This document shows positions 1-64,000 of a stretch of DNA of 64,000 nucleotides, in pieces. The stretch is from positions 11,390,883 to 11,454,882 of the forward strand of contig CM119269.1 of NCBI GenBank assembly GCA_051294375.1. Reading direction: 5' to 3'. The stretch is from Paraspadella gotoi (Eukaryota; Animalia; Chaetognatha). The notes beneath the pieces were generated by a model. The model made no database searches and had not been told where the DNA came from. It was given only the letters and a program-made list of their open reading frames with translations. A program made the translations under genes and the position numbers. Position 1 is the first letter of the stretch. The number at the start of each line of letters is the position of its first letter.

Positions 1-609
1 AGCCGGTACTCGTTTACTTGTTTACTCGTCGCCTGTGACGGTGGTGAAAAAAAAGTGAATAAATTTTTTTTTTTGTAAAAAAAATAAAGAATAATCGAAA
101 ATAAGAGAGTAGAGAGAGAGAGAGAGAGAGGAGACGAGAGAGAAAGAGAGAGAGAGAGAAAGTTTTTCCGCCAACGATACGCAATATTAGGTCACTCTCG
201 TTTATATCGGCGTGATCTCGGTCAAGTTGATTTTTTTTATACACGTAACGTTTCCGTTGCCATCAAAACGCGTTATTAGGTCATGTTCTCGACATTGTTT
301 ACTCGTTGCCCTGCAACGGCCACGAAATCCAGGTCTCAGTAAGATATTCTTTCATATTTTCTCAAAAAAATCCACGAAAATCTCAGATGTAAATTTAAGA
401 TTTTGTATTGAGAAGAAGCGCGGAATAAATGGCGATAATAAAAGTTTTTAGAAAGAAAAAAATAATCAGAATTTTTTAAAAAAACGAACAATCATGCATG
501 AGATCCTACAGAGAGAGACAGACGCACACAGAGAGAGACTGAGAGAAAACACTGAACTCGTTTTTTAACGATTCAGAAAAGGCAGCGCCTGAAAAAATAA
601 TATATAATT

Positions 610-1200
610 TAAAAAATAAATAAAAGAAAGGCAAAAAATGTTACAATGGTTTACAATTGGAAAAATTTTCCAATTTTTCCAATCGCATCTTGTAAAAGAT
701 TTTATTTTTTATTGTATTAAAATTAAGATATAGCTTCTCATTTAAAGTTCTTTTTGAGTTCCCATTTTTATTATAGATTTAAAAAAAATTTTTTGAATTT
801 CATCTTCAATATTATTATACTGCAATATGTAGATTAGATTAAAGCATTTCTATATACTAATTTGGATATTATAATGAGTACTATAATCTCATTTGCATAT
901 TGCAGTAAATCATAATGAAGTGGAAATTCAAACAAAAAATACTTAAACAAATGTAATAAGAAAATATCAAAGCTATTTCAAGTTGAGAACCATATCTAAA
1001 TTTTTAACTTATTATGATCGCACACTTTTGTAAAACTTTATCATAATTCATAATAATTATTTTAAAAAAAAAACGGTAAGTCACAGCCAAACCTATAAAA
1101 GCGTAGTAGTTTTTATATAAAAACAGCGTGACGGACGACGACAACGACGACGACGACGACGACGTTCACAAGAAGCAAACCTAAAACATTTATAGAGCCT
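610..1200 (-). mobile_element. Dispersed non-autonomous repeat (Helentron/HINE-like family H1)
   Basis: Reverse-complement match to 11985-12530 and 59810-60380, partial copy at 51910-52222. Has a (GTC)n tract. Other copies begin with the hairpin ATCGAGCC..CCGGCGAAGCCGG..GGCTC. Boundaries approximate. Confidence 0.6.
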
Positions 1201-1320
1201 TGACTCTATCTTTCTCTCTATCTGTCTCTCTCTCTCTCTCTCTTTCTATCTTTCTATCTCTTTTTTTTGTACAAAAATAATTTTTTAGTCGATGCTACCG
1301 CCTTCGCTTTCGGTGGAGCT

Positions 1321-1449
1321 GCCGGGTGCTGCAGGCGGTGCCGCAGGTGCTGCCGGGTGCTGCAGGCGGTGCCGCAGGTGCTGCCGGGTGCTGCAGGCGG
1401 TGCCGCAGGTGCTGCCGGGTGCTGCAGGCGGTGCCGCAGGTGCTGCCGG
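1321..1449. repeat. 31-bp GC-rich minisatellite, ~4 copies
   Basis: Unit GCCGGGTGCTGCAGGCGGTGCCGCAGGTGCT repeats directly. It explains the overlapping ORFs here. Confidence 0.9.
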
Positions 1450-2051
1450 AGCCGTTGAGGTTTTTCTTCTCACGGCAAAGTCCATCTTCTTGAGTTGCGT
1501 GATTTCGGTGGTAAGGCTTTCTTCTTCGGAGTCGTGGTTTGTCGAATCCACTCCTGTCACCACATTTAAGTAAGTGGACAGAGATTTCAACATGAAACCA
1601 AGGTGGAATTTATTGACAAATATTTTACAAGCAAAGAACGGTGTGAGAGTTTACAGACAGATTGAATCGATACAGAAATCGTCAGTATTTATACAGAGCC
1701 CTCGAATCATCGACATGGGTTCTCCTCCCGGCGGCATGAAGCCCCTCTTCTCATTGGTCGATTCCGGAGGTGATTCATCCAATCAGTGAGTTCTTGGTTG
1801 ATTTCATCCGAGTCTCTGATCCGGTTTGATTCCGATAAGAATCCGATTCGATTCCTTTGTTTAAATTCCACCTTTGATGTTTACATCACCGTCACTGCGC
1901 GACGAGTAAACGATTAAACCGAGTTCCGGCTCTCTCTCTCTCTCTCTCTCTTTCTTTTTTTTTTTTTTTACAAAAAAAAAATTTTTTAGTCACTTTTTTT
2001 TCACCAGGGCGAGTAAACGAGTAAACGAGTTCCGGCTCTGTTCAGCTTCTT

Positions 2052-2082
<31 letters not shown>

Positions 2083-2792
2083 GTCTCTCTCTCTATGTAC
2101 GATCGTTCGTTTTTTGAAAAATTCTTATTATTTTTTTCCTTCTAAAAACTTTTATTATCGCCATTTATTTTTTTTTCTCATACAAAATCCCAAATTTACA
2201 TCCGAGATTTTCGTGGATTCATTTTAGAAAAAAGGAAAAATAACTTATAATGCAGGCAATGTCACATGTACATCAGCTGCTATATGTCCGGCAATTCGCG
2301 GATTAATTTAATTGCATATATAATTTTAAAAAAAAATTTGTTTTTTGTTATTACTGTAACTTTGGACCGGTCGGCCCACTATTGGCAAATTATATCTAAA
2401 ATAGGAGTTGAGAAGAGAGATATAGTCAAATTAAACATTATTTTTTTTTATTCTAATAATTTTTACAATTTTAAATTTGTTAATTTTTTTTAGTGTATAT
2501 ATTTAATCATTTTTTTCCTTTTTTAAAATAATAATTATTTGAGTTGGGATAAATATTTATAAATTAGTTAAATATGCAAATATGAAATTTGACCTCGGTC
2601 TGGTTTCTTCTTAAAAAAAAAAGAACAATCTAAAATTTCATTCAAGATTACAACTTTTTAAAGATGAGGACATAAAATTTTCTTTGATAAGTAAAAAAAA
2701 TATTAGAAAGGAAAAGAGTTCGTCCCTACTCAGATACGTCGAATAACGAGTTCAGCTCTGCAGCGGCGGTCCAGCTTCTCTCTATCTTTCTG

Positions 2793-2825
<33 letters not shown>

Positions 2826-2962
2826 CTTTCTATTTGTTCCGCCATTTATTCTGCGCTTTTTTCTCAATACAAAATCCCAAATTTACATCCGAGATTTTCG
2901 TGGATTTTTTTTCTAAAAATTCTGATTATTCTTTATATAAACGAGAGTGAAAACTGACCAGC

Positions 2963-3009
<47 letters not shown>

Positions 3010-4688
3010 ATTCATACACGCATTTGTTTGTTTTATTTACGATGAATGATTCATCGCGTCAATGAATGACTATCATCGCATCAATGAATGATTATCATCA
3101 TATCAATGAATGATTATCATCACATCAATGAATGATTATAATCGCATCAATCATTTGATTATCATCACATCAGTTATTTTGTTATCATCGCATCAATTAT
3201 TGGTTATCATTGCATCAATATTTGGTTATCATCGCATCAATATTTGGTTACCATCGAAAGCAGGCTCGATCCTTATGCTTTTAAGATTTTTTTTGACAAC
3301 TCATTTTCTTTTGCATGGAACTCTTGTATTTTTTGTTGTACATAAATAAAATACAGCTCATAATAATCACAAGAGGCCAAAGTTTTTATATCAAAATTTT
3401 ACATTTCGATTCTTACATTAAAATACCAAAAAATTGCTGGAAAGTAACCGCGACAATTTTTTTTCATCATGGTAGAAAAAAGCTTGAACATGACCTGTCA
3501 GTGGGGAATAAGTTGACAAGGAATTTAGTAATTGTAGAAAACAATTGACCAATCTATAGTAAAAGACATCAAGGTCAATGAAAGGAGAGAAAAATGATGC
3601 TTAGAGAATGCAGCGGACGGAGTGAACAGAAAAAACGGAAGTAGTGACGAGAAGAACTGCGTCGACGGAAGTAGGAGGAAAAAGGAAAGGAAACGTATTT
3701 GAAAAGGAAAGGGAGGAAAGTTGAAGAAATGGAAGAGAAAAAATATAAAAAGAAAGGATGGGAAAGAAAGGTAATAAGGGTAAAAGGAGAAGAATAAAAG
3801 AGGTCGAAGGAAGAGGAAAAAGAAAAGGAAGGAAAGGTATAAAGGGAAAGATAGGCAGAACGAGTAAAGAGGGAGTAAAGAAACCAACATCAAATACAAG
3901 GCAGGGAAAGAGGAAAGGAAAAGGGGAAGAGAGGAAAATTTCTCTCTCTTCTCGCAAACGAAAAAAAAGGCTTCGGCTAAAAAACTTGTTGCGAATCGTT
4001 GGAGAGAATTTAATGTTTTGCCAAGCAAAGTGGAAACATTATTGGCGGCATCGAGTCATTCTTTCGAGAATCACCTTTTAATTTTATATCGTGTAAATGA
4101 ATATGTATTAATCCTGGATATGTTTCGTTCGATAGCGTATTTTTTACAAAGCTTGATAATTCCATATATAGAGCATATGATTCATATATATTCCAAATAT
4201 TCCATGTTCTATATATATTGAGAACAGATGGTCTGAATTAAATTTCTATTGCATTTCATTCTCGTAAAGTTTCTTAATTTCTGAATTTTAAAACATATGA
4301 TGATAACAGGTGTTTTTAAAACATTCTGAGAGTCTGTAGTAAATTTTTTTTGTGAAAATAAAACTTTCGAATTTTCTTTTATTTATTTTTTTTCAACAAA
4401 ATAAAATCCATTTAAGTTTGATAAGATTATTAATTTTCCGCATATATCAACTTCATATTAAGAATTTCATTTCTCGAGAATACCGTTTCGAAAGTCTTGA
4501 AAAGATAAGGACTAAAAAGGCGGGTCTTCCAACTGACTGCGCAAACGACGAAAAACTTCTCCCTCTCGTCTCGATTCGTCATTGAGTCTAAAAATAAGAA
4601 AAATTCGCGAATCACAAAAATAGCCGAAAATCCTTGAAGAAGAAATTGGAAAGATGACTTTTAAGGTTTTTCTTACATTTTTCCCATC

Positions 4689-4784
<96 letters not shown>

Positions 4785-5317
4785 GGGGGAGGGGGTAGCT
4801 GTTGGGAAGATGTTTAAAATTTTCGTTTTTGTTTTTCTTTCAAGGATTCCTAAGCAAAGAGCCTACAAATGTCCATGGGTAAGAATCCGTATTTAAAGAG
4901 TAATATCTCGGCTCATAAATTATGACTGAAAAGTGAAAGCCAATTGCTCGTTTCTCATTAAACAATCTCACGACGAGAAGAACATTTTCAAAATGATGTA
5001 AAAGACTTGGCAACCCCCAAAAAAACCAAAACATTTTCCATGAAAAAAAAAGACCAAAATAGAGTATCTTTTGAAAGAATCTCTTAAAATTCAAAGATCC
5101 TTCACGGTAGGGCAGAGAGGATGTGAAAGAAACAAAAAAAGTGCCATCTCTGAAACCTATAAAATCTTAAAGTATACCCATGAGACACTTAATGTGGTAG
5201 GTCAGTAAAATTCGATAAAGGCAGGTTTTTTTTTAAATACTCATTAAAGTTTTTAAATTTTTTTTTAGAACCTAAAGTTTGAAGAGAGATTTAACAACGA
5301 TTTTTATTTCATAGTGA

Positions 5318-5359
5318 AACGGACATGTTTCGACTCACATACGAGTCTTCTTCAGCGCC
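5318..5359 (-). ncRNA. Minimal type I hammerhead ribozyme (intact core)
   Basis: Minus strand GGCG-CTGAAGA-A-GACTC-gtatgt-GAGTC-GAAAC-AT-GTC-CGTT. It has the CUGANGA/GAAA core, stem II, palindromic ACATGT stem III and a GUC cleavage triplet. Confidence 0.85.
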
Positions 5360-6359
5360 AATTCAATTTGTGAATTTGAAGAGAATTTTGTGCATAAAGA
5401 AAGAGAGAGAGAGAAGAGAGAGACAGAGCAAATTTCTTTCAACACAGAGTTTGAGAGAAAGGATAGTGTTCAGTTTTTATTAGGGACAGGTGAAGGTGAG
5501 GACAGATAGTTATGTGAAAAGAAATTTGAGAGAGGAGAGAGAGAGAGGAGAGAGACAGTGCCTTAAAATATATTACATTATGAAATGTACAACAATGTTA
5601 AAATTTGGTAAACTTTAATAATGAATAATATCAACAATTAGCTACAGTAATAAATTAGTGAAATGAAATAGAAGTTCAGAAATGTGAAATATTTATTGTT
5701 AGTGAGGGATAGCTAAGTAATTAGGAAAGGGAAATTTCAAGTAATAAAAAGAGCTCAAAAATGAGCTGGCCCCCCTTGGTTATGAACAAATGAAAGGCTA
5801 GATTGATAAGGTCGGGTCATTGGTGTGTATTGGCTGAGAGGACAGGTTGGTGGAGCCTACTAGTGCAGAGCTGGAACTTCCTTGCGGGAAGAAACCAAGA
5901 GCTACTCGCGATGTCTCTCTGGCCTGGTACGCCTGCCGACTGCCCTCTTCTTGCCTGCTGGCCGAGTGGGCGGCTGTCCATTCTTGCCACTTTCGCGACG
6001 AGAGTGGTGGCCTCCCCCCTTCCTCCTGCAGCCGTCGCTTTGGGCGGCGCTCAGTCCACAGAGGAAGGGAATGAGTTGCTGCAGTTGAAGGAGATATCGT
6101 CTGCCCATTCCTGCGCAAGGGTCTCCGCCTATCTCGTTGAGTGGAGATGGGGAATCATTGTGCGACGTGGTGGAGACGGGGCCTCCACCACGCTTTTGAT
6201 AAGCGAATCATAGCTTGGAGGGAGATCGAATCGTCCTCCATCACGGTTCAAAGAGGGCTCGAGGGCTTTGTGTAGAATGCCTCTCTAATACCTCTTGAAA
6301 ACCAGCTTGGGTCATGGACAGCACGAGACAGTCTGATTCTCTGAATAGATGGCCAGTAA

Positions 6360-6962
6360 GGCGGGCCAAAATTGAATACTTTTTATAACTTTTAATTCTC
6401 TCAAAAAAATTCCTTTTTTCCTTCTATTACTAAATCGATTTTCAATGCAACTTTTTGAATTAGTTCATTGGTTGTTGCACTGAAGCTTTTAAATATTTAT
6501 TAATATATAACAAATGACAACAATTTTTTTTTAAAAAAATAGTTTTTAAGAACGATTCCTATAGAGCTTGAAAAGTTAAATGAAGAGTCTACTTAGTACT
6601 ACAATTTTTAAAAATTTTGACAAGAAATTGGTTAAAAACAGAAAAAACGTTAAAAAATCATCATCATCATCATCATTGGCTGAATTTTATATTTTTTAAA
6701 ATTTTATCAATAAAACAAAAAAATTTTTAAAATTTGTATTAATAAACTTTATCTAACTTTTAAAGCTCTATCAGAATCCATTTAAAAAAATTGAAAAATT
6801 CCAAAAATATTTTAACCTTTATATAGTAATAAAATAATCTTTAAATGCTTCCGTGCGCTATTTAATAAGATAATTTTTCTAAAATTTTTATTTTCATATT
6901 CTCTACAGTCACTTTATCATTATTTATTTGAGAGAACTTCTAGTTTTCAACCTGTTCCAGCC
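6360..6962. mobile_element. AT-rich MITE (PIF/Harbinger-like) inserted in the GIY-YIG domain of PLE copy A
   Basis: Interrupts colinearity with copy B. TAA TSD at 6357-6359 and 6963-6965. Imperfect TIR GGCGGGCCAAAATTGAA / TTCAACCTGTTCCAGCC. Confidence 0.65.
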
Positions 6963-8946
6963 TAATGCGCTATTAGCCGTGTGTTCGGCTATACAGATAG
7001 GTAGTGGCTCTAGCGTCACGATAGGGTCTCGTATGCTGCTGGAATCGGTCTGTTAGAGATCTTCCTGTCTCGCCCACGTATGCTGCTGTGCAGGCTTGGT
7101 TGCCCGCCCCTGCACACGCGCTCAATAGACGCTCCTGATGTTTTCGGTCTGGGGATTTATCTTTCGTTCACCAATAGCTCACGCAGAGAGCCGCGGGCCG
7201 TCACTGAGGTGGAATCCCCTTGCTTTGCTAGCACCCGCACCAATGACTCAGTGATCCCCTGGTGGTAGGGAGGGACAAGTGACCCACGTTCTTTGGCGCT
7301 TCTGCTTATCTTCCAATTGCCCTGTGGTGGGCGCGTAGGCACTTCAGCAGCAAGCTCCCTTTCTGCCTCCTGGGACGGGAGTAGAAACTGCATCAGCGGC
7401 TACTTGGGCAGCCCCTAGGTGGCCACTGCCCTCAACCAGACACGGCCGTACCTAGCCCTCTCGTAGGCCCACAATGGGTAACCATTGATCGCCAAGGCCT
7501 TTTGACGTGTCAAGCTCAGCGCGCTGAAGCTCGCGGGGTCGACGGAATCAATGCAGCTCTTCTGTAAGGGACCTGACCGTGGCTAGTTAATAAGCACATC
7601 GAGCATTGGAATCGACCCATTCACCTCCTTCCACACGTCCACTTAATGCTCACCATGGATGCTGTTCAAATGGTTTAGTAAGTCCTCAATGAGGTCTTTG
7701 CGCACGGCCAGAATGGTATCGTCTCTTTCCAATACCAGAAAGATTGACTCTGCCCCATGCAACGATCGAAAAGAGGCCAAAACTCTCCACCCTCATAGTC
7801 CTCCATATAAAATCTGCCAGAGGACTTGATGTCGACTTGCCCCCTCCCTAAGCCACCAGGCTTGGCATAGTATTGTCCATCGAAACCTGAAGTACGCCAG
7901 TTCCAGGTCGAGCCGCAACAGTGCCATGATGTCATTCAATGGATTGGCGTACGCTGTGCAATGTCCGGTCTTCCCTCAGGCGGCGCTCTGCTGATTTTAA
8001 CGCCAATTCCTGGGGAATGTTTGTAAACATGCTTGTTAGATCACACGAGACCAAGCAATGACTATCGGGCACTTTTATGTGTTGCAACTTTTCCCTCAGA
8101 TCAACAGAGTTCCGGAGGTGGTGTTATTACAACGAGTGGAGTGAGGATGCGCCCCAACTCCTTCGTCATTCCATTAAAAATGGAATTGCGAGCCGATACG
8201 ATTGGGCGTAACAGTAGACGCGGCTTATGTACCTTCGGTTGACCGAAGAACAAAGGAGCGTAAGCACGTTGAGTCAGAGACCGGCTCTGACTCTCGCTCG
8301 AAACTTCACTGCTAACGGGGGACAGTATTCACATATTCTTTTTGTCACCGTCTGAATCCGAGCTCTGTAAGCTAGAGTCGGATCCTTGGATAGGAGATGG
8401 TAAGTCTTCCTATCTGCCATCATTTTGCAAACTTTTTCTTTGTAGTCATGGGCGTCCATGACTACCGCAGCTCTTCCCTTGTCCGCGGGGTGAACCATGA
8501 TTGCCTTGTTACGCTTGAGTGAAGCAATGGCCTTGCATTCACTCTTTCCGATATTAGGTTGCGGCGGGGCCCTCTTGGCATTGAGGATCCGTGCCGCCGC
8601 CGCCCGAAGGGTTGCCGCCGCTTCGGGCCGTTGATCGAGAAGCTTCGCTCCTGTCTCAACACCGACAATGAGGTCAATAGCGGGTGGGTTAATAGGGGTT
8701 GGAACAAAAGATAGGCCCTTACGTAACACGGAATCTTCGTCATTGCTTAGTGTATAGGAGGAGGTTTTTGTGCCGTCCGGATTTCATCTTCTGTCAAGCG
8801 GAACAATTCGTTTCTTTGGCGGGTTTGTCTATCCTTGACGAGTTTATTCTTCTCTCAACTCTGTGTTGGAAACTTTGCCCTCTCTCGCTCTCTGCTCACT
8901 CATTTCCTTTGCACAAATCTTTTTTGAAAGTTCATAATTATCTCTG

Positions 8947-8990
8947 AACGCCGATGAAGGCTTGTAGAAACTAAGCCGAACATGTCCGTC
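8947..8990 (+). ncRNA. Degenerate hammerhead ribozyme motif
   Basis: ACG-CCGATGA-A-GGCTT..AAGCC-GAAC-AT-GTC-CGT. Two core defects (CCGATGA, GAAC), but stems are intact. Followed by the family motif AATAAAATCGTTGTT. Confidence 0.65.
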
Positions 8991-10014
8991 TCATATTAAT
9001 AAAATCGTTGTTTGATCAATCTAAAAACGTTTTCTATCATCCAAACACAACGAAACGAAAGGAAATAACGATGTCTTAAGTGCTCAACTAATATTTATCT
9101 GTTAATTTTATTGAGATTAAGTTTTAATTAAATATCACATATTTTTCTTAAAAAAATAAATTAATTATCTGTATTATTTATTTTTATAATAAATTTATAT
9201 CAATTTTTTTAAAAAAATTGTTTTTAGGGCTTATAAAGTAGAAATGCATTTTGAGAACCTATTTGTACTTTTATTTTAAGAAATAATCCATTTGAAAGAA
9301 CTGATTGATTATTAATTTTTTTTTTTTAAATTATGATTTTTACTTATAATTCAATAACAAAAAATCCTAAAAAGTTGGGAGAGGTCTCAAATTAAAGCTT
9401 AATGCTCTGTGATAATTAGATGAAACTGCATTAGACATTAAAATTGTAAGCATTTTCACTAAACTATTTAAAAATTTTTATAAAAAAAATTTAAAAAACT
9501 TTAATGAGCATTTAAAAAAAAACCTGCCTTTATCGAATTTTACTGACCTACTACATTAAGTGTCTCATGGGTATACTTAAAGATTTTATAGGTTTCAGAG
9601 ATGGCACTTTTTTTGTTTCTTTCAAATCCTCTCTGCCCTACCGTGCCTTCGCAAATTTAGCGGCTGCTTTCTCGTAAACCGTAGCAGGAAGGACAAGGAA
9701 AATGTTAAGCTTCTTTACGAACGCATTATTTGCTGGGCCATTACGAAGCAATGAAACTAAAAGGCGCGAAAAAGCCGCAGCAAACGCAGCTGCATCCGGA
9801 AAAGGAAAAGCGTCGACCGGAACGCTATCAAAGATGACGGCGGCGGCGGCAGCGGCGGCGACGTTGGAGGCGTCCTTGTCTTGTTCTTCCCCGGCGAGGG
9901 TTTTTTGGCCCCTGTTCGACACAATGTCGCGTGTCGGGGCGATAAAAGATAACTCGGGTCGCCGTTCGAAATTGATGGCGACGACGACGAGGGAAGAATA
10001 TTTCGTGGCTCGAG

Positions 10015-10520
10015 GCGTGGCGTAGAATAAAGAGTGGCTTGGCGTAGAATGGAGAATGGCGTGGGGTAGAATTGAGAGTGGCGTGGCGTAGAATGGAGAG
10101 TGGCGCGGTGTAGAATGGAGAGTGGCGTGGCGTAGAATGGAGAGTGGCGTGGGGTAGAATGGAGAGTGGCGTGGTGTAGAATGGAGAGTGGCGCGGTGTA
10201 GAATGAAGAGTGGGGTGACGGGAAATGGAGAGGTGAAGAATAGAGAATGACTTAGTCGAAGGTGGCAAGGTGGAGAACGTTGTGTAGCATGATGGAGAAT
10301 GGCGTGGTGGAGAGTGGTAAGGTGGAGAATGGAGAGTGGCATGGTCTACAATGGAGAGTGGCATGGTTTAGAACGGAGATTGGCACGTTCTAGAACGGAG
10401 GATGGCATGGTTTAGAATGGAGAGTGGCATGGTCTAGAATGGAGAGTGGCATGATTTAGAACGGAGATTGGCATGGTCTAGAATGGAGAGTGGCATGGTC
10501 TAGAATGAAGAGTGGCCCGG
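10015..10520. repeat. 20-bp minisatellite
   Basis: Unit ~GTAGAATGGAGAGTGGCGTG, later TCTAGAATGGAGAGTGGCAT variants, with a degenerate middle. Confidence 0.9.
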
Positions 10521-10924
10521 AGGAGAATTTAAATTGGAGTGACGTGGTTTAGAATTCAAAGTGGCGCGGTAATGAACGATGTAGAAAGCGAGCAGGTTTC
10601 TTAATTGGGAAACATGAGAAAAACTTACATTTTGAACAGAAAAAAGTATTACATCTTTGAAACAGAAAAAAAAACAGTCTAAAACTTTGGATGAAAAGAG
10701 GCGAAAGGCCCAAGGGTGAGTCTCTGAGGAAATGGGGCGAGAAGAGAAGAAAAGTCAATGGAACCGAGAAGGACTGGAATGAAAACCGCGACAGATTTAA
10801 CACTTAACGCTTATACGATATCTGAGTTCTATTTTTGAAAACCTCTTTTAAATTTGATAAGTGAGAAATGTTAAAATATTTTGATTTTTTTAGGCGAAAC
10901 TTAGAGAGAGAGAGAGAGAGAGAC

Positions 10925-10955
<31 letters not shown>

Positions 10956-11177
10956 AAAAAACATAAAATCAGCATAATGCAAATGATTTCTGGAGCCCGG
11001 GCCATCTCTAGTCTCTAGTCACACAACTATCGCTCTCTTCTAGTCATTTTTTCATTCATTACGCGCGGTTTTAAATCTCGAAGAGTAAAAATGCAAATCA
11101 ACATTTTTTTTTATTGCTTTCATGACGTAATAAATTTTTTTTCGGTTCGTTAGACGAGCGAGTGAAAGTGGGAGACG

Positions 11178-11231
<54 letters not shown>

Positions 11232-11984
11232 AAAGGAAAAAAGATTTAAAAAAAAATATTGCTCATCGAACAAATTATGTACAATGTGCGATTCGGTTTT
11301 CTAAAAAAAAGAACAATAAATTTCGTCCATAAATGGGGCCGATATAAATGCCGGTAAATATTGCTCCGCACTGCAATTAACTCGAGGCAGTTGTGGAAAA
11401 AGAATAAATAGAAAAAGGAAAATTGAAAGGAGGAAAAACTCGAAGGAAGAAAAAAATTAAGGACTCGTTTTCTCGTTTCTTTTCCTTCGTCATGAAAATG
11501 AAAAAAAAAATCGGGATTCTCGTCAAGTTGGAAAACATTAAAAATGGCGACGGCTGCTTTTATTGATTCCTAAGGCTTACAAAGAATTAATTTATGGTAT
11601 TTTCCCGCTTTTCGAACAGTTTTTTTTCCCATTTTTTTAATAGATATTTTTACAAGTTTTGTTACAACATTTTTTTCTCTCTTTCTATGAACAACTCCTG
11701 GTGTGAAAGAGAAAAACTGGTGAAAATATTTTCTCTCGAAATTTCGAAAAGCCCGGCGGGGCGGCGAAACCAGAGCCGCTGGTTTTCTTTGTCTGTTTAT
11801 TTTTCTCTCGCTAAAGTTGCAAAACTTTGTGTTGTAGGAAAAACTCGGCGTCTTTTGTTGACGTTGAATCTATTTGCGGCGCCATCTGCATTTCTGAGCT
11901 GCTTTCGTCACGCTTTCGTTTTCTTCTTTCGGCTTCTGTGATTCTTTTCCTATCAATGTTTTAGTTTGCCTCTTTGTGTACGTA

Positions 11985-12530
11985 GTCGTCGTCGTCGTCG
12001 TCGTCGTCGCGGCGTCACGCTTTTTTATATAAAAACTACTACGCTTTTATAGTTTGGCTGTAACTTACCTTTTTTTTAAAATAAAAATTATTATGAATTA
12101 TGATAAAGTTTTACAAAAGTGTGCGATCATAGTAAGTTAAAAATTTAGATATGTGCTTTCATCTTGAAATAGCTGTGATATTTTCATATTACAATTTGAT
12201 TTAAGTATTTTTTGTTTGAATTTCACTTCATTATGATTTACTGCAATATGCAAATGAGATTAAAGTACTCATTATAACATCCAAATTAGTATATAGAAAT
12301 GCTTTAATCTATTTACATATTGCAATATAATATTGAAGATGAAATTCAAAAATTTTTTTTAAAAATATAATAAAAATGGAACTCAAATTATCTTTTTAAT
12401 GAGAAGCTATATCTTAATTTAATACAAATAAAAATAAAATTCTTTACAAGCTGCGATTGGAAAAAATTGGAAAAATTTCCAATTGTAAACAATTGTAACA
12501 TATTTTTGCCTTTCTTTTATTTCTTTATTT
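11985..12530 (+). mobile_element. Dispersed repeat family H1 copy
   Basis: Matches 59810-60380 directly and 610-1200 as reverse complement. Confidence 0.65.
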
Positions 12531-13016
12531 AATATACATATATATATTTTTTTTTCTTTTGATTTACTTGATTTTTGGTTTAAAAATTTGAACAATTTCT
12601 TGAAGTTTCTGAATCGTTTAATTTTATAGTTTCTTATGAGAATTGTACATAACAGTATTTATCTTATGAGTCGACTTAAACGTTAAATTTAAATGTTAAA
12701 GACTTAACGTTTAATTTTTAAAATAGACGAGTTTAGTCTATTTAACGTTTGTGTCTTGTGTTCCTTGTTGTTCCCTTTTTTATATCTATGTAGTGTTTTG
12801 GTTTGTAAAAATTTGAATTTTGAACGTTTTTTGAAACGTATATATTTATAGTTGTCTTATGAATTAAGTCCATAATCATTTATTATGAGTCAATTTAAAA
12901 CGTTAGTGTCTTTTGTTCTGGTTGAATTTTATAGTTTCAGTTTATTGTACACTATACTTGTTTTGATTAATTGTCAATACTGTTTTGGATTAATTAAAAA
13001 AAAAAATAAATTTATG

Positions 13017-13057
<41 letters not shown>

Positions 13058-14438
13058 TTAAGAAAACGAGTATCAGTCTCTTGCATGACTGTACAGCGGC
13101 TTTCCAGCAGCTGTCCCTTGTTCTCTCTGTCTGTCTATCTCTCTGTGTTCTCTTTGTTGACTCTCTCTGTCTCCTCTCTCTCTCTCTCTCTCTGTGCTAC
13201 GATTTTTTGCTGATCGTTCGTTTGAAAAATTCTGATTATTTTTTCCTTCTAAAAACTTTTATTATCTACCATTATCCAAATTTACATCGAGATGTTTACT
13301 GGATATTTTTTAGAAAGAAGTGAGATAACTCATCACGTCAGAAATTACGCTATCTCTCCATTTGCTCTCCGTCTCTAACATTTGTATTAAAGAAAAAATA
13401 AATATAATAGAAATAGCATATTTAATACAATTTACATTGCAGAGGAAATCTTTCATACTCTGTCAATGTTGTTGAGCGAAAAACCTTAAATTTTTTTCAC
13501 ATATTGAATATGCCGGATTGTATGCTATATATGCGATCATTTTTTTACTGCCTATTTTTGCCGGTTATGGTTTAACTACCAAACAATGTATCTATTTATC
13601 AAGTTCCATTAGTGAGGCCGTGATGAATTTGAAATGTGCTCATTTTCTTTGTTTCATATCGATTCAGAATATTTTTTGTGTTGAATTCACTTCATTATAA
13701 TTTACTGCAATATGCTAATTAGATTGTTACTATACTGCAATATCAAATTAGTAATAGTAATATATTTTACGATTTGGCCGAGTAACGAGTTCCGCTATGC
13801 AGCGTCGTTCAGTTCTTTCTCTCTCTCTCTCTCTCTCTCCTCTCTCTTCTCTCCTCTCTCTCTCTCTTTCTGTCTCTCTTTCTCTCTTTACGATCTCTTG
13901 CGTGGACGTTCGTTTTTTGAAAAATTGTGATTATTTTTTTCCTTAAAAACTTTATTATCGCCATTTATTCCGCGCTTTTTTTTTTTTCATACAAAATCCC
14001 AAATTATATCTGAGATTTCGTGGATTTTTTTGAGAAATGTGAAGAATAACTTACTTGACCTTACGTGTATAATAGGATCAACTTGACCGAGATCACGCCG
14101 CCGTTGCGAGGCAACGGATACCATATAATTGGAAATATCTGTTTTCTTTTATTTCTCTCTCTCTCTGTCTCTCTCTGATTATTTTTTCCTTCTAAAAACT
14201 TTTTATCACCATTTATTCCGCGCTTTTTCTCTTTACCTCGATTCTGTGCCGTTGCGAAGAAACGAGTAAACAATGTCCAGGAACATGACTAAACGCGAAC
14301 GCGTATATTATTATTATTTGGAAGTCAAATATCATTAGTCGTTAACTGTATATTTCAACTTTATTGTTAATAGATTATAATTTTTTCAATGTACAAAAAT
14401 TTCTTATATGGCTTCTTTTTTCTCTCTCTCTCTCTCTC

Positions 14439-14473
<35 letters not shown>

Positions 14474-14687
14474 GCTCTCTCTCTTCTCTCTCTCTTCTCT
14501 CTCTCTTTTTTCTCTAAAATTTTATTGCCTTATACCCGCTTTTCTCAATACAAAATCCCAAATTACATCCGAGATTCTTCGTGTGTTTTCCTAAAATATC
14601 TGATTATTCTCTTATATAAACGAGAGAGACCTATAATTGCGTTTCGTTGGCTGGTGAAAACTGTCCAGCCTCTCTCTCTCTCTCTCT

Positions 14688-14736
<49 letters not shown>

Positions 14737-15171
14737 ACTATACACGCATTTGTTGTGTTTTATTATACAGGATGATATGCACTGATTCAGTTCGCTCGTC
14801 AGGTGATGGTCCTCATTCATCCATCAATCGATGATATATTCGTATCTAGATGATGATCATCAGTGGATATAGTATATCATGAAATAGACTATTCATCGCA
14901 AAATCCATTCTGTATTATATCATCAGTCATTTTCTATCAGCATTCATTTTGGTTCATCGTCTCAATATTGGTTATCATCGCAGTCGAAGTAGTGTGAGGT
15001 GCATCGCATCGTGTGGGGTTACAGGTCGGAAAGTCGGCTCCTGGCATCCGACTATTAGTTTTAATTTTTAAAGCGGCTCGATCCCTATTGCTTTTAAGAT
15101 TTTTTCTTTTCTTTTATCGCCCATTTCAATTTCGTTTTTTCCCATTTTTATCTTTTGTTTTCGTCATTCGG

Positions 15172-15225
<54 letters not shown>

Positions 15226-16244
15226 AAAAGAAAGGCTGGATTTGAGCCCGGCGGGATAAAAACTCGAACAAACTTGTCGTCAGTCAAAATTTCCAAACCC
15301 CAAAGTCTATTATTCCTTCCACCTATCCGATCAGACTGGAATCTGATCTTCCAGGTCATTTTCTCTCTTTTCGGATCCTTTTATGATCTTTCCGGTTTTT
15401 TCCCCAGTCAATATTTTTTTTGGTTGCGCAAATAAGCTAGACCGGTAAATTGGTGTGCCCTCAAAAATGTATGCGATTTGCCTGAGAACCTTCAGACTTC
15501 CATTACCTCTTTTTATCCACCTTCAACTCCCCCCCGACCTCCACGGCCTCCAAAGTTCACCTCCTTTTATAGTAAATTTGTGTCCAATCGACATTTTATA
15601 ATTAAGGTTCTCATTTTAATCTCATTTTAAGTCCCGGGGACATCAACGACGACAACGACGACAACTGTCTTCTTGCATTGCAGTTCTTGCTCGACCTTCG
15701 CTCGGAAACCTCAGCAGCAGGGCCGACGCGCCGGAGCATACCGACGATCTCGAGGGCGCCTCTATGAAACAATCCCCGAACGTCGGCGCCTCGGAGACTC
15801 TCGCTTTCTACGGGTCTCTCGGCGAAGTGATGCGAGTTATAGCGGTGGTTTTGTTTTTTCTTTCGTTTTACTCGGAGTCTTTATTTTTAAACACATTCCG
15901 TAACAGACAACTGGATTAAAGGTTTACGTATATTTTACATAAACGTTCAAGTTGAAGATAGCAATTTTTAATTGTTTCGAATTCGTACAGTGGTCATTGA
16001 AAGTGTCAATATTTATATTTTAATATTAAAAATCGAGTTGAAATATTGACTGGTGAATTAGGTTTTAAATGAAAATGATTTAAAACTCAGCGTTTCTCGA
16101 TCTCAACGATTACCTAATCTCTCAACCTATCTCCTGGTCAAACTTTTATCTATTCAGGTTTTGCACTCTCTCTCTCTCTCTCTCTCATCTTGTCTTCTCC
16201 GTTTCATTGCGCCATCTCAAGGTCCTTTGATTTCCGTCGGAAGT

Positions 16245-16830
16245 CGTCGTCTTCGTCGTCGTCGTCTGTCGTCGTCCTTTCCCGTTCTGCACTTCGTCAT
16301 CTTCGTCGTCGTCGCCGTCTTTCCCGTTCTGCACTTCGTCATCTTCGTCGTCGTCGCGTCTTTCCGTTCTGCACTTCGTCACTTCGTCGTCGTCGTCGTC
16401 GTTTTCCCGTTCTGGCACTTCGTCATCTTCGTCGTCGTCGTCGTCCTTTCCCGTCTCTGCACATTCGTCATCTTCGTCGTCGTCGCCCGCGTCTTTCCCG
16501 TTCTGCACTTCGTCATCTTCGTCGTCGTCGTCGTCTTTTCCCGTCTCTGCACATTCGTCCCATCTTCGTCGTCGTCGTCGTCGTCTCTTCCCGTTCTGCA
16601 CTTCGTCATCATTTCGTCGTCCGTCGCCGTCTTTCCCGTTCTGCACTTCGTCATCTCTCGTCGTCGTCGCCGTCTTTCCCGTTCTGCACTTCGTCATCCC
16701 GTCGTCGTTCCCGTCCGTCTTTCTCGTTCCTGCACTTCGTCATCTGTTCGTCGTCGTTCGCCGTCCTTCCCCGTTCTGGGCACTTCGTCATCTTCGTCGT
16801 CGTCGTCGTCATCGTCGTCGTCGCCGTCTA
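16245..16830. repeat. ~40-bp minisatellite with embedded (GTC)n
   Basis: Unit ~CTTTCCCGTTCTGCACTTCGTCATCTTCGTCGTCGTCG with variable length. It produces low-complexity ORFs in several frames. Confidence 0.9.
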
Positions 16831-18986
16831 TTTGCATTCTCAACGTCGTCTTCGTTGTCCTTTTCGTTTATAAAAAGTATTTGCAACATATTCCGACGCT
16901 TACTTAATTTTCGTGGTGTAACCGGCGAGGTCAGTACAGGCGGTCAGTGTGAATACTGGTCATCGGTTACTGACCAGTGGTCAGTATTCACGATTACGAA
17001 GTAGACGCCGAAAAGGTTTAAGAGCGATAATGTCATTTGTCTATATTAAAAATTGATAATTCCAGGCGTAAAAAAATTTTGAAGAAAATTTAAAAAAATG
17101 CATTGACTTAACAGTAAGTAGTTGAATTATGACGAGAAAAAATACAATATAGCAATAGGCAATATGCAAAAGAAATTTTTTTGTGTTTTTTATTATTAAT
17201 TACTTGCGATACAAAGAAGAATATTTCTCTTAAGTTTGCGAAAAAAATTGTAATACATGAAAATGGAACGTGCTTTAATGAGCAAAAAAATAAAAAACAA
17301 AAGCGAAAACTAATTGCAATAATAACAAGAGCGAGACCGGTTCTTATATGAATTTTTTTTTTCTCAACGAAAACAAAATAAAATACGTGAAAAAAATCTC
17401 TGACAACGAAAATGATAACGACGACTCATGTCGGCTTCGCCGTCGCGCCGAAAATAGTCCGAAAAAGAAAAAAATTGATGTGTGCAACTACGAACCGTAG
17501 CGTGGATCCTCGACAAGTTACGTCCAGTTTATTAATAAGACGAGAGTATCTTTAGGACAAGAATCTTGTATGATAACCGAGACGACGACAAAATACGACG
17601 ATGTCTTCCAAAAAGATCATGACCAATGTCAATGAAGACGGCCATTGGCTCCGGGTGGACGACGACGACGATGACCACAGATATTTATTCAGAGTTTGTC
17701 CCGTGTGGTTTTTTAAATAACTGGTTCGAGGCCTGGTCAGAGTTTTTTTTTCTCTCAGTTTCTATAAAAAAATTTTAAAAAACTGTTTCTACGGCCAGGT
17801 TTTGCAGGTCATTTTAGTTGGAATTTTTACACCCACCTCTGTTCTGTAGGCTATTAATAATAGTATTATGAGTGATTGTTTGTCAACCTATGAGACACGC
17901 ACTCTATTAACTGTAGGAGACATTTCGTGTGAAATATTATGCCTCGCCTCCTACATTTAAACCTCTTTTTCTCTCTCTCGTTTACGTTTTTGGTTCTATC
18001 TGAGTTGTATTTGATCTGTCGGTCTGATATCTTTGTTTGGTCACCCCAGAATTTTCAGAGAGAGAAACTACGTTTTTAGTTTTACTTTGGACTCAATTAA
18101 AACGTTTCGCTCATTCTGATTACAGTTTTACGGGACTTTATTAAATACTTGATTAATAAATATTTGGAAACCTTTTCGCGTCTTAATATTCATCAGAATT
18201 CGACTCGATATTCAGCAAAGATTCAAGTATTCATGTAGAAAAGATCCTTCGTCACTCTACAAAGAACGGGCGACGTCTAGAACGCGCGTCTCCGCGGGCG
18301 TGAAGGAGAAACACCTTCACATTTTGAATACTTATTAAAAATGTTGAGTTCATAAAATATACAATTACGCATATGGATAAAATAGAATTATAAATAGTTC
18401 TAAGAATCTAACCGTTTTGCCCGAGTTTCGGGAGGGTCGACCCGCCCCCCATCCGCCTCCCCTCAAAGTATTTCTCCAGGTTGACCAAAATCTAAAAGAT
18501 AGCGTTCGACTCTAACAACGTTACACCATTAACAACGACGACGAAGACGAGACGAAAACGACGACGACGAAGACGAGACGAAAACGCCGACGACGATTGT
18601 CCCGGCCAGAAATTGACGTGTCCGTCCTCTATGCCTTTTGGTCGTTTACGGCTCTGGACTTTTGGTGTCGAGGTCAGGGGGACCAACTTTCATCTTCTTT
18701 TCTCATTTCTTCGCCATCTTGTTATATTTTTGATTCATAGTTTGTTACGTTCCCTTATTTTCGAATTTCTCCCTATCAGGAATCACGATTTTTTATATTT
18801 AAATATTTATATTAAATTTATATATAAGTCAATGTTAATTAACTTTTTTATCTCCTCGGTACTTTCTTGGGTTTTTTTTTCTATGTCCATCCCGTTCCCT
18901 TGATTTCATGTGACCCGGTTTGAACCTGCTGGGACCAAAGGCCAGCCCCGGTTCGTGCCTTGTTATGCTAAATCGAAAGGACAATG

Positions 18987-19011
18987 NNNNNNNNNNNNNN
19001 NNNNNNNNNNN
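18987..19011. other. Assembly gap (N)
   Basis: Run of N. Other gaps are at 34600-34624, 41740-42027 and 46787-46886. Confidence 0.99.
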
Positions 19012-19235
19012 AATGGCGAGAGGAAAAGAAAGACGCGGAAGGAGAGCGTGGGGGGGCGGGGGAGTGGAGGAGGGTCTGAGGATACTCGAGCCGGAAAAAT
19101 ATTCCCGCCGACCATTTAATTTTGCGTACCTTTAATTGGGACACGGGAAACGGGTAATTCCTTGCTGAAAATCTGTTTTAAAATCGTATATATATTGGCC
19201 CTGTAAAAATAAAGTTATTTTTTGAAACTTAATAC

Positions 19236-20400
19236 TAGGGTTACGATAACCGTTAACAGTGTTAACGTTATTAACGGTTAAAAAATAATTTTAACCTAAA
19301 CCGTTAATATATTATTTTAACGGTTTAAATTTCGGTTTAATTTTAATATTTGAAATTTTTTTTTTATATTTTTGGTATAAAATCTTTGATTTTTTATAAG
19401 AAAAAGTAATTTTTCTTGTCCCTCTCTATTCTCCTTCTTTTCCTTTCTCACCATATATTTTTTACCTCTCTCTCTCTTTTCCATTTTCCTTATTTTTTCT
19501 TTTTGTTTATTTTCAACCCCTTTTAATATTTTTATAAACTGATCTCCTTTCTGTACCTATCTCTTTCTTCTCTCTTTTTCCCCTCCTTCTTTACTCCTTC
19601 TTTCTCTCCTTTTTTCTCCCTTTTCTTTTACCTTTCATTTTTTTCTCTCTTCCAGTGTTTTTTTCTTTTTCTTATTATTTTCTCCCAATTTTTTTTTCGT
19701 TTTCCTTTCAATTAATTTTGTGCATTTACATCAAAGAATATAATTAAATATAATATATATGCACATGCAAATAGTTGCATACATTTTCTTGCAAAATTAA
19801 ATTCTTATAATAAAATAATATATCCTATTTTGCTATTTTTTTTATTTCACTCTTTAAACAAACAAGCAAATGAAATAAAACCAAAATGAATGAAAAAATT
19901 ATTAAAAAAACCAAATAAAAATAAAATGTAATAAAAAAATAATAATATAGAAGGAAGACTAATCTTAAAGATGGACATTAAGGCGCTAACCTAAAACTAT
20001 CCTTCAATCATGATATATTTTTTTAATTAAAACTGAAAAGAAAAATTAATAATCAATAAATCTTTGGATCAGTTCGATCAATCAAACTTTCAATCAAAGA
20101 AATATTATCATAATATATATATTATGAGTTATGGCTTTTTATGAAAAAATAAAACAGAAAACAAGCGTTTAAGAAATAACAACTAGAAAAATAAAGCATT
20201 GCTGATGAAGACTCTAATTGTTAGAGTCGAAACATGTCCGAAACAAAACAAATAAATTGTTTCCTCTCTAAAGATTATATTATAAAATTAACCGATTTTA
20301 ACGGTTAACGTTTAAAATATTACGTTTTAACGGTTTAATAAGCGACATTCTAACAACGCGAATTTTCTCAAAAAATTAACGGTATATCCCGGAACCCCTA
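19236..20400. mobile_element. hAT-like non-autonomous element (copy 1)
   Basis: TIR TAGGGTTACGATAACCGTTAA / TTAACGGT..GGAACCCCTA with subterminal AACCGTT motifs. Flanks TTAATAC / TTAATACC. Confidence 0.75.
20199..20241 (+). ncRNA. Minimal hammerhead ribozyme (intact core)
   Basis: TTG-CTGATGA-A-GACTCTAA-ttg-TTAGAGTC-GAAAC-AT-GTC-CGA. Confidence 0.85.
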
Positions 20401-22772
20401 TTAATACCTGCCGTGCTTCCGTCGACTGTGCCCAATGTTCCAAGAAGCGAATAGCATCCACTAATAGATTCCTTCCTGATAAAAAAAAAGTTTCATTTTA
20501 TATCCAGCCCAGAAACTAATGTCTTAATTTTGTTAGTATTCACTCATTATTCAGTCATTAATCATCATTTACAAAATACAATTAAATTTGGTTTTTAAAG
20601 GACATATCAACATTATTCGTGCACAGGTGTTCTGGTAGGGTATAGTACACAGAGCAGTTTTATTTTTTTGACATTTTTTGAATTTAGGCGATTCTGGGAT
20701 TTTAAAAATCGGCTGCTGGAAGAGTCCTATGGGGGGAAAATGAAACGAGAAAGAAGATTGCAAAAAAAAATTGGTTTCATTACCGGAAAAAAAAATTAGG
20801 AACGAATGACAACACAAGAGTCCAAACCCCTTTAAAACTTTTCGGCGCGCAAAACTATTATATATTTTTTATTCATAATATCTAATAATATTTAATTTTT
20901 TTTATTTTATAATGTAATTTAATTTTTAAATTATTTTAAATAAAATATTTAAAGTAAAATTTGAATTTTTCAAGTTAACCCCTATAATATCTTCCTATTT
21001 AAAACTCTAACTCTACTATAATTTCTATCTCCTATCTCTCCCCATAACTCGTTAATATATATATATATAAATCTTCTCTCTCTAACTTTACTCTCCTCCC
21101 AATCTCCTTATCTCTAAACCTCACTTAACCTAACCCTTATTTACCCCTATCCTCAATATACTATATCTAATCCCAACTTACTTATACAATAATCCTCCTA
21201 ACCTTAATTAATTCTTATTATACTCTTACCTATAATCTAACCAGTTATATTTAAGGTGATATTATATCTATATCTTTTACCCCTTCCCCCTCTCATTCAC
21301 CCTCCTCTTTCCCTCCCTCTTCCTGGGATTCGTGTGGCTCTCTCTATCGAGATTTTCAGTTCACCTCCTCTCTCTTTTTCTCCTACTAGCTTCTCTCCCT
21401 TTTTTTTTTTTTTTAACCCTCATTTTTGTCTCAGTATAAGATTATTTTTTTCCTTCCGTAATATATTAGTCCTCCCCTCAATCTCTCTATCATTCTTCGT
21501 CTCTATATCTCTTTCAGAGTGTGCGCCTCAATTGGCTCGAAGCCATCCCACGGACCCCTCTCTCCTCCTCTCTGTGATTAAGAGTCCCTCCCTTCTATAT
21601 CTCTATTCTGGTTCTCTCTCTGAGGGGTACTCGGCAAAATTCGAATATATAATTATAATATATATATATAAATTCCTCCTGTATGATATCGAGGCGTCGA
21701 ATCTCCGTCGTACGATCACACTGTATTTCTCCCATTGAACCGGATCGAAAAACAAAAACGTTCGATTGGTGCAGGACGCGAACAGAGCCGCCGCCCATAT
21801 TGTTTCGTAAGTTAAAATGTATCGCCGATCGGTCCGTTTTCATTCGCCGGTGCCAAACTGTCATCATCTCTCCTTTTTGTCAGTTATTCCGGAATCCTGT
21901 CCACTTGTCATCATTTCAGACAAACCTGGTCAGTAGGTGAACCTGCTTAAAGGCTGTTCATCACTGACCCATAAGTCTGATTTAATCTGTCAGAGTTAGG
22001 TCGCGAGATTATGTCAGACATTTATGTCATGGAGACATTTCTTCTACTCAGAAGATTTTATGCCGCACGCTGCTTTTGTCCTCAGATTCCGCGTGAACGG
22101 TTGGAATCCGTTAAGCTCTCCGAGACCCGGTTTCCCTGTCTTTATATGCTACATAATTTGTCATCAGTTCCTAGATGTCAGTCATTGCCATATAAATAAA
22201 ATTGGACGAAGAGATAAAACTGAATTCCAATTGTCCATTTTACACAAAAATTTGGAATTGGAAATTATTTCCAGCTGCCCCCGTGCGCCGGCGCGCCGCG
22301 CGCGCGAGCGGGTCTTCAACCCTCCCAACAAAAAACAGTTAAATATGTCAATCCCAAATCAGCATTCCGACTAGTGAGTAATAATTAATAACCAACAACT
22401 TTCGCCGCTCATTAATGTAATTCCAATTCCTCGCAGTCGAGCGCCAACATCAATATGTGCTGCCAACAAGCCTTGAATCAAATAAACTGATTCTTTTAGT
22501 ATTTAGTCACTACACACATTGTAAAAAAAAATGTCTTCTTCCATACACCCATACACCGGCCCCCAATCATTCCAACCCCCTAAAACCCTTCAACCCATCC
22601 AACCAAGCCCATGAAGCACGTGCAAGGAGGGTCTGAGGATATCGAGCGGAAATATTCCCGCGACCTTATTTCGTACCTTTATTGGGACACGGGAAACGGG
22701 TAATCCTGCTGAAAATCTGTTTAAAATCGTATATATATGGCCCTGTAAAATAAAGTTATGAAACTTAATACC

Positions 22773-23942
22773 TAGGGTTACGATAACCGTTAACAGTTTT
22801 TGGTTAACGTTATTAACGGGTTAAAAATATTAATTTATACCTAAACCGTTTAATATATTTATTTTAACGGTTTAAATTCGGTTAATTTTTAAATATGAAT
22901 TTTTTTTATATTTTTGGTATAAAATCTTTGATTTTTATAAGAAAAGTAATTTTTTCTTGTCCCTCTCTTATTCTCCTCTCCTTTCTCACCATATATTTTT
23001 TACCTCTCTCTCTCTTTTCCATTTTCCTTATTTTTTTCTTGTTTATTTTCAACCCCTTTTAATATTCTATACTTAAATCTCTCATTCCTTTCTGTACCTA
23101 TCTCTTTCTTTCTCTCTTTTCCCCTCCTTCTTTACTCCCTTTCTTTTCTCTCCTTTTTTCTCCCTTTTCTTTTACCTTTTCATTTTTTTCTCTCTTCCAG
23201 TGTTTTTTTCTTTTTCTTACTTATTTTCTCCCAATTTTTTTTCGTTTTCCTTTCAAATTAATTTTTGCATTTACATCAAAGAATATAATTAAATATATAT
23301 ATATATGCACATGCAAATAGTTGCATACATTTTCTTGCAAATATAAATTTCTTATATAAAATAATATATCCTATTTGCTATTTTTTTTATTTCACTCTTT
23401 AAACAAACAAGCAAATGAAAATAAAACCAAAATGAATGAAAAAAATTATTAAAAAAACCAAATAAAAATAAATGTAATAAAAAAATTAATAATAGAAGGA
23501 ACTAATCTTAAAATGGACATTAAGGCTACATCTAAAACTATCCTTCAATCATGATATATTTTTTAATAAAACTGAAAAAAAATTTAATAATCAATAAATC
23601 TTTGGATCAGTCGATCAATCAAACTTTCAATCAAAGAAATATTATTCATAATTTATATTTATGCGTTATGGCTTATGAAAAAATAAAACAGAAAACAAGC
23701 GTTTAAGAAACTAACAACTAGAAAAATAAAGCATTTGCTGATGAAGACTCTAATTGTAGAGTCGAAACATGTCCGAAACAAAACAAATAAATTGTTTCCT
23801 CTCTAAAGATTATATTATAAAATTAACCGATTTTAACGGTTAACCGTTTTAAAAATATTAGTTTAACGGTTTAAGCGAAATTCTCAAAAATTAACGGTCT
23901 GGATCATCTTTCTCAAAAAAATTAACGGTTATCGGAACCCTA
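22773..23942. mobile_element. hAT-like non-autonomous element (copy 2)
   Basis: TIR TAGGGTTACGATAACCGTTAA / TTAACGGTTATCGGAACCCTA. Perfect 8-bp TSD TTAATACC at 22765-22772 and 23943-23950. Confidence 0.85.
23734..23777 (+). ncRNA. Minimal hammerhead ribozyme (duplicate of 20199)
   Basis: TTTG-CTGATGA-A-GACTCTA..TAGAGTC-GAAAC-AT-GTC-CGAA. Confidence 0.82.
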
Positions 23943-24717
23943 TTAATACCCCGTGTCCATTGTCCAATGTCCAAAAGCGAATGTCACTAATAGATTCCTT
24001 CCTGAATAAAAAAAAAGTTTCATTTAATACCCAGAAACTAATTCTAATTTTGTTATATTCACTCATTATTCAGTCATTAATCATCATTTACAAATACAAT
24101 TAAATTTGGTTTTAAAGGGACATATCAAGCATATCGTGCACAGGTGTTCTGGTAGGGTAGTACAAGAGCAGTTTTATTTTTTTGACATTTTTGAATTTTA
24201 GGCGATCTGGGATTTTTAAATACGCTCGAGAGTCCTATGGGGAAATGAAGAGAAAGAAGATGAAAAAAAAATTGTTTCATTACCGGAAAAAAAAATTAGG
24301 AACGAGACAACAATGATCTCAAAGCCCTAAAACTTTCGGGGCAAACAATTTCTTTTGATTTTTTTTATTCTTTATAAAAACTTGAAAAGATATTAATTTT
24401 TTTTATTTTATAATTGTTTTAATTTAATTTTTAAAATTTATTTAAATTTTTAAATATTTAAAGTAAAATTTAATTTTTCAAGTTAACCCCAGTATAACCT
24501 TATAATTAACTCTAACATACTATTATCTTTATCTTATCCCTAACCCCAACTTTCTCGTAAACCTAACTTACCCCAAACCCTAACTTATCTCTAACCTCAC
24601 TTAACCTAACCCTTATTTACCCCTATCCCAAACTTACCTCTAACCCTAACTTACTCTTAACAATTATTTACCCCTAACCTTAAATTCTTTTTAATTTTAA
24701 CTTACCTATAATCCTAA

Positions 24718-24966
24718 CCAGTATATAAGGTGATAGACAGACGCGGGTCTATTACCCCCTCCTTCTCATTCACCTCCTCTTCATCCTCCTCCCTGGGATT
24801 CGGGGCCGCGTTCACGAGATTCAGTTCACCTTCCTCTCTTCTCCTACTAGCTTCTCTCCCTTTTTTTTAACCCTCATTTTTGTCTCAGTATAGATTTTCC
24901 TTCCGTCAATATATTAGTTTCCCGCATTCTCGTCACTTTACTTCCGGTTAGGATACCTTTTCAGAG
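24718..24966 (+). mobile_element. LTR-like segment (TATA to U5 end) preceding a tRNA-Lys PBS
   Basis: TATATAAGG, then hairpin GGTGATAGAC/GTCTATTACC. Ends TTTTCA-GAG directly before TGGCGCCC. Near-identical to 29994-30239. Confidence 0.65.
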
Positions 24967-25030
24967 TGGCGCCCAATGTGGGGCTCGAACCCACGACCCC
25001 AGGATTAAGAGTCCCGTGCTCTACCGACTG
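24967..25030 (-). pseudogene. tRNA-Lys(CTT) retro-copy with CCA, lacking ~12 5' nt (extended PBS)
   Basis: Minus strand CAGTCGGTAGAGCACGGGACTCTTAATCCTGGGGTCGTGGGTTCGAGCCCCACATTGGGCGCCA. It has the D arm part, CTT anticodon, T arm and encoded CCA; the 5' acceptor strand is missing. Confidence 0.9.
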
Positions 25031-27774
25031 GTCCGTCGAGTCACCGTCAAAAAATTCGAAAGAAAATAATTTTTCCGACGAATTCGAGGCTCGAATCTCC
25101 GTCGTCAACTGTATCTCCCATTTGACGGATCGAAAACAAAAAGTTCGATTTGAAGGAAAGAGCCGCAATGTTTCGTAAGTTTAAAAGTTCGCGATCGTCC
25201 GTCATCGTCGGTGCCAACTGTCATCATCCTTTTTGTCAGTTATTCGCGGAATCCTGTCCACTGTCATCATTTCAGACAAACCTGTCAGTAGTGAACCTGC
25301 TAAAGGCTGTCAGTCACTGACACAGCTGATTTATCTGTCAGAGATTAGGTCGGAGATTATGTCAGAATCTTATCGTCAGAGAGAGTCCTTTCTTCTCACA
25401 CGCTATCAATCAGCGAGATTTTCTGTCAGACAGTGCCGGTTCTGCTTTTGTCATTCAGCTACTGTGTGAATCGAGGTCAGTCTTTAATGCTGAAAACATT
25501 TGTCATCATCTAGAGTCAGTCATTGCCAAAAAAATTGGGAGAAAACTGATTCCATTTCCAGTTTCCAAAAAAATTGAATTGGAAATATTTTCCAGCCCCC
25601 CTGCCCCCCACTCCTTCAACCCCCCCAACAAAAAATTCAGTTAATATGTCAATCAAATTATTCCGCCTAGTGTTAATTAATAACAACAACTTTGCCTATT
25701 TTAATGTAATTGCATCAAATGCTGCCAACAAGCCTTGAATCAAAAAACTATTCTTTAGTATTTTAGTCACTACCATCATGTAAATAAAAATTCTTCCAAC
25801 TCCCATAAACCCCCTCCCAACCCATCCAACCCCCAAAACCCTTCAACCCATCAACAAGCCTTGAGTCAAAATTTGCCATTTTATCAGTCTCAGTTCTAAA
25901 CCTCACTTAGTGTTAAACTCACTTATAGTCTTGTATAACAAATGAAGCAGATTCTCACCATTCAGTTCTCCTCTTTTGCAAGGAGGATAATGTTAGCTTT
26001 ATTCACAAAATATTTCAAATGTATGATCTCTTAGATTAAATAAAAATGAATGGCTAAGTACTTTTAAGGTGGCCCAACTGGAGCTAGAAAAGGCCAAAAG
26101 TGATTGGAAGAATTGGTGACAGTCACCTATTTAATTGTCTGCTTGACCACAAGTTAATCGCTCATATAATGCATTTGCCACCGCAGGGTGCGCTACAATC
26201 AATTCGAATCGTATCAAATTCAAATGGAACAAAAAATGAACGTGCATAATTCGCCCTCCCCCCTTTGTGTATCCTCAACACTGCAGATGCTAAAAAGAGT
26301 GGTGACTGAGAGTTTATCAGTCCTTTATTTACTGTGATTGTTAATCAGAGGTTTCTATGACATTTTGTCTTAGTCTGACAAAAATTAAGCCACCCTGACA
26401 AAATTTTACTCTGAGTGATGTGGTTTAATCCTGTATCATTCTGCTTCATTAGTTGCTTACAAAGTCAAAAAAAAAAAAGAGAAAAACGATAACTCGTGCC
26501 ATTCATAAAATTGAGTTTCACTCAGAGATGTGGACGCGATCCGGAAAGCGTAAGCGAACACTGTGGAAGCGGCCGATTTTTGAAGAACCCGAAACGCGGA
26601 GCGATAGAAAAATTATAAGAATAAAGGAATTACCCGGAAGCTATAATAACCCTGCGTGTTCGCTTCCTGGTCATTTGTTTTAATAGTTAGAAATGAAAGG
26701 TATTTAATGTAATAAAATCTTTGCAACCCCTGCTCTTTCTTGATTTGTCTTTTTTAAAATTGTTTTTTCAATATTTATTTTCAACATTTAAAATTGTTTG
26801 TTCCTATTTTTTATTCACTTTTTCTTATTCTCTCTTCTTTATTTTTTTTGTTTTCTTTTATTCTCTTTTCCTTTTTGGTCGAGAATCTATGAAAAAATTA
26901 CATATTTATTTTTTTAATTATTCTTTTTAATATATTCAAATAAAATCTGAGCTGAAAAAAAGATTTTTTCTATCTGAAAAAAACTGTAATTAAGTTAAAT
27001 TAAAATTTAAATTAAACTTTTTTAATTCTATAAAACTAAAAATTTTATTTCTTATATTTTTATTATTTTTCTTTAAATTTAAGTCTCTTTTTTTTAAATC
27101 CATAACGTTTTTCATGTTACAAACAAGTTTAAACCAAAAGGATTGATCTGTTTTATTGGCAATATTGCATAATATTATGCTTATACATACTTAAATCTCT
27201 AACATACTCTCTCTCTCTATCTTCTTTCTTTTTTCCCCTCTTGCACTGAACAAAAAAGCAAATAAAAAAAATATATAAATAAATAAATCAAAAATATTAA
27301 TAAACAAGTTTGAGCAAACAATGCCGGATCTGCCCATGTCATTAGCGGTAATTAATTGATTAATTAATTGAAAAAAAATAAATTATTTAATTAATTACAT
27401 ATTAATTAATTAAAATAATAACATCGAACATTTGGGAGCTCAAATGATTTGAACAAAGACGACAACGACGATGAATACAATGACGAAAACGATGACGAAG
27501 TCTTTGTACTTTGTGAGCCATAGTACAGTAGTGGTCAATAAGAATGACCTGTTTTTACCTAATCTTGTTATGCTGACCTTTTTCTCAGCCAATGTAATAC
27601 TAGTTGTTATTATTATTTTATCATTTTTACTTTTTTACTGTTTTTGATAATACCAGGTTTTTTTATCACAAAAAACACGCCTCAAAATTTTCTATAAATT
27701 TTTGTTTTGATGCACCGCAAACATTATAAAAATATTTAATTAATTAATTTAGAGAAAGCAAAGAATTTTGAATT

Positions 27775-28110
27775 TGTAACAACGATTTTTAATTAATAGT
27801 TGGACATGTTTCGGCTTGTTTACTTCAAGCCTTCATTAGCATATGACATTCAATAATAAATTTGTGTAAAAGAAGAGTGTGGAGAGAGAGAGAGAGAGAG
27901 AGAAAGGAGAGAGAGGGTAAAAGTTTTTCCAACAAAGTGGTGAGACAGAATATGGTCAGATGTGAGGACAGGTTGAAGGTAAGGGCAGATTGAGTGAGTT
28001 GTGAAAAGAAGTGAAACTTGTTAAAGAGAGAGAGAGAGTGAAAGAGAGAGAGAGAGAAAACAAAACAACAGGGATAAACAAATAATGAAGATACATTTTT
28101 GCTATGTACA
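27775..28110 (-). mobile_element. Solo 3' terminal fragment of a Penelope-like element
   Basis: Similar to 5290-5600 (AACAACGATTTTT, hammerhead, GA-rich tract, GACAGG(T)TGAAGGT). No ORF. Confidence 0.7.
27800..27843 (-). ncRNA. Hammerhead ribozyme motif with one core substitution
   Basis: Minus strand TG-CTAATGA-A-GGCTTG-aagtaaa-CAAGCC-GAAAC-AT-GTC-CA. The G5->A change is probably inactivating. Confidence 0.7.
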
Positions 28111-29993
28111 AACAAAGATAAAGGAGTTTAATTAATTAAATAAATTAATGATGGCAACTACGACAATGATAATACCGACAATGACAAATTGATTGATTGC
28201 TTAATTTTTTGATTGATTGATTGAAATATTGATAATTGATTGATAATAATTAATAACTGATCAGTTCTGGCATTGTTAACTCAAACTTGTTTGTTTTTTG
28301 TCTTTTCATTATGACAAAAGAAATGATTACCCTGATGATGATTATATAGACAACGAGGATAGCACCATCATGATAGATTGAATGATTGATTGATCAAATA
28401 AAATAAATTACATATCAGGCCTGTTAATTTTTAGGTCTTTTTGTCAGGTCACTGACCAGGACAAAAGCAACAACGACGTTAGAGATGACAATGATAACAC
28501 TGACATTGTTTAATTGATTGATTAATTAATTGATTAATTAATTAATTGGTTCTTGGTTTTTTTTCATTTAAACTCATTTCCACTCGAACGATTCTTATAA
28601 TTTTACAAATCTTACAATTTTTTCATGGTAAAAATTTCACTTGTTATTTGTTAACAAAAAGATTGTTTAAAATTATTCTACAAATGAATTACATGTCTAA
28701 AGAGAGATATTTTTATAAATAATAACAAATGTAAAATTTCTAAAGGAAGGAAGCGATGTGCACTCGAAACCGAAAGCGATCCGGGCTAAAAAAGTAAGGA
28801 TTGCACCCCAAACGGGAGCGGGAGGGGTCTTGGAAGCGCCGGATTGGCAGCGGCGGAAAAATCGATCGCTTCCACATCTCTGGTTTCACTAAATTTTTTT
28901 TTCAAATGATCATACATAAATTGTAATAAAGTCAAAGTTGACAAAAAACAGTAATAGCAACAGTAAAGTGGTGCTGCTAATTTGTGGTAAAAAGTGAAAA
29001 TATACTCAAAAAGAAAATAAAAAAAGAAATTTGTAAAAAGAAAGAAAAGCAGATTAATAAAGTCCTACTCAAACTCCCCACCCCTCATCCCCAATCACCC
29101 AATCCCCATCCTGAATCCCCAACACCAAACTTTATTAATTATGGCAGCAGTGTGAAACAACATGTTGTGATTAATTGTGTAATTAAGTTAAAAATATACT
29201 CAAGAGAAGTAAAGGCAAAGATGTCAAGATGGAGCTCTTGGAGCTTCTTTAGCTTCTTCTACTATGGCAAGAAGACAAGCTGAATGATTGGCAAGTTGAT
29301 TGACCAGTTGACTATTGGCAAACTGACCGATTCTAATCTTAAAAGGCATTGCAGTGACAAAAGCATAAACCTACTGTTTCAAATGCCTTCTTCCTTCAGC
29401 GATGAACGCTCATTTAAGGAAGAGTCAATATAAATTAGAGCTTGAACAAGAAAATGAGAATATTAAGTCTCGCAAAAAAAATAGAAAAACACGAAAAAAA
29501 CTCACTCTCCTCCTCCCAACTAATCACTTCTTCACCTCCTTGTGCTAGGAAAATCGCCATTGTAATAATTAGTAATCAAAACATGAAGTTGAACCTTAGA
29601 CACTGTGAAATTGTAAATTACAATAATCATCAATATCAACAAATGAACTGAAACTAATCACCAATGTTAATCACCATGATACATCACTACTCCGCCTCCA
29701 TCGTCTTGTTTTCTTTGTTCTCCCCCTCAACTATATCGCCAAATTATCACCACAACAATATACAAACTTTAATCACCTTGCTTCAAATATCATCGCCAAT
29801 CCCACCTGTTTCTTATTAAAGATTGTGACCCCCCTGCAATTTGATTTGTTTTATATGATGACCTGTACCCCTACCCAAACCCATTCTCTTCTTTATCCCC
29901 TCCTCACATTCACAATTTCAGCACGGTTAGGCACTCTCACTACGTCTCACGCCATTCAAGGCCTGATACGCCATCTTGACCCAAGAGAGGGGC

Positions 29994-30239
29994 CCAGTAT
30001 ATAAGGTGATAGACAGACGCGGGTCTATTACCCCCTCCTTCTCATTCACCTCCTCTTCATCCTCCTCCCAGGGATTCGGGGCCGCGTTCACGAGATTCCG
30101 TTCACCTTCCCTCTCTTCTCCTACTAGCTTCTCTCCCTTTTTTTTACCCTCATTTTTGTCTCAGTATAGATTTCCTTCCGTCAATATATTAGTTTCCGCA
30201 TTCTCGTCCTTTACTTCCGGTTAGGATACCTTTTCAGAG
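29994..30239 (+). mobile_element. LTR-like segment, second copy (no tRNA downstream)
   Basis: Near-identical to 24718-24966 and ends TTTTCAGAG. It may extend upstream to ~29870. Confidence 0.6.
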
Positions 30240-30383
30240 CTAACTTTTTACCAACCCTTATTTAACCTTTAATCAAACTTACCCTTAACCATAATTTACC
30301 CTTCTTCTTAACTTACCATAAACCCTAATTTACCTTCAAACGTTCTAAACCATAACTTTATCCTACCTTAAGCTCTAACATAC

Positions 30384-30509
30384 CATGGCTTTGGTCTGTT
30401 AGGATAGGATAAGCAACAATGAAGGATCACTATTTGTGATGGCTCGCCTTTACCTGGATATATTGGGATTAAAGAGCCGAAATTCATGAAGGGTATAGGT
30501 AGGGGGAGA
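30384..30509 (-). CDS. Candidate exon, possibly glycosyltransferase (GT8-like H...KPW)
   Basis: AG..GTATGT-bounded open frame LPLPIPFMNFGSLIPIYPGKGEPSQIVILHCCLSYPNRPKP(W). Resemblance to GT8 is by eye only. Confidence 0.3.
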
Positions 30510-32368
30510 CTAACTCAATAAGGTGGTTAAGAAATTGAATTAAGCACCTACTCAAACGAAAATTTAGACATTTTTAAAAAATTTGAATAGACAAAATTTA
30601 TTTATATTACTCCATACTCCATATATTAATTTTTTAATATTTATTTATAAATAGGAAAGGCTAAAAATTTATTTTGGATTTTTTGATTTTTAAGATCAGA
30701 TTCAGGTAGCTTGCAAAAAGTTGTCTACACAAAGTATAATTCTTTTTTCGATATTTTGATCATAAGTATGTGAAAAATATGAAAAACTATTTATAATCAT
30801 CATCATCATCATTTTTCGATAATTTTATTACATAAATATTTTCGAAAGTTGTAGTAAAAATTCTTTATTTAACTTTTTATGCTCTATCAGAATCCATCAA
30901 AAAAAGTTAAGATTGATTAAAAAAAATTTTTATCATTATATAGTAATATTGTAATTTTAATAGCAACAATAAAAGCATTAAAATCGAACTTTTTTTAAAA
31001 ATTCTTTTTTTACCTAAAAGTAGACTTCAAGACTAAAGTTTTGAACCCCCGCCCCTATTGAATTTAATCTCATAGTAGATTTCTAGTATAGGTTCCCAAC
31101 TGATAACCTTTTCATTGTATAAACATAAAAGATACAAAATATCCAAAAATGTAATAATTAAAAAATAGGATAAAGAAAAGTAGTTTAAAATTATATTTAT
31201 GATATATATATTGGTAAAAAAAAATCATATATAACTTTGGTCCCCCCTCAAAAAATTATCCATTCCCACCCCTTTCTGTTCAGCCTATTAGATATTATGA
31301 TTTTTTATTAATGACTTTCTAACAGGAATGAAGTGTGATATTTATTAGAAAACTAGGACAGATTGTAATCTAACCTTGTGTTGTATAGATGCTCCCTCTA
31401 TTTCCAGACGACAACACTGACTTCCCCTTCCCAAAGTGAATAATAAGATATATTGATAAGTAATATATTTTTAAGAAAGCAATACATATATATTTAAAAA
31501 ATATAGATTAAATAGTAAATCCTTCATAAAAAATAAAAATAGAAAATAGTGAAACAAATAATTTGTAAATTTTCATAATCTTAACCCGAACACAAATGAA
31601 ATAATATTAAAATTTTGATATCTGAATCATTCTATTTTTTTTTTCGAGAACTTCTCCTCTTCCGTTCCGTTTTGCTCTTCTTCTACAGTTAATTTATTAA
31701 GAAAACCCTTGCTCTTCATTTTCTCATAGGCGTATGGTCGTATGGACCTCCATTCATCAATCATAATATCGTTTGAAAAAAAAAAGAATATTTTAGGAAT
31801 AACGTGGGATGAATTAAAATAAAAATGAACTGTTAAAATTTGGTTAAAAACAAGTACAGTGTAATCTGTACTCTTTACTCTGTACTACAGAGAATAATAA
31901 CGATGCGCCAGCATCTGCCCTTTTGTTTTCTGCTGACGAAAGGGCGCGCATCGTGTCTTAAACAGAACAAATTGGTAGTTTTAAAGGGAAAAAGAACAGT
32001 TTCTTGCAATTTTTGCTATTTACAATACATGTTTCTGAAATAAATTTTTGACTAATTTTCCTACAATAGAATAGAATTGAATAGAATACAATAGAATAGA
32101 ATAATATTATGAAAATCTAATATTTTACTTTACTTGAAAGAAATAACCTATACTAAAGAAAAGTAATTAAGACAAAGAAAACTGTACAACGGCAATATAA
32201 ATCATATTATCTAACTTTGAAACATTATACTATAATGATAATATAATATATGAAATTGGTACAACCAATATAATAAATAATTATAAATAAATAAATAAAT
32301 AATTATAATATAATAATAGACGAAATAACAATTTTTAGTTTTTCACAACAAATTTTTATTTTTATGGT

Positions 32369-32411
32369 AGCAGACATGTTTCGAACGTATATTTCGTTCA
32401 TCATCAGTGCT
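32369..32411 (-). ncRNA. Minimal hammerhead ribozyme (intact) at the 3' end of PLE B
   Basis: Minus strand AGCA-CTGATGA-T-GAACG-aaatata-CGTTC-GAAAC-AT-GTC-TGCT. Confidence 0.88.
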
Positions 32412-32850
32412 GAGACTGAATTACAAAATTTGGTATTGAGAGAGTGAAAGAGAGAGAGAAAAGACAAAGGGATAAAGCTTCTAACAAAGGATTGAGGGAA
32501 AGGCAACATTAGAGGGTGAGGAAAGCTGAAGTTTTAGCTCAGATTGAGGGATAAAGAAGGGAAAAGAAAATGAAATCAGGGGAGAGATAATACAAAGGCA
32601 ATAAATTAGGCTTTACATTGAATAATGTACAACTAATAAAAAGCATTGTAAACTAAATTGAAAAGTAGAGAGGTAAACAAAATTAAAAATTAGAAATTGA
32701 AATTAAATGATAACAATAACAATTGGAATAAATTAGATTTAGTTTAGTTTAGTTTGGTTTGAAAATAGAAAGTTGAAAATGAAGTATTGTGAAAGAGAAA
32801 GATAAAGAAGAAGCTCAAAATGAGCTGGACCCCTCCCCCTTTATAGGCCG

Positions 32851-35120
32851 TCAGATGAGGGTCATTGGCAGGTTAAGGCTGGTCATTAGGATGGTCATTG
32901 GCCTGTGATCGGGTAGTGGGATAAGACCCATTGCAACCCTAATGTCCACGAGGCCTGTTATCCCTACAGCTTGCCCTCCTCTCCTCTGCTGAGGAGGAGG
33001 GCCTTGTTCCCTTATTGCCTGCTTTGCAGCTGGCTCAGGGACCCCGCCATCTTCCAGCTGCAGCCGTCTTTTGGGTGGGCGCCCGGGATAGGGAGAGTCA
33101 TCCCGGGTTGCTACAGTTGAAGATGCGGTACTGCTTGGCCACTGACGTGCCAGGGAAGGTCTCCCTCTGTCCCGTTGAGTAGGGACAGGGGAGTTGTTGT
33201 GGGGCTTGGGTGGTTCAGGACGAACCACCACGCCACTGAGGAGCGAGTCATAGCTGGGGGGCAGCTGGAATCGCCTTCCATCACGGTTCAAAGAGGGCTC
33301 GAGGGCTTTGATGTAAATTGCCTCTCTAATACCTCTTGTGTACCAGTTATTGTCTCTGGCCAGCATGAGACAGTCAGTTTCTCTAAACAGATGGCCTGTT
33401 TCATGCGCGTGCTCTGCTATGGCCGACAGGAAGTGACCATATTTGTCTCTAGAGGGACGTTTGTGTTCTTTGAACCGATCTGTCAGAGACTTCCCTGTCT
33501 CACCCACATATGCTGCTGCACAGGGTTGGTTGCCCGTCCCTGCACAGGCTGCCATATAGACAGTGCCTGACGTACTGGGTTTGGGGACTTTGTCTTTCGG
33601 TTTCACCAGTAGTTCGCGTAATGAACCACGAGCCGTTACTGAGGTGGAAATCCCCTGCTTGGTGAGCACCCGCACCAGCGGCTCAGTGACTCCCTGGTGG
33701 TAAGTAGACAGCATTGGCCAATGGTTCTTTGCCGTTTCTGTTTAGTCTCCGGTGCCACTGTGGTGGGCGGCGGTGGGTTTTCCACAGCAGACGGCTCTGC
33801 CTCAAGGGGGGGTGAGGCGAGAATCACGTGATTGGCTACTTGGGCAGCCCCCTGTTGGCCACTGCCCTCAACCGGGTGGCATTTGTATCTGGCCTTCTCG
33901 AATGCCCACAGAGGGTAACCATTGATCGCCAGGGCTTTTTTTACATGCTCAAGTTCGGCGGCTTTAAGCATGGGCGTGGAGGGAATAAGTTTGGCCCTTC
34001 TGGTTAAGGATGATACTGTAGAGAGTTTGTGCGACAGTGGAGCGTGTGATTCGAACGGTATATACTGATCAGTGTGCGTTGGCTTCCTATATACCGAAAA
34101 TTCCAAGCTTCCGTTGTCCTTACGTGTGATAAGGACGTCAAGCATAGGAATTTTTCCGTCTCTCTTTTTCACACGTCCATTTAATGGATCTCTCGATGGC
34201 GTTGAGATGCTGCAAGAGCTGATCTGGGAGATCCCTCTTTACTGCCAACACCGTGTCATCGGCCTTCCTAAACCAAAAGAGAACCGAGTCCTCTCCATGT
34301 GCTTGCCGAAAAGAGGCCAAAGCTTCCACCTCATAGTCTTCCATATAGAAGTCTGCCAGAGGACTAGATGTGAATTTGCCCATCCCTAAGCCACCAGGCT
34401 GAGCATAGTAAGTCCCATCGAACCTGAGGTACGCCAGTTTCAGGTCGAGTCGCAACAGTGCCATGATATCCTCCACTTGGATTGGTGTATGCTCGTGTTA
34501 CATCCGGTCTCCCTTGAGGCGGCTCAGCAGATGCCAAGGCTTTCTCTTGTGGGATGTTGGTAAACATGCTTTGCAAGTCACACGAGACCAAGAGATGGGN
34601 NNNNNNNNNNNNNNNNNNNNNNNNTATCAGGCACTATGGTTTGTTGCAACTTTTCTGTCAGATCCACAGAATTTCTGAGGTGGGTTGGTTTCCGACTAGA
34701 GGAGTGAGGATTCTCCCAACTCCTTAGTCATTCCATTAAAAATGGAATTACGGGCAGAGACGATCGGGCGCAGTGGTAAGCCGGGCTTATGCACCTTGGG
34801 TTGACCGAAAAAATAAAGGAGGCTGCGTTGAGTCAGGATTGACTCTGTGGAATACTGACGGGGGGCAGTATCCATGTATTTTGCTTGTCACTAACTGGAA
34901 CCGAGCCCTGTAGGCTAGGGTGATCCTTAGGCAGAGGCTTATATTCCCCACGATCAGCCATCATAGCCTTTACTTTCTCCTTATAGTCATGGGCGTCCAT
35001 GACTACCGCAGCCCTTCCTTTATCAGCGGGATGAACCATAATTGCTCGATTTTGCTTAAGTGAGGCAATGGCCTTGCGCTCACTTTCACTGACGTTTTGC
35101 GGGGGCGGTGCCCGCTCGCG
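32851..35120 (-). pseudogene. Frameshifted PLE polyprotein (RT - linker - GIY-YIG - C-terminal tail)
   Basis: ORF pieces 34833-35153, 34364-34591, 34138-34476, 33636-34172 and 32851-33714 join in domain order. Confidence 0.9.
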
Positions 35121-35523
35121 GTTTGAGCTTCTTTCTTTATCTTTCTCTTTCACAATACTTCATTTTCAACTTTCCATTTTCCAAACCAAACTAAACTAAA
35201 CTACAATTTATTCCAATTGTTATTGTTATCATTTAATTTCAATTTCTAATTTTAATTTAGTTTACCTCTCTACTTTTCAATTTAGTTTACAATGCTTTTT
35301 ATTAGTTGTATATTATTCAATGTAAAGCCTAATTATTGCCTCTGTATTATCTCTCCCCTGATTTCATTTTCTTTTCCCTTCTTTATCCCTCAATCTGAGC
35401 TAAAACTTCAGCTGTCCTCACCCTCTAATATTTGCCTTTCCCTCAATCCTTGTTGGAAGCTTTATCCCTTTTGTCTTTTCTCTCTCTCTTCTCTCTCAAT
35501 ACCAAATTTTGTAATTCAGTCTC

Positions 35524-35566
35524 AGCACTGATGATGAACGAAATATACGTTCGAAACATGTCTGCT
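35524..35566 (+). ncRNA. Minimal hammerhead ribozyme (intact), inverted copy
   Basis: AGCACTGATGATGAACGAAATATACGTTCGAAACATGTCTGCT, the exact reverse complement of 32369-32411. Confidence 0.88.
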
Positions 35567-36324
35567 ACCATAAAAATAAAAATTCGTTGTGAAAAACTAA
35601 AAATTGTATTTTCGTCTAATCATTCTACCAACAAAAAGAAAAGATTTACAACAATTAATTAATTATATATTATAATAATAATATAATTTATAGCAGTCAT
35701 TTGTTTTTTTTTACTCAACCGAGAACAAAAGATCAAATAACTAATCAAAGAGTAATTATTGCTTTGTTTTTCGCCGCCTCCAACTCTTGCATGTGCCCTC
35801 TCTAGAATCTCGTCTCAAATCCGCATCCCTGGTTTCTTTACGCTTTCTCTCCATCTCTTTTTGTTCCAGCATGCTCGCTCTCTCGCTCTCTTTACCACCC
35901 ACTTTTATCCTTCCACCAGTTTTTTCCTTCCCTCCTTCATTCCTACATTTCCTATTTCCTTTTGTGATGAAAAGAGTGAATAAAAAATTGAACTGTTGAT
36001 GAAGGTTTGGGCGGAACGGGGATAAAGGACAGGAATGATTGTTTGAGGAAAGCGGAAGAGGAGAGAGAGAGAACTGTGGCATCTCTCAAAGAAAAAAATT
36101 CTAACTTTGAATTTCTATACCTTCAAATTTCTCATATATTAGTTGTTAGAGAAAAGGAAAGAAAGATTTTTTTTTTGACTGCCCTAAAAAGATATTTTGG
36201 AAAAACTTTAATGGCGTACCGAATTCTTTATAGGCTATTTCATAATTACAAAACGCGTCGATAACATTTTGACAGGAGAACACCGAGTTTTTTCGATTGT
36301 TTTCTTTGGAATACTTATATTTGA

Positions 36325-36510
36325 GTTGGTCCAATTGTAATCACACATCAGACATTTCTCGGCGACCCTGGACTGCTTCGCCAATCACTAGTGTTGGCTA
36401 TTATTGATCTCACGCACATAACGAGAGCGATGCGATAGCAATCCAAATAGCTATGCCGATAACGATGACGCTAGCGAAAGTGGCCGAGTGCGTAACAACC
36501 CTCAGCATTC
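36325..36510 (-). CDS. Candidate first exon of a type II membrane protein (duplicate at 41510-41700)
   Basis: MLRVVTHSATFASVIVIGIAIGIAIGIALVMCVRS is read from the 41.6-kb copy. It looks like a hydrophobic signal anchor. The frame is disrupted by indels in this copy. Confidence 0.25.
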
Positions 36511-36890
36511 AAACCAAAGCGACGAGACTCTTTTCATATGCAAATGGAAAAAAAGCAAAACCGCAAAAAAGGAGATGAAGCAGTCGCGAGCTTCAGAGGC
36601 CTCAATCCTTTTTTCTTTTTTTTCAAAACCTCCTCCTCCTTCTGCTCCTCTTTCTTCATTCCTCCCTTCATCTTCTTCACTTTCATCGCGTCTCTCGCTC
36701 TCGTTGTTTCTCCTTCGTCTTTGGCCTTCTTATTATTCTTTAATGTCGTTATTAGCCTTTTTCCTTCTTCTCTTTTACAAAGCTTTTTACACTGCGTGAC
36801 TTGTTCCTTTGTCAAGCCTATTGAAATTGGTCAAACCAATATAAAAAAAATTATCCATCATTTAATATAACGGAAGGCTATCTTGCCCTG

Positions 36891-39800
36891 GCCACGGTTC
36901 CTTTATACATCGATTTACTCGGCATGGATGTGCACCAAGAGGAACTGAGATTGTCCCGGGAATACGTTTCCGGACCTTTGGGCTACAACATAAAACGGGT
37001 AACTCAAATTTTTCCTAATGACAGTTTTTTTTTATAATAATATTAAAAATAGCTATATAAAATCATGAAAGTAGAATAAAAAAAATTTAAAAATGGTTTT
37101 TTAAATTTTATTTTAAAAATTGAGATATTCATGCATCATCCATAATCTATGAACAATTTACCTTTCGTTTGAGTCCAAACCCATTATTCTATCTTTAATA
37201 GTTTATTTTGTCAATTAAATTTTCTTTATTAAAAATTTATTTAATTTTTTTTTCAAATAATTTAAATTAAAAAAAATATAACTATGCCAAATGATTTGAG
37301 AAAACATTTTATTTATAAGGGACTTACCTTACCTAATATGAGGCCTTCAAAATACATTATATTAGTAAGGTATTATAATGATTCTGTTTGGACATAGAAA
37401 TAAATAACTAATAAAATTAAAAATATATGAAAAATTTTTTAAACTTTAATTTTTTTTTTTTAGCATAATTAAACATAATTATTAATTAATTGTTCTGATC
37501 GCTTTTATAGCTACTGGTAGTTGTATCATTCTCAATATATAATTTTTATTAACTTTTTTTTATTTAGTAATACTTGACTGCTATATTTACTTACCTTTTG
37601 ACAAACAATCCAAAAAAATTACTGGTATTTTAAATTATGTATGAAACAGACGAAAACTTTTTTAAAAATCACATGCTATTTTAAATTTGTTGAAACTGAT
37701 ATACATATCTAATCCTTGGAACAAAATTTTAAAAAGTTTTTAAACAATCCCAACTAGACATTTTTAAGTTGTCAAAGTATTAAATAAATTGATATTCGGG
37801 ACTGCTGCTTTGTAGGTTTTTAACTAATTAGTTAGCCTCTTTAATATGGACAGAAGAAAAGGGCAGGTATTATTTAACAGTTTTTTTATTTGATGGAAGT
37901 GGCATCAAAAGTTTTCTAACACATATTACCATCAGTTATATTGTTAATTATAGTAGATTTCCTCTATAGATTTTTTAATTTTTTGAAAACGTTTACTTTT
38001 TTTTCTATAATTTGACACGCAAAACGTTTTTTGATACGCGAAAAGGAGAATGGTAAAAAAAATAAAATAAATAGTACCAATAGTAGATATGTCTAGATAG
38101 GATGAAAAAAAAAACCTTGTTTAAAAAATGATTCGGGGAAGTGGAGTAACTAAGGTCTTACCCAACGGTACCTCCATGCTTGAATCGTTCTCTCCTATAA
38201 TTTTTTTTAATTAATACATTTCGAAAGGGAAAAAAAGAAAAATTCAAGAATTCAGGTGGCATTTAAAGGGGTAGAGAAATCTGTACCATAGTGACATGAT
38301 AAATAATGACCTTTTATTCTTGCGTAATGGGGGCAGTAAAGAAAACACTTAAAAATTGCAATCATTAATTCAGTTCAATGAAAACCCCTCTTATCGCGAA
38401 TTTTTTTTTTCTAATTAAAAATGGCCAGATGAATAAATAATAGAATTAAATTCCCTTTATAAAAGGTGTGTTATATTTAAAAGAAAATTTATCAATACAA
38501 TTCAACACATGATGTCTTGCTTTGTCAAATATGTCAAGGCAGTTAAGATAAGTTAATTTTTAAAATTTTATTATGATAAAACACAAGCAGTATATCAAGC
38601 TTTTTTCTTTGCACGTTTAAAAGAATAATGAAAAATTGATTATTTTTTTTTTCACAGACAAGAAGTAGACGTCCAGGACTGTTATATATTCAAGCTGGAA
38701 AACATTTATTATTTTAATCATTTTTTATATTTAAAAAAACATTTTATCAAGCTTAACTACAAATTTTTTTGCTTGTTTTACTTTAACTGAAAATACAAGC
38801 AAATTTTAAGTAGAGAAAATTTAATGGTAATTAAAATGTATTCACGACTTATTCCTCTTTTAATTTACAAAAGGAAAAAAACAAAAATTTATATGCCTTT
38901 CATTGAAAATTTGTAATTGGCAAAAAAACTGTTATTACTTTTAACTCGTTATTTAAATAAAAACTGGTAAAGATTTATGGACTTTAAAATTTAACCAAAA
39001 CTGTTCTAGAAAATATTGTCCCATGATTAGGGCTTAATTTGATAACCCACACCCACCTTGCTACCCTCTTTTTTTTCAAAAAGATAATTTCAAGAGAAAA
39101 ATTAAACTTTTTATTACTTTTTTTGCAAACTTGCAGAGTTTTTTTAAAAACCCTAACTTTTGGCCTTTAAAAAATGTCTAGTTGGGGATGTAAAACCTTT
39201 TTTTAAATTTTGCAAGGGATAATATATTATCAGTTCAACAACTTTAAATAGGGCATGTGATTTAAAACAAAAAAAAAAGTTTTCGTTTTCTCTGTTTAAC
39301 ATAATTTTTAATACCAGAGTAATTTTGGATTTGTCAAACAGTAAGTAAATTAATAGCAGTCAAGTCATACTAAAAATAAAAAAGTTTATAAATTATTATA
39401 ATTTGAGAATTTAATACAACTGACCAGTAGCTATTAAAAAGCATCATGAACAATTAATTAATAATTATGGTTTTATATGCTAACCAAAAAAAAATTTCAA
39501 AAGTTTTATAAAATTTTTTTCATATTATTTAATTTTATAAATTATTTATTTTCTATGTCAAAAACATCATCATAATTAAACACTACTATATATGTATTGA
39601 ACGCGCCTATATTAGGTACGGTTAAGGTCCCTTATATATAAAATTTTTCTTCAATCATTTGGCCATAGTTATAATTTTTTTAATTTAAATTATTTGAAAA
39701 AAAAAATATAAAATAATATTTTAATAAAGAAAAATAATTCACAAAAACAACTATAAAGATTAGGGAATAATGGTTAATGGACCTCAAACGAAAGTATCAA

Positions 39801-40088
39801 AATTGTTCATAGATTATGGATGAATGCATGATTATTTTTATTTTTTAAAAAAATTTAAACCATTTTTAAAATTTTTTATTTCTACTTTATTGATTATATA
39901 GCTAATTTAATATTAATTTATAAAAAAAACTGTCATTAGGAAAAATTTTGATTAACCCTTTTTTGTGTATTAGCCCAAAGGTCCGGGAAACGTATCCCAG
40001 GGACATCTCTACCGGCAACTGCAGCAATCAAACCATTCTGTGCACTCCATGCCGCAGTAAAATCGATTTGTAAAAGGGAAACCGTGGC
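36891..40088. mobile_element. Foldback-type DNA element with ~870-bp inverted arms
   Basis: GCCACGGTTCCC.. / ..GGGAAACCGTGGC ends. Arms ~36891-37770 and ~39170-40088 are reverse complements. Possible 3-bp TSD CTG. An empty site is present at ~42140-42155. Confidence 0.75.
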
Positions 40089-40178
40089 CTGGGACTTTAG
40101 ACAGGCTTTGGTGGTTCATCGCTCTTACAAGATAATTACGAATATGTGAATAGTATTCATTAAATTTTAAAACCCAAT

Positions 40179-40969
40179 CTGGTGGTGCCTATCACCACAG
40201 ATGGAATTAAAGCTGTTTCTTTCGCCATGCTCCTCAGTGGGCTCAGTGGACTAAATGCACATCCCATTGTGCCGTCCCTGCTTTCCGAGCCCTGAGTTGT
40301 CATTAGAAAGTTGGATGGACCGGGTAACCGGCCTGTTAGGCATGGGCCCCTACTGCCAGATCCAAAGCTCTGGACTACATGGAACATCTGTCTCGCTGTC
40401 GCCAACGATCGACTTGGTGACACCGCTGCGGAATGTGGTATTGTGCGCCCCTGTATAAACCAGCCTCTTCAATGCGTGAGCCCGACGTGATACGAACACG
40501 CAAACCAACCCGGGCATTGATATCTTCCTCTGCCACTTTTTGATGTGTTGAGACTACACAGCTTGCCCATCAAGCAGCCAAGGACCACCAGAATGATAGA
40601 GAGGTTCAGCGGGAGAGAGGGAGGCATGCGCTTCATTCCCCCTGCTTCGTACTCTCTATGGCGAGAGTCCTGGGGCGGCTGTTCTGGTTCGCGTCCTCGA
40701 TCACCACAGATGGGATTCAAAGCTGTTTCTTTCGCACGGCTCCTCAGTGGCTCAGTGTGACCTATATGCAACCATCCCAAATGTGGTCCCTGGTTCGAGC
40801 CCTTGAGGTTGTTCATGCTAAAAGTGGGATGGACCTGTAACCCGCCTGTAGGCATGGGCCTACTGCCAGATCCACAAAGCTCCTGGACTACAATTGAACA
40901 TGCTGTCTTGGCTGTCGCCACGAGGTACACGCTGCGGGTGTGGTCGCCCTGTTAAAAACCAGCTCTTCA
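40179..40969 (+). mobile_element. TRIM-like LTR mini-element, noisy duplicate copy
   Basis: Colinear with 42236-42960 including flanks, with many indels. Confidence 0.75.
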
Positions 40970-42501
40970 CCAATTATTTATTTTTTAGTTTCTCTTTCAA
41001 TTCTTTTAGTTTAGGTCTAAATTCACCTCTTTACTACTTTACGATCTTCTGAATATTTTTGATCTATGCCGTTACACCTGCTTCACAGTTAATTTTCCGT
41101 TCAATTTTAAAAAAGAAAATTTTAAAATAAACTAAATAGCACTTTTCTGTTAATGGATATTGTTTCGCACTTGCTGGGAAAAACAGTAAAAAAGAAAGAA
41201 TGGGGCGGGCCTAAAAAAAAGAGAAGGCCTAATTCTCATTGTCTCAACTAAAAAGAGAGATTACCATGTCGTCTTAAGAAGCGTTCACGGACGATCTATT
41301 TGGCTGAGACAGGGCCAGGGCGGATTACCATGATTGCTGTACGAAAATTATTCCAGTGTTGTTCGATTGGCAAAAACCAAAAAAAAAAAGCTTTCCTCTA
41401 AAAACGAAAAAGGGTCCTGCAGTTTCTTCTCATTGGTGAAAACAATTAACTAGCGTCAATTCCGATTCACGGCCGCAGACCCGCACAGGGAACAGTAGCG
41501 ACAAGGGAATTTGAGTTGGTCCAATTGTAATCACACATCAGACATTTCTGGCGACCTGGACTGCTTCGCCAATCACTAGTGTTGGCTATATTGATCTCAC
41601 GCACATAACGAGAGCGATGCCGATAGCAATCCCAATAGCTATGCCGATAACGATGACGCTAGCGAAAGTGGCCGAGTGCGTAACAACCCTCAGCATTCAA
41701 ACCAAAGCGACGAGACTCTTTTCATATGCAAATGAAAAANNNNNNNNNNNNNNNNNNNNNNNNNNNNNNNNNNNNNNNNNNNNNNNNNNNNNNNNNNNNN
41801 NNNNNNNNNNNNNNNNNNNNNNNNNNNNNNNNNNNNNNNNNNNNNNNNNNNNNNNNNNNNNNNNNNNNNNNNNNNNNNNNNNNNNNNNNNNNNNNNNNNN
41901 NNNNNNNNNNNNNNNNNNNNNNNNNNNNNNNNNNNNNNNNNNNNNNNNNNNNNNNNNNNNNNNNNNNNNNNNNNNNNNNNNNNNNNNNNNNNNNNNNNNN
42001 NNNNNNNNNNNNNNNNNNNNNNNNNNNTCTTCTCTTTTACAAAGCTTTTTACACTGCGTGACTTTGTTCCTTTGTCAAGCCTATGAAATTGGTCAAACCA
42101 ATATAAAAAAATTATCCATTCATTTAATAAACGAGCTATCTTGCCCCTGACTTTAGACAGGCTTTGGTGGTTTTCATCGCTCTTACAAGATAATTACCGA
42201 ATATGTAATATGTATTCATTAAATTTAAAACCAATCTGGTGGTCCTATCACCACAGATGGATTAAAGCTTGTTTCTTTCGCAGCTCCTAGTGGCTCAGTG
42301 GACTAATGCACCATCCCAATGTGCGTCCCTGGTTCGAGCCCTGAGGTTGTCATGTAGAAAGTGGGATGGACCGGGTAACCCGCCTGTAGGCATGGGCTAC
42401 TGCCAGATCCAAAGCTCTGGACTACATGAACATGCTGTCTCGCTGTCGCCACGAGGTGACACGCTGGCGGGTGTGGCGCCCTGTAAAACCAGCCTCTTCA
42501 A

Positions 42502-42533
42502 TGGTGAGCCCGACGTGATACGAACACGCAACC
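42502..42533 (+). promoter_or_regulatory. Extended primer-binding site complementary to the 3' end of tRNA-Trp
   Basis: TGGTGAGCCCGACGTGATACGAACACGCAACC, whose reverse complement GGTTGCGTGTTCGTATCACGTCGGGCTCACCA matches the conserved eukaryotic tRNA-Trp T arm/acceptor plus CCA. Confidence 0.85.
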
Positions 42534-42747
42534 AACCGCGGGCATGATAATACTCCTCTGCCCTTGATGTGGTTTGAGCTACACAGCTGCCACTCAAAGC
42601 AAGGCCACCAGAATGAAGAGAGGTTCAGCGGAGAGACATGCGCTTCATCCCCTGCTTCGTACTCTCATATGCGAGAGTCCTGGGGCGGCTGTCTGGTGGT
42701 CCTATCACCACAGATGGATTAAAGCTGTTTCTTTCGCAGCTCCTCAG

Positions 42748-42799
42748 TGGCTCAGTGGACTAATGCACCATCCCAATGTGGCGTCCCTGGTTCGAGCCC
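42748..42799 (+). promoter_or_regulatory. Pol III type-2 promoter (A and B boxes) in LTR2; also 42291-42341 in LTR1
   Basis: A box TGGCTCAGTGG and B box GGTTCGAGCCC, 30 nt apart. Flanking CCTCAG/CTGAGG can pair. Confidence 0.75.
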
Positions 42800-44636
42800 T
42801 GAGGTTGTCATGTAGAAAGTGGGATGGACCTGGTAACCGCGCTGTAGGCATGGGCCTACTGCCAGATCCAAAGCTCTGGACTACATGAAATGCTGTTCTT
42901 GCTGTCGCCAACGAGGTCACACCGCTGCGGGTGTGGCGCCCTGTAAAACCAGCCTCTTCACAATTAATTTTTTTTAGTTCTCTTCAATCTTTTAGTTTAG
43001 GTTAATTCACCTCTTACTACTTACGATCTTCTGAATATTTTTGATCTATGCGGTAACACTGCTTCACAGTAATTTCCGTTTCAATTTTAAAAAGAAAAAA
43101 TTAAATATAAACTAAAGCACTTTTCTGTTAATGGAGTTACTGTTTCGCACTTGCTGGAAAAAAGTAAGAAAAGAAAGAATGGGGCGGCCTAAAAAAGAAG
43201 CCTAATTCTCATTGGTCTCAACTAAAAAAGAGAGATACATGTCTCTTAAGAAGCGTCACGGACGTCTATTGGCTGAGACAGGCCAGGGCGATACCATGAT
43301 TGGTCGAAAATTATCCAGTGTTGTTCGATTGGCCAAAACCAAAAAAAAAAAAGCTTTCCTCTAAAACGAAAAAAGGGTCCTGCAGTTCTTCTGATTGGTG
43401 GAAACCAATTACTAGCGTCAATCCGATTAGCCGGACGCGCAAGAAAGTAGGAAGGAATCTCTCTCTTTCTCTCTCTCGCGGGGGAGGACCGATTGGTTTG
43501 GAGACGAGAAGCCTTTAGTGGGCAGAGTAAAAGTTGATCACTTTGGGGCAAAACTGGGAAAAGCGCGTCAAAATAGTTCTAGGAGGAAGAGGAAGAGGAG
43601 GAAGAGACATGGAGAGCAGGGTGAAATGAAGGTTAAGGGTGGCGGAATAAAGGACAAAAAGAGATACGGGATGTCGAGGAAAAGAAGGAAAAAAGGATAA
43701 ATAGAAGAATTTTTTGTAATAAAATGGGGAGTGAGTCCAAGTATGTCATCCTTCAGAATCGCTTCCCCCGGGGCAGCTCCGAGGGGCAGGCAAATTCTTA
43801 CCGCCTTGGGGCGGCCCCCTGTAGCCTCTCTTTTTGGGCCCCAAGGGGCCACTCCAGGGGGAATCCCCCAGGGGCTAGAAAAACCTTTTGACTTGGGGCC
43901 ACCCCCAGGGGGATGAATTTGCCTGCCCCCTGGAACGGCTCTCTCTCCCTCCTATCTCTCTTTCCCTCTCCTCTCTCTCCCTCTCTCACTCTCTTTCTTT
44001 ATCTCTTTTCTTTTTTCATTTTTTATTAAAATAAAATATAAAAATAAAAATAATATTTTTCAATTCAATTAATCAATCAATGAATCAATAGCTGCGCCAA
44101 CACCAACTTGCATAATTTAGTCAAATGACATAATTTGATTAACTGACATAATTTGGTCAACTGATATGTACCGAATAGTCGTTAAGCGTTGTACGTGACG
44201 TGTTTTGTACTTAGTTACCGTTGTTTACAGGCGTTTCTAGGCCGATAGAATTTGGAGATAGACGTTTTTGTTGAAGAAGCGCGGAGCCGGCGGGGAATAA
44301 TTTCAACAAAATAGCGGTTTCATGAGAACGGTCATTGTTCACTTGCCAGATTAGTGAGTATTTAATGAAATGAACATTGAAATAATTAGTGATTTGATCA
44401 TCAATTGACACTGTTAAAGGTTTTGAACACTTCACAATACATTTATTTGATCATTCTGACTGGCATTTGACTTAATAGACAGACAGTAAAATTAGGTTCT
44501 CGAAAAGTCGCGTTTTTCACTTTAGTTACGTTTAGTTCTAATCGCGGCATCGAGTCTAAATGATCAGGTTGGTTAGATAGGATTATTTTTTGTTGCATTT
44601 TAATTGGCACAACATGCGCGTTAGCGTATAGTAAGA

Positions 44637-46190
44637 TTACATAGCTTTTTTCCCCATCTTTATTTTCCTTTTTGATGTATAGTGCGGCTCCGTAGCCGTC
44701 CAGCGAAGTGTGACAAAACTATCAGTTTCGTTGTTACGCTGTCTAATCCCAGCATCGACGTCTATCGCGGGATTCGAATCTTCTTCAAGTGGATCATCTT
44801 CTTCCTCCAGTTTTAACATCTCTCTTCTCATATTGACTTCTTTCTCCGACTTGTCCATTACGCGGACAAAGAAGACGTCTCTCCTCGCATTGTACCGTAC
44901 CCCCAGCACCTTTGAGTCGTGCTGATCCAACGTCGGGTCCTCGGGAAGTGCGTTCTCCGCGATCTTCTCCAAGTTGTCTTCCAGATCCTCCTCTTTCTCT
45001 CTGTCCGTCTCCTTCGTCATCTCCTTTTCTTCCTCATCCTTACTTGGGCTGTCAAGGAGAATTCTCTCGTCGGAGGCTTGCCACTTTGTCATCTCGAATC
45101 CTCCTCTCTTCATCGCGTCTGTCATGTTGATCCTCATCTTCCTTGCCTCCTTTATCCCGTCCAACGCATCCAGGTAATCGTTGACATAGATTTTTAAGAA
45201 AAATGCTGATATTACCTCCGGCGGAAATTCCTTCAGCTGGCTCAGTTTCTTCCCGTGATATTGTAGGACGAACGTCGCTACTCCTCCAAACACATATACC
45301 AACGGCTCGTGAACTTCGAGCGTCCTCATCGTCTTATCTGTGTACCAATGATAGCGGAACGCGGCCACGTCTTTTGGATGTAACAGTAACTCCACTTGAT
45401 GAAAAAACCCTTTTATATCTGCTGAGATCATGTATCTTTTTCGACGAAACTTCAACAGCATGCCGACCAACGGAGTGAGGTTATCCGGTCCTGGAATCAA
45501 GTGATCATTCAAACACGTCCCCTTCACCTTCAACGACGCGTCCTGACATAAGCGAAACTTGCCTGGTTTGTCTGCCCGAGTTACAACTAACAACGGCGCA
45601 AAAAACTCCGGCTGCCCTTCTGGAGGATGTTCGACAGTTACTTTCCTCACGTGTCCCGACTTGATAGTCTCTTCCATCGTCTTGAACACTCCCTCTCGAA
45701 TGACCGGATCCTTCCTCATTTTTGCCACCAACTTCCTCGCCAAATTCTCGGCACTCTTTGTTACATCGTCACAAATTGTTTCAAAAAATTTTGCCGTTTT
45801 CTATCTTCCTCGTTTCCATGGCGACGGCGCCACATAATGCCCTGTTTTATCATTAAAGTAAATTTCCCCTTCCAGTTGTTCGTACGCGAAATCGTCTTGT
45901 GCGGATGAGTGTTGTACTTTGGAGGGATACAGTTCTGACCCCTTCAACAGGAAGACCTGTCTTTTTTGAAACTGGGTTCGCCAAAAATAGTAATTTTTTT
46001 GAAATGATCTCGGTGTAGGTCTCTTGCGTCGAGAACGTTGCGGCGCGATTTGTTTCCGTAGCGCGAATGTGAAACTTCTCCATTTGGAGTATGAATGTGC
46101 GGACCCCGACAATTTCGGACCCTTCAGTAGGTCCTCCAGCATTTGATGTGCTGTGAAACTTTGGCAAACGACTTTCCTAGCGACAATCAA
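44637..46190 (-). pseudogene. BEL/Pao LTR retrotransposon pol fragment (RT)
   Basis: KFRLCQDAS..CLNDHLIPGPD..LLKFR..SADIKGFFHQV..FRYHW..YVND..GGFEMTKW..KVLGVRYN are BEL/Pao RT motifs. Truncated, with YVDD degenerated to YVND. Confidence 0.9.
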
Positions 46191-46886
46191 TCAACTTTTT
46201 CAATTTAAAAATGGATAAAAAAGTTAAAAAAACTAGCAAACGACTTTTCCTTAGTAAAAACAAGTTTGAGCAAACAATGTCGGATCTGCCTACGATAATT
46301 AATTAATTAATGGATTAATTCATTAATTATTTAATAGATTAATTAATAAATTATTTAATAGATTAATTAATTAATTAATTTTAATAATTAATTATAATTT
46401 ATATTCAGCTTGTCATCATCGATGTCCTTAAAATTGAGTCAGGACAGTTATTAAATGTTTTGTTTACATTTTATCAAAACAAACAAATATCCTCTATTAT
46501 CGAGCCAGGCGGGCAAAGCCCGTCCTGGCTAGATTTTGATTCGGTTTAGCTTTCGGTCACGCTTTTTTGCAATCATTGCTTCTGAAAGTGTGATATCATA
46601 GGGAGTTATATATGGCTTCTAATCATCAAGATCTTTAAAATTCTCATGTTTCATATCAATATTCGTATTTGTTTATGTTTTATTTACAAAACAAAAACGT
46701 TTTAATTATATGTCGCTCTCTCTCTCTTTCTTTTAAATATATATCGCTCTCTCTCTCTCTGTTTTTCTCCGTCACTGCTTCTTCTGNNNNNNNNNNNNNN
46801 NNNNNNNNNNNNNNNNNNNNNNNNNNNNNNNNNNNNNNNNNNNNNNNNNNNNNNNNNNNNNNNNNNNNNNNNNNNNNNNNNNNNNN

Positions 46887-47750
46887 GTTCTACTTATTAA
46901 GCCCTAAAAACAAATTTTTTAAAAAAATTTTAGAAATTTATTATAAAAAATAAATAATACAGATAATTAATTTTATTTTTTAAGAAAAATATGTGATATT
47001 TGATTAAAACTTAATTTCAAATAAAATAACAGATAAATATTAGTTGAGCACTTTAATTCAAAATCATATCCAGCTTTAAAAAGTAATTATATAATTTATT
47101 ACTTATCCAAAAAAAAATTTATTCATAAAATTATATTATAATAATAACTCACTCAATATTTGATATATATTATTAATAGACAAATGTGTAAAAATATTAA
47201 CAAACAGAATGCTTTAACTTTTAATACTTAATTAGAGTATATATTAATATTTTTCAAAATATTTTTTTCATTTTTAAAATTTTTTATATTAAAATTATTA
47301 TTAATTAAAAAAAAACTTATTTTGAAGCCTAATAAGTAGAACTGTATTTTAAGAACGTATTTGTATTTTTATTTTTAAGAAATAAACTGTTCAATGATTG
47401 ATTAATTGATTAATTAATTGATTAATCTTTTAAAAAAAAATATTTAATTTTTACTTATATTTCAATAGCAAAAAGTAATAGAAAGTTGGGAGTGGTTTCA
47501 AATTAAAGCTTATGCTTTGTAGATAATGATAGACATATAGACATTTAAATTGTAAGCATATTCACTAAACTACTTAAAAATTTTTATAAAAAAATTTAAA
47601 AAACTTTAATGAGCATTTAAAAAAAAACCTGCCTTTATCGAATTTTACTGACCTGCCACATTAAGTATCTCATGGGTATACTTTAAGAATTTATAGGTTT
47701 CAGAGATGGCACTTTTTTTGTTTCTTTCACATCCTTTCTGCCCTACCGTG
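46887..47750. mobile_element. Right part of a second Chapaev-like element
   Basis: Ends CTGCCCTACCGTG at 47750 and matches 9230-9645. The left end probably lies in the N gap. Confidence 0.7.
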
Positions 47751-48271
47751 TATTACTATCCTTATAAAATCAAAAAATTTCCAAATAGGCTTTTCTTAAT
47801 TTTAAATACAGATTTGAATTCCTCGTCAAAAGTTGATAAAAGAAAATATAAATCATTTTTAAAAATTATTTCATTAAGTGGGTTAAAAATTTATAAAAAC
47901 TATATTTAATATATAAAAAAATAATTTTCAGCTTAAAATATAGCTTTTTCTAATTTTTGACCCACTTAATGAAGGAATTTTTCAAAAAGAGTTATATTTC
48001 TTTTTATCAACTTTTTATGACGAATCCAAATCTACAAAAAAATCTTAGAAAAAACTGTTTTGAAATTTTAACATTTATTGGTTTAGTACTAATATAAATA
48101 TGGCCTACTGCATAAATTGTAAAATTTAATATAAATTTTTTTATTACATAAATGTTCATTAGTATAATGTTGTTCGTTCCTCACTTTTAGAATTTTAATT
48201 AAAGTTAAATTTAGAAATTTTACTACGCCTTAGTGATCATCGCGGGGAATAAATGTCGCAATGGGATGCCA

Positions 48272-48327
<56 letters not shown>

Positions 48328-50359
48328 GAGATCGTCGTTTATGTCGTCGTCACGTGATCGCTTTGGACGAGAAATCACGTGACTGACTCACAGTAGCGCC
48401 ACGCGTTGAGGTGGAAGAGGGGAGTGGGGAAGAGGAAGAGGAAAATGAGGAGGAGGAAGAGAAGGGGGGAAGTAGATGGAGAGGAAGAATTGAATCAAAT
48501 ATAGAATCAACCTTAATTGACAGTTACAATCTTTCATGTTGTTTGCAGAGAGAAAAAAACTGATTCTAACTTTTTTCGTATTTGAAACGAAAATTGATAA
48601 AAAATAAAGCTATTTTCCTATTTTCTCGTGGGAACAGATCTTCTTAATTTAAATCTAATGAGAAACTAAATCAATCAGTTTTATTAAAGGTTTCATTTCA
48701 TCTTAAATTTTGTTTTCTCATTTAATAAAACGCGACGACGACGACGACGACGACGACAACGACTTGGACAATAAATTTCCTTTAGAATTCAAAATAACAA
48801 AAGAAATAAAAAGAATAATAAGGCGACAGACGGAGTGGGGGGGCGGGGTTGACTAAGGACAAAAAAGAGGAGAGCAGAAGAGTTCGCTTGTCAAGAGTAT
48901 GACGGCAAAGATCGAGCGGCGACATTAAAATCTCAAAATTTGTTCACTTTAGAAAAAAGTTTTTTTAAAAATTGAAATATTTCGTGGTTTAAAATAAAAA
49001 CAATTATGAATTAAACTAACAAACAAAAATGCAAAAGAGAAATTCTTAAGAAAATTCGTTGTCCTCAGTTGGTTTTGTTCTCACATCGCGTGAGAGACAT
49101 TCACAGACTCACATTTACAAACTCGCGTTCTTTTCGCGTGACTCTCCCGACTCTGTGACTAAATCTGCACGCGCTTCGAGCACACGACCACCGCGTGCTT
49201 TCCCGGCTCGTGCTAGCTATCTGGGTGAGTCTTAGCCCTGCGGTAAGTTTGAGGTTCTAGCCGCAGCGTGAATCTCACTTTGCCAGATAGAATTTGTTTG
49301 AATTCTTGGAAAATTAATACGATATCGCATCAGTTATCATTTTGAATTCAACAAGGAGAGATTCATACAAGAACCTTGAGATGACGACGACGATGACGAC
49401 GACGACGATGACGATTTTCGAACGTTTTCATCGCGTGATCTTTTCAACTTGAACATCATTTGGGGATACATATCATTTCTTTTTTCTTTGATAAATTTTT
49501 GAGAATTTTTTTAAAATCATTTTTAATTTTAGTTTCTTTTTTTTTAGTCTTTGTCTTTCTTTGTCTATCTTTTATTGTTACGTTCTTTCCTTTTTCTTTT
49601 TTTCTTAATTTTTCGACAAGAAAGTCTGTTTACTGTCGAAGAAGATTCGTCTTGCTTTTTCGCTGCCTCGTCATCGTCATCCAGTAGTACAACAATTCCC
49701 CCCTCTCTCTCTCTCTCTCTCTCTCTCACGAATAGTTACATTCCGATTTCGGGTCAAATCGAGCGATTGTTGTTTTGTTTTCTTGATCCCTTTTTTGTTT
49801 TTCTTTCTTTTTTATTCTTGTTTCTTTAACCTTAAGAGGGAGCGCGGGATGAAGCGAGCCGGATTTGAAGGATATTATTCACGTCGCCATAGAGAGCAAT
49901 TTTATTTTAGTAAATTTAATTCGTTAGTTTCAATTTCAGGACCGACTTTTCACGGAGGCGACGACCGAGAGTCCAACAGGATTTAAAATGTTTATTTACA
50001 TCGAAAATAGGTTACGCGGAATAAAAACAGTAAAGTTTTTTATAAACAAACAACGAATTCAAAAACGTATTAACAACCGGTTAAAAACATACTAATTACT
50101 ACGTTCAAAGGTTTAAGGCCGTATCTTAACTAAAAGGTTATTTAAAACAATACAGATAGCCTCGGCCTCTTATTTTTATTCGGATCTGCTTATCAGCAGA
50201 TCCCGACTCTATAATCCACTTTGTTGGTCCGTCGGTCCCCCCCTAAATCTTGTCGGGCAATCATTTAAATCATGCCAGAACATCAAATTATGATAAATTA
50301 TTAAAAAAAAATGATGTCCTTCCTCATAATTTTTTAAATTAATTAATTAATAGCTTATC

Positions 50360-50660
50360 CTTAACCCTAGCTAATCCCTAAGCCTAATTTATCCCTAACC
50401 TTACCTTATCCCTAACCCTAACTTATTCCTAACCCTACCTTATCCCTAACCTTAACTTATTCCTAACCTTATCTTATCCCTAACCCTAACTTATCCCTAA
50501 CCCTAACTTATCCTTAACCCTAACTTATCCTTAACCTTTCCTTATCCCTAACCTTACCTTATCCCTAACCTTAACTTATCCCTCACCTTACCTTATCCCT
50601 AACCTTACCTTATCCTTAACCTTACCTTATCCCTCACCTTAACTTACCCTTATCCTATTT
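50360..50660. repeat. 17-bp minisatellite containing CCCTAA
   Basis: Unit CCCTAACC(C/T)TA(A/C)CTTAT. Degenerate relatives lie at 21100-21240, 24535-24718 and 30240-30380. Confidence 0.85.
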
Positions 50661-50916
50661 TTTACTTTAACTTAACCTACATCTTAATTTATATTTAATC
50701 TTAATTTCTTTAACCTTGATTTATTATTAGCTTAACTTACTTTTAACTATAACATAATCATTATTTAAATATTAATATAATAACAATAATAACAAATATA
50801 AAAAAATCTTACGTAAAAGAATAGGATCTCGCCTACATTCAATGATAACCAAATATTGATGCGAAGATAACCAAATGATTGTTGCGATGATAATCAAATA
50901 TTGATGCGATGATAAC

Positions 50917-51679
50917 TGTAATGTAATGTACATTACAAAATTAAATACACATGTTCAAATAAAATGTAAGCCAAAGTATTAATGAAATCCACTTGAGAGT
51001 TGAGGAGAGTCCACTAGGAATTATGAAGCTGTGGTCTGTAGTCACTTGAGACCCTTATATTATTAATTACCTTACCAAGTCTTAACACTTAACCAAGTCT
51101 TACCAGACTTAACCTTAACCAAGTCTTACCAGACTTAACCTTAGAGTTATTATTTCCAACCAGTCCTTCCTGGACTTAGGCGTTTTCAGTCTCTCCTGGA
51201 CTTAGGCGTTTCAGTCTCTCCTGGACTTAGGCGTTTTCAGTCTCTCCTGGACTTAGGCGTTTTCAGTCTCTCCTGGACTTAGGCGTTTTCAGTCTCTCCT
51301 GGACTTAGGCGTTTTCAGTCTCTCCTGGACTTAGGCGTTTTTCCAGTAACTTTTCCAGCCGGACAGAATTTCCCCTTACACTTCAGAGGGTCTCAATTGA
51401 CTCCTGACCACAGTCTGTGGCACTCCTCCTTATATAGGCAGATTTTGTCACGTGATTTCTCCTCTGGAATTGGTTTGGGACTTAGCAGGCCCGTAAAAGC
51501 CCCCCTTTTGCTTTAGCCTTCTCCTAACTGCCCTTTTGTTTTTAGCCATTTCCCTCTTTTGCTCAAAGCAATCTCTGCTTCACTTATAACCAATTTTTTT
51601 GCTTCTTAAGCTTTTCTTAAGACCAACCTTTGCTTTTGCTCAAAGCCAATCCTTGCTTTGCCTAAAGCCTATCCCTACA
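50917..51679. mobile_element. Probable solo LTR
   Basis: TGTA..TACA ends, flanks ATAAC/ATATC (5-bp TSD, 1 mismatch), TATA-like CCTTATATAGG at ~51428. Confidence 0.5.
51168..51342. repeat. 26-bp tandem repeat, ~7 copies
   Basis: Unit CTCCTGGACTTAGGCGTTTTCAGTCT, nearly identical copies, no spacers. Confidence 0.92.
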
Positions 51680-52236
51680 ATATCAATTACTAAATCAACT
51701 AATAAAAAAGGTCGTCACCTACTTTTTTATTACAGACGCAATGAATCATTCATCATAAATAAAACAAACAAATGAGTGTATGAGTGAAAGAGAGAAAGAA
51801 AGAGAGAGAGAAAGAAAAGAGAATAAATCAACGAAAATCTCGGATGTAAATTTTGGATTTTGCATTGAGAAAAAAGCGCAGAATAAATGGCGATAATAAA
51901 AGTTTTTAAAATCATAATGAAGTGGAAATTCAAACAAAAAATACTTAAATCCAAATGTATAAGAAAATATCAAAGCTATTTCAGGATGAGAAGCCATATC
52001 AAAATTTTTAACTTACTATGTTCGTACACTTTTGTAAAACTTTATCAAAATTCATAATAATTTTTATTTTAAAAAAACGGTAAGTCACAGCCAAACCTAT
52101 AAAAGCGTAGTAGTTTTTATATAAAAACAGCGTGACGCCGACGCCGACGACGACGACGACGTCACAAAGAAGCTGACCCGAATCAATATCGAGCCTGAAC
52201 CGGCTTCGCCGGTCTGCTCGATAAAAATTATGATAT

Positions 52237-52473
52237 TATGGCAACAGCCATTGGGATGGGGCATCTCACTGTTGGCTTTGGGGGCTTCCGACCCTCAGTG
52301 ACGCCTCCTGTCACTGGCGCGGTTACCCTAGGACGGTCTCGCTTTGCCAACGCAGAGGGAAGTCGTTAGGACTGTGGATGGAACACTACGCCTGGGATGG
52401 TGTGTTCCCCCTCTGAGCCAATGGATTTGGCTGAATGATGGTGGACGTGAGGCGGTGTGAATATACCGCCACA
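52237..52473 (-). mobile_element. Solo LTR-like GC-rich element, distant relative of the 42.2-kb TRIM
   Basis: Ends TATGGC..GCCACA with 4-bp TSD ATAT. The minus strand has TGGCTCAGAGG, CACCATCCCA, GGGTAACC and GCTGTTGCCA in the same order as the TRIM LTR. Confidence 0.55.
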
Positions 52474-53119
52474 ATATCTGAATTCCTTTAATTTTCTTTC
52501 CGAGAAATCCAATAGCAAAATTAAGCGAAATTTACGAAACTGTCTCTGAGGAATAGAGTTTATGCAAAGCGGTTGAGTTCGTCAGCCGTGGCTCAAGTTG
52601 ACGCCACCCGAAATGAAGAGTCACACCCGCTGTCGCCGTTTATTTATCAGAGAGATAAAAAAGAGAGAGAGAGAGAGAGAGAGAGATTTCTTTTGTCCCA
52701 GTTTTCTTTGTAACTACCTTCATCGATTTTTCATTTTTTTTCTGAGAGGTTTGAGATGAGTCAACTCCTCTGTTTTTTCGGTAGTTTATTTTATTTATTT
52801 ATTTTAGAGTAATTTAGTGAATGGTGTGGGCATAAAATCATGAAAAGGCCAATATTCATTGTTCAATTATATAAGTAAAAAAACTTCAGAATTTCTAAAT
52901 TTATTTTGATTGCAACAGGGTTGATCTCGTTAAAAAATCAACAATAAATACACATTTATAAAAAAATTTAAAAATAATAAGCAATTCTGTATAGTTCAGT
53001 ATCGGCCTCAATTTCTTGAAAAAATGATAAGTATCTAATCCCACATAGAACTGTATTTTTCTAATTAATAAAAGTCTTTTTTCGATAATCAATTAGACGA
53101 GATAAATAAGTCATCGCGC

Positions 53120-53898
53120 ATGCGCAGTAGACCCCTTCACGAATTAAAAGAAACAAATATGAATGAGGATGAAACTATTAAAATTCGTTACGTCGCCCTT
53201 GATGACGAAAGCGACGAAGGCAACGACAGCTTTAACATCACCGTCAACAATGACACAACATCAAAAGACAATGATGCAACAGCAAACGTCATTGCGAAGC
53301 GGAAAGACGATAACGACATCTGTCGATCCAATCAGACGAAGTTGTCTGAAATAGAAGAAGTAGAAGTAAAAGGAGCTGCCGTTGGAGTCGATGTGGTGGC
53401 AGTTAGTGCAGTTATTACTGATGAAGGAGCAGTTCGAGGAGCTGACGATGGTGTCAATGTGATGGCGGTTAGTGGAGCCTCGGATAATGGAATTCCGGTA
53501 ACTGGAGTCATCGCTGATGAAATTGCGGTCAGTGGAGTAGAGCCCGCTGGAGCTTCTACTGATGTAGTCTCGGATGATGGAGTCGCGACTGATTTAAACG
53601 GAGCCACTAGAGCCACTCCAGCGGGAGTCGTCGTATCTTCTGGAGCAACAAACTCGACGAAGACCGATTCCGGCATCAAAGGCTCAAGGCGACGGCGCCA
53701 GCTTCTCGGCGGCTGCAGCGGCAGCGGCAGCAGCGGCAGCGGCTCTTCCTTCGATCTGATTCCCTTCACCGGAGAATCGATGGATGCAGAGGCGACGCCT
53801 TCCGTCTTCGGACCGACGTCTTCCTTCGACGATCAACTCGAGTTGCCCGTCAAGTTGCGTCAGCGGTTGCACCGTCTGCCCGCTGCGTTTAAAGGAGA
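53120..53898 (+). CDS. CNG channel beta-like subunit, N-terminal exon
   Basis: 260-codon open frame, acidic and low-complexity. It ends LRQRLHRLPAAFK, resembling the CNGB pre-S1 helix (RLQELVKLFK). The donor position is uncertain (53894 or 53898). Confidence 0.65.
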
Positions 53899-53912
53899 GT
53901 AGAGAAGTGAGA

Positions 53913-53958
<46 letters not shown>

Positions 53959-53970
53959 ATGGGAGAGAAA

Positions 53971-54002
<32 letters not shown>

Positions 54003-54012
54003 ATAAATAAAA

Positions 54013-54044
<32 letters not shown>

Positions 54045-54060
54045 ATCATACGAAAAATAA

Positions 54061-54156
<96 letters not shown>

Positions 54157-54286
54157 GCAATCAATAAATCAATCAATAAATAAATCAAGCAATCGAAATC
54201 TCATACGGAAAATAACATATATATGTAATTTTGCTAAAAATCGTAAATGTTCAAATATAAATTTTATTTTATTTAGTTCAAGTCAA

Positions 54287-54613
54287 GATAGAGGCTCACC
54301 CTATCACCAGGGCCTTCTCTTTCCCGCCGGGCTTCCTCTTCCCCCTCTCAACGTCCCCCTCCTCCTCCTCCTCTCGTCGCCTCCTCCTCCTCATCCCTGG
54401 GAGTGCATCGGGCTCCCTCTCTCTCGGACGGTACTCACGGCGCAAGGGCTACCAAGACCGCGCGATCCCCTTTTCCTCTCTCTCTTTTTCCTTTGTAGTA
54501 TATTTGCTGTGGCCTTAACCCCTTTTTATTATTATATACTTACCTTACTTACCTCTTTTACTTGGTGAGAGGGTAGTCAGAACCTATTTTAGCCAGTTAT
54601 CCTATCTTCAGAG
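54287..54613 (+). mobile_element. LTR-like segment of a second family preceding a tRNA-Lys PBS
   Basis: Starts with hairpin GATAG..CTATCACC, is pyrimidine-rich, and ends CTTCA-GAG before TGGCGCCC. It lies in the channel intron. Confidence 0.55.
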
Positions 54614-54659
54614 TGGCGCCCAATGTGGGGCTCGAACCCACGACCCCGGGATTAAGAGT
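54614..54659 (-). pseudogene. 3' 46 nt of tRNA-Lys(CTT) with CCA (extended PBS)
   Basis: TGGCGCCCAATGTGGGGCTCGAACCCACGACCCCGGGATTAAGAGT. The match stops at the 5' side of the anticodon loop. Confidence 0.88.
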
Positions 54660-54729
54660 AACGGGTAGTCTTTCATTTTAAACAAATTGAAACTACTCAA
54701 TTATAAGTTTTTATTATTTTAAAATTCAG

Positions 54730-54791
54730 ATTCGTTGAAATCCTCATGACGGAAGACGTGGGCGACGAAAAAACAAGTTTAAACAAAACAG
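54730..54791 (+). CDS. Candidate small exon of the CNG channel gene
   Basis: TTCAG acceptor and GT donor, FVEILMTEDVGDEKTSLNKT. Phases 2/1 are compatible with the neighbouring exons. Confidence 0.4.
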
Positions 54792-55044
54792 GTTTTAACG
54801 ACAAAGCATTATTTTGTAAAAGATAAAACAATGAAAAATGATATAACTTATATAATAATAATATTTTAACAAATAAATAAAATCATAAATAATAGTTATT
54901 TTAAATCTAAAAAATAAAAATTAAAGATAGTAAAACAAGTAATTTTACGACTTTCTTAAAATTTAGAAATTTCATGAAATTAGAAATATTATAAATAATA
55001 TTAATAACATAAATAATATAATTTTATAAAAGATATTTATTCAG

Positions 55045-55201
55045 AAACCGAGAGTCAACCGCTCCCTCCGCCGCCTAAGCCTAATTTGGCGAAATTTTCC
55101 AACGGACATCCTGTTTCAAACCCGGATGTTAAGATCGCGTCTAAGCCACGCCCACTCAGAATCTGCGCCGCGAAAAGTCTCTACTTTGCGGAGAAGATCC
55201 G
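55045..55201 (+). CDS. CNG channel exon (pre-S1 linker)
   Basis: TTCAG..GT, GC-rich open frame TESQPLPPPPKP..LYFAEKIR. It ends in phase 2, matching the next exon. Confidence 0.6.
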
Positions 55202-56624
55202 GTTTAAATTTTTTTACAGGTTGATACTCCCTTTCCCATTTCGTTAACATTTGCTTCTTGTAGTATTTTGAATATGATTTGTTTTTGCACAAAGAGTAAA
55301 CTATTTTGAATGTTTAGTATTAAAAACCACTTTTCATCTTTATTTAGTATGGCACATTATTACCTAATTGGTAAAGAACAAGTTTGAGCAAACAATGTCG
55401 GATCTGCCTACGATAATTAAGCGGTAATCTGCTAATCAGATGATAAATCACGATAATTCTTTCAATTTGTGATCCTAAGTCATAACATATGTTATTATGT
55501 TATTATTATTATTTATTTTTATATTTATTTATTTATTTATTTATTAATTATTATAATTATTTATTTTGTTTTTTTTTTGTTACAGTGTTTTTATATGTTT
55601 TTATATGTTTTATATGGTTTTATATGGTTTGTAAGGTAGTGTCTATTAGTGATTTATAGTGTGTTATAGTTTTAAATAAAGAGCTACTTCATAAAGATAG
55701 ACAAGAGATAAAATACACACTATGATACTATGATATACTATGATATTTGTTATATCATTTTGATTGTCTCTTTGTCTCTTTTTCTCTTTGTTTTTATTAG
55801 CGTCTTTTGTTTTTATTAGCGTCTCTTTCTGTTGATTTGCGTGCTTTTATATATATATATAAATTAAATACGCATTAAATACGCATTAAATACTTATAAT
55901 GAAAAATAAAATAATGTTTTAGTTTATTTGTTTCTTGCTCTCATATTTTTCGTTTATGCTTTATATTTTTATGTTGTTTTTTGTTTTTACACATTATCTT
56001 TGAAAGTTTTATTAATGTTGCCTTATTTTTGAAAGTTTTATTAACGTTGCATTATGTTTTATATTTTTTGTTTTTGTTTTCATATTTTTTTATTTTTGTT
56101 TTTACGCATTATCTTTGAAAGTTTTATTCACGTTTCATAGTGAAATAGATTGTTTGTTTTTTCCATTTTAACTCATTTCCACTTGAACGATTCCATCGAA
56201 ACTATACTTCCTGCTCAATCACACACTTTCCTTCCCACACACAAAATTTCATTCCAATCCATCCATCAAATAACGAGTAATTAGGGTTTTTTGCTAAGGT
56301 GGGACGGACGGACAGACAGACAGACAGCGAGACAGACGGACGGACGGATGGACATCATTTTTTGGCATAATTTATCATTTAAGGTAGATTCCTGTATAAA
56401 TTTTTTATTTTGTCAGAATGTTTTACTCTTTTTTTCCATATTTTTTGACACGCTAAACGTTTCTCTGATTACGCAAAATATCATGGAAGCAATATAAAAT
56501 TAATATAACCAATAGTTATTATTATGTCTCGAATAGATGGGAAAAAAACCTCGTTTAAAAATTTCTTCGGGAAGTGGGGTAACTAAGGCTTACCAATAGC
56601 ATCCTCCACACTGATCGTTCTCTA

Positions 56625-57610
56625 AACAAGTTTGAGCAAACAATGTCGGATCTGCCTACGATAATTAATTAATTAATTTATTTATTTTAATAATTAATTA
56701 TAATTTATATTCAGCTTGTCATCATCGATGTCCTTAAAATTGAGTCAGGACAGTTATTAAATGTTTTGTTTACATTTTATCAAAACAAACAAATATCCTC
56801 TATTTTATTTTATGTCTCCTTCTCTCTCTCTCTCTCTCACTCTCTCTCTCTCTTTTTGTGCCCCCTTAATTTTATGTATTTGATATAATACTATGCCCCA
56901 AGATTAAAAAAATGAAAAGGCTAAAGACTAAATGACCTTAAAGTGGTCAGAAGAACCCAAAAAGGGTTGGTCCCCCACCCCTTCATAAGTCATTAAAGAC
57001 ACAGTTCCACGCGTCAGTTTTCATGTAGGCCCCCCAGTCTTCATTAAGACCCTCCCCAGGTCTACTACTGTGTCGTCGAATTTCAAGTGCTTCGCGAGTT
57101 TTAAGGTCATGGATCAGTTTTTTTTGTTTTTTCCGGACATCGTTTTTTTTTTCATTTAAACTCATTTCCACTAAAATGATTCCTTCGGAACTTGATTTCC
57201 AGCTCAATCACACACTTTCCTACGCAAATACAAAATTTCAAGTCAATCGCTCCATCCACTCTTGAGTAATTGGTGTTCAAATAGTGAAATTTATTTTTTT
57301 ATTTTTTCCATTTAAACTCATTTCCACTCGGACGATTCCATCGAAACTTCATATACAGCTCAATCATACACAAAATTTCATTCCAATCCATCCATCCAAT
57401 CACGAATAATTGGTGTTTTTTCTAAGGTGGGACGGACGGACAGACGGACGGACGGACAGATGGAAGGACATCATTTTTTTGCATAATTTATCATAATTCG
57501 ATGTTCTGACATGATATAAGTTAGTGCCCGACAATATTGAGGGGGCAGACCGACGGACCGACAAAGTGAATTATAGAGTCGGAATCTGCTGATAAGCAGA
57601 TCCGACTAAA
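56625..57610 (-). mobile_element. Helentron-associated (HINE/DINE-1-like) element
   Basis: Subterminal inverted GTCGGATCTGC at both ends, a 5' hairpin, a (GTCC/GTCT)n tract, and a 3' end TTTGCTCAAACTTGTT on the minus strand. Related termini at 27302, 46258, 50178, 55377 and 58875. Confidence 0.6.
56983..57115 (-). pseudogene. C-terminal GIY-YIG fragment of a different Penelope-like family
   Basis: LKTREALEIRRH..GLNEDWGAYMKTDAW matches the R(E)A..I..LN.D.G endonuclease tail. Confidence 0.7.
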
Positions 57611-59052
57611 AAAGAAGATTCAGAATGCAGGTTGCAAAAAGCTTACAGATAATCTGGACATACTGACACGATAATCATGACTTTTTATGTCTTGTGAAAT
57701 GGGGGCAGTAAAGAAACCTAAAAAATTCGGTCATTAAGTCAGTCAATGAACCCTTTCCAATTGGCTATTCCGCGAAATTTTTTTTCTTAATTAAAATGGA
57801 TGATGAATAATAGAATTAAATTCCTAGTATAAAGGTTGTTATATTTAAAAGAAAATTATCAATACAAATAAGCACAATAATGTCTTGCTTTGTCAAATAT
57901 GTCACAGCTATGTAATTTTTTAAAATTTTATAATAATAAACAAGCAGTGTGCCAAGCTTTTTGTTTGCAGTTAAAGATATAGAAAAATGACGATTTTTTT
58001 TTCACAGAGAAGAAGGTAGACATCCAGACTGTTTATATCAAGCTGAAAACATTTTTATATTTAATTTTTAATATTTACAAAGACATTTTATTAAGCTATT
58101 ACAACAATTTGTGCTTGTGTTTTTTAACTTTAACTGAAAAGTACAAGCAAATTAATGCAGTAGAGAAACTTTAATGGTAATCAAAATGTAATTAAGGAAA
58201 AACTTATTATTTATGGATTTCAAGAGTTGAAATCAAAGATGAGATTTATTCTGAGAATAAGGATGACGGTGAGAAACATGCAGGAGTCATGATCAATGAT
58301 ACTCAATAAGGCGTAGTGAAAGTTACATACAAAAATTGTAAAAGTCAATTATGAACAACATACCATCAGTGAACATTATTTGTAAAAAAAATAATTTTAT
58401 GTTTTTTAATTTCGCAGTAGGCTATATTTATATATAGTACTATCCTTATAAAATTGAAAAAATTCAAAATAGGCTTTCTTAATTTTGATTACAGATTTGA
58501 ATTCCTCGTCAAAAGTTGATAAAAGAAAATATAAATCTTTTTTAAAAATTATTTCATTAAGTGGGTTAAAAATTTAAAAAAACTATATTTAATATGTAAA
58601 AAATGTAAAAACTATTTCGAATTTTTTTTAACATTTATTGGTTTAATACTAGTATAAATATGACTTACTAAGTAAATTGTAAAATTTATTATAAATTTTT
58701 TTATTACATAAATGTTCATTAGTATAATGTTGTTCGTTCCTCACTTTTACAATTTTAATTAAAGTTAAATTTAGAAATTTTACTACGCCTTACTACTCAA
58801 ACTAAGACAAGATATAAGTGAATGCCCAACAAGATTGGGGGGGCGGACCGACGGACCGACAAAGTAAATTATACAGCCGGAATCTGCTGTGAGCAGATCC
58901 GGCTAAAAAAAAATGTTAACAAACTGCCTTTGCCATTCTTAGACAATATGTTATTGAGATCTTAAGTTCAGAAGACTTAAAAATCAAATATTTATAACGA
59001 TAAGGTTTAATGTTTATATGTTTATAGTTATGAATTATTGACTATTTCTCAG

Positions 59053-59142
59053 CTGCATCGATCCGTTGGGATCTTTCTACCTGACCTGGGTTTCCATCGT
59101 TACGGCCTCATTTCTCTACAACGCCTGGACTCCCTTTTTCCG
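59053..59142 (+). CDS. CNG channel exon encoding S1
   Basis: CTCAG..GTGAAA, CIDPLGSFYLTWVSIVTASFLYNAWTPFFR. Matches the IDP...Y..W.......YN.W...R signature of CNG channels. Confidence 0.9.
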
Positions 59143-59346
59143 GTGAAAACTAAAACTTAGTTAAGTGAATAAAGTACAATTAAAATATTTGGCATTTGAA
59201 AGTCCAATAAGCTTTTGGAGTAATTTAGGTAATTTGGAGAAAAGGCCTTTTAAAGGCATAAATGATCAAATTTTAGCTTTTTAATATTAACTAAACACTT
59301 AAACCGTAATGGTATAACTTATAATAATAAATAAATGCTACTCCAG

Positions 59347-59492
59347 GGCTTCCTTTTCCACCTATTACACAACTCCCTCCATCTATTGGAACTTCGTTCA
59401 ACTAACGACTGATTTAGTGAACTTTTTGGATCTCACGCTCGTTCGTCCACGCGTCGCGATTGTTGACGAAGAAAGTGGTAACGTCATTACAG
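59347..59492 (+). CDS. CNG channel exon encoding S2
   Basis: CCAG..GTGAGA, ASFSTYYTTPSIYWNFVQLTTDLVNFLDLTLVRPRVAIVDEESGNVIT. CNGB-like W......D....LD.....R motif, phase-consistent with the previous exon. Confidence 0.9.
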
Positions 59493-59761
59493 GTGAGAAG
59501 CTTCAAAGTTAACCTGAAAAGAAGGCTCATTGTAACTGAGATCACAGAGGTTAATCCAGAGATGTGGACGCGATTCGGAACCCGTAAGCGAACACTGGAA
59601 AAGGCCGATTTTTGAGGAACGCGAAACCGGGAGCGATAGAAAAATTGAGAATAAGGGATTGAACCCGGAAGCTATAATAACCATGAGTGTTCGCTTCCTG
59701 ATCATTTGTTTTTGTTTAGAAAACCTTTTCAACCCCCTGCCCTCTCTTTCTTTCTTTTTTT

Positions 59762-60380
59762 ATCGAGCCATGACCGGCGAAGCCGGTTCAGGCTCTATAA
59801 TGTTAAGTTTGCTTCTTTGGTGACGTAATCGTCGTCCGTCGTCCGTCACGCTGTTTTTTATATAAAAAACTACTACGCTTTATAGGTTTGGCTGTGACTA
59901 ACCGTTTTTTTTTAAATAAAAATTATTATGAATTATTATAAAGTTTTACAAAAGTGTGCGATCATAGTAAGTTAAAAAATTAGATATGGCTCCTCAACTT
60001 TAAATAGCTTTGATATTTTTCTTATTACATTGGATTAAGTATTTTTTGTTTGAATTTCCATTCATTATGATTTACTGCAATATGCAAATAAGATTATAGT
60101 ACTTATTATATATCCAAATTAGTATATAGAAATGCTTTAATCTAATTTACATATTGCAGTATATAATATTGAAGATGAAATTCAAAAATTTTTTTTTTAA
60201 AAATATAATAAAAATGGGAAACTCAAAATATTTTTTTATGAGAAGCTATATCTTAATTTTAATACAAATAAAAATAAAATCTTTTACAAGCTGCGATTGG
60301 AAAATAATTGGAAAAATTTCCAATTGTAAACAATTGTAACATATTTTGCCTTTCTTTTATTTCTTTAAATTATATATAAA
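59762..60380 (+). mobile_element. Dispersed repeat family H1 copy with 5' hairpin
   Basis: ATCGAGCCATGACCGGCGAAGCCGGTTCAGGCTC followed by a GTCC/GTC tract. The body matches 11985-12530. Confidence 0.65.
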
Positions 60381-60711
60381 TTTTTTTTCCTATATTTGTC
60401 AGTTGATTATGTCAATACTGTTTTTGGTATTAATAAAAAAAAAAAATATTTGTCAGTTGCTGCTTTTTCTGAACCCTTAAAAAACGATTCAGGTTCTGCA
60501 GTGACTGTTCAGGTGGCTTCCAGCTTTCTCTTTTCTTTCTGTCTCTTTCAGTCTCTCTTTTTCTCTTTCTGTCTCTTTCTGTCTCTCTCTGTGATCGTTC
60601 TTTTTTGAAAATTCTGATTATTTTTTCCTTATTATGCCATTATTCCGCGCTTTTTTTTTCAATACAAAATCCCAAATTTTATTCTGAGATATAATGGAAG
60701 AATTCGGTTTT

Positions 60712-61881
60712 TAGTCGGATCTGCTTATCAGCAGATCCCGACTCTATAAATCACTTTTTATAACTCACTTTTTCGGTCCGTCGGTCCGCCCCTCAATATT
60801 GTCGGCACACTCTTATATCATGGCAGAACATCGAATTATGATAAATTATGCAAAAAAAATGATGTCCGTCCGTCCGTCTGTCTGTCCGTCCGTCCGTCCG
60901 TCCGTTCCACCTTAGCAAAAAAACACCAATAACTCGTGATTGATGGATGGATTTAATGAAATTTTGTGTGTGGATAGGTAAGTGTGTGATTGACTGGATA
61001 TTAAGTTTCGATGGAATCGTCCGAGTGGAAATGAGTTTAAATGGAAAAAACAAAAAAAAATATATTCACTATTTGAACACCAATTGCTCATGAGGGATGG
61101 GCTGATTGACTGGAATTTGTATGTGGGTAGGAAGTGTGTGATTGAACAGGAAATCAAGTTTCGATGGAATAGTTTGGAGTGGAAATGAGTTTAAATGGAA
61201 AAAAACAAAAACCTGTTTTACTAATTGATTATGCTCTTTTTCCTTTAATTAAATGTATCTGCAGGATGTATTAATAAATCAAATAATTAATCAGTTAATT
61301 AATCAATTAGTAATAAATAATCATAATTAATTAATTAGTCAATCAATCGTCCATCCGGTCCATCTTAGAAAAAGCTCAATAACTCGTGATGGCTGGTTGG
61401 ATGGAATTAAATTTTGTGTGTGGGTAGGAAATGTGTGATAAAGCTGGATATAAAATTTCGATGGAATCGTGTGAGTGGAAATTAGTTTAAATGGAAAAAA
61501 ACATAAGTCGAATTTACTAAAATCTTTTACTATTTTAACCAATAAATACTCCTATTAATCATAATTGGATGGATAGATTGAGTTGAAATTTTGTGTGTGG
61601 GTAGGAAAACGTATGACGAAGCTTGATATAAAGTTTCAGTGGAAACGTACCAGTGGAAATGAGTTTAAATGAAAAAAATATGAGTCACATTTACTTGAAT
61701 CTTTTATTTATTTTAACCCATGATAGATTGAGATGAAATTTTGTGAGCCGGTAGAAAGTGAGTGAAGAAGCTAGATATAAAGTTTTGACGGAATGCAAGT
61801 TGATAAAAATTATGCAAGTTGAAAAAATGATGCAAGTTAAAAAAATCTTAAAAGCATAAGGATCGTCGCTATTGCATAAAA

Positions 61882-61916
<35 letters not shown>

Positions 61917-62324
61917 GAGAGAGAGAGAGAGAGTGAGAGAGAAAGAGAGAGAGTGAGAGAGAGAGAGAGAGAAGGAGACATAAAATAAAAAAATCTTAAA
62001 AGACTCAAGATCGAGCCAGAGCCCACTATCATAGAAAATTAATGAAAAAAACCGGGAAAAAACGAATGAATCATGCGATAACGAATTGTTGATGTACTAG
62101 TAATTGATTGAGGTAATACTAATTGATTGATGTAATAGTAATTTATTGATGTAATAGGAATTGATTATTGATTCGATGATAATCAATTATGATGCGATGA
62201 TAGTCATTCACTGCTGTGATGATAGTCATTCAGTGATGCGATGATTGTCATTCATTGATGCGATGATTGTCATTCATTGATGCGATGATAGTCAATAAAA
62301 CAAACAAATGCGTGTATGAGTGAA

Positions 62325-62365
<41 letters not shown>

Positions 62366-62806
62366 AAGAAAGAGATAAATCCACGAAAATCTCGGATGAA
62401 AATATGGGATTTTGTATTGAAAAAAAGCGCGGAATAAATGGCAAAATAAAGTTTTTAGAAGGAAAAAAATAATCAGAATTTTTCAAAAACAAACGATCAC
62501 GCAAAAGATCGGACAGATAGACAGACACACACAGAGAGACAGAGAGACAGAGAGAGAGAGAGAAAAAGAGAGAGAGAGAGACAGCCGCTGCAGAGAAAAA
62601 GAGAAAGAGAAAGGCGATATATAATAATTAAAAGAGAGAGGAGAGAGAAGCTCTACAGCCCCTTTACTCGTTAAAGAATCAGCAGTACTTATGGCGCGCA
62701 CGTAGCGTGAGCTATTCTCTACCCAAAGGACCCGGGTTCGCGCCCTGTTCGCGGCATCGTTTTTTACATTAGTGAACCCACATTATATCTAAAAAAATTT
62801 TGTAAA

Positions 62807-62851
<45 letters not shown>

Positions 62852-63378
62852 AGCTGGACAGACGCTGCAGAGCCGGAACTCGTTTTTAGAAGAAGCAGTG
62901 ACGGAGAAAAGAGAGAGAGAGAGAGCGACATATAATTAAAACGTTTTTGTTTGTAAATAAAACATAAACAAATACCAATATTGATATGAAACATGAGAAT
63001 TTTAAAGATCTTGATGATTAGAAGCCATATATGAAAATTCAACTCCCTATGATATCACACTTTCAGAAGCCATGATTGCAAAAAAGCGAGACCGAAAGCT
63101 AAACCGAAAAAAATCTAGACAGGACGGGCTTTGCCGCCTGGCTCGATAATAGAGGATATTTGTTTGTTTTGATAAAATGTAAACAAAACATTAATAACTG
63201 TCCTGACTCAATTTTAAGGACATCGATGATGATAAGCTGAATATAAATTATAATTAATCTATAATTAAATAATTAATTAATTTATTAGCATTACGCGTAT
63301 TATTATTTTAATCTAATAATCCAAATTATATCTGAGATTAATTATCGAGGCAGAAATTCGACTTGTTTGCTCAACTTT
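60712..63378 (+). mobile_element. HINE/DINE-1-like composite element
   Basis: 5' TAGTCGGATCTGCTTATCAGCAGATCCCGAC hairpin, GTCC tract, internal ~130-bp repeats, and a degenerate 3' end GCAGA..CGACTTGTTTGCTCAAC. Contains nested repeats. Confidence 0.5.
62681..62765 (+). other. tRNA-derived SINE-like head
   Basis: A-box-like TGGCGCGCACG, B-box-like GGTTCGCGCCC, then a T run. No proper cloverleaf. Confidence 0.4.
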
Positions 63379-63388
63379 TCTTTTTCTT

Positions 63389-63421
<33 letters not shown>

Positions 63422-63861
63422 GTTTATTTTTTAAAAAATGAAGAATAACTTATAATGATATGCATTGTCACATATAAATCAGCTAATGTGACCTATTATA
63501 TATGCAGCACTTTCGCCGAATAATATAATTGCATGCATCACATTATTAAAAAAAAAATTTGTTTTTATTTATTATTGCAACTTTGGACCGGTTGGCCCAC
63601 TATTGGCAAATTATATCTAAAATAGGAGTTGATAAGAGAGATATAGTCAAATTAAACATTACTTTTTTTGTTATTCTGATAATTTGTACTATTATTAAAT
63701 TTATAAATATTTTTAGTATATATATTTAATCATTTTTAACTTTTTTTAAATAATAATTATTTGAGTTGTGATAACTATTTATAAATTAATTAAATATGCA
63801 AATATTAAATTTGACCTCGGTCTGGTTTCTTCCTAAAAAAAGAACAATCTTTTTCTCTCTA

Positions 63862-63894
<33 letters not shown>

Positions 63895-64000
63895 TTTTTT
63901 TCCTTCTAAAAACTTTTATTATCGCCATTTATTCCGAGATTTTCGTGGATTTTTTCCTTCTAAAAACTTTTATTATCGCCATTTATTATTTTATCTCAAT

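What the first reader, a model, noticed from the sequence alone, without database searches (positions are those of the whole stretch)
42236..42960. Non-coding LTR mini-retrotransposon carrying a tRNA-like Pol III promoter in each LTR
Seen: two ~265-bp direct repeats ending TTCA, a tRNA-Trp PBS, a ~190-bp non-coding interior, a purine-rich tract, a 4-bp TSD CAAT, and A box TGGCTCAGTGG plus B box GGTTCGAGCCC in each LTR. Established: Cassandra TRIMs carry 5S-derived promoters in their LTRs. From memory, Helenus TRIMs carry tRNA-like ones and have 4-bp TSDs in animals. Inference: this is a SINE/LTR hybrid, transcribed by Pol III and mobilised by a tRNA-Trp-primed LTR partner, probably a new family in this lineage. 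The 5' end reads CTGG rather than the canonical TG.
Basis: partly seen in the sequence, partly recalled or inferred. Interest (0 to 1): 0.85.

Follow-up and report, generated by a model that had tools for sequence, protein, structure and literature searches.

The report
Mini LTR retrotransposon with twister ribozyme
A 726-base, gene-less jumping element, present in many copies in what is likely an animal genome, carries in each end repeat tRNA-type promoter boxes followed by a twister ribozyme fold that is predicted to cut only when the two repeats pair, which would release a likely circular RNA for copying, a design the papers read here describe only in plants and with a different ribozyme.

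Summary
The element is real: a multi-copy, non-coding LTR mini-retrotransposon (42235-42960) with a tRNA-Trp primer site and Pol III A/B boxes. The copy at 40.2 kb is an assembly duplicate. A divergent solo LTR in the same window (52237-52473, minus strand, 57% identical, duplication ATAT) keeps that fold through compensatory changes. In both, helix P1 is only a short palindrome, as in dimer-dependent amphibian hammerheads. Best model: an animal LTR retrozyme, likely Pol III-transcribed, whose two LTR twisters pair, cut out a 458-nt unit, and give a circle copied by a Trp-primed Gypsy partner. Cleavage, circles, Pol III use and the partner are untested; Rfam does not call the twister, and the tRNA-like head no longer folds as tRNA. 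It meets the motif-level Helenus definition, but the Helenus paper mentions no ribozyme; its only Trp-primed families carry, by my reading of the supplement, an unreported hammerhead at the same place.

The parts
42231..42234 (+). Left target-site duplication CCAA (4 bp)
   Evidence: 5' terminus set by loose ends before 42692 in LTR2 register
42235..42500 (+). 5' LTR, starts TC, ends TTCA
42284..42348 (+). Decayed tRNA-like head: A box 42291-42301, B box 42331-42341; folds as a rod, not a cloverleaf
42350..42429 (+). Type-P5 twister ribozyme fold: P5 42350-57/42422-29, P2' 42361-64, catalytic G-A 42365-66, T1 42367-69 with 42409-11, UAA 42376-78 (predicted cut 42376/42377), P2 42379-81, T2 42382-83 with 42414-15, P3 42384-42402, P4 42403-07/42416-20
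42370..42375 (+). 6-nt P1 linker: A and G around a 4-nt palindrome; no hairpin alone, 4-bp homoduplex predicted
   Evidence: contig X5 record 20 matches 42289-42391 without difference
42502..42519 (+). Primer-binding site for tRNA-Trp (17 of 18)
42501..42691 (+). Non-coding interior, 191 bp; weak G-rich purine tract at about 42676-42689, then a TG dinucleotide not present at integrated 5' ends
42692..42960 (+). 3' LTR: A box 42748-42758, B box 42789-42799, twister 42808-42888 (predicted cut 42834/42835); the window carries read errors here
42961..42963 (+). Right target-site duplication, one C short in the window
   Evidence: (table 5c)
42968..42975 (+). First run of four or more T downstream of the head (T8, in the flank): possible Pol III stop at this locus
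40178..40969 (+). Noisy second copy with the same flanks: assembly duplicate of the same insertion, not an independent copy
   Evidence: 40093-41467 aligns to 42149-43428; 8 substitutions against 108 gap columns; N gap 41740-42027 between them
52237..52473 (-). Solo LTR of a related family, 237 bp, TG...TA ends with a 5-of-6 terminal inverted repeat, ATAT on both sides; A box 52420-52410; twister fold about 52351-52271 with 8-nt palindromic linker 52333-52326

Best explanation
This is a multi-copy non-autonomous LTR retrotransposon whose LTRs carry tRNA-type A/B boxes followed by a type-P5 twister ribozyme fold, and it likely works as an animal LTR retrozyme: Pol III would transcribe through both LTRs, the two twisters are predicted to pair through their palindromic P1 linkers and cut out a 458-nt unit, which would be circularised and then copied by a likely tRNA-Trp-primed Gypsy partner. 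Shown: anatomy, termini, multi-copy state, the twister's sequence and pairing features and their covariation in a second family. Inferred: Pol III use, cleavage, dimer dependence, circle, partner. The cut removes the repeat (R) needed for strand transfer, so a circle is the simplest template; a circle holds only one twister, which cannot close P1 alone and so would be stable; a solo LTR transcript would be cut poorly; cutting also frees the 3' end from depending on a flanking terminator.
For: Mobile TRIM: (distinct junctions: 18 and 25 behind the 3' end, 7 and 4 before the 5' end; holders in 3 studies). Twister: segment-by-segment match to the published S. mansoni table and to the P3 consensus that Rfam prints; descriptor hits both LTRs and nothing else in 64 kb, 0 of 100,000 and 1 of 100,000 shuffles, positive control 109 of 123 phage loci, 0 of 26 chance loci; a model built only from phage twisters ranks 42358-42421 first of 8 hits, in register (12.1 bits, E 0.069); 3-nt P2, one P2 mismatch and the same T1 variant occur in Rfam-passing twisters. 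Selection: the solo LTR is a collinear homolog (137 of 242 columns, 0 of 2,000 shuffles) with the catalytic letters unchanged and T1, P3, P4, P5 re-paired with other letters. Dimer: both families have a short palindromic linker (chance 0.064 and 0.016), against 2 of 141 phage linkers; A...G closure is the commonest natural P1 base (84 of 140); precedent: axolotl hammerheads with one base pair under a palindromic tetraloop cut well only as dimers. Retrozyme cycle. Parallel case: hammerhead read by eye in the Trp-primed Helenus-2_SyJa/SyUm LTRs.
Against: No cleavage, transcript or circle was observed. Rfam reports no twister in the element and only 13.5 bits, E 8, in the solo LTR; model R1 is not significant by itself, was built from 54 of 142 cores chosen for features like ours, and misses the solo LTR; my descriptors were written after seeing the motif and also miss the solo LTR (C-A mismatch in P2). 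The 6-nt linker is shorter than all 140 natural P5 linkers (8-29 nt) and P2 has 2 of 3 pairs, so a dead or slow ribozyme is possible. Covariation rests on two families. The B box is not kept at the homologous place in the solo LTR. Lack of T4 runs is not significant (3,180 of 5,000 shuffles). In the predicted fold most of the PBS is paired. No autonomous partner seen; the purine tract is weak; the TC start is unexplained.
Confidence: 0.62

Rival explanations
1. Ordinary Helenus-type TRIM: the twister is a passive relic captured with a SINE or LINE piece, does not cut, and a linear Pol III transcript with a normal R region is the template.
For: P1 is missing and P2 imperfect; Rfam negative; tRNA-headed SINEs often carry RTE 5' UTR pieces and RTE 5' ends carry twisters; an uncut transcript would already have an R region.
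Against: A relic should not keep every catalytic letter while re-pairing four helices between families 57% identical; the published RTE twisters are in P1 order, this one is permuted; both families independently show palindromic linkers.
Confidence: 0.15
2. A twister retrozyme that is transcribed by Pol II or by read-through; the A/B boxes are relics or serve RNA structure.
For: The solo LTR keeps the A box and a decamer but not the B box in place; the head has lost the cloverleaf and its A and B boxes pair with each other; known retrozymes are said to lack promoters.
Against: Both boxes are perfect and 40 nt apart in this family (1 of 20,000 shuffles); across contigs only one row (42789, one contig per run) falls in a box.
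Confidence: 0.13
3. The twister cuts as a monomer or in trans and only trims ends; the RNA stays linear and reverse transcriptase jumps between abutting ends without a circle.
For: Twisters lacking P1 still cut, inefficiently; P5 holds the two halves together without P1.
Against: Does not explain the palindromes; double cleavage leaves no R region, which in plant retrozymes is solved by circles.
Confidence: 0.07
4. Not an LTR element: a tandem non-LTR retrozyme or SINE dimer moved by a Penelope-like element, with a chance tRNA-Trp match.
For: The window holds Penelope-like remnants; animal retrozymes known so far are of this type.
Against: Fixed termini at both ends, 4-bp duplications, PBS one base behind the 5' repeat, a TG-ended solo LTR with ATAT duplication.
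Confidence: 0.03

Closest known systems
Helenus (TRIMp3), Kojima 2024, PMC10886601; nearest layout Helenus-2_SyJa / -2_SyUm of gall wasps
   Same: Under 1 kb, two LTRs with A box (TRGCY..YGG) and GGTTC, PBS, 4-bp TSD; the Synergus families share Trp PBS, 277-bp LTR and a head in the 5' third followed by a long tail.
   Different: No shared family sequence found (3 diagnostic 10-13-mers: 0, 0 and 1 hit, the last a Gypsy PBS row in Fig. S2); TC start; head far more decayed; twister fold. The paper names no ribozyme in any Helenus; most listed families I saw end the LTR shortly after the tRNA part with a T-rich run.
Plant LTR retrozymes, Cervera et al. 2016, PMC4918200
   Same: Non-coding, LTR-PBS-PPT-LTR, 4-bp TSD, one self-cleaving motif per LTR that would release a unit RNA without R, Gypsy-type priming.
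   Different: Twister P5 instead of hammerhead III; tRNA-Trp instead of tRNA-Met; likely animal host; smaller (458-nt unit against 600-1000); internal Pol III boxes; activity untested here.
Twister ribozyme type P5 (Rfam RF02684) and the S. mansoni Perere-3 twisters (PMC8501958)
   Same: UAA site, catalytic G-A, T1, T2, P2, P4 with 8-nt loop; P3 flanks identical to the S. mansoni/Rfam P1-type consensus.
   Different: P1 reduced to a 6-nt palindromic linker; below Rfam thresholds; sits in an LTR, not at a LINE 5' end.
Animal non-LTR retrozymes and Sm-alpha SINE (PMC7229834, PMC6765202, 10.64898/2026.07.22.740005)
   Same: Dimer-dependent ribozyme through a palindromic loop (axolotl); Pol III head plus ribozyme (Sm-alpha).
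   Different: Those lack LTR, PBS and PPT, use hammerhead I and are tied to Penelope-like elements.
Cassandra and Ajax
   Same: TRIMs with a Pol III promoter in each LTR.
   Different: 5S-derived (A-IE-C boxes); Cassandra ends its RNA at an LTR terminator, which this element lacks.

Membership tests
TRIM | Two LTRs, under 1 kb, non-coding interior | tested here: met
   726 bp
TRIM | PBS behind the 5' LTR | tested here: met
   17 of 18 to tRNA-Trp
TRIM | Polypurine tract before the 3' LTR | tested here: inconclusive
   9 of 16 purines, G run only
TRIM | Dispersed copies with fixed termini and TSD | tested here: met
   Junction contigs; TSD paired only at this locus
TRIM | TG...CA termini | tested here: not met
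   TC...CA; the related solo LTR starts TG. Usual for the class, not part of the Helenus definition read
Helenus (animal) | A box TRGCY/YGG and B box GGTTC in each LTR | tested here: met
   definition
Helenus (animal) | LTR sequence demonstrably derived from tRNA (Censor hit to tRNA or SINE2) | tested here: inconclusive
   ARAGORN, Rfam negative; T arm only, E 0.64; Censor/Repbase not available
Helenus (animal) | 4-bp TSD | tested here: met
   CCAA at one locus, ATAT at the related solo LTR; 5-bp reading not strictly excluded
TRIMp3 | Functional Pol III transcription | not testable with these tools
   Motifs only
LTR retrozyme (as defined in plants) | Type III hammerhead in each LTR | tested here: not met
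   No hammerhead core on the + strand, none by Rfam; twister fold instead. Not filed as a member; it is read as working like one
LTR retrozyme (as defined in plants) | Self-cleavage and circular unit RNA | not testable with these tools
   Only contigs were available
Twister ribozyme type P5 | Conserved core (UAA, catalytic G-A, T1, T2, L4) in P5 order | tested here: met
Twister ribozyme type P5 | P2 and P4 helices | tested here: met
   P4 5 of 5 pairs; P2 2 of 3, a pattern seen in 5 of 35 natural 3-nt cases
Twister ribozyme type P5 | P1 hairpin | tested here: not met
   6-nt linker, no monomer fold; natural range 8-29 nt in 140 cores; forms only between two copies
Twister ribozyme type P5 | Rfam RF02684 gathering score | tested here: not met
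   No hit at E up to 10
Twister ribozyme type P5 | Site-specific self-cleavage | not testable with these tools
   Needs an in vitro assay
Cassandra / Ajax | 5S rRNA-derived LTR segment | tested here: not met
   No 5S match by Rfam; boxes are of tRNA type

The most novel reading that the evidence does not exclude
Animals have their own LTR retrozymes: a group of tRNA-Trp-primed, Pol III-driven mini-retrotransposons with an exchangeable ribozyme behind the promoter (hammerhead III in gall-wasp Helenus-2, twister here). In this lineage the twister is an obligate 'double twister' whose shared palindromic P1 makes cutting depend on both LTRs and leaves the resulting circle uncuttable.
Probability: 0.45. 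Interest if true: 0.9.

Novelty: new variant of a known kind. Interest (0 to 1): 0.8.

Why it matters
The reviews and the 2026 preprint read here place LTR retrozymes in plants with hammerheads and describe animal retrozymes as lacking LTR, PBS and PPT. This element would be an animal LTR retrozyme with a different ribozyme class and its own promoter. It gives the twister, which has few known roles, a concrete and cheaply testable one; it proposes a natural dimer-gated twister; and it offers an answer to how a Pol III TRIM without an LTR terminator defines its RNA ends. Standard Rfam scans miss the motif, so other TRIM libraries may hide more.

Tried and rejected
No host genome is held, so no genome-wide BLAST, paired TSDs or partner search. 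Host not identified: 130 of 158 candidate ORFs scanned with Pfam gave only weak Pao and GIY-YIG matches and a few weak hits of no use; homologue searches gave unnamed ENA proteins; the Atlas gave no result. No RNA holder listed; X9 is a guess and covers the unique flank too, so nothing is claimed on expression. No relatives in viral contigs (0; 0), metagenome contigs (26 loci, all chance) or prokaryote genomes (30 loci, none with both P2 and P4 fully paired). Hammerhead, HDV, hatchet and pistol readings of the LTR tail were considered by eye and dropped; Rfam gave none. Whole-LTR folding is not unusual (z -0.76 and -1.92). The predicted preference for inter-LTR P5 pairing (0.83 and 0.67 against 0.05 and 0.15) ignores pseudoknots and uses error-bearing sequence, so it is not counted as evidence. 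The joint 42194-42968 in X1 and X2 removes the element plus 41 flank bases: an allele without the element, but not a clean empty site, so not used for the TSD. LTR-LTR divergence was not used for dating because most differences are read errors. Depth ratios in X9 (LTR 872, interior 211-226, flank 3.4) hint at tens of full copies and a few hundred LTRs, but the tool warns that they are no copy number. The non-canonical TC...CA motif could not be traced in print here (0 papers); I recall TCCA from the LTR_retriever motif list.
Full report
Observation. The boxes are the only strict A+B pair in the window and appear in 1 of 20,000 dinucleotide shuffles of the LTR (135 of 20,000 with the minimal Helenus motif, 20 of 20,000 relaxed). 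The PBS matches the tRNA-Trp complement printed in the Helenus supplement at 17 of 18 positions; the next best 18-mer is the duplicate copy (15), then 12. The purine tract is weak (9 of 16). The longest open frame is 106 codons and has no Pfam match.

Sequence quality and a duplicate. 40093-41467 repeats 42149-43428, element and both flanks, across an N gap, with 8 substitutions against 108 gap columns in the element. I read this as a noisy long-read duplicate of one insertion (inference). Short-read contigs disagree with the window's 3' LTR at several places in over 99% of depth, so LTR divergence is mostly error.

Termini and mobility. No genome is held. Of 12 runs listed, 9 of one organism in 3 studies hold 28-45% of the element's words; I laid 4 of them and then 3. 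Unrelated flanks join before 42692 (7 contigs in X1, 4 in X9) and behind 42960 (18 in X1, 25 in X2, the PBS junction included); 130 further loose-end rows were not shown. In table 8 three pieces start at 42692, four at 42694-42696, none at 42690 or 42693. So the element runs TC...CA, 42235-42960, and the duplication is CCAA; a contig of X1 and the duplicate copy supply the C that the window lacks. Majority letters beside both ends read ATAT in X1 and at the 5' end in X9 (agreement 0.45-0.55), a weak sign of target preference. X1 and X2 also hold an allele without the element and 41 flank bases.

The head. ARAGORN and Rfam see no tRNA. A model from 50 of 123 phage tRNA loci scores only the T arm (10 bits, E 0.64), while it finds two better tRNA-Lys-like relics elsewhere in the window. 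The head folds as a rod (z -3.4 and -2.0) closed by a 6-bp stem that begins where a tRNA acceptor stem would. tRNA origin is likely, Pol III function is inferred.

The twister. Behind the head the LTR matches, segment by segment, the twister table of PMC8501958 but in permuted (P5) order: P5 strand, AAA, P2', catalytic G-A and T1 strand, linker, UAA, P2, GC, P3, P4 with the 8-nt loop, P5 strand. T1 3 of 3, T2 2 of 2, P4 5 of 5, P5 8 of 8 pairs are Watson-Crick; P2 2 of 3. A descriptor without family-specific letters hits both LTRs and nothing else in 64 kb, 0 and 1 of 100,000 shuffles, 109 of 123 phage twister loci and 0 of 26 chance loci; it was written after I saw the motif. All 20 of the 123 phage loci that I gave to Rfam passed as Twister-P5. 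A 3-nt P2 is natural (35 of 40 parses; 14 of 14 such loci tested pass Rfam), as is this T1 variant (2 of 6 loci pass). A covariance model from 54 of 142 phage cores puts 42358-42421 first in the window, in register, at 12.1 bits, E 0.069. Against: Rfam itself gives no twister hit here, and P1 is a 6-nt linker where 140 natural cores have 8-29 nt.

A second family. A relaxed loop search found another twister at about 52351-52271, minus strand. It lies in a 237-bp solo LTR with TG start, a 5-of-6 terminal inverted repeat and ATAT on both sides. It is a collinear homolog of our LTR (137 of 242 columns; 0 of 2,000 shuffles for the whole, 6 for the head, 26 for the twister). The catalytic letters are unchanged; 2 of 3 T1 pairs change on both sides, and P3, P4 and P5 are re-paired with other letters. 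It has one C-A mismatch in P2, so my descriptors and model R1 miss it; Rfam gives twister-P1 13.5 bits, E 8. It keeps the A box and a decamer found only in these LTRs but not the B box at the homologous place. Its first base aligns with T42235, which supports the terminus and suggests TC arose from TG; our LTR has about 50 extra bases at the 3' end.

The palindrome. Neither linker folds alone; each pairs with a second copy of itself (4 and 6 pairs, -8.1 and -11.0 kcal/mol). Chance is about 0.064 and 0.016; 2 of 141 phage linkers have a palindromic centre (an imperfect control, as these are hairpin loops). Our linker closes with A...G, the commonest natural P1 base (84 of 140). Axolotl hammerheads with one pair under a palindromic tetraloop cut well only as dimers (PMC7229834). 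I infer a double twister formed by the two LTRs of one transcript.

Mechanism (inferred). Pol III starts near 42284, meets no T4 run until the flank (42968), the two twisters cut at 42376/42377 and 42834/42835, and a 458-nt unit with 5'-OH and cyclic phosphate is released. It has no R region; plant retrozymes solve this by circularisation and tRNA-primed copying of more than one turn, and RtcB circularises animal retrozyme RNA in vitro. The circle has one twister only and would be stable. A Trp PBS with 4-bp TSD fits the CsRn1 lineage of Gypsy; no partner was seen.

Comparison. It meets the motif-level Helenus criteria but matches no listed family by the motifs searched. The only Trp-primed row in Fig. 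S2 is Helenus-2_SyJa (Helenus-2_SyUm has the same start); both LTRs show, by eye, a full type III hammerhead behind the tRNA head, and the main text has 'ribozyme' and 'hammerhead' only in a reference title. I did not run these two sequences through a tool. It fails the plant retrozyme definition on ribozyme class and fails Rfam's twister threshold and P1, so I file it as a new variant that works like an LTR retrozyme.

Is it in print? Full-text searches (twister ribozyme, retrotransposon, LTR: 13 papers; 2; 0; retrozyme, twister: 17; 8; twister ribozyme, dimer, palindrome: 11; 10) listed no title or abstract on a twister in an LTR element or a natural dimeric twister; most were seen as listings only. 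The library lacks most subscription journals, Repbase and Dfam. PMC7761336 mentions unpublished type III hammerhead elements in insects. What I saw: PMC10886601 main text parts 1-4 of 6, passages, supplement parts 1, 5, 9, 10, 11 of 11 and two motif searches; PMC8501958 part 1 of 9, section 17, passages; PMC4918200 section 5, passages; passages only of PMC7761336, PMC6765202, PMC7229834, PMC3630058, PMC5786205, PMC8557442, PMC13570524; abstract and passages of 10.64898/2026.07.22.740005. The catalytic roles of the G and of the A at the cut are partly and partly recalled.

Verdict. Real element; first reading partly supported; the ribozyme is the larger finding. Best model 0.62, interest 0.8.

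Noticed in passing
PMC10886601 supplement DataS1, Helenus-2_SyJa-LTR and Helenus-2_SyUm-LTR: By eye, a complete type III hammerhead (GUC site, 7-bp stem I, core, stems II and III, 9-nt loop-loop complementarity) behind the tRNA head of the Trp-primed Helenus families; not mentioned in the paper's main text.
   Followed up: partly
window 52237-52473 (-): Solo LTR of a related family with A box and P5 twister; copy number and interior unknown.
   Followed up: yes
window 42309-42318, 42766-42775, 52402-52393: A decamer kept in both families between the boxes (3 matches, 0.01 expected). In the main element its 8-nt core is the exact complement of the twister's catalytic strand (42362-42369); in the solo LTR it is not. 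Role unexplained.
   Followed up: partly
window 42467-42472: Six bases complementary to 42378-42383 (cut site and P2): could mask the ribozyme, as reported for plant retrozyme circles; may be chance.
   Followed up: no
window 24970-25041 (-) and 54617-54692 (-): Two tRNA-Lys-like relics (47.7 and 29.4 bits) with the same B box as the element; pseudogenes or SINE heads, a possible source of the head.
   Followed up: no
window 42103-42173: Part of a very high-copy short repeat ending in a hairpin, about 60 bp left of the insertion.
   Followed up: no
window 44446-46190 (-): Broken BEL/Pao-type reverse transcriptase region (weak Peptidase_A17 match, RT homologues); not the likely partner.
   Followed up: partly
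window 32851-35084 and about 6100-8800 (-): Two diverged Penelope-like remnants (GIY-YIG, E 0.0023); no twister found beside them.
   Followed up: partly
window 19068-22609 / 22625-25860: Another noisy tandem duplication (79% identity), probably the same kind of assembly artefact.
   Followed up: no
window 51029-51413: 27-nt inverted repeats enclosing 26-bp tandem units: MITE-like.
   Followed up: no
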